A stretch of DNA of 63,331 nucleotides, the filler included, from Aduncisulcus paluster (lineage: Eukaryota), in the NCBI GenBank assembly GCA_024181965.1. It is 11 parts of 11 records of this genome, joined end to end, with 100 filler letters (N's around TTAATTAATTAA, not from the genome) between each part and the next. Parts side by side here need not be neighbours in the genome. Positions count along the whole stretch, not along the records: positions 15,678 to 36,376 come from BQXS01000110.1; 10 more parts are not named here. One strand, 5' to 3'. The notes beneath the pieces were generated by a model. It made no database searches and was not told where the DNA came from. It saw only the letters and a program-made list of their open reading frames with translations. Of the stretch, positions 1-63,331 are shown piece after piece. A program made the translations under genes and the position numbers. Each line of letters opens with the position of its first letter. Within the stretch, counting starts at the first letter, position 1.

Positions 1-30
1 TAGTTTCTTGGACTCGAATGATGGAGTATA

Positions 31-58
31 TTGTGATTGTGATTGTGATTGTGATTGT
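31..58. repeat. (TTGTGA)n microsatellite
   Basis: About 4.5 tandem copies of ttgtga, downstream of the kinase gene stop. Confidence 0.85.
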
Positions 59-335
59 GCGATTAATTTATGATTAATTAGTTCCATGTTTTTACTTCAT
101 GAATGTATGTTTTTATAACAACAATAATAATAATACAGAATAGAGAACAATTCCAAACAACGCTCCAAAGTTCAATAATAATGTCTCATCGTGAAGGAGA
201 GTATGCAACTTGTTCAACAATCAACCATCAACCATTAACTTCAAGCTTGAAATGAACTCTTCTCTCAATTGTTCCATTAACTTGATGGCATTAAGAATAA
301 AAATAAAATATTACATCAGAATCTTTCCACATCAC

Positions 336-3300
336 TCACTGACTCTGATCCCAACCTTCCTCATGCTCAACACCAGCAACACCACATCTCATTCCTTCAA
401 TGGTTCCAACAGAGCCACCATACTTCTTGCGTTGCTCACGGATAATGGCTTCAATGCTTGGACACTCATAGTCTTCGCCAATCGTGGGAAGGAAAGGTTT
501 GATGCATTGGACTTTCACACGAGCTTCATGCACACTCATGCGTTTGTCAACATCAAGCAGAGTGAGACCTGTGAATACTTCATTTAAACAAGAATACACA
601 GACTTGAATTTACCATCTTCAATGATCATTAGGGATTTGAAAAGGGGAGAATCAGCGGTTGTTGGGTGCATATTAGCCTGTAAAATTCCAGATAATTGTT
701 TTAAAAAAGTAGCGGGATCATTGATTCCTCTCAAAACTGGCATTTGAAGGAAAGGATCACAGCCGAAAAATAGAGCGAGGATAGAAATTCCAAGAGAGTA
801 TGCATCACTCATTTGAGTCTGAATACCTCGCAGAGCTTCATAAGAGTTGTATGAAAGTGTTCCACATACAGAACGTTTTGCTTTTGGAGCTGTAGCCTTT
901 TCAAAATTTTTCCTAGAATCGGAAGAAGAATCAACAAAACTCCTGGAAAATGACGACGAAGAGATGGAATCCTTGATTTGGACAAGACCCAAATCTGCGA
1001 GAACAACAACACATTCTCCATCTGTGGCATTAACACGAACAAGGAAGTTGTCAGGTTTGATGTCTCGATGAATAAGCTTCTTCTTTGCCGTGAACACATC
1101 ATCGAGACATTCAATCATTCCAACACATAGGGCGGCAACTTTCACAGGGTTCAGTGTCATGGGGTCAAACAAAGTGGGTTCTTCATCTTCATCTTTTGAG
1201 GAAGCGTCAGAATCAGATTCTTCGTCATCCTTCGCACTCACATACTTGCCATCGGCACACCAACTCTTGGCAAACTCATTCACACTGCCTCCAACACAGA
1301 ATTCCATCAAGAACCCATAAACACCCTTCATATCGCAATCAAGCAGGTCAAGGATATACAGAGGACGTGGGATGCGGTTGAAACATTTGGGATTGTTGAA
1401 CAACTTGAGTTGCACTTTGAACTCCTTTCGACAATCTTTCACAACCTTTTCATCCGCGATTTTAAGCATCTTCTTCAGAACACATGGGAAAGGAATGCCA
1501 TCAACTTTGACAAGAAGAACCTCTCCAAACCCACCACTGCCAATGATGCACTGTGAAGTCAGCGTGGATGCAGATGTCAGGGTTAGCGAGTCGTGCTTGG
1601 GGTTAGACTTGGGCTTGCCATCCTNNNNNNNNNNNNNNNNNNNNATTTGGGATTGTTGAACAACTTGAGTTGCACTTTGAACTCCTTTCGACAATCTTTC
1701 ACAACCTTTTCATCCGCGATTTTAAGCATCTTCTTCAGAACACATGGGAAAGGAATGCCATCAACTTTGACAAGAAGAACCTCTCCAAACCCACCACTGC
1801 CAATGATGCACTGTGAAGTCAGCGTGGATGCAGATGTCAGGGTTAGCGAGTCGTGCTTGGGGTTAGACTTGGGCTTGCCATCCTTGGGGTTATGTTTCTT
1901 TTTATCCTTATGTTTCTTCGGTTTGGTGTCTTTTAGTGTTCTTGGATCCTTATCATTTCCTTTAATAACAACTTCTTTCACAGGTTTTGATGGCAAAGAC
2001 AAAGTCGATGTGGGTGTCTTGGAGGAACAGGAAGGAACAGGAACATGAGTAAGAAGAGGAGGAGAGGTGGGAATATCATCACCTCGAAGGAAAACAACGG
2101 AGTAGATCCTGAAACATCGACACTTCTTATTATACCACGATCCTTTCCCTTCAATCTCACACAATATAACATTATCCAAATCAATAGGAAGGAAGTGCCA
2201 TTCATAGTAATGTTTAGGTTTTGTGAATTCATACTTCTTGAATGTCTTCTTGCCATCACAATCAGTGAAAGTGAAGAGAAGAGAGGGTGAACTACAACAA
2301 TCATCCACACAGATATAAGCACCTTTCATAGGACTAGGTGATGGGAAAGGTATGGAAAGATGGGATAAGGATACAAAACCTTCCCCTTTTAACATTCTTT
2401 GTGCTGTTGAACTCTTATCATACTCCTCAGATTCCTTACTCGTCGAATCATCCTTGCACTTAACCATTGAGAATGAAGGATCTACAAGCTTTGGATCATC
2501 AAGTGGAATGGGAATAGAATCTCTACCAAAAGATTCTTCATCTCCTCCCTTAACAAACTCTGGTTTCACAACTGGAGTTTCAGACCATAGTTTCTCTCTG
2601 GCTTCACGAGCTCTGGTTTCTTCAGGGGTTTCTTCTCTACTAATGAAAACAAGGGAGAGGATTCCAAAATACTCTTTCTCTCTTCCTTTCCCTGTAATCT
2701 CACACAGAACAACATCAGGGAGATCAACAGGAAGGAAATACCAATGTTCACCTTCAAATCCAGGAAATTCGTATTTCTTGGACGTTTTCTCACCCTTTGA
2801 AGATGTGAGAGTGAAGATAAGGTGTGATGGAGGTGAAGTCCAAGAACCACCTTTTAGACAGATATAGGCCCCTTTCATTGGGGAAGATGAAGAGAAGGGA
2901 ATGGAGATATGGGTAAAGTTTCTTTCATGAGACTCTCCTTTCATCATCTCTTGTGCTTCAGAACTCTGATCGCATTCTTCATCATCTTTTCCCTTGGTTT
3001 CATCTAATGCTATAATAGTTGGAAGCTCTGCACTCTTAATATTAGGGGCATCTCTAGGAATTGGGCAGGAAGAATAATCTCCTTCATGGATAAACATTGG
3101 TTTAACAATTTGTAGGGAGATGGGAATATCATCTCTTCGAAAGAAAACAAGGGAGTGAATCCAGAAATATCGACTATTCTTTTTATACCACATTCCTTTC
3201 CCTTCAATCTCACATAACACAACATTTGGCAAACCAATAGGAAGGAAGTGCCATTCATAATCATGTTTAAGTTTTGTGAATTCATACTTCTTGAATGTTT

Positions 3301-6300
3301 TCTTACCATAAGAAAGAGTGAAAGTGAAGAGAAGAGAGGGTGAACTATGATTCTTATGAACACATATATAAGCACCTTTCATAAAACTAGGTGATGGGAA
3401 AGGGATGGAAAGATGGGATAAAGACACAAAACCTTCACCTTTTAGCATTCTTTGTGCATCTGAACTCTTCACATAACACTCAGAAGCTCTATAATGAGAA
3501 TCATTCTTGCACTTAACCATTGAGAACGAAGGTTTTATACATTTTGGATCTTCAATTGGAATGGGAATAGAATCTCTACCACAAGATTCCTCATCTCCTT
3601 CCTTAAAAAATTCTGGTTTCACAACAGGAGTTTCAGACCATAGTTTCTCTCTGGCTTCACGAGCTATAGTTTCACCGTGAGTTTCTCCACGAAAGAAAAC
3701 AAGAGACATAATCTTCGAATATCGACAATCCTTTGAATCCCACGTTCCTTTCCCTTCAATTTCACACAATACAATATTCAATAAATCAATAGGAAGGAAG
3801 TGCCATTCATAATCATGTTCAGGTCTTGTGAATTCATACTTCTTGTATGTCTTCTTATCATCACAATCAGTAAAAGTGAAGAGAAGAGAGGGTGAACTAT
3901 CATCCTCATTCACACAGATATAAGCACCTTTCATTGGACTAGGTGATGGGAAAGGGATAGAAAGATGGGAAAATTGAACAAAACCTTCCCCTTTTAACAT
4001 TATTTGTGCTTTTGAACTCTTATCATAATACTTAGATTCCTTACTATACAAATCATTCTTGCCCTTAACCATTGAGAATGAAGGATCTACAAGCTTTGGA
4101 TTATCACGACCAATGGGAATAGAATCTCTACCAAAAGAATCGATATCTCCTTCATGGATAAATTCTGCTTTCACAACAGGAGCTTCAGACCACAGTTTCT
4201 CTCTGGCTTTATGAGCGATAGTTACCGATTGATGGTCATCACGAATAAAAACACAGGATAATATTCTAAAATATTCAATTTCTCTTCCTTTTCCAGTAAT
4301 CTTAGATTTAACAACGTCAGGCATATCTATAACAGGAAGAAAATACCAATAATTTCCACGATATTGAGGATAAGGAAAATCATATTTCTTGGATGTTTTC
4401 TTACCCTTTGAAGAAGTAAATATTAAAGTAAGATATGATGGAGCCGAATAATCATCACGAATGCAGATGTAAGCACCCTTTAATGGTGAAGAAGAAGAAA
4501 AAGGAATGGAGATACTGGTGAACTGCGAATCATGCCACTCTCCAATCATCATTTTTTGGGCATTGTTACTCTGGTCGTACTCAGGAAGTTTCGAAAAAAG
4601 GTGTTTTCTTTTTGTTTTATCGTATGCAGTAATATTAAGTAAATCAAACTTCTTGATAGAACAAGAATCTCTAGGAATAGGGCATGAATTGAGAGTTCTC
4701 TCTCTTCTCAGATCGACATGAAGAGGGAGAGGAAGAGGAAGATCACCTCGAAGGAAAACAAGGGAGTGGATGCAGAAACTTCTATTATTATTCTTTCCAT
4801 ATTTCCACGTTCCTTTCCCTTCAATCTCACACAATACAATATTCAATAAATCAATAGGAAGGAAGTGCCATTCATATTTATGTTTAGGTTTTGTGAATTC
4901 ATACTTCTTGGATGTCTTCTTACCATCACAATCAGTGAAAGTGAAGAGAAGAGAGGGTGAACTATCATCCTTCTCCACACAGATATAAGCACCTTTCATA
5001 GGACTAGGTGATGGGAAAGGGATGGAAAGATGTGTCAGGGAATAAAAGATCCACCACAGATGGGGTGGTTCTACATAACAGTCCCCTTTTAACATTTTTT
5101 GTGCATTTGAACTCTGATAATACTTCTCAGATTCCTTACTAAACGCATCATTCTTGCATTTAACAATTGAGAATGAAGGATCTACAAGCTTTGGATCATC
5201 TCGCGGAATGGGAATAGATTTTCTATCGAAACATTCTCCAAATAAGCCATTTTTACCTCCTTTCTTTACAAACTCTGGTTTCACAACTGGAGTTTCAGAC
5301 CATAGTTTCTCTCTGGCTTCANNNNNNNNNNNNNNNNNNNNAGTGCCATTCATATTTATGTTTAGGTTTTGTGAATTCATACTTCTTGGATGTCTTCTTA
5401 CCATCACAATCAGTGAAAGTGAAGAGAAGAGAGGGTGAACTATCATCCTTCTCCACACAGATATAAGCACCTTTCATAGGACTAGGTGATGGGAAAGGGA
5501 TGGAAAGATGTGTCAGGGAATAAAAGATCCACCACAGATGGGGTGGTTCTACATAACAGTCCCCTTTTAACATTTTTTGTGCATTTGAACTCTGATAATA
5601 CTTCTCAGATTCCTTACTAAACGCATCATTCTTGCATTTAACAATTGAGAATGAAGGATCTACAAGCTTTGGATCATCTCGCGGAATGGGAATAGATTTT
5701 CTATCGAAACATTCTCCAAATAAGCCATTTTTACCTCCTTTCTTTACAAACTCTGGTTTCACAACTGGAGTTTCAGACCATAGTTTCTCTCTGGCTTCAC
5801 GAGATTTGCTTTCTTCAGGAGTTTCTTCTCTAATGAAAACAAGGGAGAGGATTCTAAAATACTCTATATATCTTCCTTTCCCTGTAATCTCACACAGAAC
5901 AACATCAGGGAGATCAACAGGAAGGAAATACCAACGACTTCTTTTAAATTCAGGAAATTTGTATTTCTTGGATCTTATATCACCCTTTGAAGATGTGAGA
6001 GTGAAGATAAAGTGTAATGGAGATGAAATCCAATCATAACTATATAGACAGATATAAGCCCCTTTCATTGGGGAAGATGAGGAGAAAGGAATGGAGATAT
6101 GGGTAAAATATCCATAATGAAAGGGTCCATTATTACCCTCTCCTTTCATCAGACGTTGTGCATGATAACTCTGATCGTACTTTTCATCACTTTCTTCCTT
6201 GGTCCCATCTATTGCTTTGATAGTTGGAAACTCTGCACTCTTAATATTTGGGGAATCTCTAGGAATTGGACAACAAGCCTCTTCTCCTTCATGAATAAAC

Positions 6301-7442
6301 TCAGGTTTCACAATTTGAATAACAGCATCTGTGGATGAACTCATGAGACTGGGAATATCTTCATTTCGAAGGAAAACAAGGGAGTAAATGGAGAAACAGT
6401 GACTATTCTTCTCCATCCACGATCCTTTTCCTTCAATCCCACACAATACAACGTTAGCCAAATCAATAGGAAGGAAGTGCCATTCATATTCATGTTCAGG
6501 TCTTGTGAATTCATACTTCTTGCATGTCTTCTTACCATCACAATCAGTGAAAGTGAAGAGAAGAGAGGGTGAACCGGAATCCTTACTCACACAGATATAA
6601 GCACCTTTCATTGGACTAGGCGATGAGAAAGGGATGGAAAGATGGGAGAAGCGAATAACACATAAGCGAAGACAAGATTGCCCTTTCAACATTTTTTGTG
6701 CATCTGAACTCTGATTATACCACTCAGATCCCTTACTATACCTGTCATTCTTGCACTTAACCATTGAGAATGAAGGATCTACAAGCTTTGGATCATCACG
6801 TGGAATGGGAATAGATTTTCTGCCACGAGATTCTTTATCTCCTTCCTTAACAAACTCTGGTTTCACAATTGGAGTTTCAGACCATAATTTCTCTCTGGAT
6901 TCACGAGATGTGATTTCTTCAGGGGTTTCTTCTCTAATGAAAACAAGGGAGGAGATTCCAAAACACTCTTTCTCTCTTCCTTTCCCTGAAATCTCACACA
7001 GAACAACATCAGGGAGATCAACAGGAAGGAAGTACCAATGTTCACCTTTAAATTCAGGAAATTTGTATTTCTTGGATCTACTATCACCCTTTGAAGTTGT
7101 GAGACTAAAGAAAAGGTGTGATGGAGGTGAAGAATCACTATCAAGACAAATATAAGCCCCTTTCATTGGGGAAGATGAGGAGAAAGGAATGGAGATATGG
7201 GTAACTTGTCTTAAAATATACCCTCCTTTCATCATCTTTTGTGCTTCAAAACTCTGATGGTACTCTTCGTACCAATATTCTTCATCACCTTCTTCCTTGG
7301 TTCCATCGATTGCTTCGATAGTTAGCAACTCTGCACTCTTAATATTGGGGGCATCTCTAGGAATTGGACAGCAAGACCTATCTCCTTCATGAACAAACTC
7401 AGGTTCCGCTTTTTGAATAACAGCATCTGTGGATGAACTCAT
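336..7442 (-). CDS. Nine tandem ~180-aa modules (order A-B-A-B-A'-B-B-A-B) fused to a C-terminal Ser/Thr protein kinase, about 2122 aa after collapsing gap overlaps
   Basis: ORFs 5319-7442, 1583-5470 and 336-1694 are split only by 20-N gaps whose flanks are duplicated (offsets 260 and 478). Removing these leaves 6369 nt in one frame. Kinase motifs: GSGGFG, VLKK, HRDIKPDN, DLG, GTLSYNSYE, SDAYSLG. Module cores: THISIPFSSSSPMKGAYICL (A) and SHLSIPFPSPSPMKGAYICV (B). Confidence 0.85.
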
Positions 7443-7466
7443 TTGACTAGAGATAGAATTTCTTAT

Positions 7467-7562
7467 CTATAAAAAATAAAAACAAGCAGAATAATGAATG
7501 AATCCGGTTAAAATATTTCTTAATATACATTTAATAAAAGATGTGACATATAGTAAACATAC
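7467..7562 (-). other. Putative 96-nt intron in the 5' leader of the module-kinase gene
   Basis: GTATGT donor at 7562, matching the donor in the CFAP20, RPAIN and DENN introns. T-rich tract plus TAG acceptor at 7467. Both sites are conserved in the paralogue at 51124-51341. Confidence 0.55.
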
Positions 7563-7995
7563 AATTTGCTTGTACGACGAGAAAAAATGGAGGACTGAAC
7601 AAGCAACCCTTCAATAGATAAGATTGGAAAATTATAAAAACACATATAAACGAGTTAAATGCTGGTAAATGATAAAAACATGTTTTATTTTCATTTCAAT
7701 GTCATGGTGTTTATTCTCGATATCTCAGGCTTTTGGAGAACCCTCAGGACTGGATATAGTTCCATTTCACGTGTTAAGAACATTTATGAACGATTTCAAT
7801 GCTATTCAATAACATGGATATATTTCCATTTCATTTCTATCCTTATCCTTGCCTTTCTGTTTCGTGTTCATTTTCACTTGCTTTTGCTTACAATCAAAAA
7901 TATCAAGAACTCGGAATACGATGGTATACATATGTCTGTATACTGCTACGAATCTAATCCCCTGATGCTTCATGGAACATGACATTTCATTCCAC

Positions 7996-8040
7996 CCAAC
8001 TCCAAATCCAACTCCAACTCCAACTCCAACTCCAACTCCA
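7996..8040. repeat. (TCCAAC)n microsatellite
   Basis: About 7 near-perfect hexamer copies. Confidence 0.85.
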
Positions 8041-8397
8041 ATGCCAGCATCCGATACATTTAATACTGAGCTTTGTACTAATTAACTGCTCTGTGCTCCT
8101 TGTCTTTGGAATGTGGGGCATCTGTCATATGTCAAAGCTCTACTATAAAGAAATAGTAACTCATACCCCAAAGATGAACTATCAGTACATCCTTGAACCA
8201 CAATCAACCTACAACCAACCTACAACCAACCCCTCGCCGTGTCATATTGATTGTATCACGTGTGACTGGAATGAATGTTGCTGTTAATTGATGAGTGGAT
8301 GAATCATATTTGATCTATTTGAACACCGTTTATGTGTTGTACTTCCCCCTCCATCATTGTCATTGCCATCTCGAATACTACATTGATTGTCCCATTC

Positions 8398-9202
8398 TGT
8401 TTTGTTGCCCCCTGTTTTCTGTCGCATCACCCGCAGATGAGGATAGAGTTCCTATAGTCGTACCGTATGCAACTCCAAAGAACTTTGAACTTTATTTTTT
8501 GTTGTTATTCTGTCCCGTCTTGTCCTGTTGTGGATAAAGAAAGATGATTTATGATACTAAGATGATAATGATGATAATGATGATAAAAGAAATATTCAGA
8601 ACTAAAAATCTAACTCCATGAATAAACATGCCCCCACTCCCACTTGGTGCCGTGTCTTGTGGAGCAGAACATGCATGCTCTGGATCGTGATGAGAATTTT
8701 GTCTGGTTTTGTTCGAGCCCAGGCTGAGTCAGACGTTTTTATTTTCATTTTATGGGACAAGATCTTGTTTGAAATGTTTTCTGGCGTGGTTTTTATTGTC
8801 TGTTTTGTTGCCCCCTGTTTTCTGTCGCATCACCCGCAGATGAGGATAGAGTTCCTATAGTCGTACCGTATGCAACTCCAAAGAACTTTGAACTTTATTT
8901 TTTGTTGTTATTCTGTCCCGTCTTGTCCTGTTGTGGATAAAGAAAGATGATTTATGATACTAAGATGATAATGATGATAATGATGATAAAAGAAATATTC
9001 AGAACTAAAAATCTAACTCCATGAATAAACATGCCCCCACTCCCACTTGGTGCCGTGTCTTGTGGAGCAGAACATGCATGCTCTGGATCGTGATGAGAAT
9101 TTTGTCTGGTTTTGTTCGAGCCCAGGCTGAGTCAGACGTTTTTATTTTCATTTTATGGGACAAGATCTTGTTTGAAATGTTTTCTGGCGTGGTTTTTATT
9201 GT
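8398..9202. repeat. Identical tandem duplication, 403-bp period
   Basis: 8398-8799 matches 8801-9202. The junction carries tgttttgt microhomology. Confidence 0.9.
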
Positions 9203-10220
9203 TGTTTTGTGCCCATTGTTTGGATTGGGTCTTGAAAGTATGATTTGCTATTTCTAGATCTATGGTTGATTTATCCTCCATATCGACCATGATATTCGAG
9301 CTTCTTCTTGGATTCATCTGCAATTCCATGTTGTGTTGTCATTCTTAACGGTATTATTGTTGCCAGGTGTTATTGTTGTTGTATAATCCGATTGTCGATA
9401 TTGTTTGATGATTCTGGGACGATAATGCTGCAATGAAGTGGGTATTCTGAAAAGAATTTTCTTTGTTTGATTTGATTATGTTTTTATTATCATATTATCA
9501 CATTCTTAATCCAATGGAATATCCTTCTTGCTCGACTTTCACGTTTCAAGCGTTTGGAACCGATTCTGAACATGCTGAACATTCTGAACAGCTATAGAAT
9601 TCTATACAATTCTTTCTGAGATATTATATTAAATAATTTTGATAATATCTTCTCCAACAATCCATCAAATGGTCAAACGCGGTAATAATGTTTCATCTTT
9701 TGTTTTGTTCCAGATAGGGTCGCCATGAACTCAAATTCACTAAAGTTAACCAAAAAAACATAATATTATTTTTCTAGACCAGTGAAACTAGTTAACTAAT
9801 AACCACATTGTTTATGGGAGCTTTTCCCACCAAAGATTCCCAAAGAATTCATCTCATTGATGGTGTAAATTGGAGGTTATCTTTATGAAAACTATCTGTG
9901 ATTTTTCGAAATGATGGATGCCATTAGTAATGATGCAATGCTCTTTCCCAAGACAGCTACTTTCAAAGATAGAACGAATTGTTCTGAGACTTCCAGTGAC
10001 TAGTAATACTTCCAGTGAGTGGATGTTTATTGGATCTCCTTGCATTAAAATCGGACAAAACTTGGCCAAACCATCCCCAACACCTTCAAATACCCATTGT
10101 GAAGTTGAACTTCCACTTGAAGATCTCAAATTTTATTTCTTCCTTCATTTACTGAATCATTATGAAGTTCATAGATCATCAAATATATATAATATAATAT
10201 AATATAATTATTTGTTATGG

Positions 10221-11003
10221 TTAAGATTCTGTGATATCAAGATGAACAGGTCGTCCGTATGAAAACAGCAGTATTTTCTTCTCTCCATCGCATCCTTCGT
10301 CAATCTCAAGTGATTGTCCATCTCCTGAACGATACTGTCTTCCATCTCCTGTTGCCATCCCTTTTAAAACACATCCATGGAGTTCCTCCCCCTTTTGACT
10401 TTTATACTTATCATTTGGGTAGTGTTTTGAAGAAGTTGAATTATCTTGACTTCTTGAAGAAGTTGAATTATCTTGACTTCTCTCTTGTTCCAGGTCATTT
10501 AATGAAGGATCTGAATTCATTTTAGCTAAAGATTGTTTAGATATCGCAATGGTACTGGTACCTGTATCAGAATCAACAATAAACAATGATCCTTTCTGTT
10601 GTTTACCAAGCTGTTCTATACCAGACTGCGATTCTTTTCCCATAACCTTTGTCTCGCCCTGACTTTCACTTGTCATACTTCCACTTGTCATACTCTCTTC
10701 TCTTTCTTCTCTATTTTCTTCTCTATTTTCTTCTTCCCTTATATCTTCACGTTTAACTATTCTGGCACCATTTTCTTCATGTTTGCTGCATGGGTCCATT
10801 GCTGACTCATGACATACAGGAGTACTATCAATATCATCACGGAGAGCATGTTCATTTGCAATATCATACATTGTCTGACCATACACTGTCTGACCATACT
10901 GTGGCTGTATTATGCTATCGGAAGTTATATGAGGATCATTAATATTACTATCGATTATGTTGAAAGTATCACCATTATACATCTCATCATTATACATCTC
11001 ACC
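10221..11003 (-). CDS. Hypothetical acidic low-complexity protein, probably 5'-partial
   Basis: 258-aa ORF reaching the contig edge, with short internal repeats (RSQDNSTSS x2, REEENREE). Confidence 0.5.
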   Translation of the reverse strand, partial: GEMYNDEMYNGDTFNIIDSNINDPHITSDSIIQPQYGQTVYGQTMYDIANEHALRDDIDSTPVCHESAMDPCSKHEENGARIVKREDIREEENREENREEREESMTSGSMTSESQGETKVMGKESQSGIEQLGKQQKGSLFIVDSDTGTSTIAISKQSLAKMNSDPSLNDLEQERSQDNSTSSRSQDNSTSSKHYPNDKYKSQKGEELHGCVLKGMATGDGRQYRSGDGQSLEIDEGCDGEKKILLFSYGRPVHLDITES

Positions 11004-11103
11004 NNNNNNNNNNNNNNNNNNNNNNNNNNNNNNNNNNNNNNNNNNNNTTAATTAATTAANNNNNNNNNNNNNNNNNNNNNNNNNNNNNNNNNNNNNNNNN
11101 NNN
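11004..11103. other. Artificial contig-joining spacer N44-TTAATTAATTAA-N44 (also at 13299, 15578, 36377, 39299, 41514, 49736, 51468, 53452, 55394)
   Basis: Ten identical 100-nt blocks. The core puts stops in all six frames. Confidence 0.98.
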
Positions 11104-11879
11104 GCAGTAATAATGAGGGGGGGAGTATCACTTGGGATGTGTTCAAAGGGGGCAACTCCAGAAGGAAGATCTGGATGTTGTACGCCAATGGCTGCCGAGG
11201 CAGTGTTTGCATCCACAGGGAGAGATTTCTGCAGAGCAATTTGGACACCCTTTGCAATACGTCCATGTTCAATAAACTTTTCACTCTTACGGTATTTACC
11301 ATTCCCTTTTCCTTTTCTGCCACGCTTCCTTTTACGACCTACTAAGTAGCACTGAGTACATGTTAGAAGGCGTTCAAGACCCTTGTTGATTTCACTATGA
11401 CCATGAGTACGAATCCTACGATCAATGTCAGCAAAAGTGGAGATAAGGGTTGAGATGGATCCAGAGCGATTGTGATCAGGAAGGTACATACAATGACGAT
11501 GTGAGGTTGGTTGAGGGACTGAGGGAGACGGAACAGTAGAAGAGGAAGGAGGTTCTTGTTGTGTGGTAGTAGTTGATGCCGGACGGACATCGACTGGTGT
11601 AATTGGAAGATCACCAGATTGAACATCAAGGGGGGATCGATGGGTATGTCACCGGAAAAAAGAACATCTTGAACCACAGTCATCCGAGCTGACACGCATT
11701 TAAGAGCACGAGACTTAGCACGTACTGAGGATGTAGTCACTGCGCAGTCAAATAGAGGATTCAGCGCTACAGCAACATGGGTTGCAATTGTAGCAGTCGC
11801 AGATTGCAAAACGTCATCTATTCGTCTTGCAGTGCCTGAATCAAGTGACCAGAACAGGGAATACGAAAGAAATTCGCGA

Positions 11880-12504
11880 CAGGGCTTGGACCTGCGAGGG
11901 GATTAAGCTTATTCCCCTCGTTTTTGGAAAAATTTGGCCTTATTCCCCTCGTTTTCGAAATTTTGACAAGTAAAAAAATATATTTTCCAGTGTGAAATTT
12001 CTGCCAATTTTGTTGAATTCTGGGATTTCCTCGCAAGGATTGATTTTTCTTTGAGGATATACGGCCTCATTTCATATTTTTCTCTGTATTTCTTCATTAA
12101 TTGAGGCATTTATTGGGCTGTTTCTTCCACTTTCTTATGCCAATTTCACCTCACATCTGTCAAGGTGAAATTTTGGCTAAATAACAAACGTAATCTCCAA
12201 AAAAAGTGTTTTCATAGATAATAATAGGTCATAAATGCAATCTTTTCCTGCGTCTACTCATAAATTTATCTCTCAGAAGGAATCTCCTGAAAACTGTATC
12301 ACCAAGGGTTGCATAAACATATTTCTTCTTCATTTTTGTACAGCTTTGTCACTGAAATCATTGTTTATTCTCGAGAAAACGCCCAATTACGTGAACTAGG
12401 GCCTCTAGTCCTTCCCATTGACCCCTAATATTAAGCCCCTCGTTTTTAAAAATATTAAGCCCCTCGTTTTAAAAATATTAATCCCCTCGCAGGTCCAAGC
12501 CCTG
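11880..12504. mobile_element. Non-autonomous hAT-superfamily DNA transposon (MITE-like), 625 bp
   Basis: Perfect 27-bp TIRs CAGGGCTTGGACCTGCGAGGGGATTAA (11880-11906 and 12478-12504). Perfect 8-bp TSD ATTCGCGA (11872-11879 and 12505-12512). Subterminal CCCCTCGTTTT repeats at both ends, AT-rich interior, no transposase ORF. Confidence 0.93.
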
Positions 12505-12764
12505 ATTCGCGAGCAGTCGAAAACTGAGGTGGTTTCAGCGAGTTCAGATTAGATATGACTTGAGCCACGATCTGAGATGATATATGTTCTCGCAACATGT
12601 CCGCGGATATTAAGAGGAACTGCGGGTCTACAGATGGAAGTGAAGACACCTTGGTCATTGGAATCACCCGTGGGGATCACATACTTAAAGTGGAGCTGAG
12701 TCGCATACACAAAGCATGTTTGTCTGTTGGCAGCAGATATCTCTTCACTGGAGCCTGTAACAGC

Positions 12765-13290
12765 TGTCCAACAGCCACCAAGCAGCTTCACAAGCTCATG
12801 CTTCCACACAATTCTTTCAAGTGTTCCAGACTTACAGATAAATATAGAGTGTCTGGATAAGATAGCAATATACGACCCACAGGGAGACCATATTGCATTC
12901 CAAATGATGTGACCCTTCGTATTGAGAGTTCCTTTGATGGTATCTGTTCCAAAATCGACGAGCTGGACAGAATTATCTAACACTTTGATGGCCTCCCCCA
13001 TTTTTCCCTTGAATATCTTTTGGACCCCCTTTGGAAGTTTCTTTGTTTGTTCATTGGCAATTCTTTTGGGAGGATGGGTGTTAAACATCACAAGACCTTT
13101 ATCATGTCCAACAGCCACCAAGCAGCTTCACAAGCTCATGCTTCCACACAATTCTTTCAAGTGTTCCAGACTTACAGATAAATATAGAGTGTCTGGATAA
13201 GATAGCAATATACGACCCACAGGGAGACCATATTGCATTCCAAATGATGTGACCCTTCGTATTGAGAGTTCCTTTGATGGTATCTGTTCC
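12765..13290. repeat. Tandem duplication with 340-bp period, second copy truncated at the contig end
   Basis: 12765-12950 is identical to 13105-13290. Confidence 0.85.
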
Positions 13291-13398
13291 GAGACGCANN
13301 NNNNNNNNNNNNNNNNNNNNNNNNNNNNNNNNNNNNNNNNNNTTAATTAATTAANNNNNNNNNNNNNNNNNNNNNNNNNNNNNNNNNNNNNNNNNNNN

Positions 13399-14899
13399 CT
13401 TCCTCCCCTTCTCCCTCCTCATCTTCCTTAATATCCACAGAGGGAGTGTGTTGGAGAGAAATGGAGGCACAGAAACGTTCAAACACAGCTACAGATACAC
13501 CTTTATGCAGAGACGATGGGATAAACTGGTCAACACTAGTCTCAGGATTACTTAGAGAAGCCTCATCCCCAACAAACTCTGAAGACACCCAGGAATCTCC
13601 CCCATCCATCTGTACTTTCTGCCATAAGAGCATTGATACATAGGCCTCACAAAGACCGGTCATATTAATAGAACCTTGAGAAAGTTCATCGGAACCAGTC
13701 TTAAACACAAAGGGAGGGAGCGACGCAAGAATGTCACTGGCATGAGAATTGAAGAAAGCAGAGAGCGAGACCTCAGAAGAAGGGGTAGCTGCAGATGATG
13801 ATTTATCCTTCGATGTCTTCTTAGAATTACCATTATCACCTTTCTTGGCTGTTTTAGCTCCTTGGGAGGCTGTGGAAGCTGACTGGGCAGTGTCCTCATC
13901 TGCTTTCTGAGGTTGTTCCTGGGCTTCTTCTTTGGATTTAATTTCCTTGACAAGAGATTCGATGGCTTGACCCCATTTACAAAGAGATCTCAATGCAAGA
14001 TCAATAGGAACATAAACTCCACAGAATTGCTTGCTAATGCTCATTGCAACGGTAGAAACACCGCTAGAACGTTCTCCAGTAACAAAAATAACATATGGGG
14101 TCATTTTAAAATGTGTCATTGGGGGAAACCTCGAAGAAAGGGTAGAAAGAGAAGGGAAAGATATTGGTTCATCTTTCCCACATATTAAACACTTTTTTAG
14201 CTTAGAATACACGTTATCTGTCATTTTATCTTTAAAATCCTTCTCAGAACAATCAATAATCCCAACCTTCTCTTTGAGTTGGTTCAAAATGGAAATTGGC
14301 CATATTGCTTGAAAAATAGCATTATCTCTCATAGTTTGAATGTCTTTTGCACGATGAGCAAGAGAAGAAAGCTCTACTTCCTCTTGAACTGGTGGCGGAG
14401 GAGGAGAAGGTGGGGGGGTTGGTAAAAGGGGAGAATTATGAATAAAAATCGATTTCCATGCATCGTATTGTCGTTGATCGACTCCTTCTATTGTTCTTCC
14501 TTTTTTGAGACGATGTTTTTGTGTAATTGACAAAGAGGGTAATGATGATTGAAAAGCCCTTTGATCAACTGAAATTTGAGAATATGGTTTGTTTTGTCTA
14601 TGAATGGCCTCAGCAGCACAGACCACAGCGTCTTTTGAAGCGAATTGGGACTGTTCAACAGGTGTACTCCGTCCATTCGAGGATTCACGATCAATAATAC
14701 ATAATAATGCAAGATTAATAATTTCTAGTGTTGTATTTCTGCATTTTTCTACCAGTATCGCCCTAGATGGATCATCTTTGGGAGGATGTTTAAAATGTCG
14801 AGTGCTTGAGGTTGAACGGTCAATATCTAAAGCATTCTCAGTTATATCTTCCTGATACGAATCTAATTCTTGACGATTTTGTTGTGATCTCGCATCCAT
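13399..14899 (-). CDS. SPEF2/CPC1-like flagellar protein with a degenerate adenylate-kinase-like P-loop, 3'-partial
   Basis: CRNTTLEIINLAL...QYDAWKSIFIHNSPL resembles SPEF2 (CAEILDQIVDLS...HDWKELFFNAKPI). It is followed by VIFVTGERSSGVSTVAMSISKQF, an AK-like P-loop with K replaced by V. Confidence 0.5.
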
Positions 14900-15071
14900 T
14901 TAAATTGTATCGAAAAAATTCGTATATCTCGGCCAAATAAATCAATACCATGTGGTTAAATGGGTTAAAGGTTTAATAATAGCTGGCAATAATGAATTAT
15001 CGCCATATTACAATAAAATTATGAAGGAGTCTATTTATATTTCAATTGTTGATGTTTGATCGCATATTATC

Positions 15072-15577
15072 ATGTACAAAAGTGTAGGACCGAAAAGTTT
15101 CATAGATTGTCTCTATGCAATTGGGTATGTGCTAAAATTTTGGTAAATATACCAATTTTTTTCCATAATGTTGTTTTCCTTATCTCATATTTGTTTCTCT
15201 TTAAATACAGATCAAAACCCCTGTTTGACTGGGGTACCCACGTTCAAAGTGGACATATTAAACGTATTACCGATCCTGATATTCAAGCATGTGTTATTGA
15301 GATTATGAGTCCCAATGTCAATACATGCTACATCACCCACCCTGATGATCCCAAGCAAACCCTCGGAATTAAATTGCCAGTTATCGTTTTACTTGTGAAA
15401 AACTTGAAAAAACAGTTCTCCTTCGAAGTTACTATCTTGGACGATCGTGGTGTTAAGCGTCGTTTGCGTTCATCGACTTATCAACCAAAAACTCGTGTTA
15501 AGCCATTCATTTGTACAATGCCCTTAAGACTTGATGATGGATGGAACACAATTTCATGTAACTTGCTCGATTACACC
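15072..15577 (+). CDS. CFAP20: Cilia- and flagella-associated protein 20 (BUG22), 3'-partial; exons 15072-15124 and 15211->15577
   Basis: SKPL..W...[18 protein letters not shown]...TLGIKLP...[39 protein letters not shown]. An 86-nt GTATGT...CAG intron (15125-15210) joins exon 1 [18 protein letters not shown] in frame. Confidence 0.95.
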
Positions 15578-15677
15578 NNNNNNNNNNNNNNNNNNNNNNN
15601 NNNNNNNNNNNNNNNNNNNNNTTAATTAATTAANNNNNNNNNNNNNNNNNNNNNNNNNNNNNNNNNNNNNNNNNNNN

Positions 15678-18600
15678 AAGACGAGTTTGAGTCGTTCCAA
15701 TAGATCTAATCATAATCAGGGCGAGGTGTCTGATGAACGTGATGATCAGTCTGGCGGCACAGATGCTGGCACAGATTGGTGGGAAAGTGAGGACTGGGTA
15801 ACTCAATCCTCAGTCGTGTCAAGGGAAGAAAACGGTGGTGGTGGTCGTGAGTCTATTACAAGCAGGGCTTCAATCAGCTCATTACGAAGCCAGAGTGTAG
15901 GAAGTACACATCATCATAATCCAACTATTCCTCAAACTCACCAAGGGAGTTCGGCTAGCCGGCATAGTATCGGCGGGGCCGAAATTGGTGGTGGTCGAGA
16001 TGCTGGTGCTGACGACTCTCATATTCAAGTGTATGATGGTGTTGAACGTCCCAGTATTGAGAGAAGGATGTCTGCTACTGATACTGATTTTAAGACCTCT
16101 ACTATCTTGGATCATCATCCTCACCAATCCACTACAGAACTTGTCAACATCAATAGTTCTTCTTCTTCAATCAAGAATCCCACTATGTCAGTTGTGGCTT
16201 TAGCGGTATCATCTTCCCGTGAAAAAGGATTGCGTATTCACTCTGACGGGGATAAAATTGCCACTGGAAACGGAGGCCTGATTTCTTCTTTCTCTCTGGC
16301 TATCCCCAATAACGATTCTTCACATTCTCACGATAAAAAGAAGCATGGTAAAGGGACAACCAATCCCCAATTCCCCACACGTGATGATATTATTGGAATC
16401 AACAAGGAATCATCAAGTATTAGACCTCAACCTCAGCTTCGTTTCTTCTCTTTCCGAATTTTAAAGACGCTGTTACTTTTGTTAATCATTCGTCTATGTC
16501 ACGTCTTTACATTTATATTCTACCTTATTGAAGTGCTTCGATTCTGGTATGTCTATCAATATGGAGAATCTAATGCCAAGGATATGCTCGAGTTGTTGAA
16601 GCGTAAGCATATTAAACAAATTCAAAGAGACAGTGTAAGGTATATGACTCAAAAAGTTCTCTCAGAAGATCCTGTTTCTATTCCTTCCCAACATCAAATT
16701 AACACATTATCCACGAGTTCCCGACCCACCAAGCTTCCAACATCTTCCCATACACAAACTAAGAGCAAGAGTCAACAACACCTACCACAACACTCACATC
16801 ATGGGGTACATTCGACAGGCACAGGGAATATCATCAAGAATCCTACTGCACATTCATCGTCGGGGAGATATGCGTTGCCCATCGAGAAGCCTTTTGGTGC
16901 ATCGTCACAAAATATCCTTCGACTCACGAAGGCAGATAGTAAGGATAATTATTTTGCCTACACAAATCTTACAACCACTCCCAAATGCAATGATTCTGCC
17001 TTCACGACAACGCCCAAGGATAATATCATTATTGAAGCCCGAGCTACTCCAGAAACTCTATCTTTGCTTTCATTCTTCCTTCAAGCTCCTCCTGGGTATT
17101 TCAGATTGCCCCGGAGAAGTAAGGTTAGTTCACTTTCTTCTCTCATTTTCCCTTGTCTACGGCCTCATTCCCCGGCTACGTACACATTTCTAAGTCGTCA
17201 AATTGGTCTTGCTCTTCAATACTTCTCTACCCCAACTATTATGATGGAGCCATCTTCACGTTATGTCAGTGCTGCTGGACTGCTCGGCGACTTGGAGCTT
17301 TATTCTCTCCCCAAGAAAAGCATCAGTAGGAAAAGAAAGAAGGTTAAAACCGTTGACATCCTGAGTACTGAGAGAGGCGGCAAACGTAAACAATATGACA
17401 TTTTATCTAGGAACAATGTGCTCCCATCAAGTCTCAAGTTTACTCCTCCTTCGTCTTCCTTCTCTTCAATCCCTCCAATCAGTCAAAATTCAGACTCCGA
17501 TGATTCTCATCTTTCCACGATGAACAAGGAATCTTCAACTTCCTCATCTGCTACACATAATCAGACTAAAGCTACTCCTGGAGTCATTTCAAAGGATATG
17601 ATTGATACTACACATGGTTTGGCAACAATTTCTCGAGACACTCATCAACACGCCACTCATCAACACGCCACTCATCAACACGCCACTCATGTAGCCACCT
17701 TGCATCCATCCCCTGGGAATTCCCCTGGGCATTCTCATTCTCGTTCCCATCACAGTAGTGCAGCATCCTCCCAGCGATCCTCTTCCTCCACGCCTGCACC
17801 TGAGTCTCATCCAGGTTCATACACATACGAAGGCTACTCGTCCATGTACACAACGAATGATGGAGCTCCATATTCGTCATATGGAGATAGTCATTCAGGA
17901 TCATACTCTGCCTCGTCATCTTCATCATTATCCAAACAGAATGTTAATGACCCAAGGGAAAGTACAATAATGGTACAACCTCATCTGGTTGGTACAGAGA
18001 CAGACAGATTAAGAAAGGAAGAAGGAGAAGATAGAGAAGGATGTGAGGAAGGTGAAAGAAGATCTGAGACTAAGCAAGAGCCTATGAAACCTGTCATTTT
18101 CCAATCAGAGTCTGTGTCTCACTATGCAAAGACTGATGCTTCTCTCGGAGGCACTCAGGCTCAGGCTCAAGTCCAATACCAACATACTGGAGATGGCCCA
18201 GGGACTTCTGTTGATCTCGCCAAATCAGCCAAAGATCATCTCGAAAATGTCTTTGCTCCGTTGAGAAGGAGATTGTCGGATTCTTCATCAGGGAAGCCTC
18301 CATTTGTTAACTCTCTTAACTTAGCTCGTCTCTCAGGAACAGGAACAAGCACTGCAAACCCTCTTCGTAGGTTTTCATCTGGCGGTAAAACTGTTGCTGA
18401 ATCTTCGAATAGAAAATCATCAATTTGTTCGAGAAGGATGTCAACAGAGAGTGCTGGAGATGAATATATTGATGTATTCAATCATCATTCGATGACGTTC
18501 AGTCGTGATGGGGATTCTCACGGAGGATACTCTTCCGAACACCACCCTTCACTTAATTTGTTTGATCCTTCACCAAGACAAGGAGGTCATGGTCATCCAA

Positions 18601-21600
18601 ACTCTGCTGTACATAAGTACCACGTTATGTTCTCATCCGCTGCACACAGTGGACACATGGATTCTAGGTCTCCAGCTATTGGTTGTTCTCCGCGAGACCT
18701 CAAATACGATCCCACATGCAAAGAGTTCAACAACAACAATAATAATAATAATGCTGGGAACAACGAATCATATCGAGCTCAAGCAATTCGTTCCCATCAT
18801 CCTGTGTATCCTTCTTTCTTGTATGCAAAAACTCTATTCGATTGTGAAATTGATGTGACTGCAGCTGAGTGTGTTGATGTTATTCGGGAGACCATTGCTC
18901 TTGATCGAGAGAGAAAGAGAGTGGAAGAGTTCAAGAGAACCCATCCAATGGTATTCGGGGAGGGTGTTACACATTCAAAGTCGAACTCAAAGAACTTAGA
19001 TCCTACGCCACGTTCAAGCAGAACAACAACTACTCGAACATCGACCAGTGTGCAACGAACAGAGACGACGTCTTTATCTCCTTCCGTCCCGCCCACTTCT
19101 GTCCGAAACGTTGTAGATCCCTCTCTTCCTTTCAGACCATTGATATCACACGAGAATGGCGATGTGTTGAATGGAAGAGGAAGTGGGGGTGAGGAAAAAG
19201 AACTATATGACACTACTGGTGCTCAGACTGAACAACATGGAGGAGAAGAAGAACAAGAGGCATTCTTGCATTCCCAATTGTCAGTTCCCTCTTCGCTCAT
19301 TAAGCAGATGACCATTCCTCGATTCTCCTTTTATATCATTCGTTTGTTCTTATGTGAAAGTATTTCCCAGATGTTATTTGTGAATGAATTGCATTGGAAT
19401 TGTTTATCTCCCTTTTCAATTGACTCTTTTTTGAGCCATACTAGTTCACATTCCCTGCTTAACGATGATCATAAGAAGATTCTTTTGGCTTCCTATGAAC
19501 TAATGGTTCATAAATACAATCATATCTCAACAGTTTCCAAAAATAATGCATCAACTTTGAACGATTTTCAAATGGAAGAGGAAGAAATGGAAGAATCTTT
19601 TTTCCGACAGAATTTCCTTGCAGAGATCTCGAATGAAACTCTAAGAATGGCTCGATCAGGACAGTTTAAGAAGGAGGTTATGAGTCGTTCCATTGGCAAT
19701 AATATCCGAACATGTACCTGCGATAACCCCACTTTCTTGTTGAAGGCCTGTATTAACGACTTATTGAAGTGGTTTCGACAATACACATCAATTCGTGCTC
19801 TGTTCAAACAACATTCAAGAACCTCACAACAAAAGGTCTCAAGATCGACACGAGCGGCCAGTATTAAATCATCAACCTTTGTCTGCCCTGCCACTATTCC
19901 ACAACTAACTAACCAAGAAGCTACGAAATCTGAGATCACATCAACACATCAGAGACATGCTTCACATGCTCAACATCAGAACATACCTTCTTCCATTGAT
20001 GAGACTGTTGAGTACCAACAGTTTTCATCATCATCTGTGTCTGGCCAGCCAAAAGGAACTAAAAAACCTGACGAAATATTCACACAGAACCATCATGTGA
20101 ACCCTCTGTTTGGGAGAAGAGGTATCAACACATCTTCTTTAATGCCTAACCCCCAATCACCTCTATTTGGTACCCTTGATCTCAAAGATCAGCATTCGAA
20201 TTCTGGAGAAATTGAATTATCAACTATTGTCAGTGTTGAAGAAGAGGATGAAAAGGCTACGAAATCATTTGGTGGGAATTCAAAGTCAGTCCCTGATGAA
20301 TTCGATCCCAAAATAATCGATAAAAAGGAGCTTGAGCGCCGCACCAGTGTTGCCATGTTTGGTTTTGATCCAATGCTCGATCAAAGCGGCGTTGAAAAAG
20401 ATAGATCCGATGATGTCGCCAGAATTGAATCCCATTCTTCAGAATGCATGAATAATAATAATAGCAACAGTAGAAAGTCTTCAGCTAGTAGTGCACAACG
20501 AGTTGAATCAATTTCTATTCCAGAAGCGACAAAACTATCTGTGTCTTCCTGTTCTTCTTCACATCAGAGTTCCACCACAGAGAGCCAAACAACATCTCCA
20601 TTATCGGGGGGACTAGGAAATGACAATCATCATACATCGGTGCCAACACCGTCATATGTTCCAGAAATAGCTAAGACTGTTTTCGATGTTGAGTTTGAGA
20701 AAGTCGACGAATCCGATTTCCCTGTGTGGAAGAAATCACTTCAATACCGGTTTAAACATGCAAGAAATGACTATGTATCTTGCCTTGACCAACGTTCTTC
20801 TTTCTATGAGCTAATATCGGCCTTTTCTCGTCGGATGAAGAAACTCCTGATAACCTCAAAAGAACAGCATCGTAGCCCTTATATTGATTCTTCTGATGAC
20901 TATTATTCTTCGTCACGAGGGATTTCTTCGTCTTCATCAAATGTGAAGACCTTGGAGGTATCTTGTGCCGACATGATGCACTCAATTACATCTCTAAGTT
21001 TCCAACAATATGTTACAACAAAGAGTGCCTTGAGCCGAATGATGACGCTGAAAGAGAATTTCACGCGAGTTGGTGTTTTGTCTTTGCTCGGTGGGTTTGC
21101 CCTCAATATTTGTCTCGACCCTCTTCTTTCTCAAGCTCTATTTGTGCATTGTTCCTCAATTATGCGTCAATCTCGTGTGACTGCCATCCAAGCGAAGTAT
21201 CACGAGTTAGTCAGTCAATGTCAGCCTGCTGTGGATGAAAACGAAGAGAAGAAAAATACTTTGAAAGAACTGATAAAGAAGAAAAAACAATTGAAGCGCC
21301 AATTGGTCTATTTAAGGAAGAAAAAACTATCCCAAATTAATCCTTCTAGTACTACTATTACAAATGGTTCTGCATCTATTTCTTCGGAGGTTCCTACAAT
21401 GACCAGTACCACCACCCCGCACAACAAAACCAATGGCTCTAATCTTTTCCAGATCCAAGGTGGTGACATTTTTCAGCAACAACAATATCATCCCACCCTT
21501 TCCTCCAGTAGTACAGGTGAGAAAAGCGAGAAAAGTTTGCTTTCTGATCCTTCTCCTTCCTCCTCTCTTACTTCCCATTTCGTTTCACATTCACTGAGTG

Positions 21601-24600
21601 GTAATGAAAAGACTGATATTCCTCATAGCGGTATGGATAATAATTCACTCCGTTCATATTTCTTTGGACGCACTGGTGGCCATCTCAGTGTTGCTCATGA
21701 GAGCGATGAGCTGGAAGGCCTTGTAAGTGGGAGAGATAGTCGTATTTTGGATAGCAGCGAACACACTGGAATTAAAAATATGTCTTCTCAGACAAGTATC
21801 TCCTCTGCCACTCATTCAGACTATTCTGTTAGTAGCTGTATAAGTTCTCATCCAGAGTACGACGAGGAAGAAGAGAACGATGAGGAGGAAAGTTCATCTA
21901 ATTCAGAGCACACAAAGAAAGTTTTTGCGTCCATGCTTGGAAGGGGAACCAAATTGAACTCTAATCGTCAGACTCCCACTATGTCCCAGCCTCCCGATGT
22001 ACATAATTCCTCAGAAATACACACTGAACCTGCCCAATCCCTTTCCTTAACTGGGAAAAAGTTCGATTCGTCCATCATGCCTCCCCCACCTTCCCATTCC
22101 TCACATGGTCTGTTTAGTGCTCCATCAGACTGGAGAACATCTTCCTCCCCTTCCCAACAACAGTACAGGTCATTATTCTCTCCCCTTGATCACACTCCAC
22201 CAACTGATTTTGCTATTAAATCTCATTACATTACTGATTCTCAACGTCATCATATGGATAATATGCTATCTAAGTATGGAAGCCTTGGACCTACTATCGA
22301 TGAGGACGACAATCCATCACAATTAGTTGGGTTAAGGACTGATGCAGTGGTTGTATCTGGTTTGGGAACAACTCATCTTGTAGAACATCAACACCATTTA
22401 GCTCAACCTGGATTTATTTCTTCTTCTTCTCACGCGCAATCAATTCCCAATGCTCATCGTGGTTCCTCAAATATGTCAAGCGATGTTCATTCAGACACTG
22501 CAACGACTGAAAAGATTGATTTATCAAGCCAAAAGGGGAACACTGATCCAGGTCAACAACAAATTGGTCATTCAGATGGTAGGTTACCGCTTTCTTTCAG
22601 AGTTAACTCCGATTCATATCTCAGTGATCATTCTTCTATGTCCAGCAATACACCCATTCAATCTATTATTCGACCAGATGGGTCAAAGGATAATCTATTC
22701 CTCAAAATGCATGGAAAGTCTGCCCTTGTATCTGAGAAATTTGATCAAGATGATGCCGATAACTCTTCTCCCACTCTCTCTTCTCCTTCCTCTTCCTCCT
22801 CTTCCTCTTCTTCTTCTTCCTCTTCTTCACTTGAGGATCTCCCACTCTCACTCTCACATAAGTCTATTTTTCCTGTGTCCAACAAAGGTAAACACAACTT
22901 AAATAACAAGACGATGAAGGAAGGAAGTCAACTTATCCCGTCATCCTCGGAACAAATACCAAAGCCTGATTTCTCAAGGACTTTGGGTGCCGTCTCTTCT
23001 CAACCTTTCTCGTATCAGTTTGGTACCGGTATGCCGGCTATAATTGGAATTGAGAAAGATATCTCCTCTGATGTATCTCAGCTTCAGAAAGGAGAAACTG
23101 AGTATTTTTTCAAAGATGAAGCCTCTGATACCGCTGAAGAATCTGAAGATTTCTCTGTTTCTTCTGATGAAAAACCTTTATCTGAAATTTATCAAATGAT
23201 TGTTAGACAAGAAACTAAGCATATTATTGCACTTTTGTTTGAAAGGTGTTGGGTTCCAACGCCCTCTCTCTCGATTATTCAGGATAAGGATGAAGAGGAG
23301 AGACAATTGTTGTTGTTAAAACAACGACAACAACGCAAACAATCTTCGAGTCGCCACCATTCATCAAGATACTACTCAAATAATCATGACCAAGAGAGTT
23401 GTTCTTACAAGACAATGACTTCACATTCTGCTCATATTTCCTCGAAATCACACAGTACAGCTGTGAACGGCAATGCTAATTCAATTGAGGAATCTCTAGA
23501 TATGTCAAAAACTATTCCAATGGATAGTCACAGTGACATGGCCCATTTTGAAGCAAAGACCGCTGCAAATGTAGGTATTGATAAGACGTTTTTCCATGGA
23601 GAATTAGCTTTACGTCATTTCCTCCCTTCTTCTTCATCTCCTCCTCCTCTTCATCATGAAAGCGGCGGATTATTAAATCCTTTAAGCTGTGACAGTCTCA
23701 CCAATGATGAGAAGGACATGCCATCTGCAACTCTTAACAAACCTAATCGTTTTATTATTGAGGCTGAAACTGAAACTGAAGCTGATCGTAGCACACCTGA
23801 TCTCATCCATGAAACTATCTCTTCTTCCGGTCAATTGACTTCTTCTTCTTCGGAAGGGGAAGGATCCACCGAAATATCTTCATCCACTGATGGTTCTGAA
23901 GATCCAAATATTTTGAATGTGTCTGGATCATTCAAGGTATCATCTTTACCTTCTCAAAGTCCAAAAATAGCCAAACGATCCACCTTGCAAACTTACTCCA
24001 AATCCCCCGGGCGTCGACTCCTTCCCAGTGGTTCTCCTCCTCTTCCATCTGGCGGTAGTTTCCAAGGACAATTCCGGCATTCTAAAATATCCCCTGGAAA
24101 AGATTCAACATATCCTTCTACTCTCTTCCAGAGTGACAGCTCCTCCACAACTGTGAGTACGTCTAGGTTCTCCTGGTTATCAGGTGAAGCTGGACGGTCT
24201 AATCACCAAAAGAAACATTTCCCGTTCAATGGTGATGTGATTATAGTAGATACTGTCTCAGAAAATGAGAAAGATGACACTGTCACTGATGACACTGGTG
24301 TCAGTATTGAAGGGAAAGGAGTTGAAGCTGACAGTGAAGTCTCAAATCCCTCTAGACATTCAGATATGGTTAACCACGACTATCATGGCCATCCAAAAGT
24401 TAGGAGAGGAGGAGAGTATGAGAGTGCAGAGTTGGTAATCCCAAGCAAAAGAGCTCAAGAGCTGCAGTGGGAAAAGGATAGAAGACGTGCGATGAAACAC
24501 ATTCGACTCCAAGACATTGAGGTGAATCCTCTTGTCATGAATGATGCTGTTCGTGAATACAACAAATCACATGCTCATGAAAGCAAAGCATTGAATTATT

Positions 24601-27600
24601 CACATTCAATGTCTTCAGCGCTGCCTGAGACCTTTGATAAATCGAGCAGTAACGGAACATCTCTTAACAGCATTGATGAATTGTCAGATTTTTCGGTAGT
24701 GCATCCTCCTTTGAAGAATGCTATAATCTTCAGAGATACCAATGAAGCCCATCTTGCTCGTGTTCAACCGTCTGCTTTGTTGCAGTTTGTGTTTGATTCT
24801 GTTCCCAATTTAAAGCCACACATGACTGAAAAAATGATCAATAGTTTCAAGAAATACGTCCTTTTGGGTACTATTTCCGCGTTTATTTTATCAACTGTGG
24901 CAGTTTTATTGGTTCATTTATTCAATTCTGCCATTTTAATCTTCAATAGTATTGCTCAGATCAGCTTACAATCATCTTTGATATCGGCACAATTGTTATC
25001 AAGTATGAACCTACTTTATATGCACCAAGACGATGTTCTTCAGAGCAGAAAGATCACAGAGTTTACAACAAAGACAAATGGTAGTTCTTATGTTTCTCTT
25101 GCTTCACAGATGTCTGATGGTACTCTACTACTCGATGACAATGATTTTAATGATTTTAATGATTTGATTGGAGATGNNNNNNNNNNNNNNNNNNNNACTT
25201 TATATGCACCAAGACGATGTTCTTCAGAGCAGAAAGATCACAGAGTTTACAACAAAGACAAATGGTAGTTCTTATGTTTCTCTTGCTTCACAGATGTCTG
25301 ATGGTACTCTACTACTCGATGACAATGATTTTAATGATTTTAATGATTTGATTGGAGATGATTATTCGTCATCTGTCTCAGATAATATCCAAGTGGCTGG
25401 CGATGGCGGATATATTTTCTATGTTCCTTTCCCTGATGCACATGTAACCACATCATCAATAGTGGAGAAGCTTGGCAATAGCGTGTCTTCTGTCTTGAGC
25501 TTTTTGAAAGGAATTTTCCAAGGGTTGACACAATATCAATTTGGCAATAATTCCCATGCTATTGAACAGAGTATATTCTTTGCCAATCCTTTTTATGAAG
25601 ACTCAGCTCTCAACTCATTATTGGTATATGGTGAGATCCCAGCTGACTCCGTTATCACTGTCTCTTTTGAGGATATTGAGCGGTCATCATGGCCCTTCTC
25701 CAACTTTGAGTCTTTGAGTTCTACCCTCGATAAAAAATGGTTTAGTCATATCAATAATTATATGAGTCTATTTAATTCATTTTCATTAAGCAGTAGCTGC
25801 ACTGTCTCCTGTGAATCTGTTGATACTAACGATGAGTCAGCCATGAGCACAACAGACGTGTTTATCGGAGATGCTAGTAATAGTGCAAATACTGTATCTA
25901 GCAACTCCAATAAGTATACTGAACTTGAGGATCCTTTCTCGTTATCTGATTCTCAGAGCCAAATGTTTGATGTCACCACCACAAATTCCACAACGATGGC
26001 TGCCAAATCTACTGGGTTTGGTGACAGTTCGGGTTTTCTATCTTCCGTTATGAATACTGATTTGACTACCCCCGGTAACAACTGCATTGTTAACTTTAAT
26101 CAATGCACACCTTCACTGCAGAATGGGGAACTAATCTCTTCATATGTACCTTCTGATAGAATGGCTGAAAGAAACAATGCTAAAACCAAAACACACCCGT
26201 TGGTGGAAGAACTATCTATCGCAGGTAAATTACAATATCTATCACCCAATTTCTCTTCAATATTTGTATCATCCGTGAACTCACCTTACCTTCAACAAAA
26301 CGAAACAGATGGTGGGACCTTGTATGAGCTTGTTCTTCGCGATATCGTTGAAGTAATCAAGAGTACCGTGTACATTGATGCCATTAAGCAAACCTTAGAT
26401 GTTGATCCCGACGCGTTATTCAATCCTGGTCAAATGATGGAGCTGAACGCCGAAATGAATGTGATGCGTCATATTACGTCAGATACACATGATATGATGA
26501 GAGCTTTGTCAATGCCAATTGAGAATCTTGTTACTGGAAATGGTTTGTTCGGTTGTGCTCTTTTATTGTTGCTCGTGTTTTTCATTTATTGCATATTGTT
26601 ACTCTCTTTGTTCATAAGGAATCACATGTCGCATATTTTTAGATTTGAGAAGAAATTCAAAAACACTGTTGTTTTGTTCTCTCTGATTCCTCCTGAAGTT
26701 TCTCAAGCTATTAGATCCTCATACCAAAATATCTTACCTATTTCTGGGAATATTGACACCATGCTCAGCAAAGAATATCCATTGTTTCATTATTCAGATA
26801 GCATTGACGCTGCGGCCAAGATTATGTTGCTTAGTGGGAAAAATATTGACGCTGATCGTGAATTAAAGAAACTTGACCTTCTTCGAGCTCGAGTGAAAGA
26901 AGAAGAAGGAGAAATTGATGATCTCTTAAAAGAAATCGAAGGTATCAACCCCTTTAGCTCCCTTGAAGACATTCAGGATGAGATGGACAAAGAGCTAAAA
27001 ATAGCACGTGAGAAAGAAGCAAACGATCAGGGCAGTCAACATCCTAGCAGATCATATAGTTCTGAAAACACTTTCTCTCTTTCTTCAAACAAACGGGCCA
27101 ACTCTCATGATGCTTCTTCCGTACAGCCAGCTTCCCACGATCATGATGACCTCAATGCTAACACTATCTTGATGAAATACAATTCTTTGCTGGATGTCAG
27201 AAAAGAAGGTTCTGTTGAATTCTCCGATGATCTTTCACATTCCATTCATGAGCAATTCATCCTTCACCCTTCTGCTAACATCAGTGTTGTTGCTAATAGT
27301 GGTAGAAGTCACAAGACTACCAGGACAGCTACTACTGGACCAAACCATAGCAAAAGAGGAACAATTGATCGTGATGGGAATAGAATGAAGCATTTTGATG
27401 ATCACTTCAATCCTCATGGGATTGGAGGCAGTGCCAGAGGCAGTGCAAGAAGTAGTGGAAGGGGGACTTCTTCCATATCTCCATCCTCTTCCTCTTCTTC
27501 TTCTTCTACAGAGTCTTCTTCATTCAGAGGAAAAGATATGGCAGACAATATTGCTGAACCTAAAGGTCGTCCCCGTGCTGCATCAATTGTTGAGCTTGAT

Positions 27601-30600
27601 ATTGAGCAAGAGAAGGAAGGAATAGTTTCTATGATGGTTGGCAAAGAATTTGAGGAGGAAAATGGTAAAGGTATGTTAGAATTCAAACAAAATCCCAATC
27701 AACTCTCGGTGTCAGGTGATGAAGTTGATGAATACTCTATCAAAACTGAAGATTCTGAGGAATCATCCTCAATATATCGAGATCACAAACTTGATGTCCA
27801 AGAACTCGGGAAAGGGAAAGAGCAGCCTTGGGAAGAGCATGGACAAGAGCATGTAAGTGTCAGTGTCAGTGAAGACCATGTTCAGGACCAAGATCAGACT
27901 CTGGATGGAGATCTACACGTAGATCAAGAGGAAGAAAGAATATCCGCTATTTGTAATGTAGATGTCACAGGAGGTGAGCTGTTGTTTGGTACTGAGATCC
28001 ATCAAGTTCACTCGATTTCGGCACAAGGGATGAACATTTTCCTACCATCTGCCTCTGACGAAGGCTCAAATCCAGGATCATCGAGTGGAGACACTTCGAT
28101 TGTTCCATTATCACCGAGATCCCTCAAGAAGATCAGCAATGATTACTTCTCTGATATATCTGACTCTTCTTTGCCCACCACAACCAGAAGCAGAAGTGAC
28201 AATGATATTCAACACAATGATATTCAACACAATGCTCATGGTCATGGTCATGGTCATGCTTCTAGTATGAGAGTTGCTGAGGTTGAAGAAGAAGAGGAAG
28301 AAAAAGTTGATTCTGATTCTTTCCAACGGTTCTCAAAGCTCATTGCAAACCTTAACAATGAAAACGATCCAACGAATAATTCCAGATCACCAAAGCCCCG
28401 TGGAATGTCAACTGATACTCTATCTGTGACATCATCCCAGTCTCATGGCTCTGATTCTTTGTCTCCAAGAGAAGCTAGGAAGGTGAGAGCAAGCAGTGGT
28501 AGAGGACAAAAAGAAGAAGTTAACCAGAACGGTGATCGTTCCTCTGATTCAAGCAAAGAAGAATCGCCTTACTTGCGTTCTTTAACCAATCTTCCTGACA
28601 TTCCTTCCCTTCGATTTCTTGAAGCAAAAAAGCTTGACGAGGAGTATGACAATGAAAAGAAAGTCACCGTTCGATTAAATTATTCAGAGTCAGAGTCAGA
28701 TTCTGGTTCTGGTTCTGGTTCTGCTCGTGATAGACGCGGTGAACGTGATGGACGCGGTGGTGTCGATATGAAAGAGCCAACAACAAAACATGGGATTGTT
28801 GATCACGGTAAAATTGAACAGGAATCTCATGAACTTGTGAGTGTGAACCACCAGACCAATGTTGACGAGACGTCAATAGTTCCATATGATCCGGAAAAGG
28901 AAAGTATGGATTCAGAGTCTTGGGGCGAGTATCTTGCTGATTCTGTTGCCTCATTCTCTCGTCTTAGTCAAGTATCCCAGTCTCATGGCTCTGATTCTTT
29001 GTCTCCAAGAGAAGCTAGGAAGGTGAGAGCAAGCAGTGGTAGAGGACAAAAAGAAGAAGTTAACCAGAACGGTGATCGTTCCTCTGATTCAAGCAAAGAA
29101 GAATCGCCTTACTTGCGTTCTTTAACCAATCTTCCTGACATTCCTTCCCTTCGATTTCTTGAAGCAAAAAAGCTTGACGAGGAGTATGACAATGAAAAGA
29201 AAGTCACCGTTCGATTAAATTATTCAGAGTCAGAGTCAGATTCTGGTTCTGGTTCTGGTTCTGCTCGTGATAGACGCGGTGAACGTGATGGACGCGGTGG
29301 TGTCGATATGAAAGAGCCAACAACAAAACATGGGATTGTTGATCACGGTAAAATTGAACAGGAATCTCATGAACTTGTGAGTGTGAACCACCAGACCAAT
29401 GTTGACGAGACGTCAATAGTTCCATATGATCCGGAAAAGGAAAGTATGGATTCAGAGTCTTGGGGCGAGTATCTTGCTGATTCTGTTGCCTCATTCTCTC
29501 GTCTTAGTCAAGTTTCAGTGAGAACAAGCGTATTTTTAATGATTGTGTCTTTCCTTCTCGTTCCTATTGGTTTTGTATGGTTTTCTAAACAATGGTATCA
29601 TTATGAAACACAAGTATTCGGTTCATTGGATGATTTCTCAGCCATTTCAACAATTAGAGCTGCCTCAGCATTGTTGTTCTACTCTATATCTCAGACAATA
29701 GTCTCTCCTTTAATTGCTGCTCATGGTAGTGATTTTGTCAACGATTTCATTGGTGTCGGATACGAAATTGCCAACCCTTCAATGATGGATATGTACCATC
29801 AATTGTCCAATCTGTCAGTGAGTTTTCTTAATCAGGCCCTTGATCTCCAATCTTTCATCTCTTTTCGTGAATATGGTGATAAACATCCGTATTTTTCTTA
29901 TTCTAAGAGTTTTTGGAATCAAGCAGAACCATCTGATTCTTCCATGGCCTTTTCAGATAAAAGATCTTCTCGTGCCGTATTTAACAAGTGTTTCTCTCTG
30001 TTAGATGGGATTATAGTAGATTTGCAGTCGAAATCCATTGAATCTGGAGAGATTGATCGTGCAATTGAATATATTCTTGATCATTCCAAATCTCTTGCGC
30101 TAATTGGTGAAGAGCTGACCCAACTAATCAACAAAGCTTCAAAGTTTGACAGTAGAGTTGGATTAAAAGAAACCGATTTCAATGGCATTTTGTTATCCCC
30201 TTCTGGAATTATGTCTCGTTCTGGAACACTTAGCCAATACTTTATTCCTGACCTTGAAGCATTTTCTGATAACATTTCTGTTCCTAATGAACTCGTAGAT
30301 ATCTCTTACACTTTCACTCCACTCGTAATCCTTGGTATTCATGTCATTGGCATTGTTGTGGTACTTGCTTGTGGAATTATTGCTGCCGTTTTGGTCGAGC
30401 GTAATCGTGCAAGGCTTCACAAGGCCAAAATGACCATTCGTTTCTCTGATCTCGCCGAATCTGTTGAATCTAACAATTCTTTGGAATTTATTTCTGGCAA
30501 GAAAATGTACAGTGACAGGTTTCTTTGCTCGGTGGGTGAAGGAGTTCATTCCCTCAATTCTCGATGTTATTGTCCTTGCGATTATAGGTTATTGTGGTTT

Positions 30601-33057
30601 ATTGCGGCAATTGCAAGTAGCGTTGCTATCATTTTCTTTTCATTTGTCCAGAATATATCCGTCTTCGCTGAGCTTGAGAATCGATCAATGGTACCACTTC
30701 ATCGTTATCGAGATGTTGTCATCACTGCAGAGGCCTTGAATTCAATGGTAGGTGCTTGGATGGCTACTCTAGATGCAGAATTGACCTATCAAGATAACTG
30801 TTTCTCTCCTAACTGTCCCAGTGAAATAGAGATGAATAATATGATAACCCGAATGTTTGAAAGCGTTGTCGTACCTTCAAAGCTTGTTAATCAGCTTTCT
30901 TCAGACTTGGTTGACATTCTTCACACATCTTTGAGTTGGTCAAATATCTCATACGCTTTTCTTGATACCGTTTCCAATTATTCTCTGAAAGATATCAGTG
31001 GCTCTGATGTCAAAGTCAACTTATTTCCCCATTCTAATTTCTTCTCACAATCTATTCTTATCGCTTCCTTGAATTTATGTGATCTTAATGTAGATTCTGA
31101 AGGTGATTATACTCTGGCTTCTTGTAACTTAATCACCGAGAACATTCTCAATTATTCTTCCTCAAATGATTTGATTGATTACAGCTTAATCACGAAGGAT
31201 AGCATTCGATCTGTATTTTCAGATATGTATGATATAATGACTGTCCAATCAACAGCTTTCCAGGATATAATCTTCTTCTCTTCGCTGAAACAATTTGGCC
31301 TATTATCCAATTCTAACCAAACAGATTTGCTGGCTTTGATGTGTTCTATAACCATCTTCACGGGATTTTTCATCATTATGCGTTCTATTTGCATGATTTC
31401 CAGTGGTATTTCCCAGCTTACCGAAAAAATTACATCTTCAATATGGTATGTCATGAAAGCTCAGTACAATTTCCTCATTAGCATTCACCAAACTGGTAAA
31501 GGCGATCCATCTATGCAAAAATCAGCCTTTTTGCAACCTATTGATGCAAATAATTCCCACATGCAATCTATTCTTGCTCCTTCAGAGAATGAGACAAATG
31601 TCCATAAAACCAATTGTACAAGAGGTCCCAGTGAGGTCGTTGCTGAGAAAGAGAAGAAGTATGATATGGTTAGATCTGTATATTTCCCCGAAGAAAGTAG
31701 ACTAATACAACAGCAGTGTATCAAGATAGATATGTTTCCATCTAGTATTACTTCCCGTACATTAACTCATCGTTCTTCTTCATTGCTTCCCCACATCGAC
31801 CATGAGCAATTTGATGATTATTCCAGTGTCAGTGCCAATGTCAGTGCCAGTGTTATTACTGGAGGTGCCAGACACAAGAATAAGACTGATGGACAGAAGG
31901 GTGGTATATCTTCCATCAGCAACTCTGTGCCCATTTCTTCTTCTTCGATTCATATTGAAGCCAATCACAAAGAGAAAGAAAAAGAAAAAGAAAAAGAGAG
32001 AGATAAAGAAAAAGAAAAAGAGAGAGATAAAGAGAGAGATAAATCACAGTCTCATATCATTTGTGATGTGACTGTCCTTAATGATGATATGAGTAGTGAA
32101 GCTGAAATCGATGATATGATGTCAAAGAATAATCACAATCTCCCTCAAGATCTTGCATGTTTCTCTTCAGATCTTTTACGTGAAGAAATTCAATCTCGAA
32201 GCGCTCTATTGAAAATTCCTCCGAATGTTCCTCTTTCCAGGCTCAAAATGTTTACAGTCCTAACATTTTCCATATTACTCATCTTCCAGGTATTTAATTC
32301 GATAACATTTGTGTATCAATTTTATAGAGCAAGGAGTAATTTCTTGCTTTCTGAAGAATATGAAAGGGTGTCCAATCTTGTAACTTCCATTATTAATCAT
32401 ATTTCCTTTGAAGCTATTGAGAATTCACCTAATAACATTGTTAGTGAGCACCAACCAAAGTTTTTGCATGATATGGTCTCCCATTTGGAATCAAAACTTC
32501 AGAAAACTTTTATCAAAATAGAACTTGTCGATTTCCATTGTCCAGAACATTATGATGAATTATGTGAGGAATGGAAGGAAGAATTCTCAATTCTAAATTT
32601 AGATGATGAGAATCATATCACTTCACGAGTTTTATACACCTTTTTGAACACTGCAAATTCATTTATTGACCTCCAGTATTCTGATTATGAAAGTGAAGAG
32701 ACGCACGAGGAATTAATTTCAATGATGAGTAAGTTTGTCATTGAAAGTCACTTGGTTTTGCAGTTTTTCTCAGGACAAATGGATAGATCGCATGCTGTTT
32801 CAGTCAATGCTATTTTGGTGATGACCTGGATTCTGGGTGTCATTGTTTTTGAAGCTATTATTCTAAATATAGTACATTATTGTATTGTTTGGTTAATGTC
32901 ACACAAGATTCGAGAAATGGACGTTGGATTGCAATTTATGGGTTATTTGATTCACAAATCATGGCTCGAGCCGTTCGGTCTGCATGGATTGTTCCAATCA
33001 ATCATGGAGCAGTCAAATAGCGATGAAAGAGTCAACTGGAACAATGATGAAGATTAA
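15678..33057 (+). CDS. Giant Ser/His-rich multi-pass membrane protein of unknown function (at least 5500 aa, 5'-partial)
   Basis: The 3193-aa and 2629-aa ORFs join in frame once the duplicated overlap at gap 25177-25196 (offset 184) is collapsed. Paired hydrophobic segments flank luminal-type regions and alternate with long low-complexity stretches. Confidence 0.8.
28434..29513 (+). repeat. Identical in-frame tandem duplication of 540 bp (180 aa)
   Basis: 28434-28973 matches 28974-29513. Confidence 0.92.
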
Positions 33058-33309
33058 AAGAGTGTGTTCGTCATAAGTAGAGTAGATTTTTAATAAAAAT
33101 TGGGCTATTTTATCATTTTTATTATGAAGTTTCCGCTCAGCATAATCTGATCTAAGTCGCAAAATAAATATCAATAAAAATAATAATATATTATAATTTA
33201 CCCCGATTTTCCTTGTAAAAAGCCAATTATTAAGAATTCAAAGAAAACAGAATTGATTTTCACTTTTTGTCGTGAAATTAAATTTATTTGAGTATTTTTG
33301 TTTATTATT

Positions 33310-36300
33310 ATGGTTAAATATATAAAAGTTGTTTTTATTGGAGATCATGTAGCTGGAAAAACTTGTTTGATTAATCGAATAGCGAGAAAAGAGTTTCCCA
33401 AGTCTCCTCCGACTTCTACAGTTGGTATTAACTTCGAAACCAAAGAAGTTCCTTTATATGATATTAAATTAAATATATATGAATTAGCTTGGCAGTCAGA
33501 GTTTGATACATCCCTTATGACTGGGTGTCATGCCGTTCTAATTGTATTTAGCGTTCTAAAAGAGCAGTCTTTTGAAAATGCGAAGGAAAAATATAAATTA
33601 TTGTTGAAAAAATATCGACATGACCTTGTTGTTGCCCTTGTAGGAAATAAGATTGATCGTGATTCTGAACGTGTCGTCTCCCGACACACTGCCGAGGAAT
33701 TTGCTAGCAATAATCACTTATTATATTTCGAAACAAGTGCCAAAAGTGGTCATAGTGTCGCAGAAATGGTCAATAGCATCTCTCAAAAATGCCTTATTGT
33801 AAAAAATTATACTTTGTGTGATTATAGCGAAGGAATCCATCCATATTATCGTCCTGATCCTGCAGACAAATACATTGGACCCTTTATTGATGACTCTTTA
33901 AAGTGTGTTGTTGATCTTGATAAAGTTAAGTCTCCCGAGTACACCCAACCTAAACTTATTAAGTTCTTCCAAAATAAGGCCACTCTGACATTTACAGCAG
34001 ATTTTCCTGAACCCAATTTAATGATTTCATTCGTTGAACCCCATATTATTGGCCAGGTCTGGATTAGTAGTCAAAATATTCCCACTGGTTTAAAAGCCTT
34101 CTGTATGAATTTTACAACGGTCGATGGAAAAGTTGAAACATATTATTATTCCTCAGATTCGGCTATTCCGCCTAAGTGCTTTTTCTGGGGTAAATTCTAT
34201 CTTGATACACCAGTCCCGATTATTTCATGTACTCTTCAAGTTCTCTCCCCCTCTATGAAAGAAAAACAAACAAAGGTTCAAATTCATGCCATTCGTTTTG
34301 TTATAGACCCTCGAAAAGAAGAACAGAGAAGGGAAGTGCAAAAACGAGTAGAAATCCAACGATTGATGGGTGATTTCATAGCTGATACCAAAGCAGATAT
34401 GATAAGGATTCGAGAAGATTTATCTGCAACCAGAAGAGCGTTAGACATGACCAATCGCCAACTCCACGATGAGATGGAGATGCGACTTATGTTAGAAGCT
34501 GAACTTGAGACAGAAAAGAAATTTCGAAGATTGGATAGAGAAGAATTTGAGAAACATCTCGCCTTAAAACAGACACAGATCGATTCACTATCATGTAAAC
34601 TCGATAAGCAGAAACAAACCTCTGAAACCAATAGATTACAACTCGTATGTAACATTAGATCTCTTCAACGTGAATTATCTTGTGTTTCTGATCGAGTTGC
34701 TGGAAAGACACCGCTATTATGTGATAATGTTACCAAAAGATACGATAAAATTCTATCTCATCGCGCCTCTGTTCTTTCTCCGTTGGGTGAGTATGTTGTT
34801 GTCAGTTGTGATATTGATTCGATGAGTTCCAAATTGATGTCGAGCGTTCCTTGTTCACTTTGGCACAATACTTTGTCTTCAAACTCTTTTCCTTCAGGTG
34901 ATGCAATATTTGGTATTCTGAGTATGTATAGAGCTTTACAAGATGGATATCACGAGGGATCTATCAGTGGATTAATTCACAATATTCATGAGAGTATCCG
35001 TCATATTACATTCAAAATGATTGAACTAGGCAAGAAAATGCATTTATATTCCCTCGATCATCCCCAACCAACCCATTTTGCTTCACCTTCTGCAATCGAT
35101 CATGAAAGATCGCCTGATTATGTTTCTTCTCCCCAGATTGATGTTGTTAATGACGACTCCACATATGGAGAAATATCTCCCCAAGACATTGTTGCTCAAT
35201 GTATGGTGAAGATATCCCCGATACCGTCTTCGAGGGAACTCATGGAACGTGTTAGAATGCTTGAGAAAATTACTCAGAATGTTGCTCCTCACGTTAGTGT
35301 ATCTAATGTGCAATGTGTAGTTAATCAAGGGGAAGCATGCATCAACAGTGTCGTACCATTCTTATCTTTCATTTTTACTGGAGATTCCAAGACATACGCA
35401 ACTCCTAATATGCTATTATCTAACAGAGATCGTATGAGTGCTGGAATGTATGTCTGTTTGCAAAAATATGTCGCCAAAACTAAACGTTTCAACGATATTG
35501 TTAAGAAATTCAATTTTATTTCTTCCAGAGGCGTTGATTTGTGTGATATTGAAGGGAAATGTTGGAGCGAACGTATTTCTTCAATTTGTCCAAATTTTGA
35601 TTTCCTCCTTCATTCACTGAGTTCAATGAAAGATCTTTCAGACGATTCTTGTGATGATTCTTGTTGTTATAGCAACCAAAAAGATGTCCAAATAGATGAC
35701 AAATTGGGGATTGGAAAAGAAGATGAAAGCAGATTTGATGTTTCAACAACTCGTGGTTTGTCCACAATTTCTATTGATAGTATCATTCACATGCCCTTAC
35801 CGCCTTCAACTCTTCCTCCAAGGCAACCATCGATATCTCCTTCTTCTTCTAACACTTTCCCAACATTTTCCCAGGTCCAGAGTTCTTCTTCTTTCGCGGA
35901 TAAGGGACTTCTTGCAACGATGCAGTATAAATTTTCGACCATGACCTCGCCACCGATATCCACATTACACTCTCAACACACGAGCACGATGACATCACTC
36001 CATTCATCGCTGTCCAACTTATGTCAGCTCATCTGTTCACACGTTTCCAACTGTGTGTCTCAAGGATCATGCACGGATTCTAAGCTTGCGAGTCTTCAGT
36101 GTCGTGTTGAAGGCAAGAAGTGTGATGATGCGTTCATCAAGAGTGCAAGTCTTGTTGAAGCCGAGGAACATGTGACAAAGCAATGTGAAGATGAATCGGC
36201 CTGTTTGAACGATCTTTGCAAGCTTCTGTGTCTTGATGGTGTGTTCATGTGTTCTTGTACTTATCCTTCGCATGAGTCCGTTGTGGAAGAGATCATCTCG

Positions 36301-36376
36301 ACGGTGTCGTCTGTGCTGGACATGCTGTGTGTGTACATTGCCATGGTCTGTGAATTCCACGAAGCATTGTGTTTGT
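33310..36376 (+). CDS. Atypical Rab-family GTPase fused to a beta-rich module, a coiled coil and a long helical C-terminus, 3'-partial
   Basis: G1 GDHVAGKT, G2 STVGINF, G4 NKID and G5 ETSAK are present; G3 reads IYELAWQ instead of IWDTAGQ. A module similar to the A/B repeats follows, then a charged coiled coil (EEQRREVQKRVE...LQRELS). Confidence 0.85.
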
Positions 36377-36476
36377 NNNNNNNNNNNNNNNNNNNNNNNN
36401 NNNNNNNNNNNNNNNNNNNNTTAATTAATTAANNNNNNNNNNNNNNNNNNNNNNNNNNNNNNNNNNNNNNNNNNNN

Positions 36477-37201
36477 GACACGCCCCAATTGTCAGTGGGA
36501 CGGCTTCCCCATCTTCTGCAAGAGCTGCTTCTCCAACAAGCTCTCGGGAATACAAGAATAGAAGAGTTCCAAAGGGATATAAGCCTCGTCAAGATCTGTA
36601 TGGGTCCTGGATTGCAAAGAAACCTTCGAAGGCCGATAAGTTCTCATTTGATTTCTGGGTTGAGAGTGTCGAAGAACTGAAGATAATCTTACGCGGAGAT
36701 AAAGAATGTGAGATTGATGGAAAGAGTCTCCACTCTTGTGCTCTTAACATTTGTAAGATATGCGTGGCTCTATGTGGTGGAAATGAACAACACGGTGGGA
36801 GTGCCGAAGAGGAGAAAGTTGTGTTTGATTCCGATTTAATCGTATCTAATCCATACTCTCACTTCCTGATGCCCATCGGTCATTGGATTGTGAAACGGGC
36901 TGCTAAATGTGGCATTGTTGATCATTTCCTCCCCCATCGTCTCATTGGACCTCTCTGGGGAGTTGTTTCTTGGTTCTTGATGGAAAGAGAAGGTGTTCAT
37001 GTGTCCCATCTCGTGCTCGAGAGTGCCTATGAGACCCTTGATCGAAAGTTTAGACGAGAGAAGGAGAGTATTATTCGTGCCAAGGAAGGTGTCTCGAAAC
37101 CTCTGGAAGATCATGAATCTTGTATGATGGTAGAAGTCGATGTCGATCTTGAAGATGTTGTCATTGCAAGGAAAAAGATCCGTGTTTCAAGAAAATTATA
37201 G
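36477..37201 (+). CDS. Hypothetical protein, C-terminal fragment
   Basis: The frame of ORF 36764-37201 is open back to the contig edge (HAPIVSGTAS...). AT-rich intergenic DNA follows the stop. Confidence 0.6.
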
Positions 37202-37996
37202 GTCAAATTGTGTGAAAATATTGCGGAGCGATTTTTTAACAGTTATGATTTGTTTACTTTTAGGTTAGTTTAACCTACCGATCAATTTGAAATAATCAAT
37301 AATAATAAATAATTTTTTTCAACCCGGAGCTTCGTTTAGAAACTCCTGGTTCACCAAGGGAATTGATGTATAAGACTATTCTTGGATGAGTAGAAGAGGT
37401 TCCACTATGGATTTATTGTAATGTATCTGAAGGAACAAAGTATAAAATCATTATATTCTATCATAATTCACTCAGATTCAAGATTAATATGTTAACCCTG
37501 TTTAGGGTGGCTAGCAAATTTATTATCGAGAATTAGAGCCGGTACATGCCGGTAACTACCGGTTATACATCAACAAATACAATAATATCTATTTTTGAGA
37601 GTCAATGATACCAACATGAGAATCAAAGTTAATATTTAAATAGAAGAAAAATTACACGATTGTACAACATAAAGGGTTTCCAATATAATATCCGAAATAT
37701 ATCGATTTGTTTGGAGTTCGATCAAGGATCAGAGTTGGACATGAATCGAATTCAAAGAAAAACAAGTCAATTGTTGTAATGTCCAGATCTTTGAAAGGTT
37801 CCAAAAACTACAAATATGGGACTTTTTGAAGTTCGATTTGTTATAATTATTAATTATCAAGCACACAAGGATACGAAATCCAAAAATAATGATACAAGAT
37901 GAGCTATCTTGAAGAATAAAAAAACAAAAAATTTATCCGGATGAGTATTAATGTAGAAATTGGATTATTTAGAATACAAGAAAGCATGAAAACTCC

Positions 37997-39298
37997 TTAC
38001 TCATGAGCTTCTTGTGAACTTTCTTCTTTGATTACTTTCTCACTCTGATCTATTTTTGTCCCCTCCTCAGTGCATGCATCCCCAAGGTGGAATGTAAGAG
38101 GATGGTTTGAAGCAACTGTGAACATCAGATCTCCTTTCCTCAGCAATGAAGGTGATTCATGGAGAGTTCTCAATACAGTTTCAATGCTATAGAATGTCCC
38201 AAAGCAGGGAGGGAAGTGCATATTCGAGGGAATAACATAAGCGTGGAAGTGNNNNNNNNNNNNNNNNNNNNAAGAGGATGGTTTGAAGCAACTGTGAACA
38301 TCAGATCTCCTTTCCTCAGCAATGAAGGTGATTCATGGAGAGTTCTCAATACAGTTTCAATGCTATAGAATGTCCCAAAGCAGGGAGGGAAGTGCATATT
38401 CGAGGGAATAACATAAGCGTGGAAGTGCCACACACAGGGTGGATATGGAATAAGGATCTTAACATCTGAGGGAGAAATACCTTCGTTAATACATTGTTTA
38501 TGGACACAGCTCTGCATTTCAAGAAGCAAAGTGGCATGCTTTGGCGTTAGATCTCTCAGGGAATGAGGCTCTGGTATCGAATGATTCTGTGGAGCAACGT
38601 GAGGAGTCGTACTTGACGATGGGAAAGGAGAAGGAGGCTCAGTGATGGGTTGAGGGGAAGAAAGAATCTTTTCACGGAGAAGTTGAGAGTACGATCCGGC
38701 CTCAGCATCCATAGCAGTGAGCAATATGACACTCTGGCTTATGGAATCAGCCACAGACAGAGCGATAGAGCGGCCAGATTGAGTGATAATGGTTGGAGAC
38801 CGTGCTAACATGTGTGTCTCCGAGGAAGTGTGAAGATCAGCGGATCCACGGCTTGAAGTTGAGTCAGAAGATGGATTATTCAGAGGAATGAGGACTCGGG
38901 AGAGAAGATGAGGGTTGAGGATCAGATCACACCACCCAGGAGGGAGTGTGAAGGAAGAACATGCTTTGGCGTGAGGGAGTGTAACTCTTTCATATTCCTC
39001 GCCTGTCTCAGAGATACAAACATACATGGAGAGTTTACGAGTTGGGACAGGGGTATGGAAAGGATTGCAGAAAGACTGGCGCCTGGAAAGACTCGACACG
39101 GATGAGGGAGTCGTTAATTCTGTATCTTCACAGCAACTGGGCTTCTCTTCATCGTATCCCCGTCTGATCTTATCCTCAAGTTTGTCGTGAGTGGAGATGA
39201 CATGTTGTAATTGCTCAGCAGTCACTGGATATACAGAAAACAGGGATCGAAGGAATTGACCGACTGACTTCTCAACATGGGCAGAGAGAACTTCTTCA
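37997..39298 (-). CDS. Scavenger mRNA-decapping enzyme DcpS-like (HIT family), 5'-partial, altered HIT motif
   Basis: ISETGEEYERVTLP and SLRDLTPKHATLL match DcpS (IRETGDDYRNITLP; SLRDLTPEHLPLL). The HIT region reads IPYPPCVWHFHAY. The two ORFs join across gap 38252-38271 (offset 176). Confidence 0.8.
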
Positions 39299-39398
39299 NN
39301 NNNNNNNNNNNNNNNNNNNNNNNNNNNNNNNNNNNNNNNNNNTTAATTAATTAANNNNNNNNNNNNNNNNNNNNNNNNNNNNNNNNNNNNNNNNNNNN

Positions 39399-41513
39399 TA
39401 CAGAGAGTCCGACGTGCACGTGCATTGGTGCGACGACGAGTCACACGTCCCAAAGCAAGACCCATTGCACGCTTGTTGGGTCGCAAGGGACACGGGACAT
39501 TGTTGGTCACATGAGAAGCCATACCACCCGGAAGAACACGAGTCACTGCAGTACACGGCACCACTCGCGTCAACAATGGAGACAACATCGTCCTTGTGCT
39601 CACACACTTGGCAACGGATCGCATTATCAAAGGAAACGGAAGCATCGGACACACACAGGGAATCGTCGGCGGGATCGAGAGATGCACCTTCAGAACACGC
39701 TTTGATGCATTCGTTCGTGTTGATATCCAAGTAATATCCATCCCAACACTCAACTTGGTACTCGCCGTCAGAGCGTTGGCGACAGGTTTTGTGAGAAGAA
39801 AAGGACATGGATCCTTCACAGGGGCATGTTTGATGGTAAGAATAGATGACAGCTTGAGAGAAATACGATGATAATTCATTCCTCGCGTGTTCAATATCAC
39901 AGATGTAGTTATCGCTAATATCGAGGTAGAGCAGAACATCTTCGGGAAACATGGAAGATGTGATGAGAACAGACACATCTGAGATGTTGTTGTTGGAGAG
40001 ATCAAGGTATGTCAGTTTGAATGGCTCAGTTGTAGGATCCTCAGAATGAATTGGAGTATAATCAAGAATATCACCAATGTTATAAATTCCACATCTGCTT
40101 ACAGACAAGTAATTTAGACCAGAAACAATATTTCCATAATAAACATTGGTATAATCTAATGCACGTGCCAAGATCTGAACAACTAACTTATCATACTCGG
40201 CATTCTCATTGATATCTCCACTCAAGTCATACCCATCGATGTTGAGAGATGTCAAACCAATGGACTCGCCATTTGAATCTGTACCTTGGGCATACTCAAG
40301 ACCCTGAAGAGTCGTGATCTCATCAACAGTAGAAACGGATGAGGAAGAACTGGAAACAACTTCAGAGAGCGACAACGAAGAACATGTCAACTTACTACGC
40401 ATCGTGGCAACACTGATGATACCATTCATTTCAGGGTCAGTCTCAGAAAGACAATAATCTTTCAGGTATTGGCGAATATTATCATCATGAACAGTGTAAC
40501 ACTCGCCATCAGAGCCTTCCTTAGCAATGAATGCACATTGTTTCTCTTGTACAATATTATTGTATACTTCATTGACAACAACAGATGGACATAAATCTGG
40601 ATTTGATTCAAAACAACTATATGATTCAGATATATTTCCTGGATCCTCATTAATTGGACAATTATTAGGAAAAGTTATTGTTTCACGGGAAGTCAAATTG
40701 GGATTATGACGAGGAAATACAGTCTTTATGAAGGTCCAAAATTCAGAATCTGTTTCAGAACGACATACTGGAGAGAAGTAAAGATAGTCATTTGACGCAT
40801 AACTGATAACCAATTCATCCATTCCTATTGCTCTGAAGAACACAGATACATCATACAAATAATTGTTGTTAACAACCCAAACAAATTGCAATCTCATAAG
40901 CCTAGTTAACGAATTAAATCCAGATGAACTATCAAGGGAAGGTAAACCATATATTTCAATATAGGTCATTTGATTTAGAGAAGAAATTGGAATAATACTA
41001 TCAAGTGTGGTTCCAGATCCAAATATTTTGACACGATATACATTGATAAGATATTGCAATCCTTCAATATCAAATGAAGAATCAACCAATGGATATTCCC
41101 CGCCATTGATATTGGCCATTTCATAAGGGGAAATATCACAATATGGATCAGTAAGAATATCATAGCCAGCAAGATCACAAACTTCTGTCCTTATATTTTC
41201 ATCTGGAATATACACCTGATATATCTGATTACATTCATCACCAGACCATACAGACCTACAACCACACGTTAAAGATGATGCCCCAACTTCAAGAACACAC
41301 ATCTCAGTATCACTGCATCCATTGCATAAATCAATATCTTCAGACAATGAAATTATGTTACACATAAATGTATTTTTGTCATAATAATACCCATCCCAAC
41401 ACTCCAGAGCCCAATAATCGGGATACACTTCACGACACACACGATGCCCATCAGAAGACACGGACGCAGAACATGGACACGATTGCGAAGAAACGGAAGA
41501 ACTTGCAGATGAA
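39399..41513 (-). CDS. Leucine-rich-repeat / cysteine-rich EGF-like probable surface protein, partial at both ends
   Basis: LRRs (LTYLDLSNNNISDV, LLYLDISDNYICD, LTSLNIDG) alternate with Cys-rich modules (ECWDGYY x2, CSSGWYGFSCDQQCP). Confidence 0.85.
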
Positions 41514-41613
41514 NNNNNNNNNNNNNNNNNNNNNNNNNNNNNNNNNNNNNNNNNNNNTTAATTAATTAANNNNNNNNNNNNNNNNNNNNNNNNNNNNNNN
41601 NNNNNNNNNNNNN

Positions 41614-42740
41614 TTATAACGTCTACTTCAGATTCATTGATTGAGTCCTCCAATGCAATGATGGATTCTCTTGGAATGCCTCCCTTCTCACATAAAGTTG
41701 CTGATCACCATGAAGATCCTGACATTACAAAATTTCGGTCGATTACTCCTGTGTTTGATGCGATAGATCGTAATATGGGATATGCCAAACAATTATTAAA
41801 AGAAACTAAACAATTGAAATTGGGTAAACGTAGATCGTCAGGTGAAAGGGCAACAGTTAGCTCTTCATCACAACCTCCCCCTGTTCTTCCTCCCACTTTC
41901 ACTAAACCTAACCATAGTAAGCCTCCTGTCCCAATTCCTCACAATCCGCCACCAGTTGTTCACAATCCGCCCATAATTGCTCATAATCCGCCTCCAATTG
42001 CCCATAATCCACCTCTACAACCTAAATCAACTGTGAAACCAGCTCCCAAAGTTGTTGATGCTGCTTCGGTTTTCAACAAAATGTCTACTCATTCAACTCC
42101 ATCAATGCCATCAATCCGGTCACAGAGGTCAAGCATTCATTCGGTTAAGTCTCAGAAACTGAAACGTCCGCCTGTTGTCCAATTCACTCCCCAGTCTTTT
42201 GCCACCCCCCATACTTCTCGAGCTGGAATACTTCCGCTTCATACACACCGGACACCCCTAAAAGATTTATTTAAACATGAAGAAGAGCTAATGGATGATA
42301 AAGAATTGAAGGAACAAGATATAATAACGATTCCAAAAACTCCTGGGACAGCAGACCTTCCAGGGCCTCGATCACCGGCCTTTAAGATCAGTGAGGACAG
42401 TGAAACGGATGAAGATGAAGAAATTCGGGCTGAAGATAAAGAAAAAGTTCCTTCATGGGCAAAGAAAGGGAAGGAAGAATTCGATATGATAGAACTTCAT
42501 ACATATAGCAAAAACCTTCGGGAGATCTTCGGACCAATTGATGTTTCGATAAGCTTAAAGGCTTTAAAGAAGGGACAAGGTGGTAAATTTAGGCGGAATC
42601 GAGAGGTTTCTGAATGGAGTTCTGATAGAACTACACGTGAAGAGAGGCAGGAACAGAATTCAGCAATCGAAAAGAAAGCCTTGGAGGCAAAGAAAGAATT
42701 AAAGACATTGGTATATAAGGGAAAATCTAACAAGAAATAA
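41614..42740 (+). CDS. INCENP/Sli15-like protein with a C-terminal IN-box (Aurora-binding), probably 5'-partial
   Basis: SETDEDEE...VPSWAK...LREIFGPI...FRRNREVSEWSSDRTTREE follows the IN-box pattern (acidic patch-PSWA-IFGPI-RxRTSSAxW-DRLT.EE). A Pro-rich disordered region with TP sites precedes it. Confidence 0.7.
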
Positions 42741-42808
42741 GTTTAAATAGATTATTTTATATAAAAAAGTTTGATGTTGCCAAAATAAATTATACTATAT
42801 CATGAGAC

Positions 42809-43549
42809 TTATCCGCGGTATGTAGGAATCTTTCTCTTGATCTCTGATTTAACGCTGGTTCCCCCACATGCGACAATAACATCGAGAGCAGCATGACAAG
42901 CTTTCCTCACCTGTGGAGTTTTGCTGATGGCATGAGGACGCATACCAGGTAATATGGCCTTTACCAACTCGGTGTCAATCCCAATTTTAGTATTGCCCTG
43001 ACCAGTTAAGGGAAGGAACTTCAGTCCACCTCCAGAAACAGCACTGCTACTCCTAGAAAGAGCTTCACAGAACTGGGCAACGCCATTCAACGCATTAATG
43101 GCTGCAGTCATTGATTGAGGGGAATGGGAAGCAATATTAACCTCATTCAGAACAATTCTGAGAGCTCTTGCGATCTTCATACTAAACTCATCTGTTAATT
43201 TCGCTCTAACTCCCTCATTTTCCATCAAATCCTTCCAGGCAAGTGGAGCAACAACAATATAAGGATGAACACAACTGCTTAATCCCTGAGCAACAAGCAT
43301 AATCTGATCATTACGAAGGGTATGCAATTCTTGCCTCCATGAGACAGCATGCTTCACAGCACCATGATCAAGGACGACAGGAATTCCTCCTTCATCATAA
43401 GCAACTTGAAATGGTGTTCTAGCACCTTTTTTATCCATAGAAAAGGCTGGAACAAACTTATCGAATCTCTTGGCTGTAAATTCATGCCTCCCAACTGTTT
43501 TATGGTATTTTGGGGATTTTCTATCGACATCATATTGTCTTGAATGCAT
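42809..43549 (-). CDS. PACRGL: PACRG-like protein
   Basis: FQVAYDEGGIPVVLDHGAVKHAVSW, AQGL...HPY and the C-terminal GG....IKRKIPTY match PACRGL. Likely start MHSRQ at 43549. Confidence 0.8.
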   Translation of the reverse strand: MHSRQYDVDRKSPKYHKTVGRHEFTAKRFDKFVPAFSMDKKGARTPFQVAYDEGGIPVVLDHGAVKHAVSWRQELHTLRNDQIMLVAQGLSSCVHPYIVVAPLAWKDLMENEGVRAKLTDEFSMKIARALRIVLNEVNIASHSPQSMTAAINALNGVAQFCEALSRSSSAVSGGGLKFLPLTGQGNTKIGIDTELVKAILPGMRPHAISKTPQVRKACHAALDVIVACGGTSVKSEIKRKIPTYRG

Positions 43550-43738
43550 ATTTATGTTTATAATATTTAAGCTAACACAAAAACCTGAGTATTTGTTTTT
43601 TAGGTTCGAAATCAGTTGGTTTGAGGGGGATAATAATGACAATACCAACGAAAAAAAAATTATTGAATCTTATTTTAATAATTTTTTACTCCATATATTT
43701 ACTTTTCTTTAACACACAAACATAGACATAATTACCGA

Positions 43739-45040
43739 TTATAGAGATATATCACCGAAAATATCATCGATGTTATCATATTTCCTACCTTTTCTACTAC
43801 TTCTGGCTCTCTTTTTCTCAGTGGAATGAAATTGTCCAAGAGAAGAACCTCTACCAGCTTTCCGAGATCCTTCAGCGCTTCCAGCTTTTCCTCTACTCCC
43901 ACCGTCATGTTTCCTGAAATCGTGAGAGTTTTTACGAGCACGTTGGAGGGCTCTTTGTGCTGCTTCCATGCTATCTGTATGAGGTTTTCCTCCAATCGAA
44001 CTGTGCCGAGAATGTCCTTTTTCTTCTTTCCGAGCACTTCCATGAGATCCTCCAAATGACCCAACACCACCACCGATTCCACCGCCGATGACACCACCAT
44101 GGAGAGAGGAGGAAGATCCACTTGTCATTATTGTGGGTGGTAAGATGGGAGTAATGCCAGGATGGGGCTTTCCAGCTGCAGCGACAGCAAAGAATGGATG
44201 TGCCAGGGCTTGTGCTGCTGTTGGACGCTTGGCTGGGTCATATAAAAGCATATCTTCCATAAGAGAGATAGCGTCAGGGGAGGCATTCTGAATAATTTTA
44301 GAAAGAGCAACAGGAATACATGTTGGGAACTTAAATCCAAGTCTCTGGGCCAATCTAATCCCCTCTGGCCAATTTTTAGAGGTTGGAGATCCGAGAACGG
44401 AGCAAACTTTTAAAATTTGGTCAACTTCGCTCGAACCTGGGAATAAAGGACGCAAAAGATATAATTCGGCCATAATAGCACCCATCGCCCAGATATCGAT
44501 TGGGGAATTATACGTCGTTGACCGAAGAAGAACTTCGGGAGCTCTATACCATCTTGTTGAAATATACTCTGTGAAAGGTGGACGGGACCGAATCTCTCTG
44601 GCCAATCCGAAATCAGCTAATTTGACAATATCTCCAGACAACAACAAATTTTCAGGTTTGATGTCTCTATGGAAAAATCCATGTTTATGGCAATATGCTA
44701 ATCCTTGTAAACATTGAAACATAATATTACGTATTTTTGACTCCGGAAAAAACTTCTCGCGCTTTTGCATAACTTGATACAAGTTTCCACTAGGTATCAA
44801 TTCAAATATTAAAAATAGCTCGTCATTCTGACGTACAACTTCATATAACTTGACGACATTTACATGATTCAATTTCATTAATGATTTAACTTCTCTAAGG
44901 CTAACGCATTCCTCCCACCTATAATATTTTTGCTTCATTTTTTTAATAGCAACAATATCTTGTGTTTCTGTGTTAATAGCCTCAACGACGGATCCAAAAG
45001 TTCCATCTCCAAGCTTTTTCTTAAACTTAAATCTCTTCAT
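43739..45040 (-). CDS. MAK/ICK (RCK family, CMGC) Ser/Thr kinase
   Basis: [67 protein letters not shown]. Confidence 0.95.
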
Positions 45041-45422
45041 TATAGGCAGGTTGGGTCAAAATTGTGCAAATTTTTGCAATTTTGTTTGTATGCATTTAAA
45101 TCATAGTAAATTTGAAGAAATAAGCAAAATTAATCAATATTATTTTTTTCTTATCCTGTAATATAATGAACTTTTGTTATTTTGATGGATTGAGTGGTCT
45201 GCGATGGTCTGAAAAAAACCTGATCTATCACAGATTGTTCGAGCCGATTCATCAAAAAAAAATTCATCCAATATGATGAAAATTTACTTTCGATTTAAAA
45301 TATAGGCTTTGAATAACCTCTTCATGGATGCATTGATCCAGAGAATCTCCACTCCGATCTGAAAAATGAGGGAAAATTATCCAATAATATGCAAAAAAAA
45401 ATAAATGAATATTTTTTGCTTC

Positions 45423-46058
45423 TTATATGACATCAATTATATGCCCACAGAAAGAGCATGTCCAAGAAAATACTTGAACCTTCGAAATGACATGATCAAT
45501 TTCCCTTGTTGTGCAATTTGTGATTTTTGCATGGGTACATTGCGGAGATGACTTTGTGTGAGCCTGAAAACAACGTTTTATAGCGTTTGGAATATCAGTT
45601 GGCGTTCCATAGACTTGACTAGATACTCGGCATTGACAATGATAGTTATCACAACAGATGATATGTTCCTCTTTAGGATGGACAATTAGAGTTCCTGATT
45701 CACAAACTGGACATAAATCTTTTATATCAATTTCTGAAATAAACACATCTTCAAGTAGAAGAAGCAATTCTTCTTGAGATTTACGTTCAGACTCATCAAG
45801 CAAAATAGCTTCTTCAATATCTTTGGTTTCTTCATCTTTCGGAAGCTATAAATTGAGGAAAAAGGGAGGATAAAATGTATGGATTAGAAAGTTGATAAAA
45901 AAAAATCATTAGAAATCGAAACGACATACCCATGACTTCCTTTGACATTTTAATTTCAATTTTCTTTTATCCGATAGAGTATATTTATGTTCTTTTTTCT
46001 TTTTTTCCTTCAGTTCAGAGGTTGATTGGGAAGATATCGGTGAAGGTGTCTTTTTCAT
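45423..46058 (-). CDS. RPA-interacting protein (RPAIN/RIP)-like zinc-binding protein, 183 aa; exons 46058-45930 and 45845-45423
   Basis: C-terminus LCPVC...C..C...H....C.H...CSFCGH..VI matches the RPAIN pattern. An 84-nt GTATGT...TAG intron (45846-45929) joins the exons in frame. Confidence 0.7.
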
Positions 46059-46195
46059 AAAGATATTGCCTTTTTAGAGTATATACTGATAGAAGAATTA
46101 ATAAAATTCAAAATTTGTTGATAAATGAAATAATATTTAAATGGAAGCAACCAAAATATCGAAGGTGAAGTTATATTTTGATATGGTTGATTGAA

Positions 46196-46669
46196 CTACT
46201 TTCTATTGATTGTTGAATGTTTTTTAACAAGTTTTTGGCGCAATGAGTGAAAATTTTCACCGGATAAATCAGAAACTGGACGTTTAAACGATGAGTCTTC
46301 AGACTCAACCAAAAATGTTCCAATGACCGAAAAATCATATTTCTTTGGTTTTATGTGTTTTGAAATTGAAGATTTCGATAAAGATGAACTGCAAGTATGG
46401 GCACCCAACTCATCAACAGAAAATGAGCTATCTTTTATGTCTTGATGGAATAGTAATGCACTATTATATTTTTTTGTTGTATAATCAATAAATTTTACCT
46501 TTTCATGCCTACTAGCATAGGAGAATTCCATATAATCCATTTCCTCTCGTGGGGCGCTAGAAAATAATTCAATCGATACAGGAATGGAGAAAATGGGTAT
46601 TTCAATAGGTTTTAATTGGGAAAACGGAGTTCTATACATTTTTATGAAACCAAATGCCACTCTTGTCAT
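46196..46669 (-). CDS. Hypothetical protein
   Basis: About 157-aa ORF between two same-strand genes, no recognisable motif. Confidence 0.4.
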   Translation of the reverse strand: MTRVAFGFIKMYRTPFSQLKPIEIPIFSIPVSIELFSSAPREEMDYMEFSYASRHEKVKFIDYTTKKYNSALLFHQDIKDSSFSVDELGAHTCSSSLSKSSISKHIKPKKYDFSVIGTFLVESEDSSFKRPVSDLSGENFHSLRQKLVKKHSTINRK

Positions 46670-46753
46670 CAATCATTTACCATCATTATCCATTAATTAT
46701 AAACCCATTGTAATAAGCGATATATTTTACTATAATAAGTTGTATTTTAGAAA

Positions 46754-49735
46754 TTAGTCATTTTTACGTATATATGGACTAATTTCGGAGCACATGACAA
46801 CATTGTTTCCAACGGCCTCATAAACAAATACATCGAAGCTTGCTGGAACAAGATCCACATAGAGAGGCATTCTCTTCAGCAAGGGATCCTTACACATATG
46901 CTGTTCATGTGCCAATCGTAGTAAAATTGCTTCCTGTTTGTCTGTGGCATCAAGACCTTCATCCGTCACGGAACGTGTCTTGGAAAGGTCTGAATCTGTG
47001 TGCTCAGATTGCGCCACAGTGTCAAGAAGCTCAGGATCTATCAGCCTTGAAATGTTGACTATGGCTCGAGACAAGAGAGTGGCTACTCGTTTCACAGAGA
47101 AGAAAGGATATGCCTCCAAACCAAGAATGGTGACAAGTTGTCCCTCGAATTTGGTGTCATCCTTGGTAGCACTCTTGAGAAGTGTTGTAAACTCAGAGAG
47201 GGGCATGCGGGGCTCCTTGAGATGCTTCTTTGTGAGGAGATCTCGATGAGGAGGTAAAAGGGAATCGGAGACGACATGACCTTCTTCAGTCTCGCTTGGA
47301 GTGGCGGTCAGTATAGACGCCACGTCAGATTGGGTCCTCAGGTGGTTTGTGAACTCAATCTCACGCTCTTTCTCCTTCTTCTCAACAGCCGCGAGCTGGG
47401 CTTGGACACGGGGTTCATTGAAAGACGTGGGAATCAAGTTATAGCCCAATGTCTTATTCTCTTCTTTAGTGAGAGATTTTCTAGTTGTCGCAAATACACC
47501 ATCTTTTTCATTTAATATTATGAGATTCTTTCCAGTTTTGGGATCAAAGGCATGTCTGCACCGTGATACATCAGAACAAATATCTTTGTAACGTTCTTGG
47601 AATCCATGAGGACATCCGGGTGCAACGAGACTTGTCTTGAATCCACTATTAATCGTCCTTGGAAGGTAGACTTCTCTTTCCCTTGTGTGTAAGATGAGGT
47701 AAGCATCTCTGAGACGTGAGTATAATATATAAACAAGGCGGATGAGAGTATGTGTCTTGGATCCACATAGTAGAATGAAGGGGGAAACATGGGTATATTT
47801 ATACATCTCTGCGCGTGAGGACAGGGAGTTCCCAAGCCCATTGGAGGCTGCAGAAATTATGGCAGAAGCTTCCCTCCATTCACTGACACTAATAATACGA
47901 TCAAAACGTCTGAACAAGGGCTCAATAATATTGTCCCACAAAAAAGAGGCAAGTTCACTATGGGAGGAAGGGGCAAAAGAGAAATACAAATCCTTCAAAA
48001 CGTGAAGGATTTCTTCATTTCCTACACAAAAAGCATAATGGTGTGTTCTGAAAAGTCTTCCCTTTTCAACAGCAGGGCAGAAGAAGGAATGAATGGCGGA
48101 TATTGCTGGTAGTTGGGAGGCAGAAAGACCAGTTGTGAGGTCCCCAGCAATGATATGTGAGTCAGCGGGCAAGGTATGGGACGGCATAGACTCGTGGGCT
48201 TTCTTCTTGTCTGCCGTAGCACTGTGATCTGCACTCGAAGGTGGAGCTGGTTGCTCTCCTTCTTCTTCTTTCTTCGAGGCATGGGAAGAACTAAAGCTGG
48301 AGCTTGAAGGATGGGGAGGAAGGGGCAAAAGAGAAATACAAATCCTTCAAAACGTGAAGGATTTCTTCATTTCCTACACAAAAAGCATAATGGTGTGTTC
48401 TGAAAAGTCTTCCCTTTTCAACAGCAGGGCAGAAGAAGGAATGAATGGCGGATATTGCTGGTAGTTGGGAGGCAGAAAGACCAGTTGTGAGGTCCCCAGC
48501 AATGATATGTGAGTCAGCGGGCAAGGTATGGGACGGCATAGACTCGTGGGCTTTCTTCTTGTCTGCCGTAGCACTGTGATCTGCACTCGAAGGTGGAGCT
48601 GGTTGCTCTCCTTCTTCTTCTTTCTTCGAGGCATGGGAAGAACTAAAGCTGGAGCTTGAAGGATGGGGAGGAAGAGGAGCACCTTCCATGGAAATTCCAC
48701 CGCCTTGGATAGTAGTAGTTGTATGGTTGGCTCCGATTTGTTCAGCAGCAGAAGTAGCACTAGTCACAGAAGAGGAAGATGATGAAGAAGAAGATGAAGG
48801 GGTGGAAGAAGGAAGCCCCATTTGTTGTTCAAGGTGTTTTTGATGGAGTAAATGGCCAGGTAGTGGAGTTGTATCATTTCCGATATCCACCGAAGTGATC
48901 TCGCTCTCACTCTCATCCCTTGCTTTTGCACTGGTCTTCTTCTCTCTCATATCGGATATACTCGAATCGAATGTTCTTCTCTTCCCAGCACCGACAGGGA
49001 GGGGAGGCAAAGAAGACGCCATGTGAGGCATCGTACTAGACCCTGTCTGAGGGATGAGAGAAGAGGGAATATGGGCAGAAGAAGACTCTTCGTGACCACC
49101 TAGGTGATCGATATCTCCTTTTGACGAGAGATGAGAATCGTGCAAGGAAGAGAGATACTGCGAATGAGTGATGGAAAGGGCTGGAATCTCACCATTCATA
49201 ACCATATTCTTGAGTTTCTTCGACTTCTCCGAGAGTTCCTCCAGATTGGCTCGATGTTCTCTTAGTTGGGCGGCAGGATCCATCAGATCATACTTTCGGT
49301 GGGACGTTTGACTTCTTCCACGGCGTCTTCCTCTTCCATATCTTCTCTTGGGACCACCATCGTGTCCAAGCTTATCGACACGACGCTTCTCCCGTTTGCA
49401 GACATCCTTTTGGAGAATGGCATTCGTTGGAATTGACTGGAGGTCAAATGTATATCCGTGACGCTCAAGATGCTCTAACAATCCATACACTCTTCCCAAT
49501 ATGCCGTACAAGTTATTTACACCGGCGCAGACACTCAAGCATCCGAATAACGCCCGTTTAAGCGCCAACTCAACTGTTTTCCTGTCGTGGGGAGCTGTGA
49601 GGGTATGATTGAGTGCCACAGCTGGCGGTGTGTCCTTCCAATTGATTCCACGCCACCTACAGACCTCTTCTCCATTGCTCTCGAGCCTAAGTGGGTCACC
49701 AGCAGGAACGTGAAGGAGCAAAGACGGCCTTCCAT
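46754..49735 (-). CDS. Sin3-like corepressor C-terminal region, 5'-partial; frameshifted by a 352-bp tandem duplication
   Basis: LIRLVYILYSRL and FEGQLVTILGLEAYPFFSVKRVATLLSRAIVNI resemble the Sin3 C-terminal domain ([45 protein letters not shown]). The two ORFs merge if one duplicate copy is removed. Confidence 0.6.
47962..48674. repeat. Identical tandem duplication, 352-bp period
   Basis: The same sequence starts at 47962 and 48314, with GGGAGGAAG microhomology at the junction. Confidence 0.9.
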
Positions 49736-50003
49736 NNNNNNNNNNNNNNNNNNNNNNNNNNNNNNNNNNNNNNNNNNNNTTAATTAATTAANNNNNNNNN
49801 NNNNNNNNNNNNNNNNNNNNNNNNNNNNNNNNNNNTATTGGAATGGGATTACATATGATACTATCAAGTTGATAATTAACACTCAATACCATGAAAATAA
49901 ACCTGTCCTGGTCACAAAACTTGGAGAACTTCTCATTGAGAAGACTGACACGCAAGGAATAAAAGCACCATGTCATTTTGCAGGCAATATCATTATCCTT
50001 GGA

Positions 50004-51098
50004 TTATTTCCATGGAAGTAGAGATAATCGTTCAGGTGCAATATATTCCTCTGGAATGGCAATAAATACAAGGGAAGAGATGTGGAAAGCTCGACTATTC
50101 TTCTCAGGCCACGTTCCTTTCCCTTCAATCTCACACAAAAGGACGTTATCCAAATTAATAGGAAGGAAATGCCATTCAATTCCATGTTTAGGTCTTGTAA
50201 ATTCATACTTCTTGCATGTCTTCTTATCATCACAATCAGTGAAAGTGAAGAGAAGAAACGGGGAACTATTATACGCATCCACACAGATATAAGCCCCTTT
50301 CATAGGACTAGGTAATGGGAAAGGGATGGAAAGATGGGATAAAGCGACAAAAACGTCCCCTTTTAACATTCTTTGTGCTCTTGAACTCTGATCATACCAC
50401 TCAGATTCCTTACAATACGAATCATCCTTGCCCTTAACCATTGAGAATGAAGGATCTACAAGCTTTGGATCATCACGCAGAATGGGAATAGATTTTATAC
50501 CACCTTCCTTAATAAACTCTGCTTTCACAACTGGAGTTTCAGACCATAGTTTCTCTCTGGCTTCATGAGATGTGATTTCTTCAGGAGTTTCTTTTCTACT
50601 AATAAAAACAAGGGAGAGGATATTAAAACACTCTTTCTTTCTTCCTTTCCCCGTAATCTCACACAGAACAACATCAGGGAGATCAACAGGAAGGAAATAC
50701 CAACGATATCCTTTAAATTCAGGAAATTCGTATTTCTTGGATGTTTTCTCACCCTTTGAAGATGTGAGAGTGAAGATAAGGTGTGATGGAGGTAAAGAAT
50801 TAGTAACACCACTTAGACAGATATAAGCCCCTTTCATTGGGGAAGATGAAGAGAAAGGAATGGAGATATGGGTAAATTGTCCATAATTCAACTCTCCTTT
50901 CATAATCTTTTGTGCTTCAGAACTCAGATCGTACTTTCTATCACCTTCTTCCTCGGTTCCATCAATTGCTTTGATTGTTGGAAATGCTGCACTCTTAATA
51001 TTGGGGGCATCTCGAGGAATTAGACAGCAACTCTCATCTCCTTCATGAATAAACTCAGGTTCCACGGTTTGAATAACAGCATCTGTGGATGAACTCAT
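50004..51098 (-). CDS. Stand-alone two-module (A-B) member of the repeat family, 364 aa, no kinase
   Basis: Complete ORF starting MSSSTDAVIQ, highly similar to the modules in 336-7442, with a homologous upstream region. Confidence 0.9.
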   Translation of the reverse strand: MSSSTDAVIQTVEPEFIHEGDESCCLIPRDAPNIKSAAFPTIKAIDGTEEEGDRKYDLSSEAQKIMKGELNYGQFTHISIPFSSSSPMKGAYICLSGVTNSLPPSHLIFTLTSSKGEKTSKKYEFPEFKGYRWYFLPVDLPDVVLCEITGKGRKKECFNILSLVFISRKETPEEITSHEAREKLWSETPVVKAEFIKEGGIKSIPILRDDPKLVDPSFSMVKGKDDSYCKESEWYDQSSRAQRMLKGDVFVALSHLSIPFPLPSPMKGAYICVDAYNSSPFLLFTFTDCDDKKTCKKYEFTRPKHGIEWHFLPINLDNVLLCEIEGKGTWPEKNSRAFHISSLVFIAIPEEYIAPERLSLLPWK

Positions 51099-51123
51099 TT
51101 TGAATAGAGATGGAATATCTTAT

Positions 51124-51341
51124 CTAAAAAAAAATAAAAACAAGCAGAATAATATTAGTATTTGTGAACAAACGGAATGAATGCGAATTTCAAGGAGAAC
51201 AGTCCGAGAAACAAAGACAAAACTAACAAAACGAATAAGAAACGACCACACAGCGCAATATAGTGAGTATAATTGAATGAATCCGGTTAAAATATTTCTT
51301 AATATACATTTAATAAAAGATGCAACATATAGTAAACATAC
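51124..51341 (-). other. Putative 218-nt 5'-leader intron, homologous to 7467-7562
   Basis: Conserved GTATGT donor and poly-T-TAG acceptor. The 122-nt length difference between the paralogues lies entirely inside this interval. Confidence 0.55.
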
Positions 51342-51567
51342 AATTTGCTTGTTTGCCAAGAAATCGAAAAAATGGAGGACTGAACAAGCAACCCTTCAAT
51401 AGATAAGATTGGAAATTTAAAAAAACACATATAAACGAGTTAAATGCTGGTAAATGATAAAAACATGNNNNNNNNNNNNNNNNNNNNNNNNNNNNNNNNN
51501 NNNNNNNNNNNTTAATTAATTAANNNNNNNNNNNNNNNNNNNNNNNNNNNNNNNNNNNNNNNNNNNN

Positions 51568-51780
51568 AGAAGAAATTATGGCCTTAGAATCATCTTTTTC
51601 CTTTGAAATTACATCATCGGACAATAAATCAGACTTTTCCTTTTCATCAGATTCTTTGGCATTTTCACCATGACTGGCATCACTATCATGGCGTTCAGTT
51701 GGTAAATCACCAACAATTTCAAATTCTTCATCATTTTCACCTGTATTGGCGTTTTTCAATTGGCTTCTTGTTTGTACCAT
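51568..51780 (-). CDS. N-terminus of an unknown acidic protein (MVQTRSQ...), 3'-partial
   Basis: ATG-initiated ORF that runs off the contig. Confidence 0.5.
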
Positions 51781-51929
51781 TTTAACAGAAAAATTTTGGC
51801 GTCAATTATACAATAAACTTTAGTTTGATAGGATTTTGATCAAAATGTGGCCAAACTAAACTATAATGCGGTCCAATTTATTAATAAACAGATCTCGAGC
51901 GAACCAATCTATTTTTAGAATGTCCCTGA

Positions 51930-52869
51930 GAATGGTCACCACATGAGGAGGATATTGAGGTTATTCTTGATAGTTCTCTCATCAAGAACATTATTGACAC
52001 TTTCTTGCCTTCAATGATCCGAGTTGAAAATATTCTGCGAGTGAAAGAAGAAGAGGAGGAAGAAGAAGGTGGAACTAGTGAAGCTGGGGTGAATTCTATC
52101 ACAATGTTATTGTTTAGGATAATTGGCAACTCTACAAATCATGTTCTATCCCTTTGTATTTCTATTTTCCCCCAAATCTCATCACTTCTCTCCAAGATGA
52201 TATCTCTTGGCCTATCCAAGAAATTTAAAGATTCTTTTATTGAGGATATACTAACAACATGCAGAAATATTGCATTTGCCAAAGATGATCCCACCAAGAA
52301 CTCTCTTTTATCCTTTCTTCTCCCTCACATCTTACCTTGGATAAAGAAGTATCCTGACAAGAAGTTCTTTTTCTTGTGGACAAACATCTTGAAGAATATC
52401 ACCCTTGACAAAGATAACACTGACCCTCATAAAGATCGTTCCTCACAACTCTGGTTTATGTTCCATCCTGTCTTGGATGTGATTAAGGATTCTGCTTCCA
52501 AAGGTGTTACATTTGATGATGATGCTGTCATTCGCTGTTTATTGTTCTTTGCTAACTTGAGTTGCATTCCTTCCCAAGCTGTTGAAGTGCATGATTGTAT
52601 TAAAGATGGTCTTCTTGATAGTTGGTTTGAGATGATAAAGAAGCAGAGTGAAGAAGGGAAAGATGATGGAAATTGGGGAACCAAATACTGGTCTAGCATC
52701 ATTTCCATATTCTCCACTGTTCCATCTCTTGTTCCTTATATATCTCCCAAATATGATACCAACATGGAATGGTGCAAGAATTATGGAGTTCTTGCTGGAG
52801 ATTATTCAAGATATCTTGGCAATTGCTATCTTTCTCTGAAGAACTGGTCAGAATTAGTTGCAACTATCG
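51930..52869 (+). pseudogene. ARM/HEAT-like helical-repeat family member interrupted by an LTR insertion
   Basis: Very similar to 55494-57535 (WxKKYPDKKFFFLW...STVPSLVP..SPKYD). Homology ends at ELVATI, immediately before the LTR at 52870. An in-frame TGA lies at 51927. Confidence 0.7.
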
Positions 52870-53451
52870 TGTTAGCTGTTCTACAGAATTTATGCTTGGA
52901 GCAAATTTACTATTTTGAAATAAAATATAAATTCCCAGTTTTTGGATTTGAAACCAAACCGGAACCAAAAAATAAAACATTCTTAATCCTTTAATATAAT
53001 AAGATGATAACTTCAAAATAATAAATAATAATAATAGTTTCTGTCAATAATAAATAAACAACATTGTAATACCATCATACTAACACTACCTTCTTTCTTT
53101 TTATAATTCTCGTATTATGATGATTGTTTTTTTTCCATTAATCAGACTATCCTTTCCTTTTCCTACCAGGTTTTCTTTTAATTTTATATTTCGAACCTTG
53201 CTCAGCAATTCGATATATTAATTCCGGGTGCGAGATAATAAATTTCTCTAATGGTAATGTTCCAATAACCTTTGGTAATGGTTCCCATTTGTCTGTACCA
53301 TCTAAATATCTTGCCAAGAAAAACAAATTACTTCCTTCCATCTTATAATCTTCAATATCTTCAACCGGCCATTTAATCTCATCAAAAGAACGCATTCTTT
53401 TAAGTTCTTTTATATCGTGTTCACCCACAACCTGGCAAATTATTCCATGAG
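52870..53451 (-). mobile_element. 3' end of an LTR retrotransposon (chromodomain-bearing Ty3/Gypsy type): chromodomain ORF end, PPT and 216-bp 3' LTR
   Basis: LTR 52870-53085 is bounded by the inverted termini TGTTAG...CTAACA. The polypurine tract AAAAAGAAAGAAGGTAG (53086-53102, minus strand) directly abuts it, and a chromodomain-like ORF ends at 53147. Confidence 0.8.
53147..53451 (-). CDS. Chromodomain-like C-terminus of a retrotransposon polyprotein, 5'-partial
   Basis: WPVEDIEDYK...FFLARYLDGTDKWEPL follows the chromo pattern (VE.I.D......FLV.W......WEP) and ends in a basic tail. Confidence 0.7.
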
Positions 53452-53551
53452 NNNNNNNNNNNNNNNNNNNNNNNNNNNNNNNNNNNNNNNNNNNNTTAAT
53501 TAATTAANNNNNNNNNNNNNNNNNNNNNNNNNNNNNNNNNNNNNNNNNNNN

Positions 53552-55393
53552 ACTCCAAAATATTCCATTATATTGGTTTTCTCAGCTCAACTTTGTTGAC
53601 TCTCCAGGCTTGCTGTTGCTCATGTTTGGTTACCTCTCTGTATGTATATTCGCATATATGCACTTGTTTGTTACAATTGTTCAGGCAGCCCCCCCAATTT
53701 TGCTCCTCAAACCGCATCCTCACATGATTGTTGACAGTGAGTTTCCCCCTCAGGCTGTCCGAGCCTTTGGAATTATGATGTGGATCAAGTGTTTATTATC
53801 ATCCTTTAATGTGACTCCCTCTATCACGTATGCCTTGTGCATGATCTGTGTTTTTTTTGTCATATGGATGGTAATAGATCGACAACCTTTCTTCTCCTCA
53901 ATTGTCAACAATAAGATAGTGTTTCTTTTGGGATTATGTGTTGGGATTTCCTTTGGCGACGTTATCTGGTTGAAACGACAAGTGAGTAAGACCGAAGATC
54001 CTTTGCAAGTCAACGATGAACTCTCTACGACAATTTATAACTTTGTTCTACGAATTCTTTGTATATTATCCATTACTCATCTAATAATGATTATTAATGC
54101 AATTGTTCAATATGATATCATGAAACGAGTATTGAGATTTTTGAGGAGATTCAATAAGACAGGTGGAGGTGATATAGTTATTGGAGATCGCTTGGTTCAT
54201 CCAAATCATAAAAAGCGAGGCTTTGGGGAAGCTCCTGAGCAAAACCAGAAGATGTTCAAGTCTAAATCAGATCCAAAACAATTCGAGAATCCAAAAGACT
54301 CTGCAAGAGGGTTTCAACCAGACTTTGCAAAGGCATTTGTCCCAGATATAAGTATCCCATTCTTCAAACCTGTCAATACTTCCAACTCGATTATCGGTGA
54401 AAATACCCTGACAGCCAGATTGAATTCTAAAACAACAGCTCGTAGTACCCATAGCCACACCTCCATTCCATCCAGCAAGGAGAGTACGAGTGATAGCTAT
54501 TCGTCTTCATCCCAACCCTCGGATCACAGGATTATTCGCGATACGATTCCCATTGTTAGTATTTCAGATGGGAAAGTATCTCCAAGCCCTGGACTATTTG
54601 ATCCATCTGTGCTAATGCAGATTCCAAATCTGCTTGTTGCTCGAGAGTCTCCATCTGGAGATAGCAGTACATCTTCTTCTGAACAAGAAGCGGGTATCAA
54701 CTATATTTCAATACCTACACCAAATCCATCTGATGTTGCTTCAAGAAGTGATATTTCACATTCATCTTCGTTGATGAAAGGTGAAGAAACTAGATCAAAT
54801 ATTGCAACAAGATCAGTTGCTATAAGTAAGGATTCATTATCGTCGAGTAATTCTTCTTATTCTTCCTCTCCAGAGTCTTCTTCGTCTGACATTGAAAGGT
54901 TGATTGAAGAAAAGTGGATGGTTCCAACTCATTCTTTGCATTCATGCCATTGTAATCCTCTCTCCCCCCCATTGTCACACTCATTTTCATCCCCTCACTG
55001 TTCATTTTGTCCTACAAAGCCCTCAATATCCATGCAATGTTCCCACTCTCCAATCGTGATGCATATTCACACAGACACGGAGGTTGGTCCAAGGATCGAA
55101 AAATGGAGGAAATTGATGAGAACAAAGTATGGAATGGGTGAAAAAGAATGGGAATGGAGATGGAAGAATGCTTCAATCCCTCATCCAAGAAATAATACTT
55201 TCCCAAGACAGCTTAACATCCAGAAAAGATCTTCGTTGGGTTCAGACCAATTGAGTATTAGTTCGAAGGGCAAGCAATCCATCACACATGAAGTATACCC
55301 TTCTCATAGCCATTCCTCACATTCAGTTCATCAACAGCCATTTTCTGCTGAATTTCGAGAAGGTATCTCTAGTGACCTTCGCAATTCTGATCG
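53552..55393 (+). CDS. Hypothetical multi-pass membrane protein with a Ser-rich tail, partial at both ends
   Basis: ORF spans the contig, with about 5 hydrophobic segments in the first 170 aa. Confidence 0.7.
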
Positions 55394-55493
55394 NNNNNNN
55401 NNNNNNNNNNNNNNNNNNNNNNNNNNNNNNNNNNNNNTTAATTAATTAANNNNNNNNNNNNNNNNNNNNNNNNNNNNNNNNNNNNNNNNNNNN

Positions 55494-57535
55494 CCCATAT
55501 CTTGCCATGGATGAAGAAGTATCCTGATAAGAAGTTCTTTTTCTTGTGGATGAATATCTTGAAGAATATCACTCTTGATAAGGATAATACCTTCTCTGAT
55601 AAAGATCGTTCTTCACAACTTTGGTTCGTCTTCCACCCTGTCTTGGCTATTATCAAGGACACTGCTTCCAAAGGTATTACATTTGATGATGATGCTGTAA
55701 TTCGTTGTTTGTGTTTCTTTGGTAACTTGAGTTGGATTCCTTCCCAAGCCATTGAAGTTCATGATTACATTAAAGATGGTCTTCTTGATAGCTGGTTTGA
55801 GATAGTGAAGAGGAAGAAAAGTGAAGGAGAGCATGCTAATAGTCAGGGAGTCAAATACTGGTCCAAACTCATTTCCATGCTATCCACTGTACCATCTCTT
55901 GTCCCTCAACTATCTCCCAAATATGATGCCAACATGGAGTGGTGTAAGAAGAATGGAGGATTGCATAATGATTATACAAGATATCTTGGTAATTGTTATC
56001 CTTCTCTGAAGAAATGGGTTGAATTAGTTAAAACCATTAAGAAATGTCCTGACTCAGAATCATCCTCAATTCTCTACCATAAACATCGAGGAGATATCCT
56101 TTCTGTCTTCCTTGCATCCCAATCAAAGAGTGAGATAGAAGAGCACAAGAGAGAGATTGTTCTTTGTGTTGGGTGTTTAGATTGGTTTGTTTGTCATGAT
56201 ATTGCTGGAAGGAGTATCTTCCTCCCAATACCCGATCTCAACAATCTCATTGACACTTTCATTGATCATCTTTCAAGAATTGAGGAAATATTGGAAGAAG
56301 CTGTTGATGAAGAGTATTGTAGCATTTGTGTTTCTTATTCTTTCAAAGTTAAAGATAAATTGGATTCTTTCCTTCCCAAGATCCTTTCCACTTTCCATCG
56401 AATTCTTGAGAGAGGAAACAAGAAGAAGTTGTCTGATAATATTGTTCGATATTTATTGATAACTCTCAAATTCATCGCTTTTTCTCCCTCTACTTCCACT
56501 CGATCTTTTATTCTCACCCTTATCAAACCATACATCAAGGTTTGGTTGAGGATATACAATGACAGCAAGGGTCATGGAGAATGGATGTACATGTTAGCAT
56601 GTATCACCCTCTCAAGAGGCTCAAGTGATAATACTTCCCCCAACACCTCTCTTTGTTCTGAAGCTTGGCCTCTTTTCCACCCTGTTCTTGATGTTGTTAA
56701 GAGAGAGTTTGTTGGGGATAAGATTGTTGGGAATCAACATGAATTTGTTTTACAGTTCTTCTCCAACTTGTGTTATGATCCTTCAAATACTCTTATAATC
56801 TATGATAATGTAAAGGATCTTCTTGATGGTTGGTGGGAAGTTATGAAGAGGAAAAAACATGAGTGGGGAGGCAAATTTTGGTCCAAACTCATTTCCATGC
56901 TCTCCACTGTCCCATCAATAATTCCTCAATTATCTCCCAAATATGATGCCAAGATGCTATGGTTCAGAGAAAAATGGTATTGTTCGATCCCATCTTATAA
57001 CCAATACCTTTCCAACATTTCCTCCTTCGTATCTTCTTCATATCTCTCTTCAACTCTTTTCCATTCTGTTCCAATGGTTTCATTTCTCCCATCAATTGAG
57101 ACATCTTTGTGTCCTGAGAAAGATGGATATTCATACGCTTCCCATGTATGTTCTGTTATGAATCTGCATAAAACTATTCCACATCGCAAAGACAAAATCT
57201 CTTGCTATCATGATATTATCAGTGGAAAAGAAATGCAAATCCAACATGTTCTTAAACGTGATGGATCGAGTTCCCAAGATATCCTCACACACTCTTCTCT
57301 CATCCAATACACTTCTCCTCCCCAACACATGCTTGTTAAGATGCCATTTGATGATGAGAGATCCTTGAGACAATCTGTGTATGATCTGATTGAACGCACA
57401 GGTGGAGGTGTTGAAGTGATGTTTGAACAGGGATCATTATGTTGTTCGTTTGAAGAATACGATCAAGAAGCATGGAGGATAGGAATGGAAGATATTGAAA
57501 ATGTTGATTGGTTTCGTACTACAACTCTTTGTTAG
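55494..57535 (+). CDS. ARM/HEAT-like helical-repeat family protein with a distinct C-terminal domain, 5'-partial
   Basis: Two internal copies of a block W..FHPVL...FF.NL...WSKLISMLSTVPS..PQLSPKYDA.M.W. Paralogue at 51930-52869. Confidence 0.8.
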
Positions 57536-57788
57536 AGATGGATCTATGATCATACAATTCTTTTATTTTTCAATTAAAATTTAATTATTAAATTAAAGGT
57601 TTGTGTTAGGTTTCAGTTATCCCCCTCCTTCAAGGAGTGAAAGTTTCACTCATAATCATACACCGTATCAGGACTTTCAAAAAAAAAAAAAAAAATCAAG
57701 TTCAGAGATGAAGAAAGAAAATGACCGAATCACTAAATATATTGGCATTACGAATGCAATGAAATAATAAAGCAATTGAAGGTCACAC

Positions 57789-60700
57789 TCACATTGCAGC
57801 ACATCCATCCTCTTCTTCCTCTTCTTCACCATTATTGGATTTCTCGAGATCAAACTTACCTGTTCCAGTTCCCTTGCCTTCTCCAGGGTTTCCCTTAACC
57901 TCCACTTTCTTCTCCACCTGAGCGTCTTTGCTTACTGGACTTCCCCATACTTCCACAAGAAGAGCTCCACCGGTTTCCTGGAAACTTTGACTCAATTCCT
58001 CAGAAATACTTGGAACGGTGAAAATCCTTTCATGATTGAGAACAGCACGTCTTCCTTGGCCAACCGCATGGGCAGTTTCAACATAATCGAAGTCGGAAGT
58101 GGGATAATAACGACAAAAAACATCCTTGCAAGTCATTTCGGGAAGATCGACAACACTCTTGATGCGAATACACACATCGACACGTGTTCCTGGCTCCAAC
58201 CATTCTTGATAAGCATCGAGCTCGTCGTCAGTCATCACGTCAAGGGACTCCATATCATCAAAGGTGTATGTTGGCACCTTTCCTTTTGTTGCCTTGGCAT
58301 TGAAAGGAATAAGCTCCACCTGAAGTCCTCCAGCTGTGTCAGCATTGCTTGTAATAATGGGTGTCTGTCCACGGTAAGGAAGCATACTGGATACAAAGGA
58401 GAGAATAACCTGTGCACGACCAATGAGTTGAGGCTCAACGGGATCGTAGAATGGATCGTCATCCTTGGGGATGCTCTCGGGGAGAGAACCGTCTTTCTGC
58501 CAAGTCATGTACAATTCTCGCATCATTGCCAGCCTCTGAGAGAATGTATCTTGATCCCATTGGACATCCCTGCCAGTCTCAGAGTCGTGTGCAACAAGAA
58601 CCACATCACTTCGCTTATCCTTTCCTCCGGCACTGTACTCAGTGCGAATCTCAGGTCTAATCTCAAACTCTTTTCCGACACAACTGGCAATCATGTTGGC
58701 CTCATTGACTTGAGGCAGAGCACGCCCAAGATCCTCTTCAAGCAGAGAGATTTCTTTGGCTCTCTTCCCAGCAGCTTCTCTCTCTTTCTCAAGTTGCTGT
58801 TGAAGTTCCTCATTCCTCTTAGCCATCTCTTTCTCTTTTTTCTCCAATTCTTTCTTCATCTTCTCAGCTTTTTCAGTGCTCATCTTCTGAAGTTTCTCAC
58901 GCTCCTTTTGGAGTTCTTCTTCTTGTTTCTTCCTGTTAGCAACCTCCTGTTCCATTTCTTCAAGACGTTTCTTCGTCTCTTCCATCTCTTTCGCAGCAGC
59001 AACCGAAAGCTTGCTCTCCTTCATGTTGTGACGAGCAAACTCACGTTCGGCAACATAATAATCCACTTCAGGCGGCTGGAACTCAACGCCAGCATCTTCA
59101 AACCGTTGCATGTGCAATTTGCGAGCAAAAGGATCCACGAATGTGTGGTATGTTCCAGCGATAATGATTCTATCATACAAACGAAGGATGACATTCTTTG
59201 TCACACTGGCTCCGTTGACATACAGTGCACTCTCACACCCTTCCTTGGGAACAAGCTCCACAATGTGTGTGGATAATGGAACACGAATGGAAAGTTCAGG
59301 TGGTGCTGCACCTTCAATAGAACCTTCTTCCTCAAGTTCTGCAATACGGTTTGAATCTGATTCCTCGAAATGTTCCTTATAGAGAGCTTCGGCTTCGGCT
59401 TCATCAGCGATACGATGTACAAAGGAACAGTGATGGGGAAGGACAGAAACACCCTGAAGATGGACACAAAACTCATCGGCATCGAAATCAGGGTTGGATC
59501 CAAACTTAACCTCACCTTCAAGGAGCTTGTTGCGCACTTTCATGTTGAACATATCGTCCTTACTGAGATTTGTAAGGTATGGCTCTTTTTCTTCTTTCTT
59601 ACGCACAACAGTGGTCTGAGATGCAAGCTCACGTTGTTTCTTCAGTTCTTCCTCAAATTGCTTCTTCTGTTCCTCAATCATCTCCTTATATTTGGCTTCC
59701 ATTGCTTCTTTCTCCTTCTTTTCACGTTCACGCTTCGCAGCGAGCTCCTCATCACTCAGTCCACCAACTTGAGCCAACTTTTCCCTCAAAAGTCTAACCT
59801 CATCCTGCAGATCAGAAATCTTCTGCTGCTCTGGGGAAATATTACGAACAGGCTTGTTCTTAATCTTTTTAACGTTATTGGCATAACGAAGTGTTGACAT
59901 AGTCTCATCAAAGTTAATGTTGGCAGGGGAAATAGCGGCAATCATAGAAGTCATGGCAGTTCCTCCAAGGGAATCTGAAAGAATCTTTGTAAGCTCAGAT
60001 TCACGGTATGGAACACGCATCTTCAAATTCTTGCCCATGGCATGATCGGCGAGTGTACTAATAACACGACCAAGTGTACTAAGACTCTTGTTAATAGCAC
60101 AACCTTCTTTAAGCCTTGCTCCTTTGGCTCCTGTTGCCTTCTGACGCTCAGAACCAGCGAGATCAACCAAATTCAAGAATGATGGCATGGTACAGGCCTC
60201 AAGGAGAGCTTCCTTGGTAAGCCTTCCAGATTCAATAAGTTGTTGTTCCTCAGGGGTTGGCGGACGAACTTGAGTAAAGATAATTGTGAAAACAGAGTGA
60301 GAACGGGAGGATTCAAGATTACACTTGGTGGCACCCACAGTACGATTGGTAAGTCCCTCATCAAGCTTTGACTTAATCTCATCATAGTTATGAACGTCAC
60401 AGATAGTCAAAGGTTCAACAACAACCTTTGTTCCACTCTTTGGGTTTGATGGATCACGATATTGCAACTTAACTTCGATAGGTTTATCATCATCACTGAG
60501 TAAATCTTTAACTTTTTCATTGTAAATCTCAAGATATTTCACTTTAACAGACATTTTATACCCAGCCTTATCCTCTGGAGGATTGGCAACAATATTAAAA
60601 ATTTCTCGACAAACGAGGGGAATAACACCAGGATACTCATCGTTTCCAGTCATACTCCAACTTTTCCCAGATCCAGTTTGTCCATACGCAAAAATAGTAT

Positions 60701-60983
60701 AAGAAAAATTCTTCAAAGCCTGGTCAAGCATATCTCGTCCAACAGCGTCAAAAACCGTTTGCTGGTCGGCAAAAGGTCGAGATTTATCAAAAGACCAAAA
60801 GAAATAATCAAACGCATATCCTTTTTCATTGGGAGTCCATTTACCAGAGTCGGGGTTCTTCACACGCACGGCATTAGGACTGGGTGAATCAATAATATTA
60901 TAAACTCCAGATGTAAGGCTTTCACGCTCGAGACGTCTATTAAAAGGCCTAAGCCTAATACAAACCTTAACACTTCCACTCAT
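57789..60983 (-). CDS. Kinesin-3 family motor (KIF1/KIF13/KIF28-like) with an FHA-like region and a C-terminal CaaX box
   Basis: FAYGQTGSGKS, SSRSHSVF, LVDLAGSER, VPYRES.LT.IL.DSLGG, ETMSTLRYA. PYLTNL...YVNG...LRLYDRIII is FHA-like. The protein ends GCAAM-stop; likely start MSGSVKV. Confidence 0.92.
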   Translation of the reverse strand: MSGSVKVCIRLRPFNRRLERESLTSGVYNIIDSPSPNAVRVKNPDSGKWTPNEKGYAFDYFFWSFDKSRPFADQQTVFDAVGRDMLDQALKNFSYTIFAYGQTGSGKSWSMTGNDEYPGVIPLVCREIFNIVANPPEDKAGYKMSVKVKYLEIYNEKVKDLLSDDDKPIEVKLQYRDPSNPKSGTKVVVEPLTICDVHNYDEIKSKLDEGLTNRTVGATKCNLESSRSHSVFTIIFTQVRPPTPEEQQLIESGRLTKEALLEACTMPSFLNLVDLAGSERQKATGAKGARLKEGCAINKSLSTLGRVISTLADHAMGKNLKMRVPYRESELTKILSDSLGGTAMTSMIAAISPANINFDETMSTLRYANNVKKIKNKPVRNISPEQQKISDLQDEVRLLREKLAQVGGLSDEELAAKREREKKEKEAMEAKYKEMIEEQKKQFEEELKKQRELASQTTVVRKKEEKEPYLTNLSKDDMFNMKVRNKLLEGEVKFGSNPDFDADEFCVHLQGVSVLPHHCSFVHRIADEAEAEALYKEHFEESDSNRIAELEEEGSIEGAAPPELSIRVPLSTHIVELVPKEGCESALYVNGASVTKNVILRLYDRIIIAGTYHTFVDPFARKLHMQRFEDAGVEFQPPEVDYYVAEREFARHNMKESKLSVAAAKEMEETKKRLEEMEQEVANRKKQEEELQKEREKLQKMSTEKAEKMKKELEKKEKEMAKRNEELQQQLEKEREAAGKRAKEISLLEEDLGRALPQVNEANMIASCVGKEFEIRPEIRTEYSAGGKDKRSDVVLVAHDSETGRDVQWDQDTFSQRLAMMRELYMTWQKDGSLPESIPKDDDPFYDPVEPQLIGRAQVILSFVSSMLPYRGQTPIITSNADTAGGLQVELIPFNAKATKGKVPTYTFDDMESLDVMTDDELDAYQEWLEPGTRVDVCIRIKSVVDLPEMTCKDVFCRYYPTSDFDYVETAHAVGQGRRAVLNHERIFTVPSISEELSQSFQETGGALLVEVWGSPVSKDAQVEKKVEVKGNPGEGKGTGTGKFDLEKSNNGEEEEEEDGCAAM

Positions 60984-61895
60984 TATGTGGGTTTTGTTGT
61001 ACAAAACTGTCAATTAGAAGTAACCCACTTCATGAACTGTTTAAACGAATTTCATGCTAAGAAATGAAAGTTAACATGTGTAAACATATTAATATAATTT
61101 ATTTCTATGGATTTAATCAACTATTACAGCCAGGACATAGATTGCAGGGACAAAACCGATCGAGCAGAGAGTCGATGTAAAATTCTACACGTAGTATTTT
61201 TATCATAGTGCGAAATGTTAAACAATATCACATAATTTATATCCAGATATTGTTGTTCAACGGTGTGTTATCGAAAAAAAAAATGTTGACGAGCTATAGA
61301 GATTGATTTGAAAACTTGTTTATATTTGTTTGATTGATTCTTTCTGCATTAATTCGTTTTTTAATTATCATACATTTATCGTGATTGATTTTAGATNNNN
61401 NNNNNNNNNNNNNNNNCAGGACATAGATTGCAGGGACAAAACCGATCGAGCAGAGAGTCGATGTAAAATTCTACACGTAGTATTTTTATCATAGTGCGAA
61501 ATGTTAAACAATATCACATAATTTATATCCAGATATTGTTGTTCAACGGTGTGTTATCGAAAAAAAAATGTTGACGAGCTATAGAGATTGATTTGAAAAC
61601 TTGTTTATATTTGTTTGATTGATTCTTTCTGCATTAATTCGTTTTTTAATTATCATACATTTATCGTGATTGATTTTAGATGTTTGTCACCCAACTTTGT
61701 TTCGTAATTATTCACGATGTTAGGTTCCAAATAAATATTAATCCAAATACTAATCATTATGTTTGTTTTATATTATTCCGCCATCAAGAATTTATCCTCG
61801 TATTTCGAGTGCAACGATCTTCGGACTTTGTTTTGACGTCCACACAATTAATTTTACTTTCCAGAGTTGGATGAAAAACTAGAATTGATTATTCA

Positions 61896-63331
61896 ATGGA
61901 CTCAGTAACTCTTCCTTATCCAATTATTGACCATATAATGGTATATAAATATGATATCGTTGGTTCAGCAAAATCAGCAAATCTGGACAAGTTTTTCACG
62001 GCAAATCCAGATAAACCACCACCACCGAACTTAAATCAGTTTATTTTCCCCGAATCTCACTCAATTCACGGGTCATTTAAAAGGTTGAATTTCATTTTTA
62101 CTTTTACCGATGAAAAAGGAATTCGAACATATGCTTATGTATGTAATGTACATTCCTCTGGTAATAGCCAACGTTTAGTTATTGTTAGCAAATAGTATGT
62201 TCTCCCAATACCTCATAATATTCTTTTATGTTCTTTTATTATTGAATTTATCGTATTAATTAATCATTTTTTCCCAGTTTTTGGTATACTTTCTTTTCAA
62301 AATTGCTTGAATTTTGTAAAATGCTTATTGAAATGGGCGAGCAGCACCTAAAAGATAAAAAAGGAATTGATGTTCTTGAAGAAATAGTTCCCATGGAGAG
62401 AAGGAGGAAAAGACGGAAGAAAACGTCCTCCTACCTTGATTTATTAGCTGATCTTGATCTGTCTGGAGCAGCTGAGGAATACGAATACACTTATGAATAT
62501 GAATATGATGGTGACAATATTTCCACCGAGAAACCCAAGCAACCAGTCTCACCAATTGTTGCGGATGACCCTCTTGATTGGCTCCTTGATCTTCCTTCCA
62601 CAGGTCATCCCATTGGAGAATCTCATACAACCCTTTCTGATGGAATCAAAACCCATAAGAGAAACCTAAGTTTTGAAGAACGCAAAGAGAAAGAAAAAAA
62701 AGAAAAAGAAGAAGCACGAAAAGAAAGACGGGAAAAACGGAATAAGTATCGATTCCATCCGACTCTAATCTCATTTTTCTCTTCTCTTTCGCATGCAAAA
62801 GCTCCCCTCCAAGGCCAGAAGCTCACTCTCTCTGTCTGTGGCTTTGGAATGACATTTGAGGCTGAGCGTGATCTTTCTTCGTCCTTATTACATTGTTTGT
62901 CCGCCTCCTCCTCTTCCTCCTCCATTCAAAGCCCCCTCTCTCCCGCCTCCTCTCCTTCTCCCGCTTCTTCTCCTTCTCCTTCCTCTTCTTCTCTTCTCAA
63001 TGCCTCAATTTCATTGTTATATACCCTCTCTCCGCATTCCCTGTCGTATATTCTGTCATATTTGCTTCAAGACGGTCGTCTGGTGTGCGTATCTTCCTCT
63101 CTCTCGATGCTTTCTCTCGGAATCATCATGCTACTCAAGCTCATATACCCTTGCGTGTGGCCACATGTGCTAATTCCCATTCTACCAGCTTCCTTGCTTC
63201 ACATTCTGCATATGCCTGGGCCATTTATCATAGGAATACATTCATGCGATGCTCTGAAAGGTGGATCTGGGTCTATTTTGACCAAATTAGACCATTGTAT
63301 CGTGTGTAATTTTGACAATGGGTCTGTGAAG
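61896..63331 (+). CDS. DENN-domain protein (Rab GEF family), 3'-partial; exons 61896-62194 and 62278->63331
   Basis: uDENN-like FIFP...FIFTFTDEKGIRTYAY...LVIVSK. An 83-nt GTATGT...CAG intron (62195-62277) removes the apparent stop. Exon 2 encodes the DENN core LIYPCVWPHVLIPILPASLLHILHMPGPFIIGI. Confidence 0.88.

Follow-up and report, generated by a model that had tools for sequence, protein, structure and literature searches.

A Rab-like GTPase domain fused to a beta-sandwich distantly homologous to kinase-linked modules in Aduncisulcus paluster

The beta-sandwich that follows a Rab-like GTPase domain in one reading frame of Aduncisulcus paluster is genuinely, though distantly, homologous to the A/B modules found on kinases of the same organism. 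The joining of the two domains is real and almost certainly not an assembly product. Most probably, the gene encodes a large multidomain Rab-like protein, composed of the Rab domain, the sandwich homologous to A/B, a helical stretch, a conserved block and a Ser/Cys-rich tail. It was analyzed within a stretch of 63,331 nucleotides (the window), in which 11 parts of 11 records of the genome are joined end to end. In literature searches, which took in the genome announcement (PMC9933649), no protein was found described in which a Rab domain precedes a galactose-binding-like domain within a single chain; the text of the announcement does not mention the module family itself.

This free-living flagellate, a relative of Giardia, has a large private set of signalling proteins built from one ancient fold: several hundred copies have arisen of a discoidin/DOC-like sandwich for which Pfam has no model, and the sandwich has been combined with kinases, a Rab-like GTPase, an AAA ATPase and further domains. 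Over 140 'hypothetical proteins' can thereby be annotated with a defined domain, and cell biologists gain a candidate pseudo-GTPase scaffold.

Reading frame, GTPase domain and helical stretch

The ORF of the Rab-like protein (33310..36376, plus strand) has 1022 codons. It is stop-free and open at the contig end, with the C-terminus missing. Its Ser/Cys-rich tail lies in a high-copy repeat (35950..36376, plus strand), which takes in the last ~140 codons and makes the assembly ambiguous there. Over this repeat the summed contig depth goes from 1267 to 30,000-55,000 in run X1 and from 284 to 700-2000 in run X2; the contigs are all 60-200 nt long, and loose ends occur at 35950 and 36089. Run X2 is possibly RNA; no RNA data set is listed as containing this stretch.

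Since the Aduncisulcus assembly is highly fragmented (N50 4.6 kb, 25,863 contigs; PMC9933649), the ORF tail lies in a repeat and Rab-less proteins with module and helix exist, the fusion might be an artefact in which neighbouring Rab and module-helix genes were merged by mis-assembly or ORF read-through. This is extremely improbable, however. Neither a stop codon nor a frame change interrupts the stretch from Rab to module. Moreover, Rab, module and helix are bridged without joints by contigs from two runs of one sample, which may be the source of the assembly: one X1 contig spans 33200-35983 and one X2 contig spans 33285-35982, both joint-free and with 0 differences. The same domain order is found in 5 other proteins on other contigs, in one of which the Rab-then-module unit is present twice in tandem.

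The N-terminal domain belongs to the Rab family (aa 6-161, 33325..33792, plus strand; Pfam Ras, PF00071, with 110.7 bits where the cut-off is 21.6, E 6.7e-32). The Rab domain begins at residue 1, and the G domain lies 860 residues from the ORF end. Its closest solved relatives, among the best 60 of 193 PDB matches, are Ypt51/Rab5, Rab26 and Rab1 (E ~1e-20). On the plus strand, G1 (P-loop GDHVAGKT, aa 11-18, 33340..33363, fitting GxxxxGK[ST]), G4 (NKID, aa 113-116, 33646..33657, fitting NKxD) and G5 (TSAK, aa 142-145, 33733..33744, fitting the SAK motif) are intact. G3/switch II (33478..33498, plus strand) is degenerate: alignment to Ypt51 and Rab26 places YELAWQS against the Rab sequence WDTAGQE, with Asp changed to Glu and Gly to Trp. 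The letters ELAW show no difference in the contigs of runs X1 and X2. At this position Rab5/Ypt51 has DTAG, and paralogues P0003, P0012 and P0014 have DTGG or DTSG. The domain had been described beforehand as an atypical Rab, and this wording is borne out by the PF00071 match together with the departure at G3. As DxxG(Q) is missing from G3, we class the GTPase as Rab-like and not as a canonical Rab.

The protein resembles large Rabs of the CRACR2A/Rab46 and RASEF/Rab45 type, where a Rab domain is also part of a long multidomain protein with long helical stretches. Large Rabs have EF-hands ahead of a prenylated GTPase at the C-terminus. The Aduncisulcus GTPase, in contrast, is N-terminal, is followed by a beta-sandwich and has a degenerate DxxG. 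Two large Rabs, P0009 and P0010, were the only matches outside Aduncisulcus for the N-terminal 345 residues, and they matched via the Rab domain alone. Another known arrangement, the tandem GTPase EhRabX3 (5c1s_A), has two GTPase domains, as does paralogue P0002.

Behind the module, a charged stretch nearly without Pro or Gly (aa 339-470, ~130 residues; 34324..34719, plus strand) is conserved in paralogues and aligns with P0002, P0003, P0012 and P0013. Each 42-residue segment of aa 337-462 contains 57-69 % E/K/R/Q/D/L and 0-1 Pro/Gly. Composition alone favours a long helix, and the stretch is probably helical and possibly a coiled coil. The coiled coil of the preliminary description was left unconfirmed by two crude periodicity tests: the 3.5-residue hydrophobic periodicity was not significant (z<=1.8), and in the a/d contrast heptad test the observed value was reached by 27 of 300 shuffles. 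The conserved block that follows, to aa 575 (34720..35034, plus strand), is common to P0002; by BLASTP, aa 11-575 of the window protein (P0001) match aa 364-961 of P0002 with 38 % identity (E 9e-117). A Pfam search of aa 336-1022 and of two giant upstream ORFs gave no domain at E<=0.01.

Homology of the Rab-linked sandwich to the A/B modules

The galactose-binding-like (discoidin/DOC-like) beta-sandwich covers aa 184-338 (155 residues; 33859..34323, plus strand; hmmsearch envelope), after a linker of ~20 residues. It was compared with the A/B modules of two minus-strand genes of the window. One, on a separate contig (336..7442), encodes 10 A/B modules and then a protein kinase domain, and is broken by two 20-N gaps. 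The other, on a third contig (50004..51098), encodes a protein that consists of an A and then a B module, lacks further domains and ends in the tail ERLSLLPWK.

A motif-by-motif alignment with the B module had been reported from inspection of the sequence. All four motif pairs were recovered where they had been placed, and the hhalign alignment reproduces them. In the Rab-like ORF the motifs are LMISFVEPHIIGQVWI at aa 237-252 (nt 34018-34065), FCMNFTTVDGKVETYYY at aa 264-280 (nt 34099-34149), FWGKFYLDTPVPIISCTLQV at aa 292-311 (nt 34183-34242) and VQIHAIRFV at aa 323-331 (nt 34276-34302); their B-module counterparts are in the ORF 1583..5446 on the minus strand.

By BLASTP, the match of the Rab-linked segment to a B module was not significant (E 0.26). 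An HMM built from the 10 window modules alone also missed the segment and returned only noise (E >2) elsewhere in the ORF. This HMM was too narrow; therefore profiles including paralogues were used instead. When 4 Rab-linked copies were aligned with the 10 window modules, hhalign gave a score of 34.9, with a probability of 62-65 % and E 6e-5. Reversed profiles scored 13.7 and 14.1. Column shuffles (150) had a mean of 13.1 (sd 2.6, max 21.9) and block shuffles (150) a mean of 15.8 (sd 3.5, max 31.8), so that 34.9 was reached by 0/150 in either series.

The relationship was much clearer with wider profiles. Searched with phmmer against 1.84 billion representative proteins, the Rab-linked segment directly finds the Rab-less single-copy paralogues P0015-P0020 (E 1.6e-11 to 1.3e-7). 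The comparison of profiles between the segment's family and the A/B modules is significant, with hhalign probabilities of 96.6-97.1 % and E from 6e-10 to 5e-11: when 13 modules, Rab-linked and Rab-less, were combined in one profile, the match to the window A/B modules reached 97.1 % (E 5.4e-11), and a second hhalign comparison, also with bridging paralogues, gave 96.6 % (E 6.1e-10) over 119 columns. Used with hmmsearch on 311 window ORFs, the 13-module profile retrieved 12 of the 12 A/B modules (i-E 4.7e-11 to 6.8e-3), the next match, at E 0.17, being noise. Conversely, an HMM made solely from 321 array modules retrieved the Rab-less single-copy proteins (E 1e-17 to 1e-11). With a noise floor of 0.025, it also retrieved Rab-linked modules in the paralogues P0002 (1.2e-8), P0014 (2.4e-4), P0012 (1.1e-3), P0013 (1.9e-3) and P0003 (4.7e-3). 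The window's own Rab-linked module was not detected at E<=1 by this HMM. As array-type HMMs do not see the window copy, its link to A/B runs through profiles with bridging paralogues; the homology is transitive. One further phmmer match, P0021, is a protein from a JGI metagenome in which a ...DGSVE.YYISDGTVW... unit recurs; the match (E 2.2e-4 over 32 residues) was unconfirmed by the family HMM and was taken as chance.

Identity between Rab-linked and A/B modules is 13-20 %. Nevertheless, the two module types have in common, in register, an invariant F, W and F and a nearly invariant P, T, K, Y and C. With such low identity, a non-significant pairwise match and narrow array HMMs that miss the window copy, one might suppose that two unrelated beta-sandwiches converged through chance and a common strand pattern, the more so as galactose-binding-like sandwiches are very common. 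We regard convergence as very improbable, because an unbroken chain of significant matches runs via paralogues within this organism, the scores of reversed and shuffled profiles are much lower, and the conserved residues are in register. Moreover, the PW tail described below is common to both types, and the module family is confined to one species: all 142 matches of two family searches (104 + 38) are from Aduncisulcus paluster.

Kinship with the A/B modules on kinases therefore holds, with the same core residues and the same strand order. Of the outcomes named beforehand as refuting it, a missing profile match or a different predicted fold, neither occurred. The earlier expression 'diverged copy of the same module' needs to be amended in one respect: the Rab-linked module is homologous to A/B, but it is not a (recent) copy of B and belongs to a deeply split single-copy subfamily. 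A/B modules form a separate deep branch and come in arrays, whereas the Rab-linked type is present as a single copy and is followed by the charged helix, not by another module, a kinase or the PW tail. In the tree, 7 Rab-linked and 6 Rab-less modules are split from the 321 array modules with support 1.0 by a branch of 3.06 substitutions per site. The Rab-linked clade (support 0.988) is nested inside the single-copy type (support 0.80). Since the Rab-fused genes are one derived clade within the single-copy branch, Rab was a later addition to a module-plus-helix protein. The N-terminus MRIIGK... of the Rab-less proteins was considered as a relic of the last Rab helix and rejected (hmmsearch E >1).

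Predicted fold and closest known structures

The AlphaFold model of the Rab-linked module (pLDDT 89.7, pTM 0.83) contains one helix and eight strands, and a B module was modelled with a pLDDT of 85.5. Both module types thus give confident models of an eight-stranded galactose-binding-like (discoidin/DOC) sandwich. Rab-linked and B modules share predicted fold and element order, but the two models are partly alike by construction, since both alignments hold the same 18 sequences. Rab-linked and A/B modules have the same secondary structure in 109 of 135 aligned columns; with the alignment shifted, agreement drops to 35-58 %.

Structure searches with both modules led to the same top matches: DOC domains, muskelin, the F5/8 type C domain 3nng, CBM32 and IFT25 (VIA Z 10.4-12.2). 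The Rab-linked module matched 3nng_B with Z 12.2 (rmsd 3.3 over 135 residues), the CUL7 DOC domain with Z 12.0 and APC10 with Z 11.4. In a wide search of 48,161 chains, the 50 best matches listed all share the galactose-binding-like fold. At the sequence level, Pfam, including F5_F8_type_C (PF00754) and ANAPC10 (PF03256), gave no match at E<=10 in 18 aligned members, and a profile search of PDB sequences with the 18-member alignment gave 0 matches at E<=10. As the Z values are tied within ~1 and Pfam and PDB sequences give no match, the fold points to no specific function. Some array proteins have the UniRef name 'NudC domain-containing'; CS/NudC structures were absent among the structure-search matches listed, and this assignment was rejected.

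The closest known domains are the DOC/APC10- and muskelin-type discoidin domains (APC10, CUL7, HERC2, HECTD3, muskelin), which are sandwiches of ~150 residues like the module (Z 11.3-12.0 over 123-138 residues). These domains are intracellular, within multidomain signalling or ligase proteins, and act as protein-recognition surfaces. Unlike them, the present family is known so far from one species, and it has no relation to them in the Pfam and PDB profile searches. We know of no domain of this type that is fused to Rab or has been multiplied into tandem arrays in front of kinases.

The fold would also suit a lectin or another glycan-binding domain (CBM32, discoidin, lectinolysin-like), and the family would then sense carbohydrates and relay to kinases or Rab. 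Indeed, CBM32, fucose-binding and F5/8 type C structures score among the top (4uap_B, E 4.2e-4; 7d29, Z 12.2; 3nng_B, Z 12.2), and the nearest named ESM Atlas clusters to the module are F5/8 type C (score 0.94). Carbohydrate sensing is unlikely, because the partners (Rab, kinase, AAA) are cytosolic enzymes, and a Rab domain that starts at residue 1 leaves no room for a signal peptide. A Kyte-Doolittle scan found no TM-like segment in the window's array genes, including between modules and kinase. Furthermore, no CBM or discoidin family was matched in sequence (Pfam, PDB profile search), and the cytosolic members of the fold (DOC, muskelin, IFT25, PITH), which are protein binders, score equally well.

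For both modules, the best structural matches include IFT25 (2yc2_A, 2yc4_B, 8ruy_R) and HSPB11, the human form of IFT25 (1xpw, 1tvg), at Z 10.3-11.4; according to entry titles IFT25 was solved in complex with a Rab-like GTPase. In PMC10505919, IFT25-IFT27 is described as a jelly-roll with a Rab-like GTPase without its own lipid anchor, associated with a coiled coil. The likeness is that of a jelly-roll next to a Rab-like GTPase (fold Z 11.0-11.4), and here Rab, sandwich and helix are in one chain. The architecture thus unites two folds elsewhere met only as separate subunits (IFT27, IFT25). The protein could therefore be thought of as a single-chain analogue of IFT27-IFT25, in which Rab would pack on the jelly-roll and the helix would act as the IFT81/74 coiled coil, forming a nucleotide-insensitive adaptor for flagellar or vesicle transport. 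However, dozens of DOC, discoidin and CBM32 structures score level with IFT25; the Rab domain is nearest to Rab5/Ypt51, Rab26 and Rab1, IFT27 being absent among the best 60 of 193 PDB matches; and most relatives of the module, 35 of the 38 matches of the single-copy search, are without Rab. IFT25-IFT27 is moreover made of two polypeptides, not of one chain. Such an analogue is thus improbable.

Module family, proposed role and C-terminal tail

The family comprises at least 146 proteins; in a set of 126, 382 modules were counted in 117. Among the 104 matches of the first family search, 42 have a kinase, 8 other Pfam domains (AAA, LRR, etc.) and 54 none; an MSP domain is also among the partners in the census. 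Array-type proteins have 1-8 modules, and some of them also have a kinase, AAA, LRR or other domain. Single-copy members are mostly stand-alone proteins of ~190 residues, some with the helical stretch. The idea of one scaffold placed on different signalling domains, or standing alone, is supported by this census. It had also been proposed that the module forms a system beyond a single gene family. What stands is a domain family with varied architectures; since the three compared genes lie on three contigs merely concatenated in the window, they are neither a locus nor a demonstrated functional system.

In metagenome contigs, two peptide patterns gave 592 matches, of which 0 were confirmed by tblastn; this is weak evidence. 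A Kyte-Doolittle segment of >=1.6 was noted in 54 of the 146 family proteins, in a scan too crude to call membrane proteins.

By analogy with the domains discussed above, we tentatively propose that sandwich surface, helix tether and non-switching Rab platform may together constitute an intracellular scaffold; this remains short of an even chance. The sandwich would be a putative intracellular recognition surface for a protein partner, comparable to the DOC domains of APC10, CUL7 and HERC2, to muskelin and to IFT25. The intracellular setting is suggested by the Rab domain at residue 1 and by the window's array genes, which are without a TM-like segment. The helical stretch may serve in dimerisation or tethering, and the Rab domain would bind guanine nucleotide. 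With Trp in place of the switch-II Gly, the normal GTP-driven switch is probably lost, so that the window copy would be a constitutive binding platform and not a timer. In the paralogues that have DTSG or DTGG, switching may persist.

Directly after the last module, the C-terminal tail [IA]ERLS[LM]LPW[KL] is present in 29 of 146 proteins, of single-copy and array types alike. One might go further and suppose, beyond the scaffold proposed here, that the jelly-roll of a one-chain IFT27-IFT25 counterpart, docked on a coiled coil, is the obligate intramolecular partner of a Rab with decayed switch II, and that the family of at least 146 proteins, with its ERLS(L/M)LPW(K/L) tail, is a species-specific docking code by which a common receptor or cell structure gathers kinases, Rab-like GTPases, an AAA ATPase and free modules; this combination is a long shot. 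The PW tail itself, common to single-copy and array proteins, is a short motif that can be tested directly.

The Rab-like ORF and its junction with the module

The Rab-like ORF (33310..36376, + strand) extends over 1022 residues without a stop codon and is open at the contig end. Residues 6-161 form a Ras/Rab domain (PF00071, E 6.7e-32), in which the G1 (GDHVAGKT), G4 (NKID) and G5 (TSAK) motifs are intact. The domain is indeed atypical, as the preliminary description had proposed: its G3 motif is ELAW, against DTAG at the aligned site of Ypt51 and Rab26 and DTSG or DTGG in the Rab-linked paralogues. The contigs of two sequencing runs (X1 and X2) contained no differing letter at this motif; therefore ELAW is not an assembly slip. 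In Ras-family GTPases, the G3 glycine touches the gamma-phosphate and the G3 aspartate holds a magnesium-bound water. Because of these contacts, a tryptophan at the glycine position should, judging from the sequence, block the normal switch-II change.

A beta-sandwich module follows at residues 184-338. A fusion of Rab and module arising as an artefact is very unlikely. An X1 contig spans 33200-35983 and an X2 contig 33285-35982, both with no difference and no joint, the two runs representing one sample that is possibly the assembly's own source. The same Rab-then-module order was found in five more proteins on other contigs (P0002, P0003, P0012, P0013 and P0014). P0002 displays the Rab-module pair twice in tandem, followed by a helical stretch. 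In P0013, a long charged helical N-terminus occupies the place of the Rab, and only the C-terminal half of the Rab domain remains.

After the module, residues 339-470 contain almost no proline or glycine, and 57-69 % are charged residues, glutamine or leucine. The coiled coil previously proposed here was not confirmed by two periodicity tests. Paralogue P0002 can be aligned through residue 575, and the remainder of the ORF after the module gave no Pfam match. From nt 35950 to 36376, summed contig depth rose about 25- to 40-fold in two runs, and only contigs of 60-200 nt were present, with loose ends at 35950 and 36089; blastn detected no second copy within the window. The depth rise and the short contigs thus place the Cys-rich tail of the ORF in a high-copy repeat located where the contig ends. 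This tail may not be part of the Rab-like gene.

Relationship to the array modules

The Rab-linked segment had been described as a diverged copy of the A/B modules, which are found in tandem in a kinase gene (336..7442, - strand) and in a two-module gene (50004..51098, - strand). The four motif pairs behind this claim are present (residues 237-331, nt 34018-34302), and their counterparts occur in B modules encoded by ORF 1583..5446 (- strand). BLASTP of the segment against one B module gave only E 0.26, and an HMM of 10 window modules found no match within it. Searching 1.84 billion representatives with phmmer returned 11 matches at E<=0.001, including four Rab-linked paralogues (1e-40 to 3.5e-32) and six short Rab-less proteins, P0015-P0020 (1.6e-11 to 1.3e-7). 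Exact look-up identified A. paluster, a free-living fornicate, as the source of 9 of the 10 newly found matches; the eleventh match, P0003, is also from A. paluster. One metagenome protein among the 11 was doubtful and later rejected. The Rab-less proteins look intermediate in their motifs (FTTSDGKKITKEY, FWQEFPIDxDNVISC, LHLPF).

Profile-profile comparison of four Rab-linked copies with the window modules recovered the proposed motif pairing, with an hhalign score of 34.9 (probability 62-65 %); reversed profiles scored 13.7 and 14.1, and the maxima were 21.9 in 150 column shuffles and 31.8 in 150 block shuffles. Adding the Rab-less proteins raised the probability to 97.1 % (E 5.4e-11), and separately built alignments gave 96.6 % (E 6.1e-10, 119 columns), both significant. 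Among 311 ORFs, the HMMER profile including Rab-less proteins matched every one of the 12 modules in the window (i-E 4.7e-11 to 6.8e-3), with stronger values for B than for A copies; the next-best ORF reached E 0.17. Conversely, an HMM built solely from 321 array modules detected both the Rab-less proteins (E 1e-17 to 1e-11) and the paralogues' Rab-linked modules (1.2e-8 to 4.7e-3), against a noise floor of 0.025. Because this HMM misses the window's own Rab-linked copy (absent at E<=1) while the bridging paralogues match, the link of that copy to the A/B modules is, on sequence comparison, a transitive one in which every step is significant. Convergence, by which the two would have come to resemble each other independently, is very unlikely.

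Fold, family and architectures

The Rab-linked module was modelled from an 18-sequence alignment as one helix and eight strands (pLDDT 89.7, pTM 0.83), and the B module (pLDDT 85.5, pTM 0.82) as the same fold, although the two models share input sequences and are thus not independent. Their secondary structures agree in 109 of 135 aligned columns (35-58 % when shifted). With Foldseek and VIA-align, the same structures were best for both modules (Z 10.4-12.2): the F5/8 type C domain 3nng, the DOC domains of APC10, CUL7, HERC2 and HECTD3, the muskelin discoidin domain, IFT25/HSPB11 and CBM32. A Foldseek-free search across 48,161 representative chains agreed with this result, and no single structural family stands out. 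Named ESM Atlas neighbours were F5/8 type C clusters (score 0.94). The array proteins P0052, P0066, P0070 and P0085 are named 'NudC domain-containing' in UniRef; no CS/NudC structure was among the matches listed for the module in any fold search.

When proteins 526-2000 residues long were searched with a family profile, 104 were retrieved, all from A. paluster: 42 with a kinase domain, 54 with no Pfam domain and 8 with other partners (AAA, LRR, MSP, nitroreductase, P-loop/ABC-like, chromo, importin-beta-like and PF18930). This search is limited by its need for shared words, and the Rab-linked proteins escaped it. The single-copy profile retrieved 38 proteins of 77-1068 residues, again all from A. 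paluster; a Ras domain is present in 3 and absent in 35, and the majority are complete at 165-200 residues and begin with MRIIGK. In a set of 126 proteins, 382 modules were located in 117 (1 to 8 per protein). In the proposed census, the module occurs with kinases, a Rab-like GTPase, other domains or alone.

A first tree comprised 334 modules, 48 of the 382 matches covering <110 profile positions being left out. It placed 7 Rab-linked modules together with 6 Rab-less ones on one side of a split, opposite 321 array modules (support 1.0, branch of 3.06 substitutions per site), with the Rab-linked modules forming a clade (0.988). In a second tree (7 Rab-linked and 35 single-copy modules, with an outgroup of 40 array modules chosen at random), the Rab clade (0.99) emerged within the single-copy type, with P0018/P0126 as its sister group (0.80); the Rab fusion is therefore derived. 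The homology implied by a diverged copy stands, while its placement shifts to a distinct single-copy branch. The idea of one module shared by different signalling proteins is essentially correct, with corrections on the branch, on the non-neighbouring genes and on the inferred function and coiled coil.

The tail [IA]ERLS[LM]LPW[KL] directly follows the last module. Of 146 module proteins, 29 end in it at the C-terminus; they belong to both the array and the single-copy type and include P0023, P0046, P0052, P0054, P0066, P0067, P0076, P0078, P0100, P0132-P0146 and the window's two-module ORF (50004-51098, - strand). Proteins in which a kinase or the helical stretch comes next lack this tail, which may serve as a peptide for docking or sorting. 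Fifteen array-type proteins (P0033, P0038, P0081, P0082, P0084, P0087, P0088, P0090, P0093, P0097, P0098, P0101-P0103 and P0108) have the same hydrophobic stretch after the modules (Kyte-Doolittle triple 1.75/1.76/1.73, 19 residues), possibly a conserved segment, either transmembrane or core.

Possible role and genomic setting

With domain order, homology, fold, motif decay and phylogenetic position established, a role can be proposed tentatively. The sandwich would be an intracellular recognition surface, because it follows a cytosolic GTPase starting at residue 1 and no TM-like segment is seen in the array gene of the window; the helix after it would dimerise or tether, and the Rab of the window copy would serve as a nucleotide-binding platform that has lost switching. 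Known cytosolic members of the galactose-binding-like fold bind proteins. A lectin role, to which the CBM32 match could point, is improbable, and an IFT27/IFT25-like reading of Rab plus sandwich, suggested by the IFT25/HSPB11 match, is slightly more so. The fold itself is already known; what is new is the Rab-sandwich-helix architecture in a lineage-specific discoidin/DOC-like family, for which no Pfam model matched any of the 18 alignment members at E<=10 and a profile search of PDB sequences found no relative. We found no published work connecting Aduncisulcus with discoidin. The one paper found to combine Aduncisulcus and Rab GTPase is an ESCRT study, and among the matches listed for multidomain Rab GTPase and discoidin domain none was relevant by title or abstract.

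The draft genome comprises 25,863 contigs (N50 4.6 kb, 39.1 % GC; PMC9933649), in keeping with the base composition of the window. The window contains 25 runs of N; pairs of 44 N flanking 12 bases recur as joiners between about 11 contigs, and runs of 20 N are gaps inside scaffolds. Neighbourhood arguments across joiners are therefore void: the genes compared carry homologous modules, and are not neighbours, lying on three separate pieces (Rab-like gene, 15678..36376; kinase gene, 1..11003; two-module gene, 49836..51467). Within 336-7442 (- strand), a partial duplication flanks the 20-N gaps at 1625-1644 and 5322-5341, the same peptide stretches ending one ORF and starting the next, so that the count of 10 modules may be off by one. 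Finally, two giant ORFs (3193 and 2629 codons) occupy 15687-33057 (+ strand). Their sequence includes internal duplications as well as low-complexity stretches rich in Ser, and Pfam gave no match at E<=0.01. Nothing but a 20-N gap lies between the two ORFs, which probably constitute a single gene of about 5800 codons.
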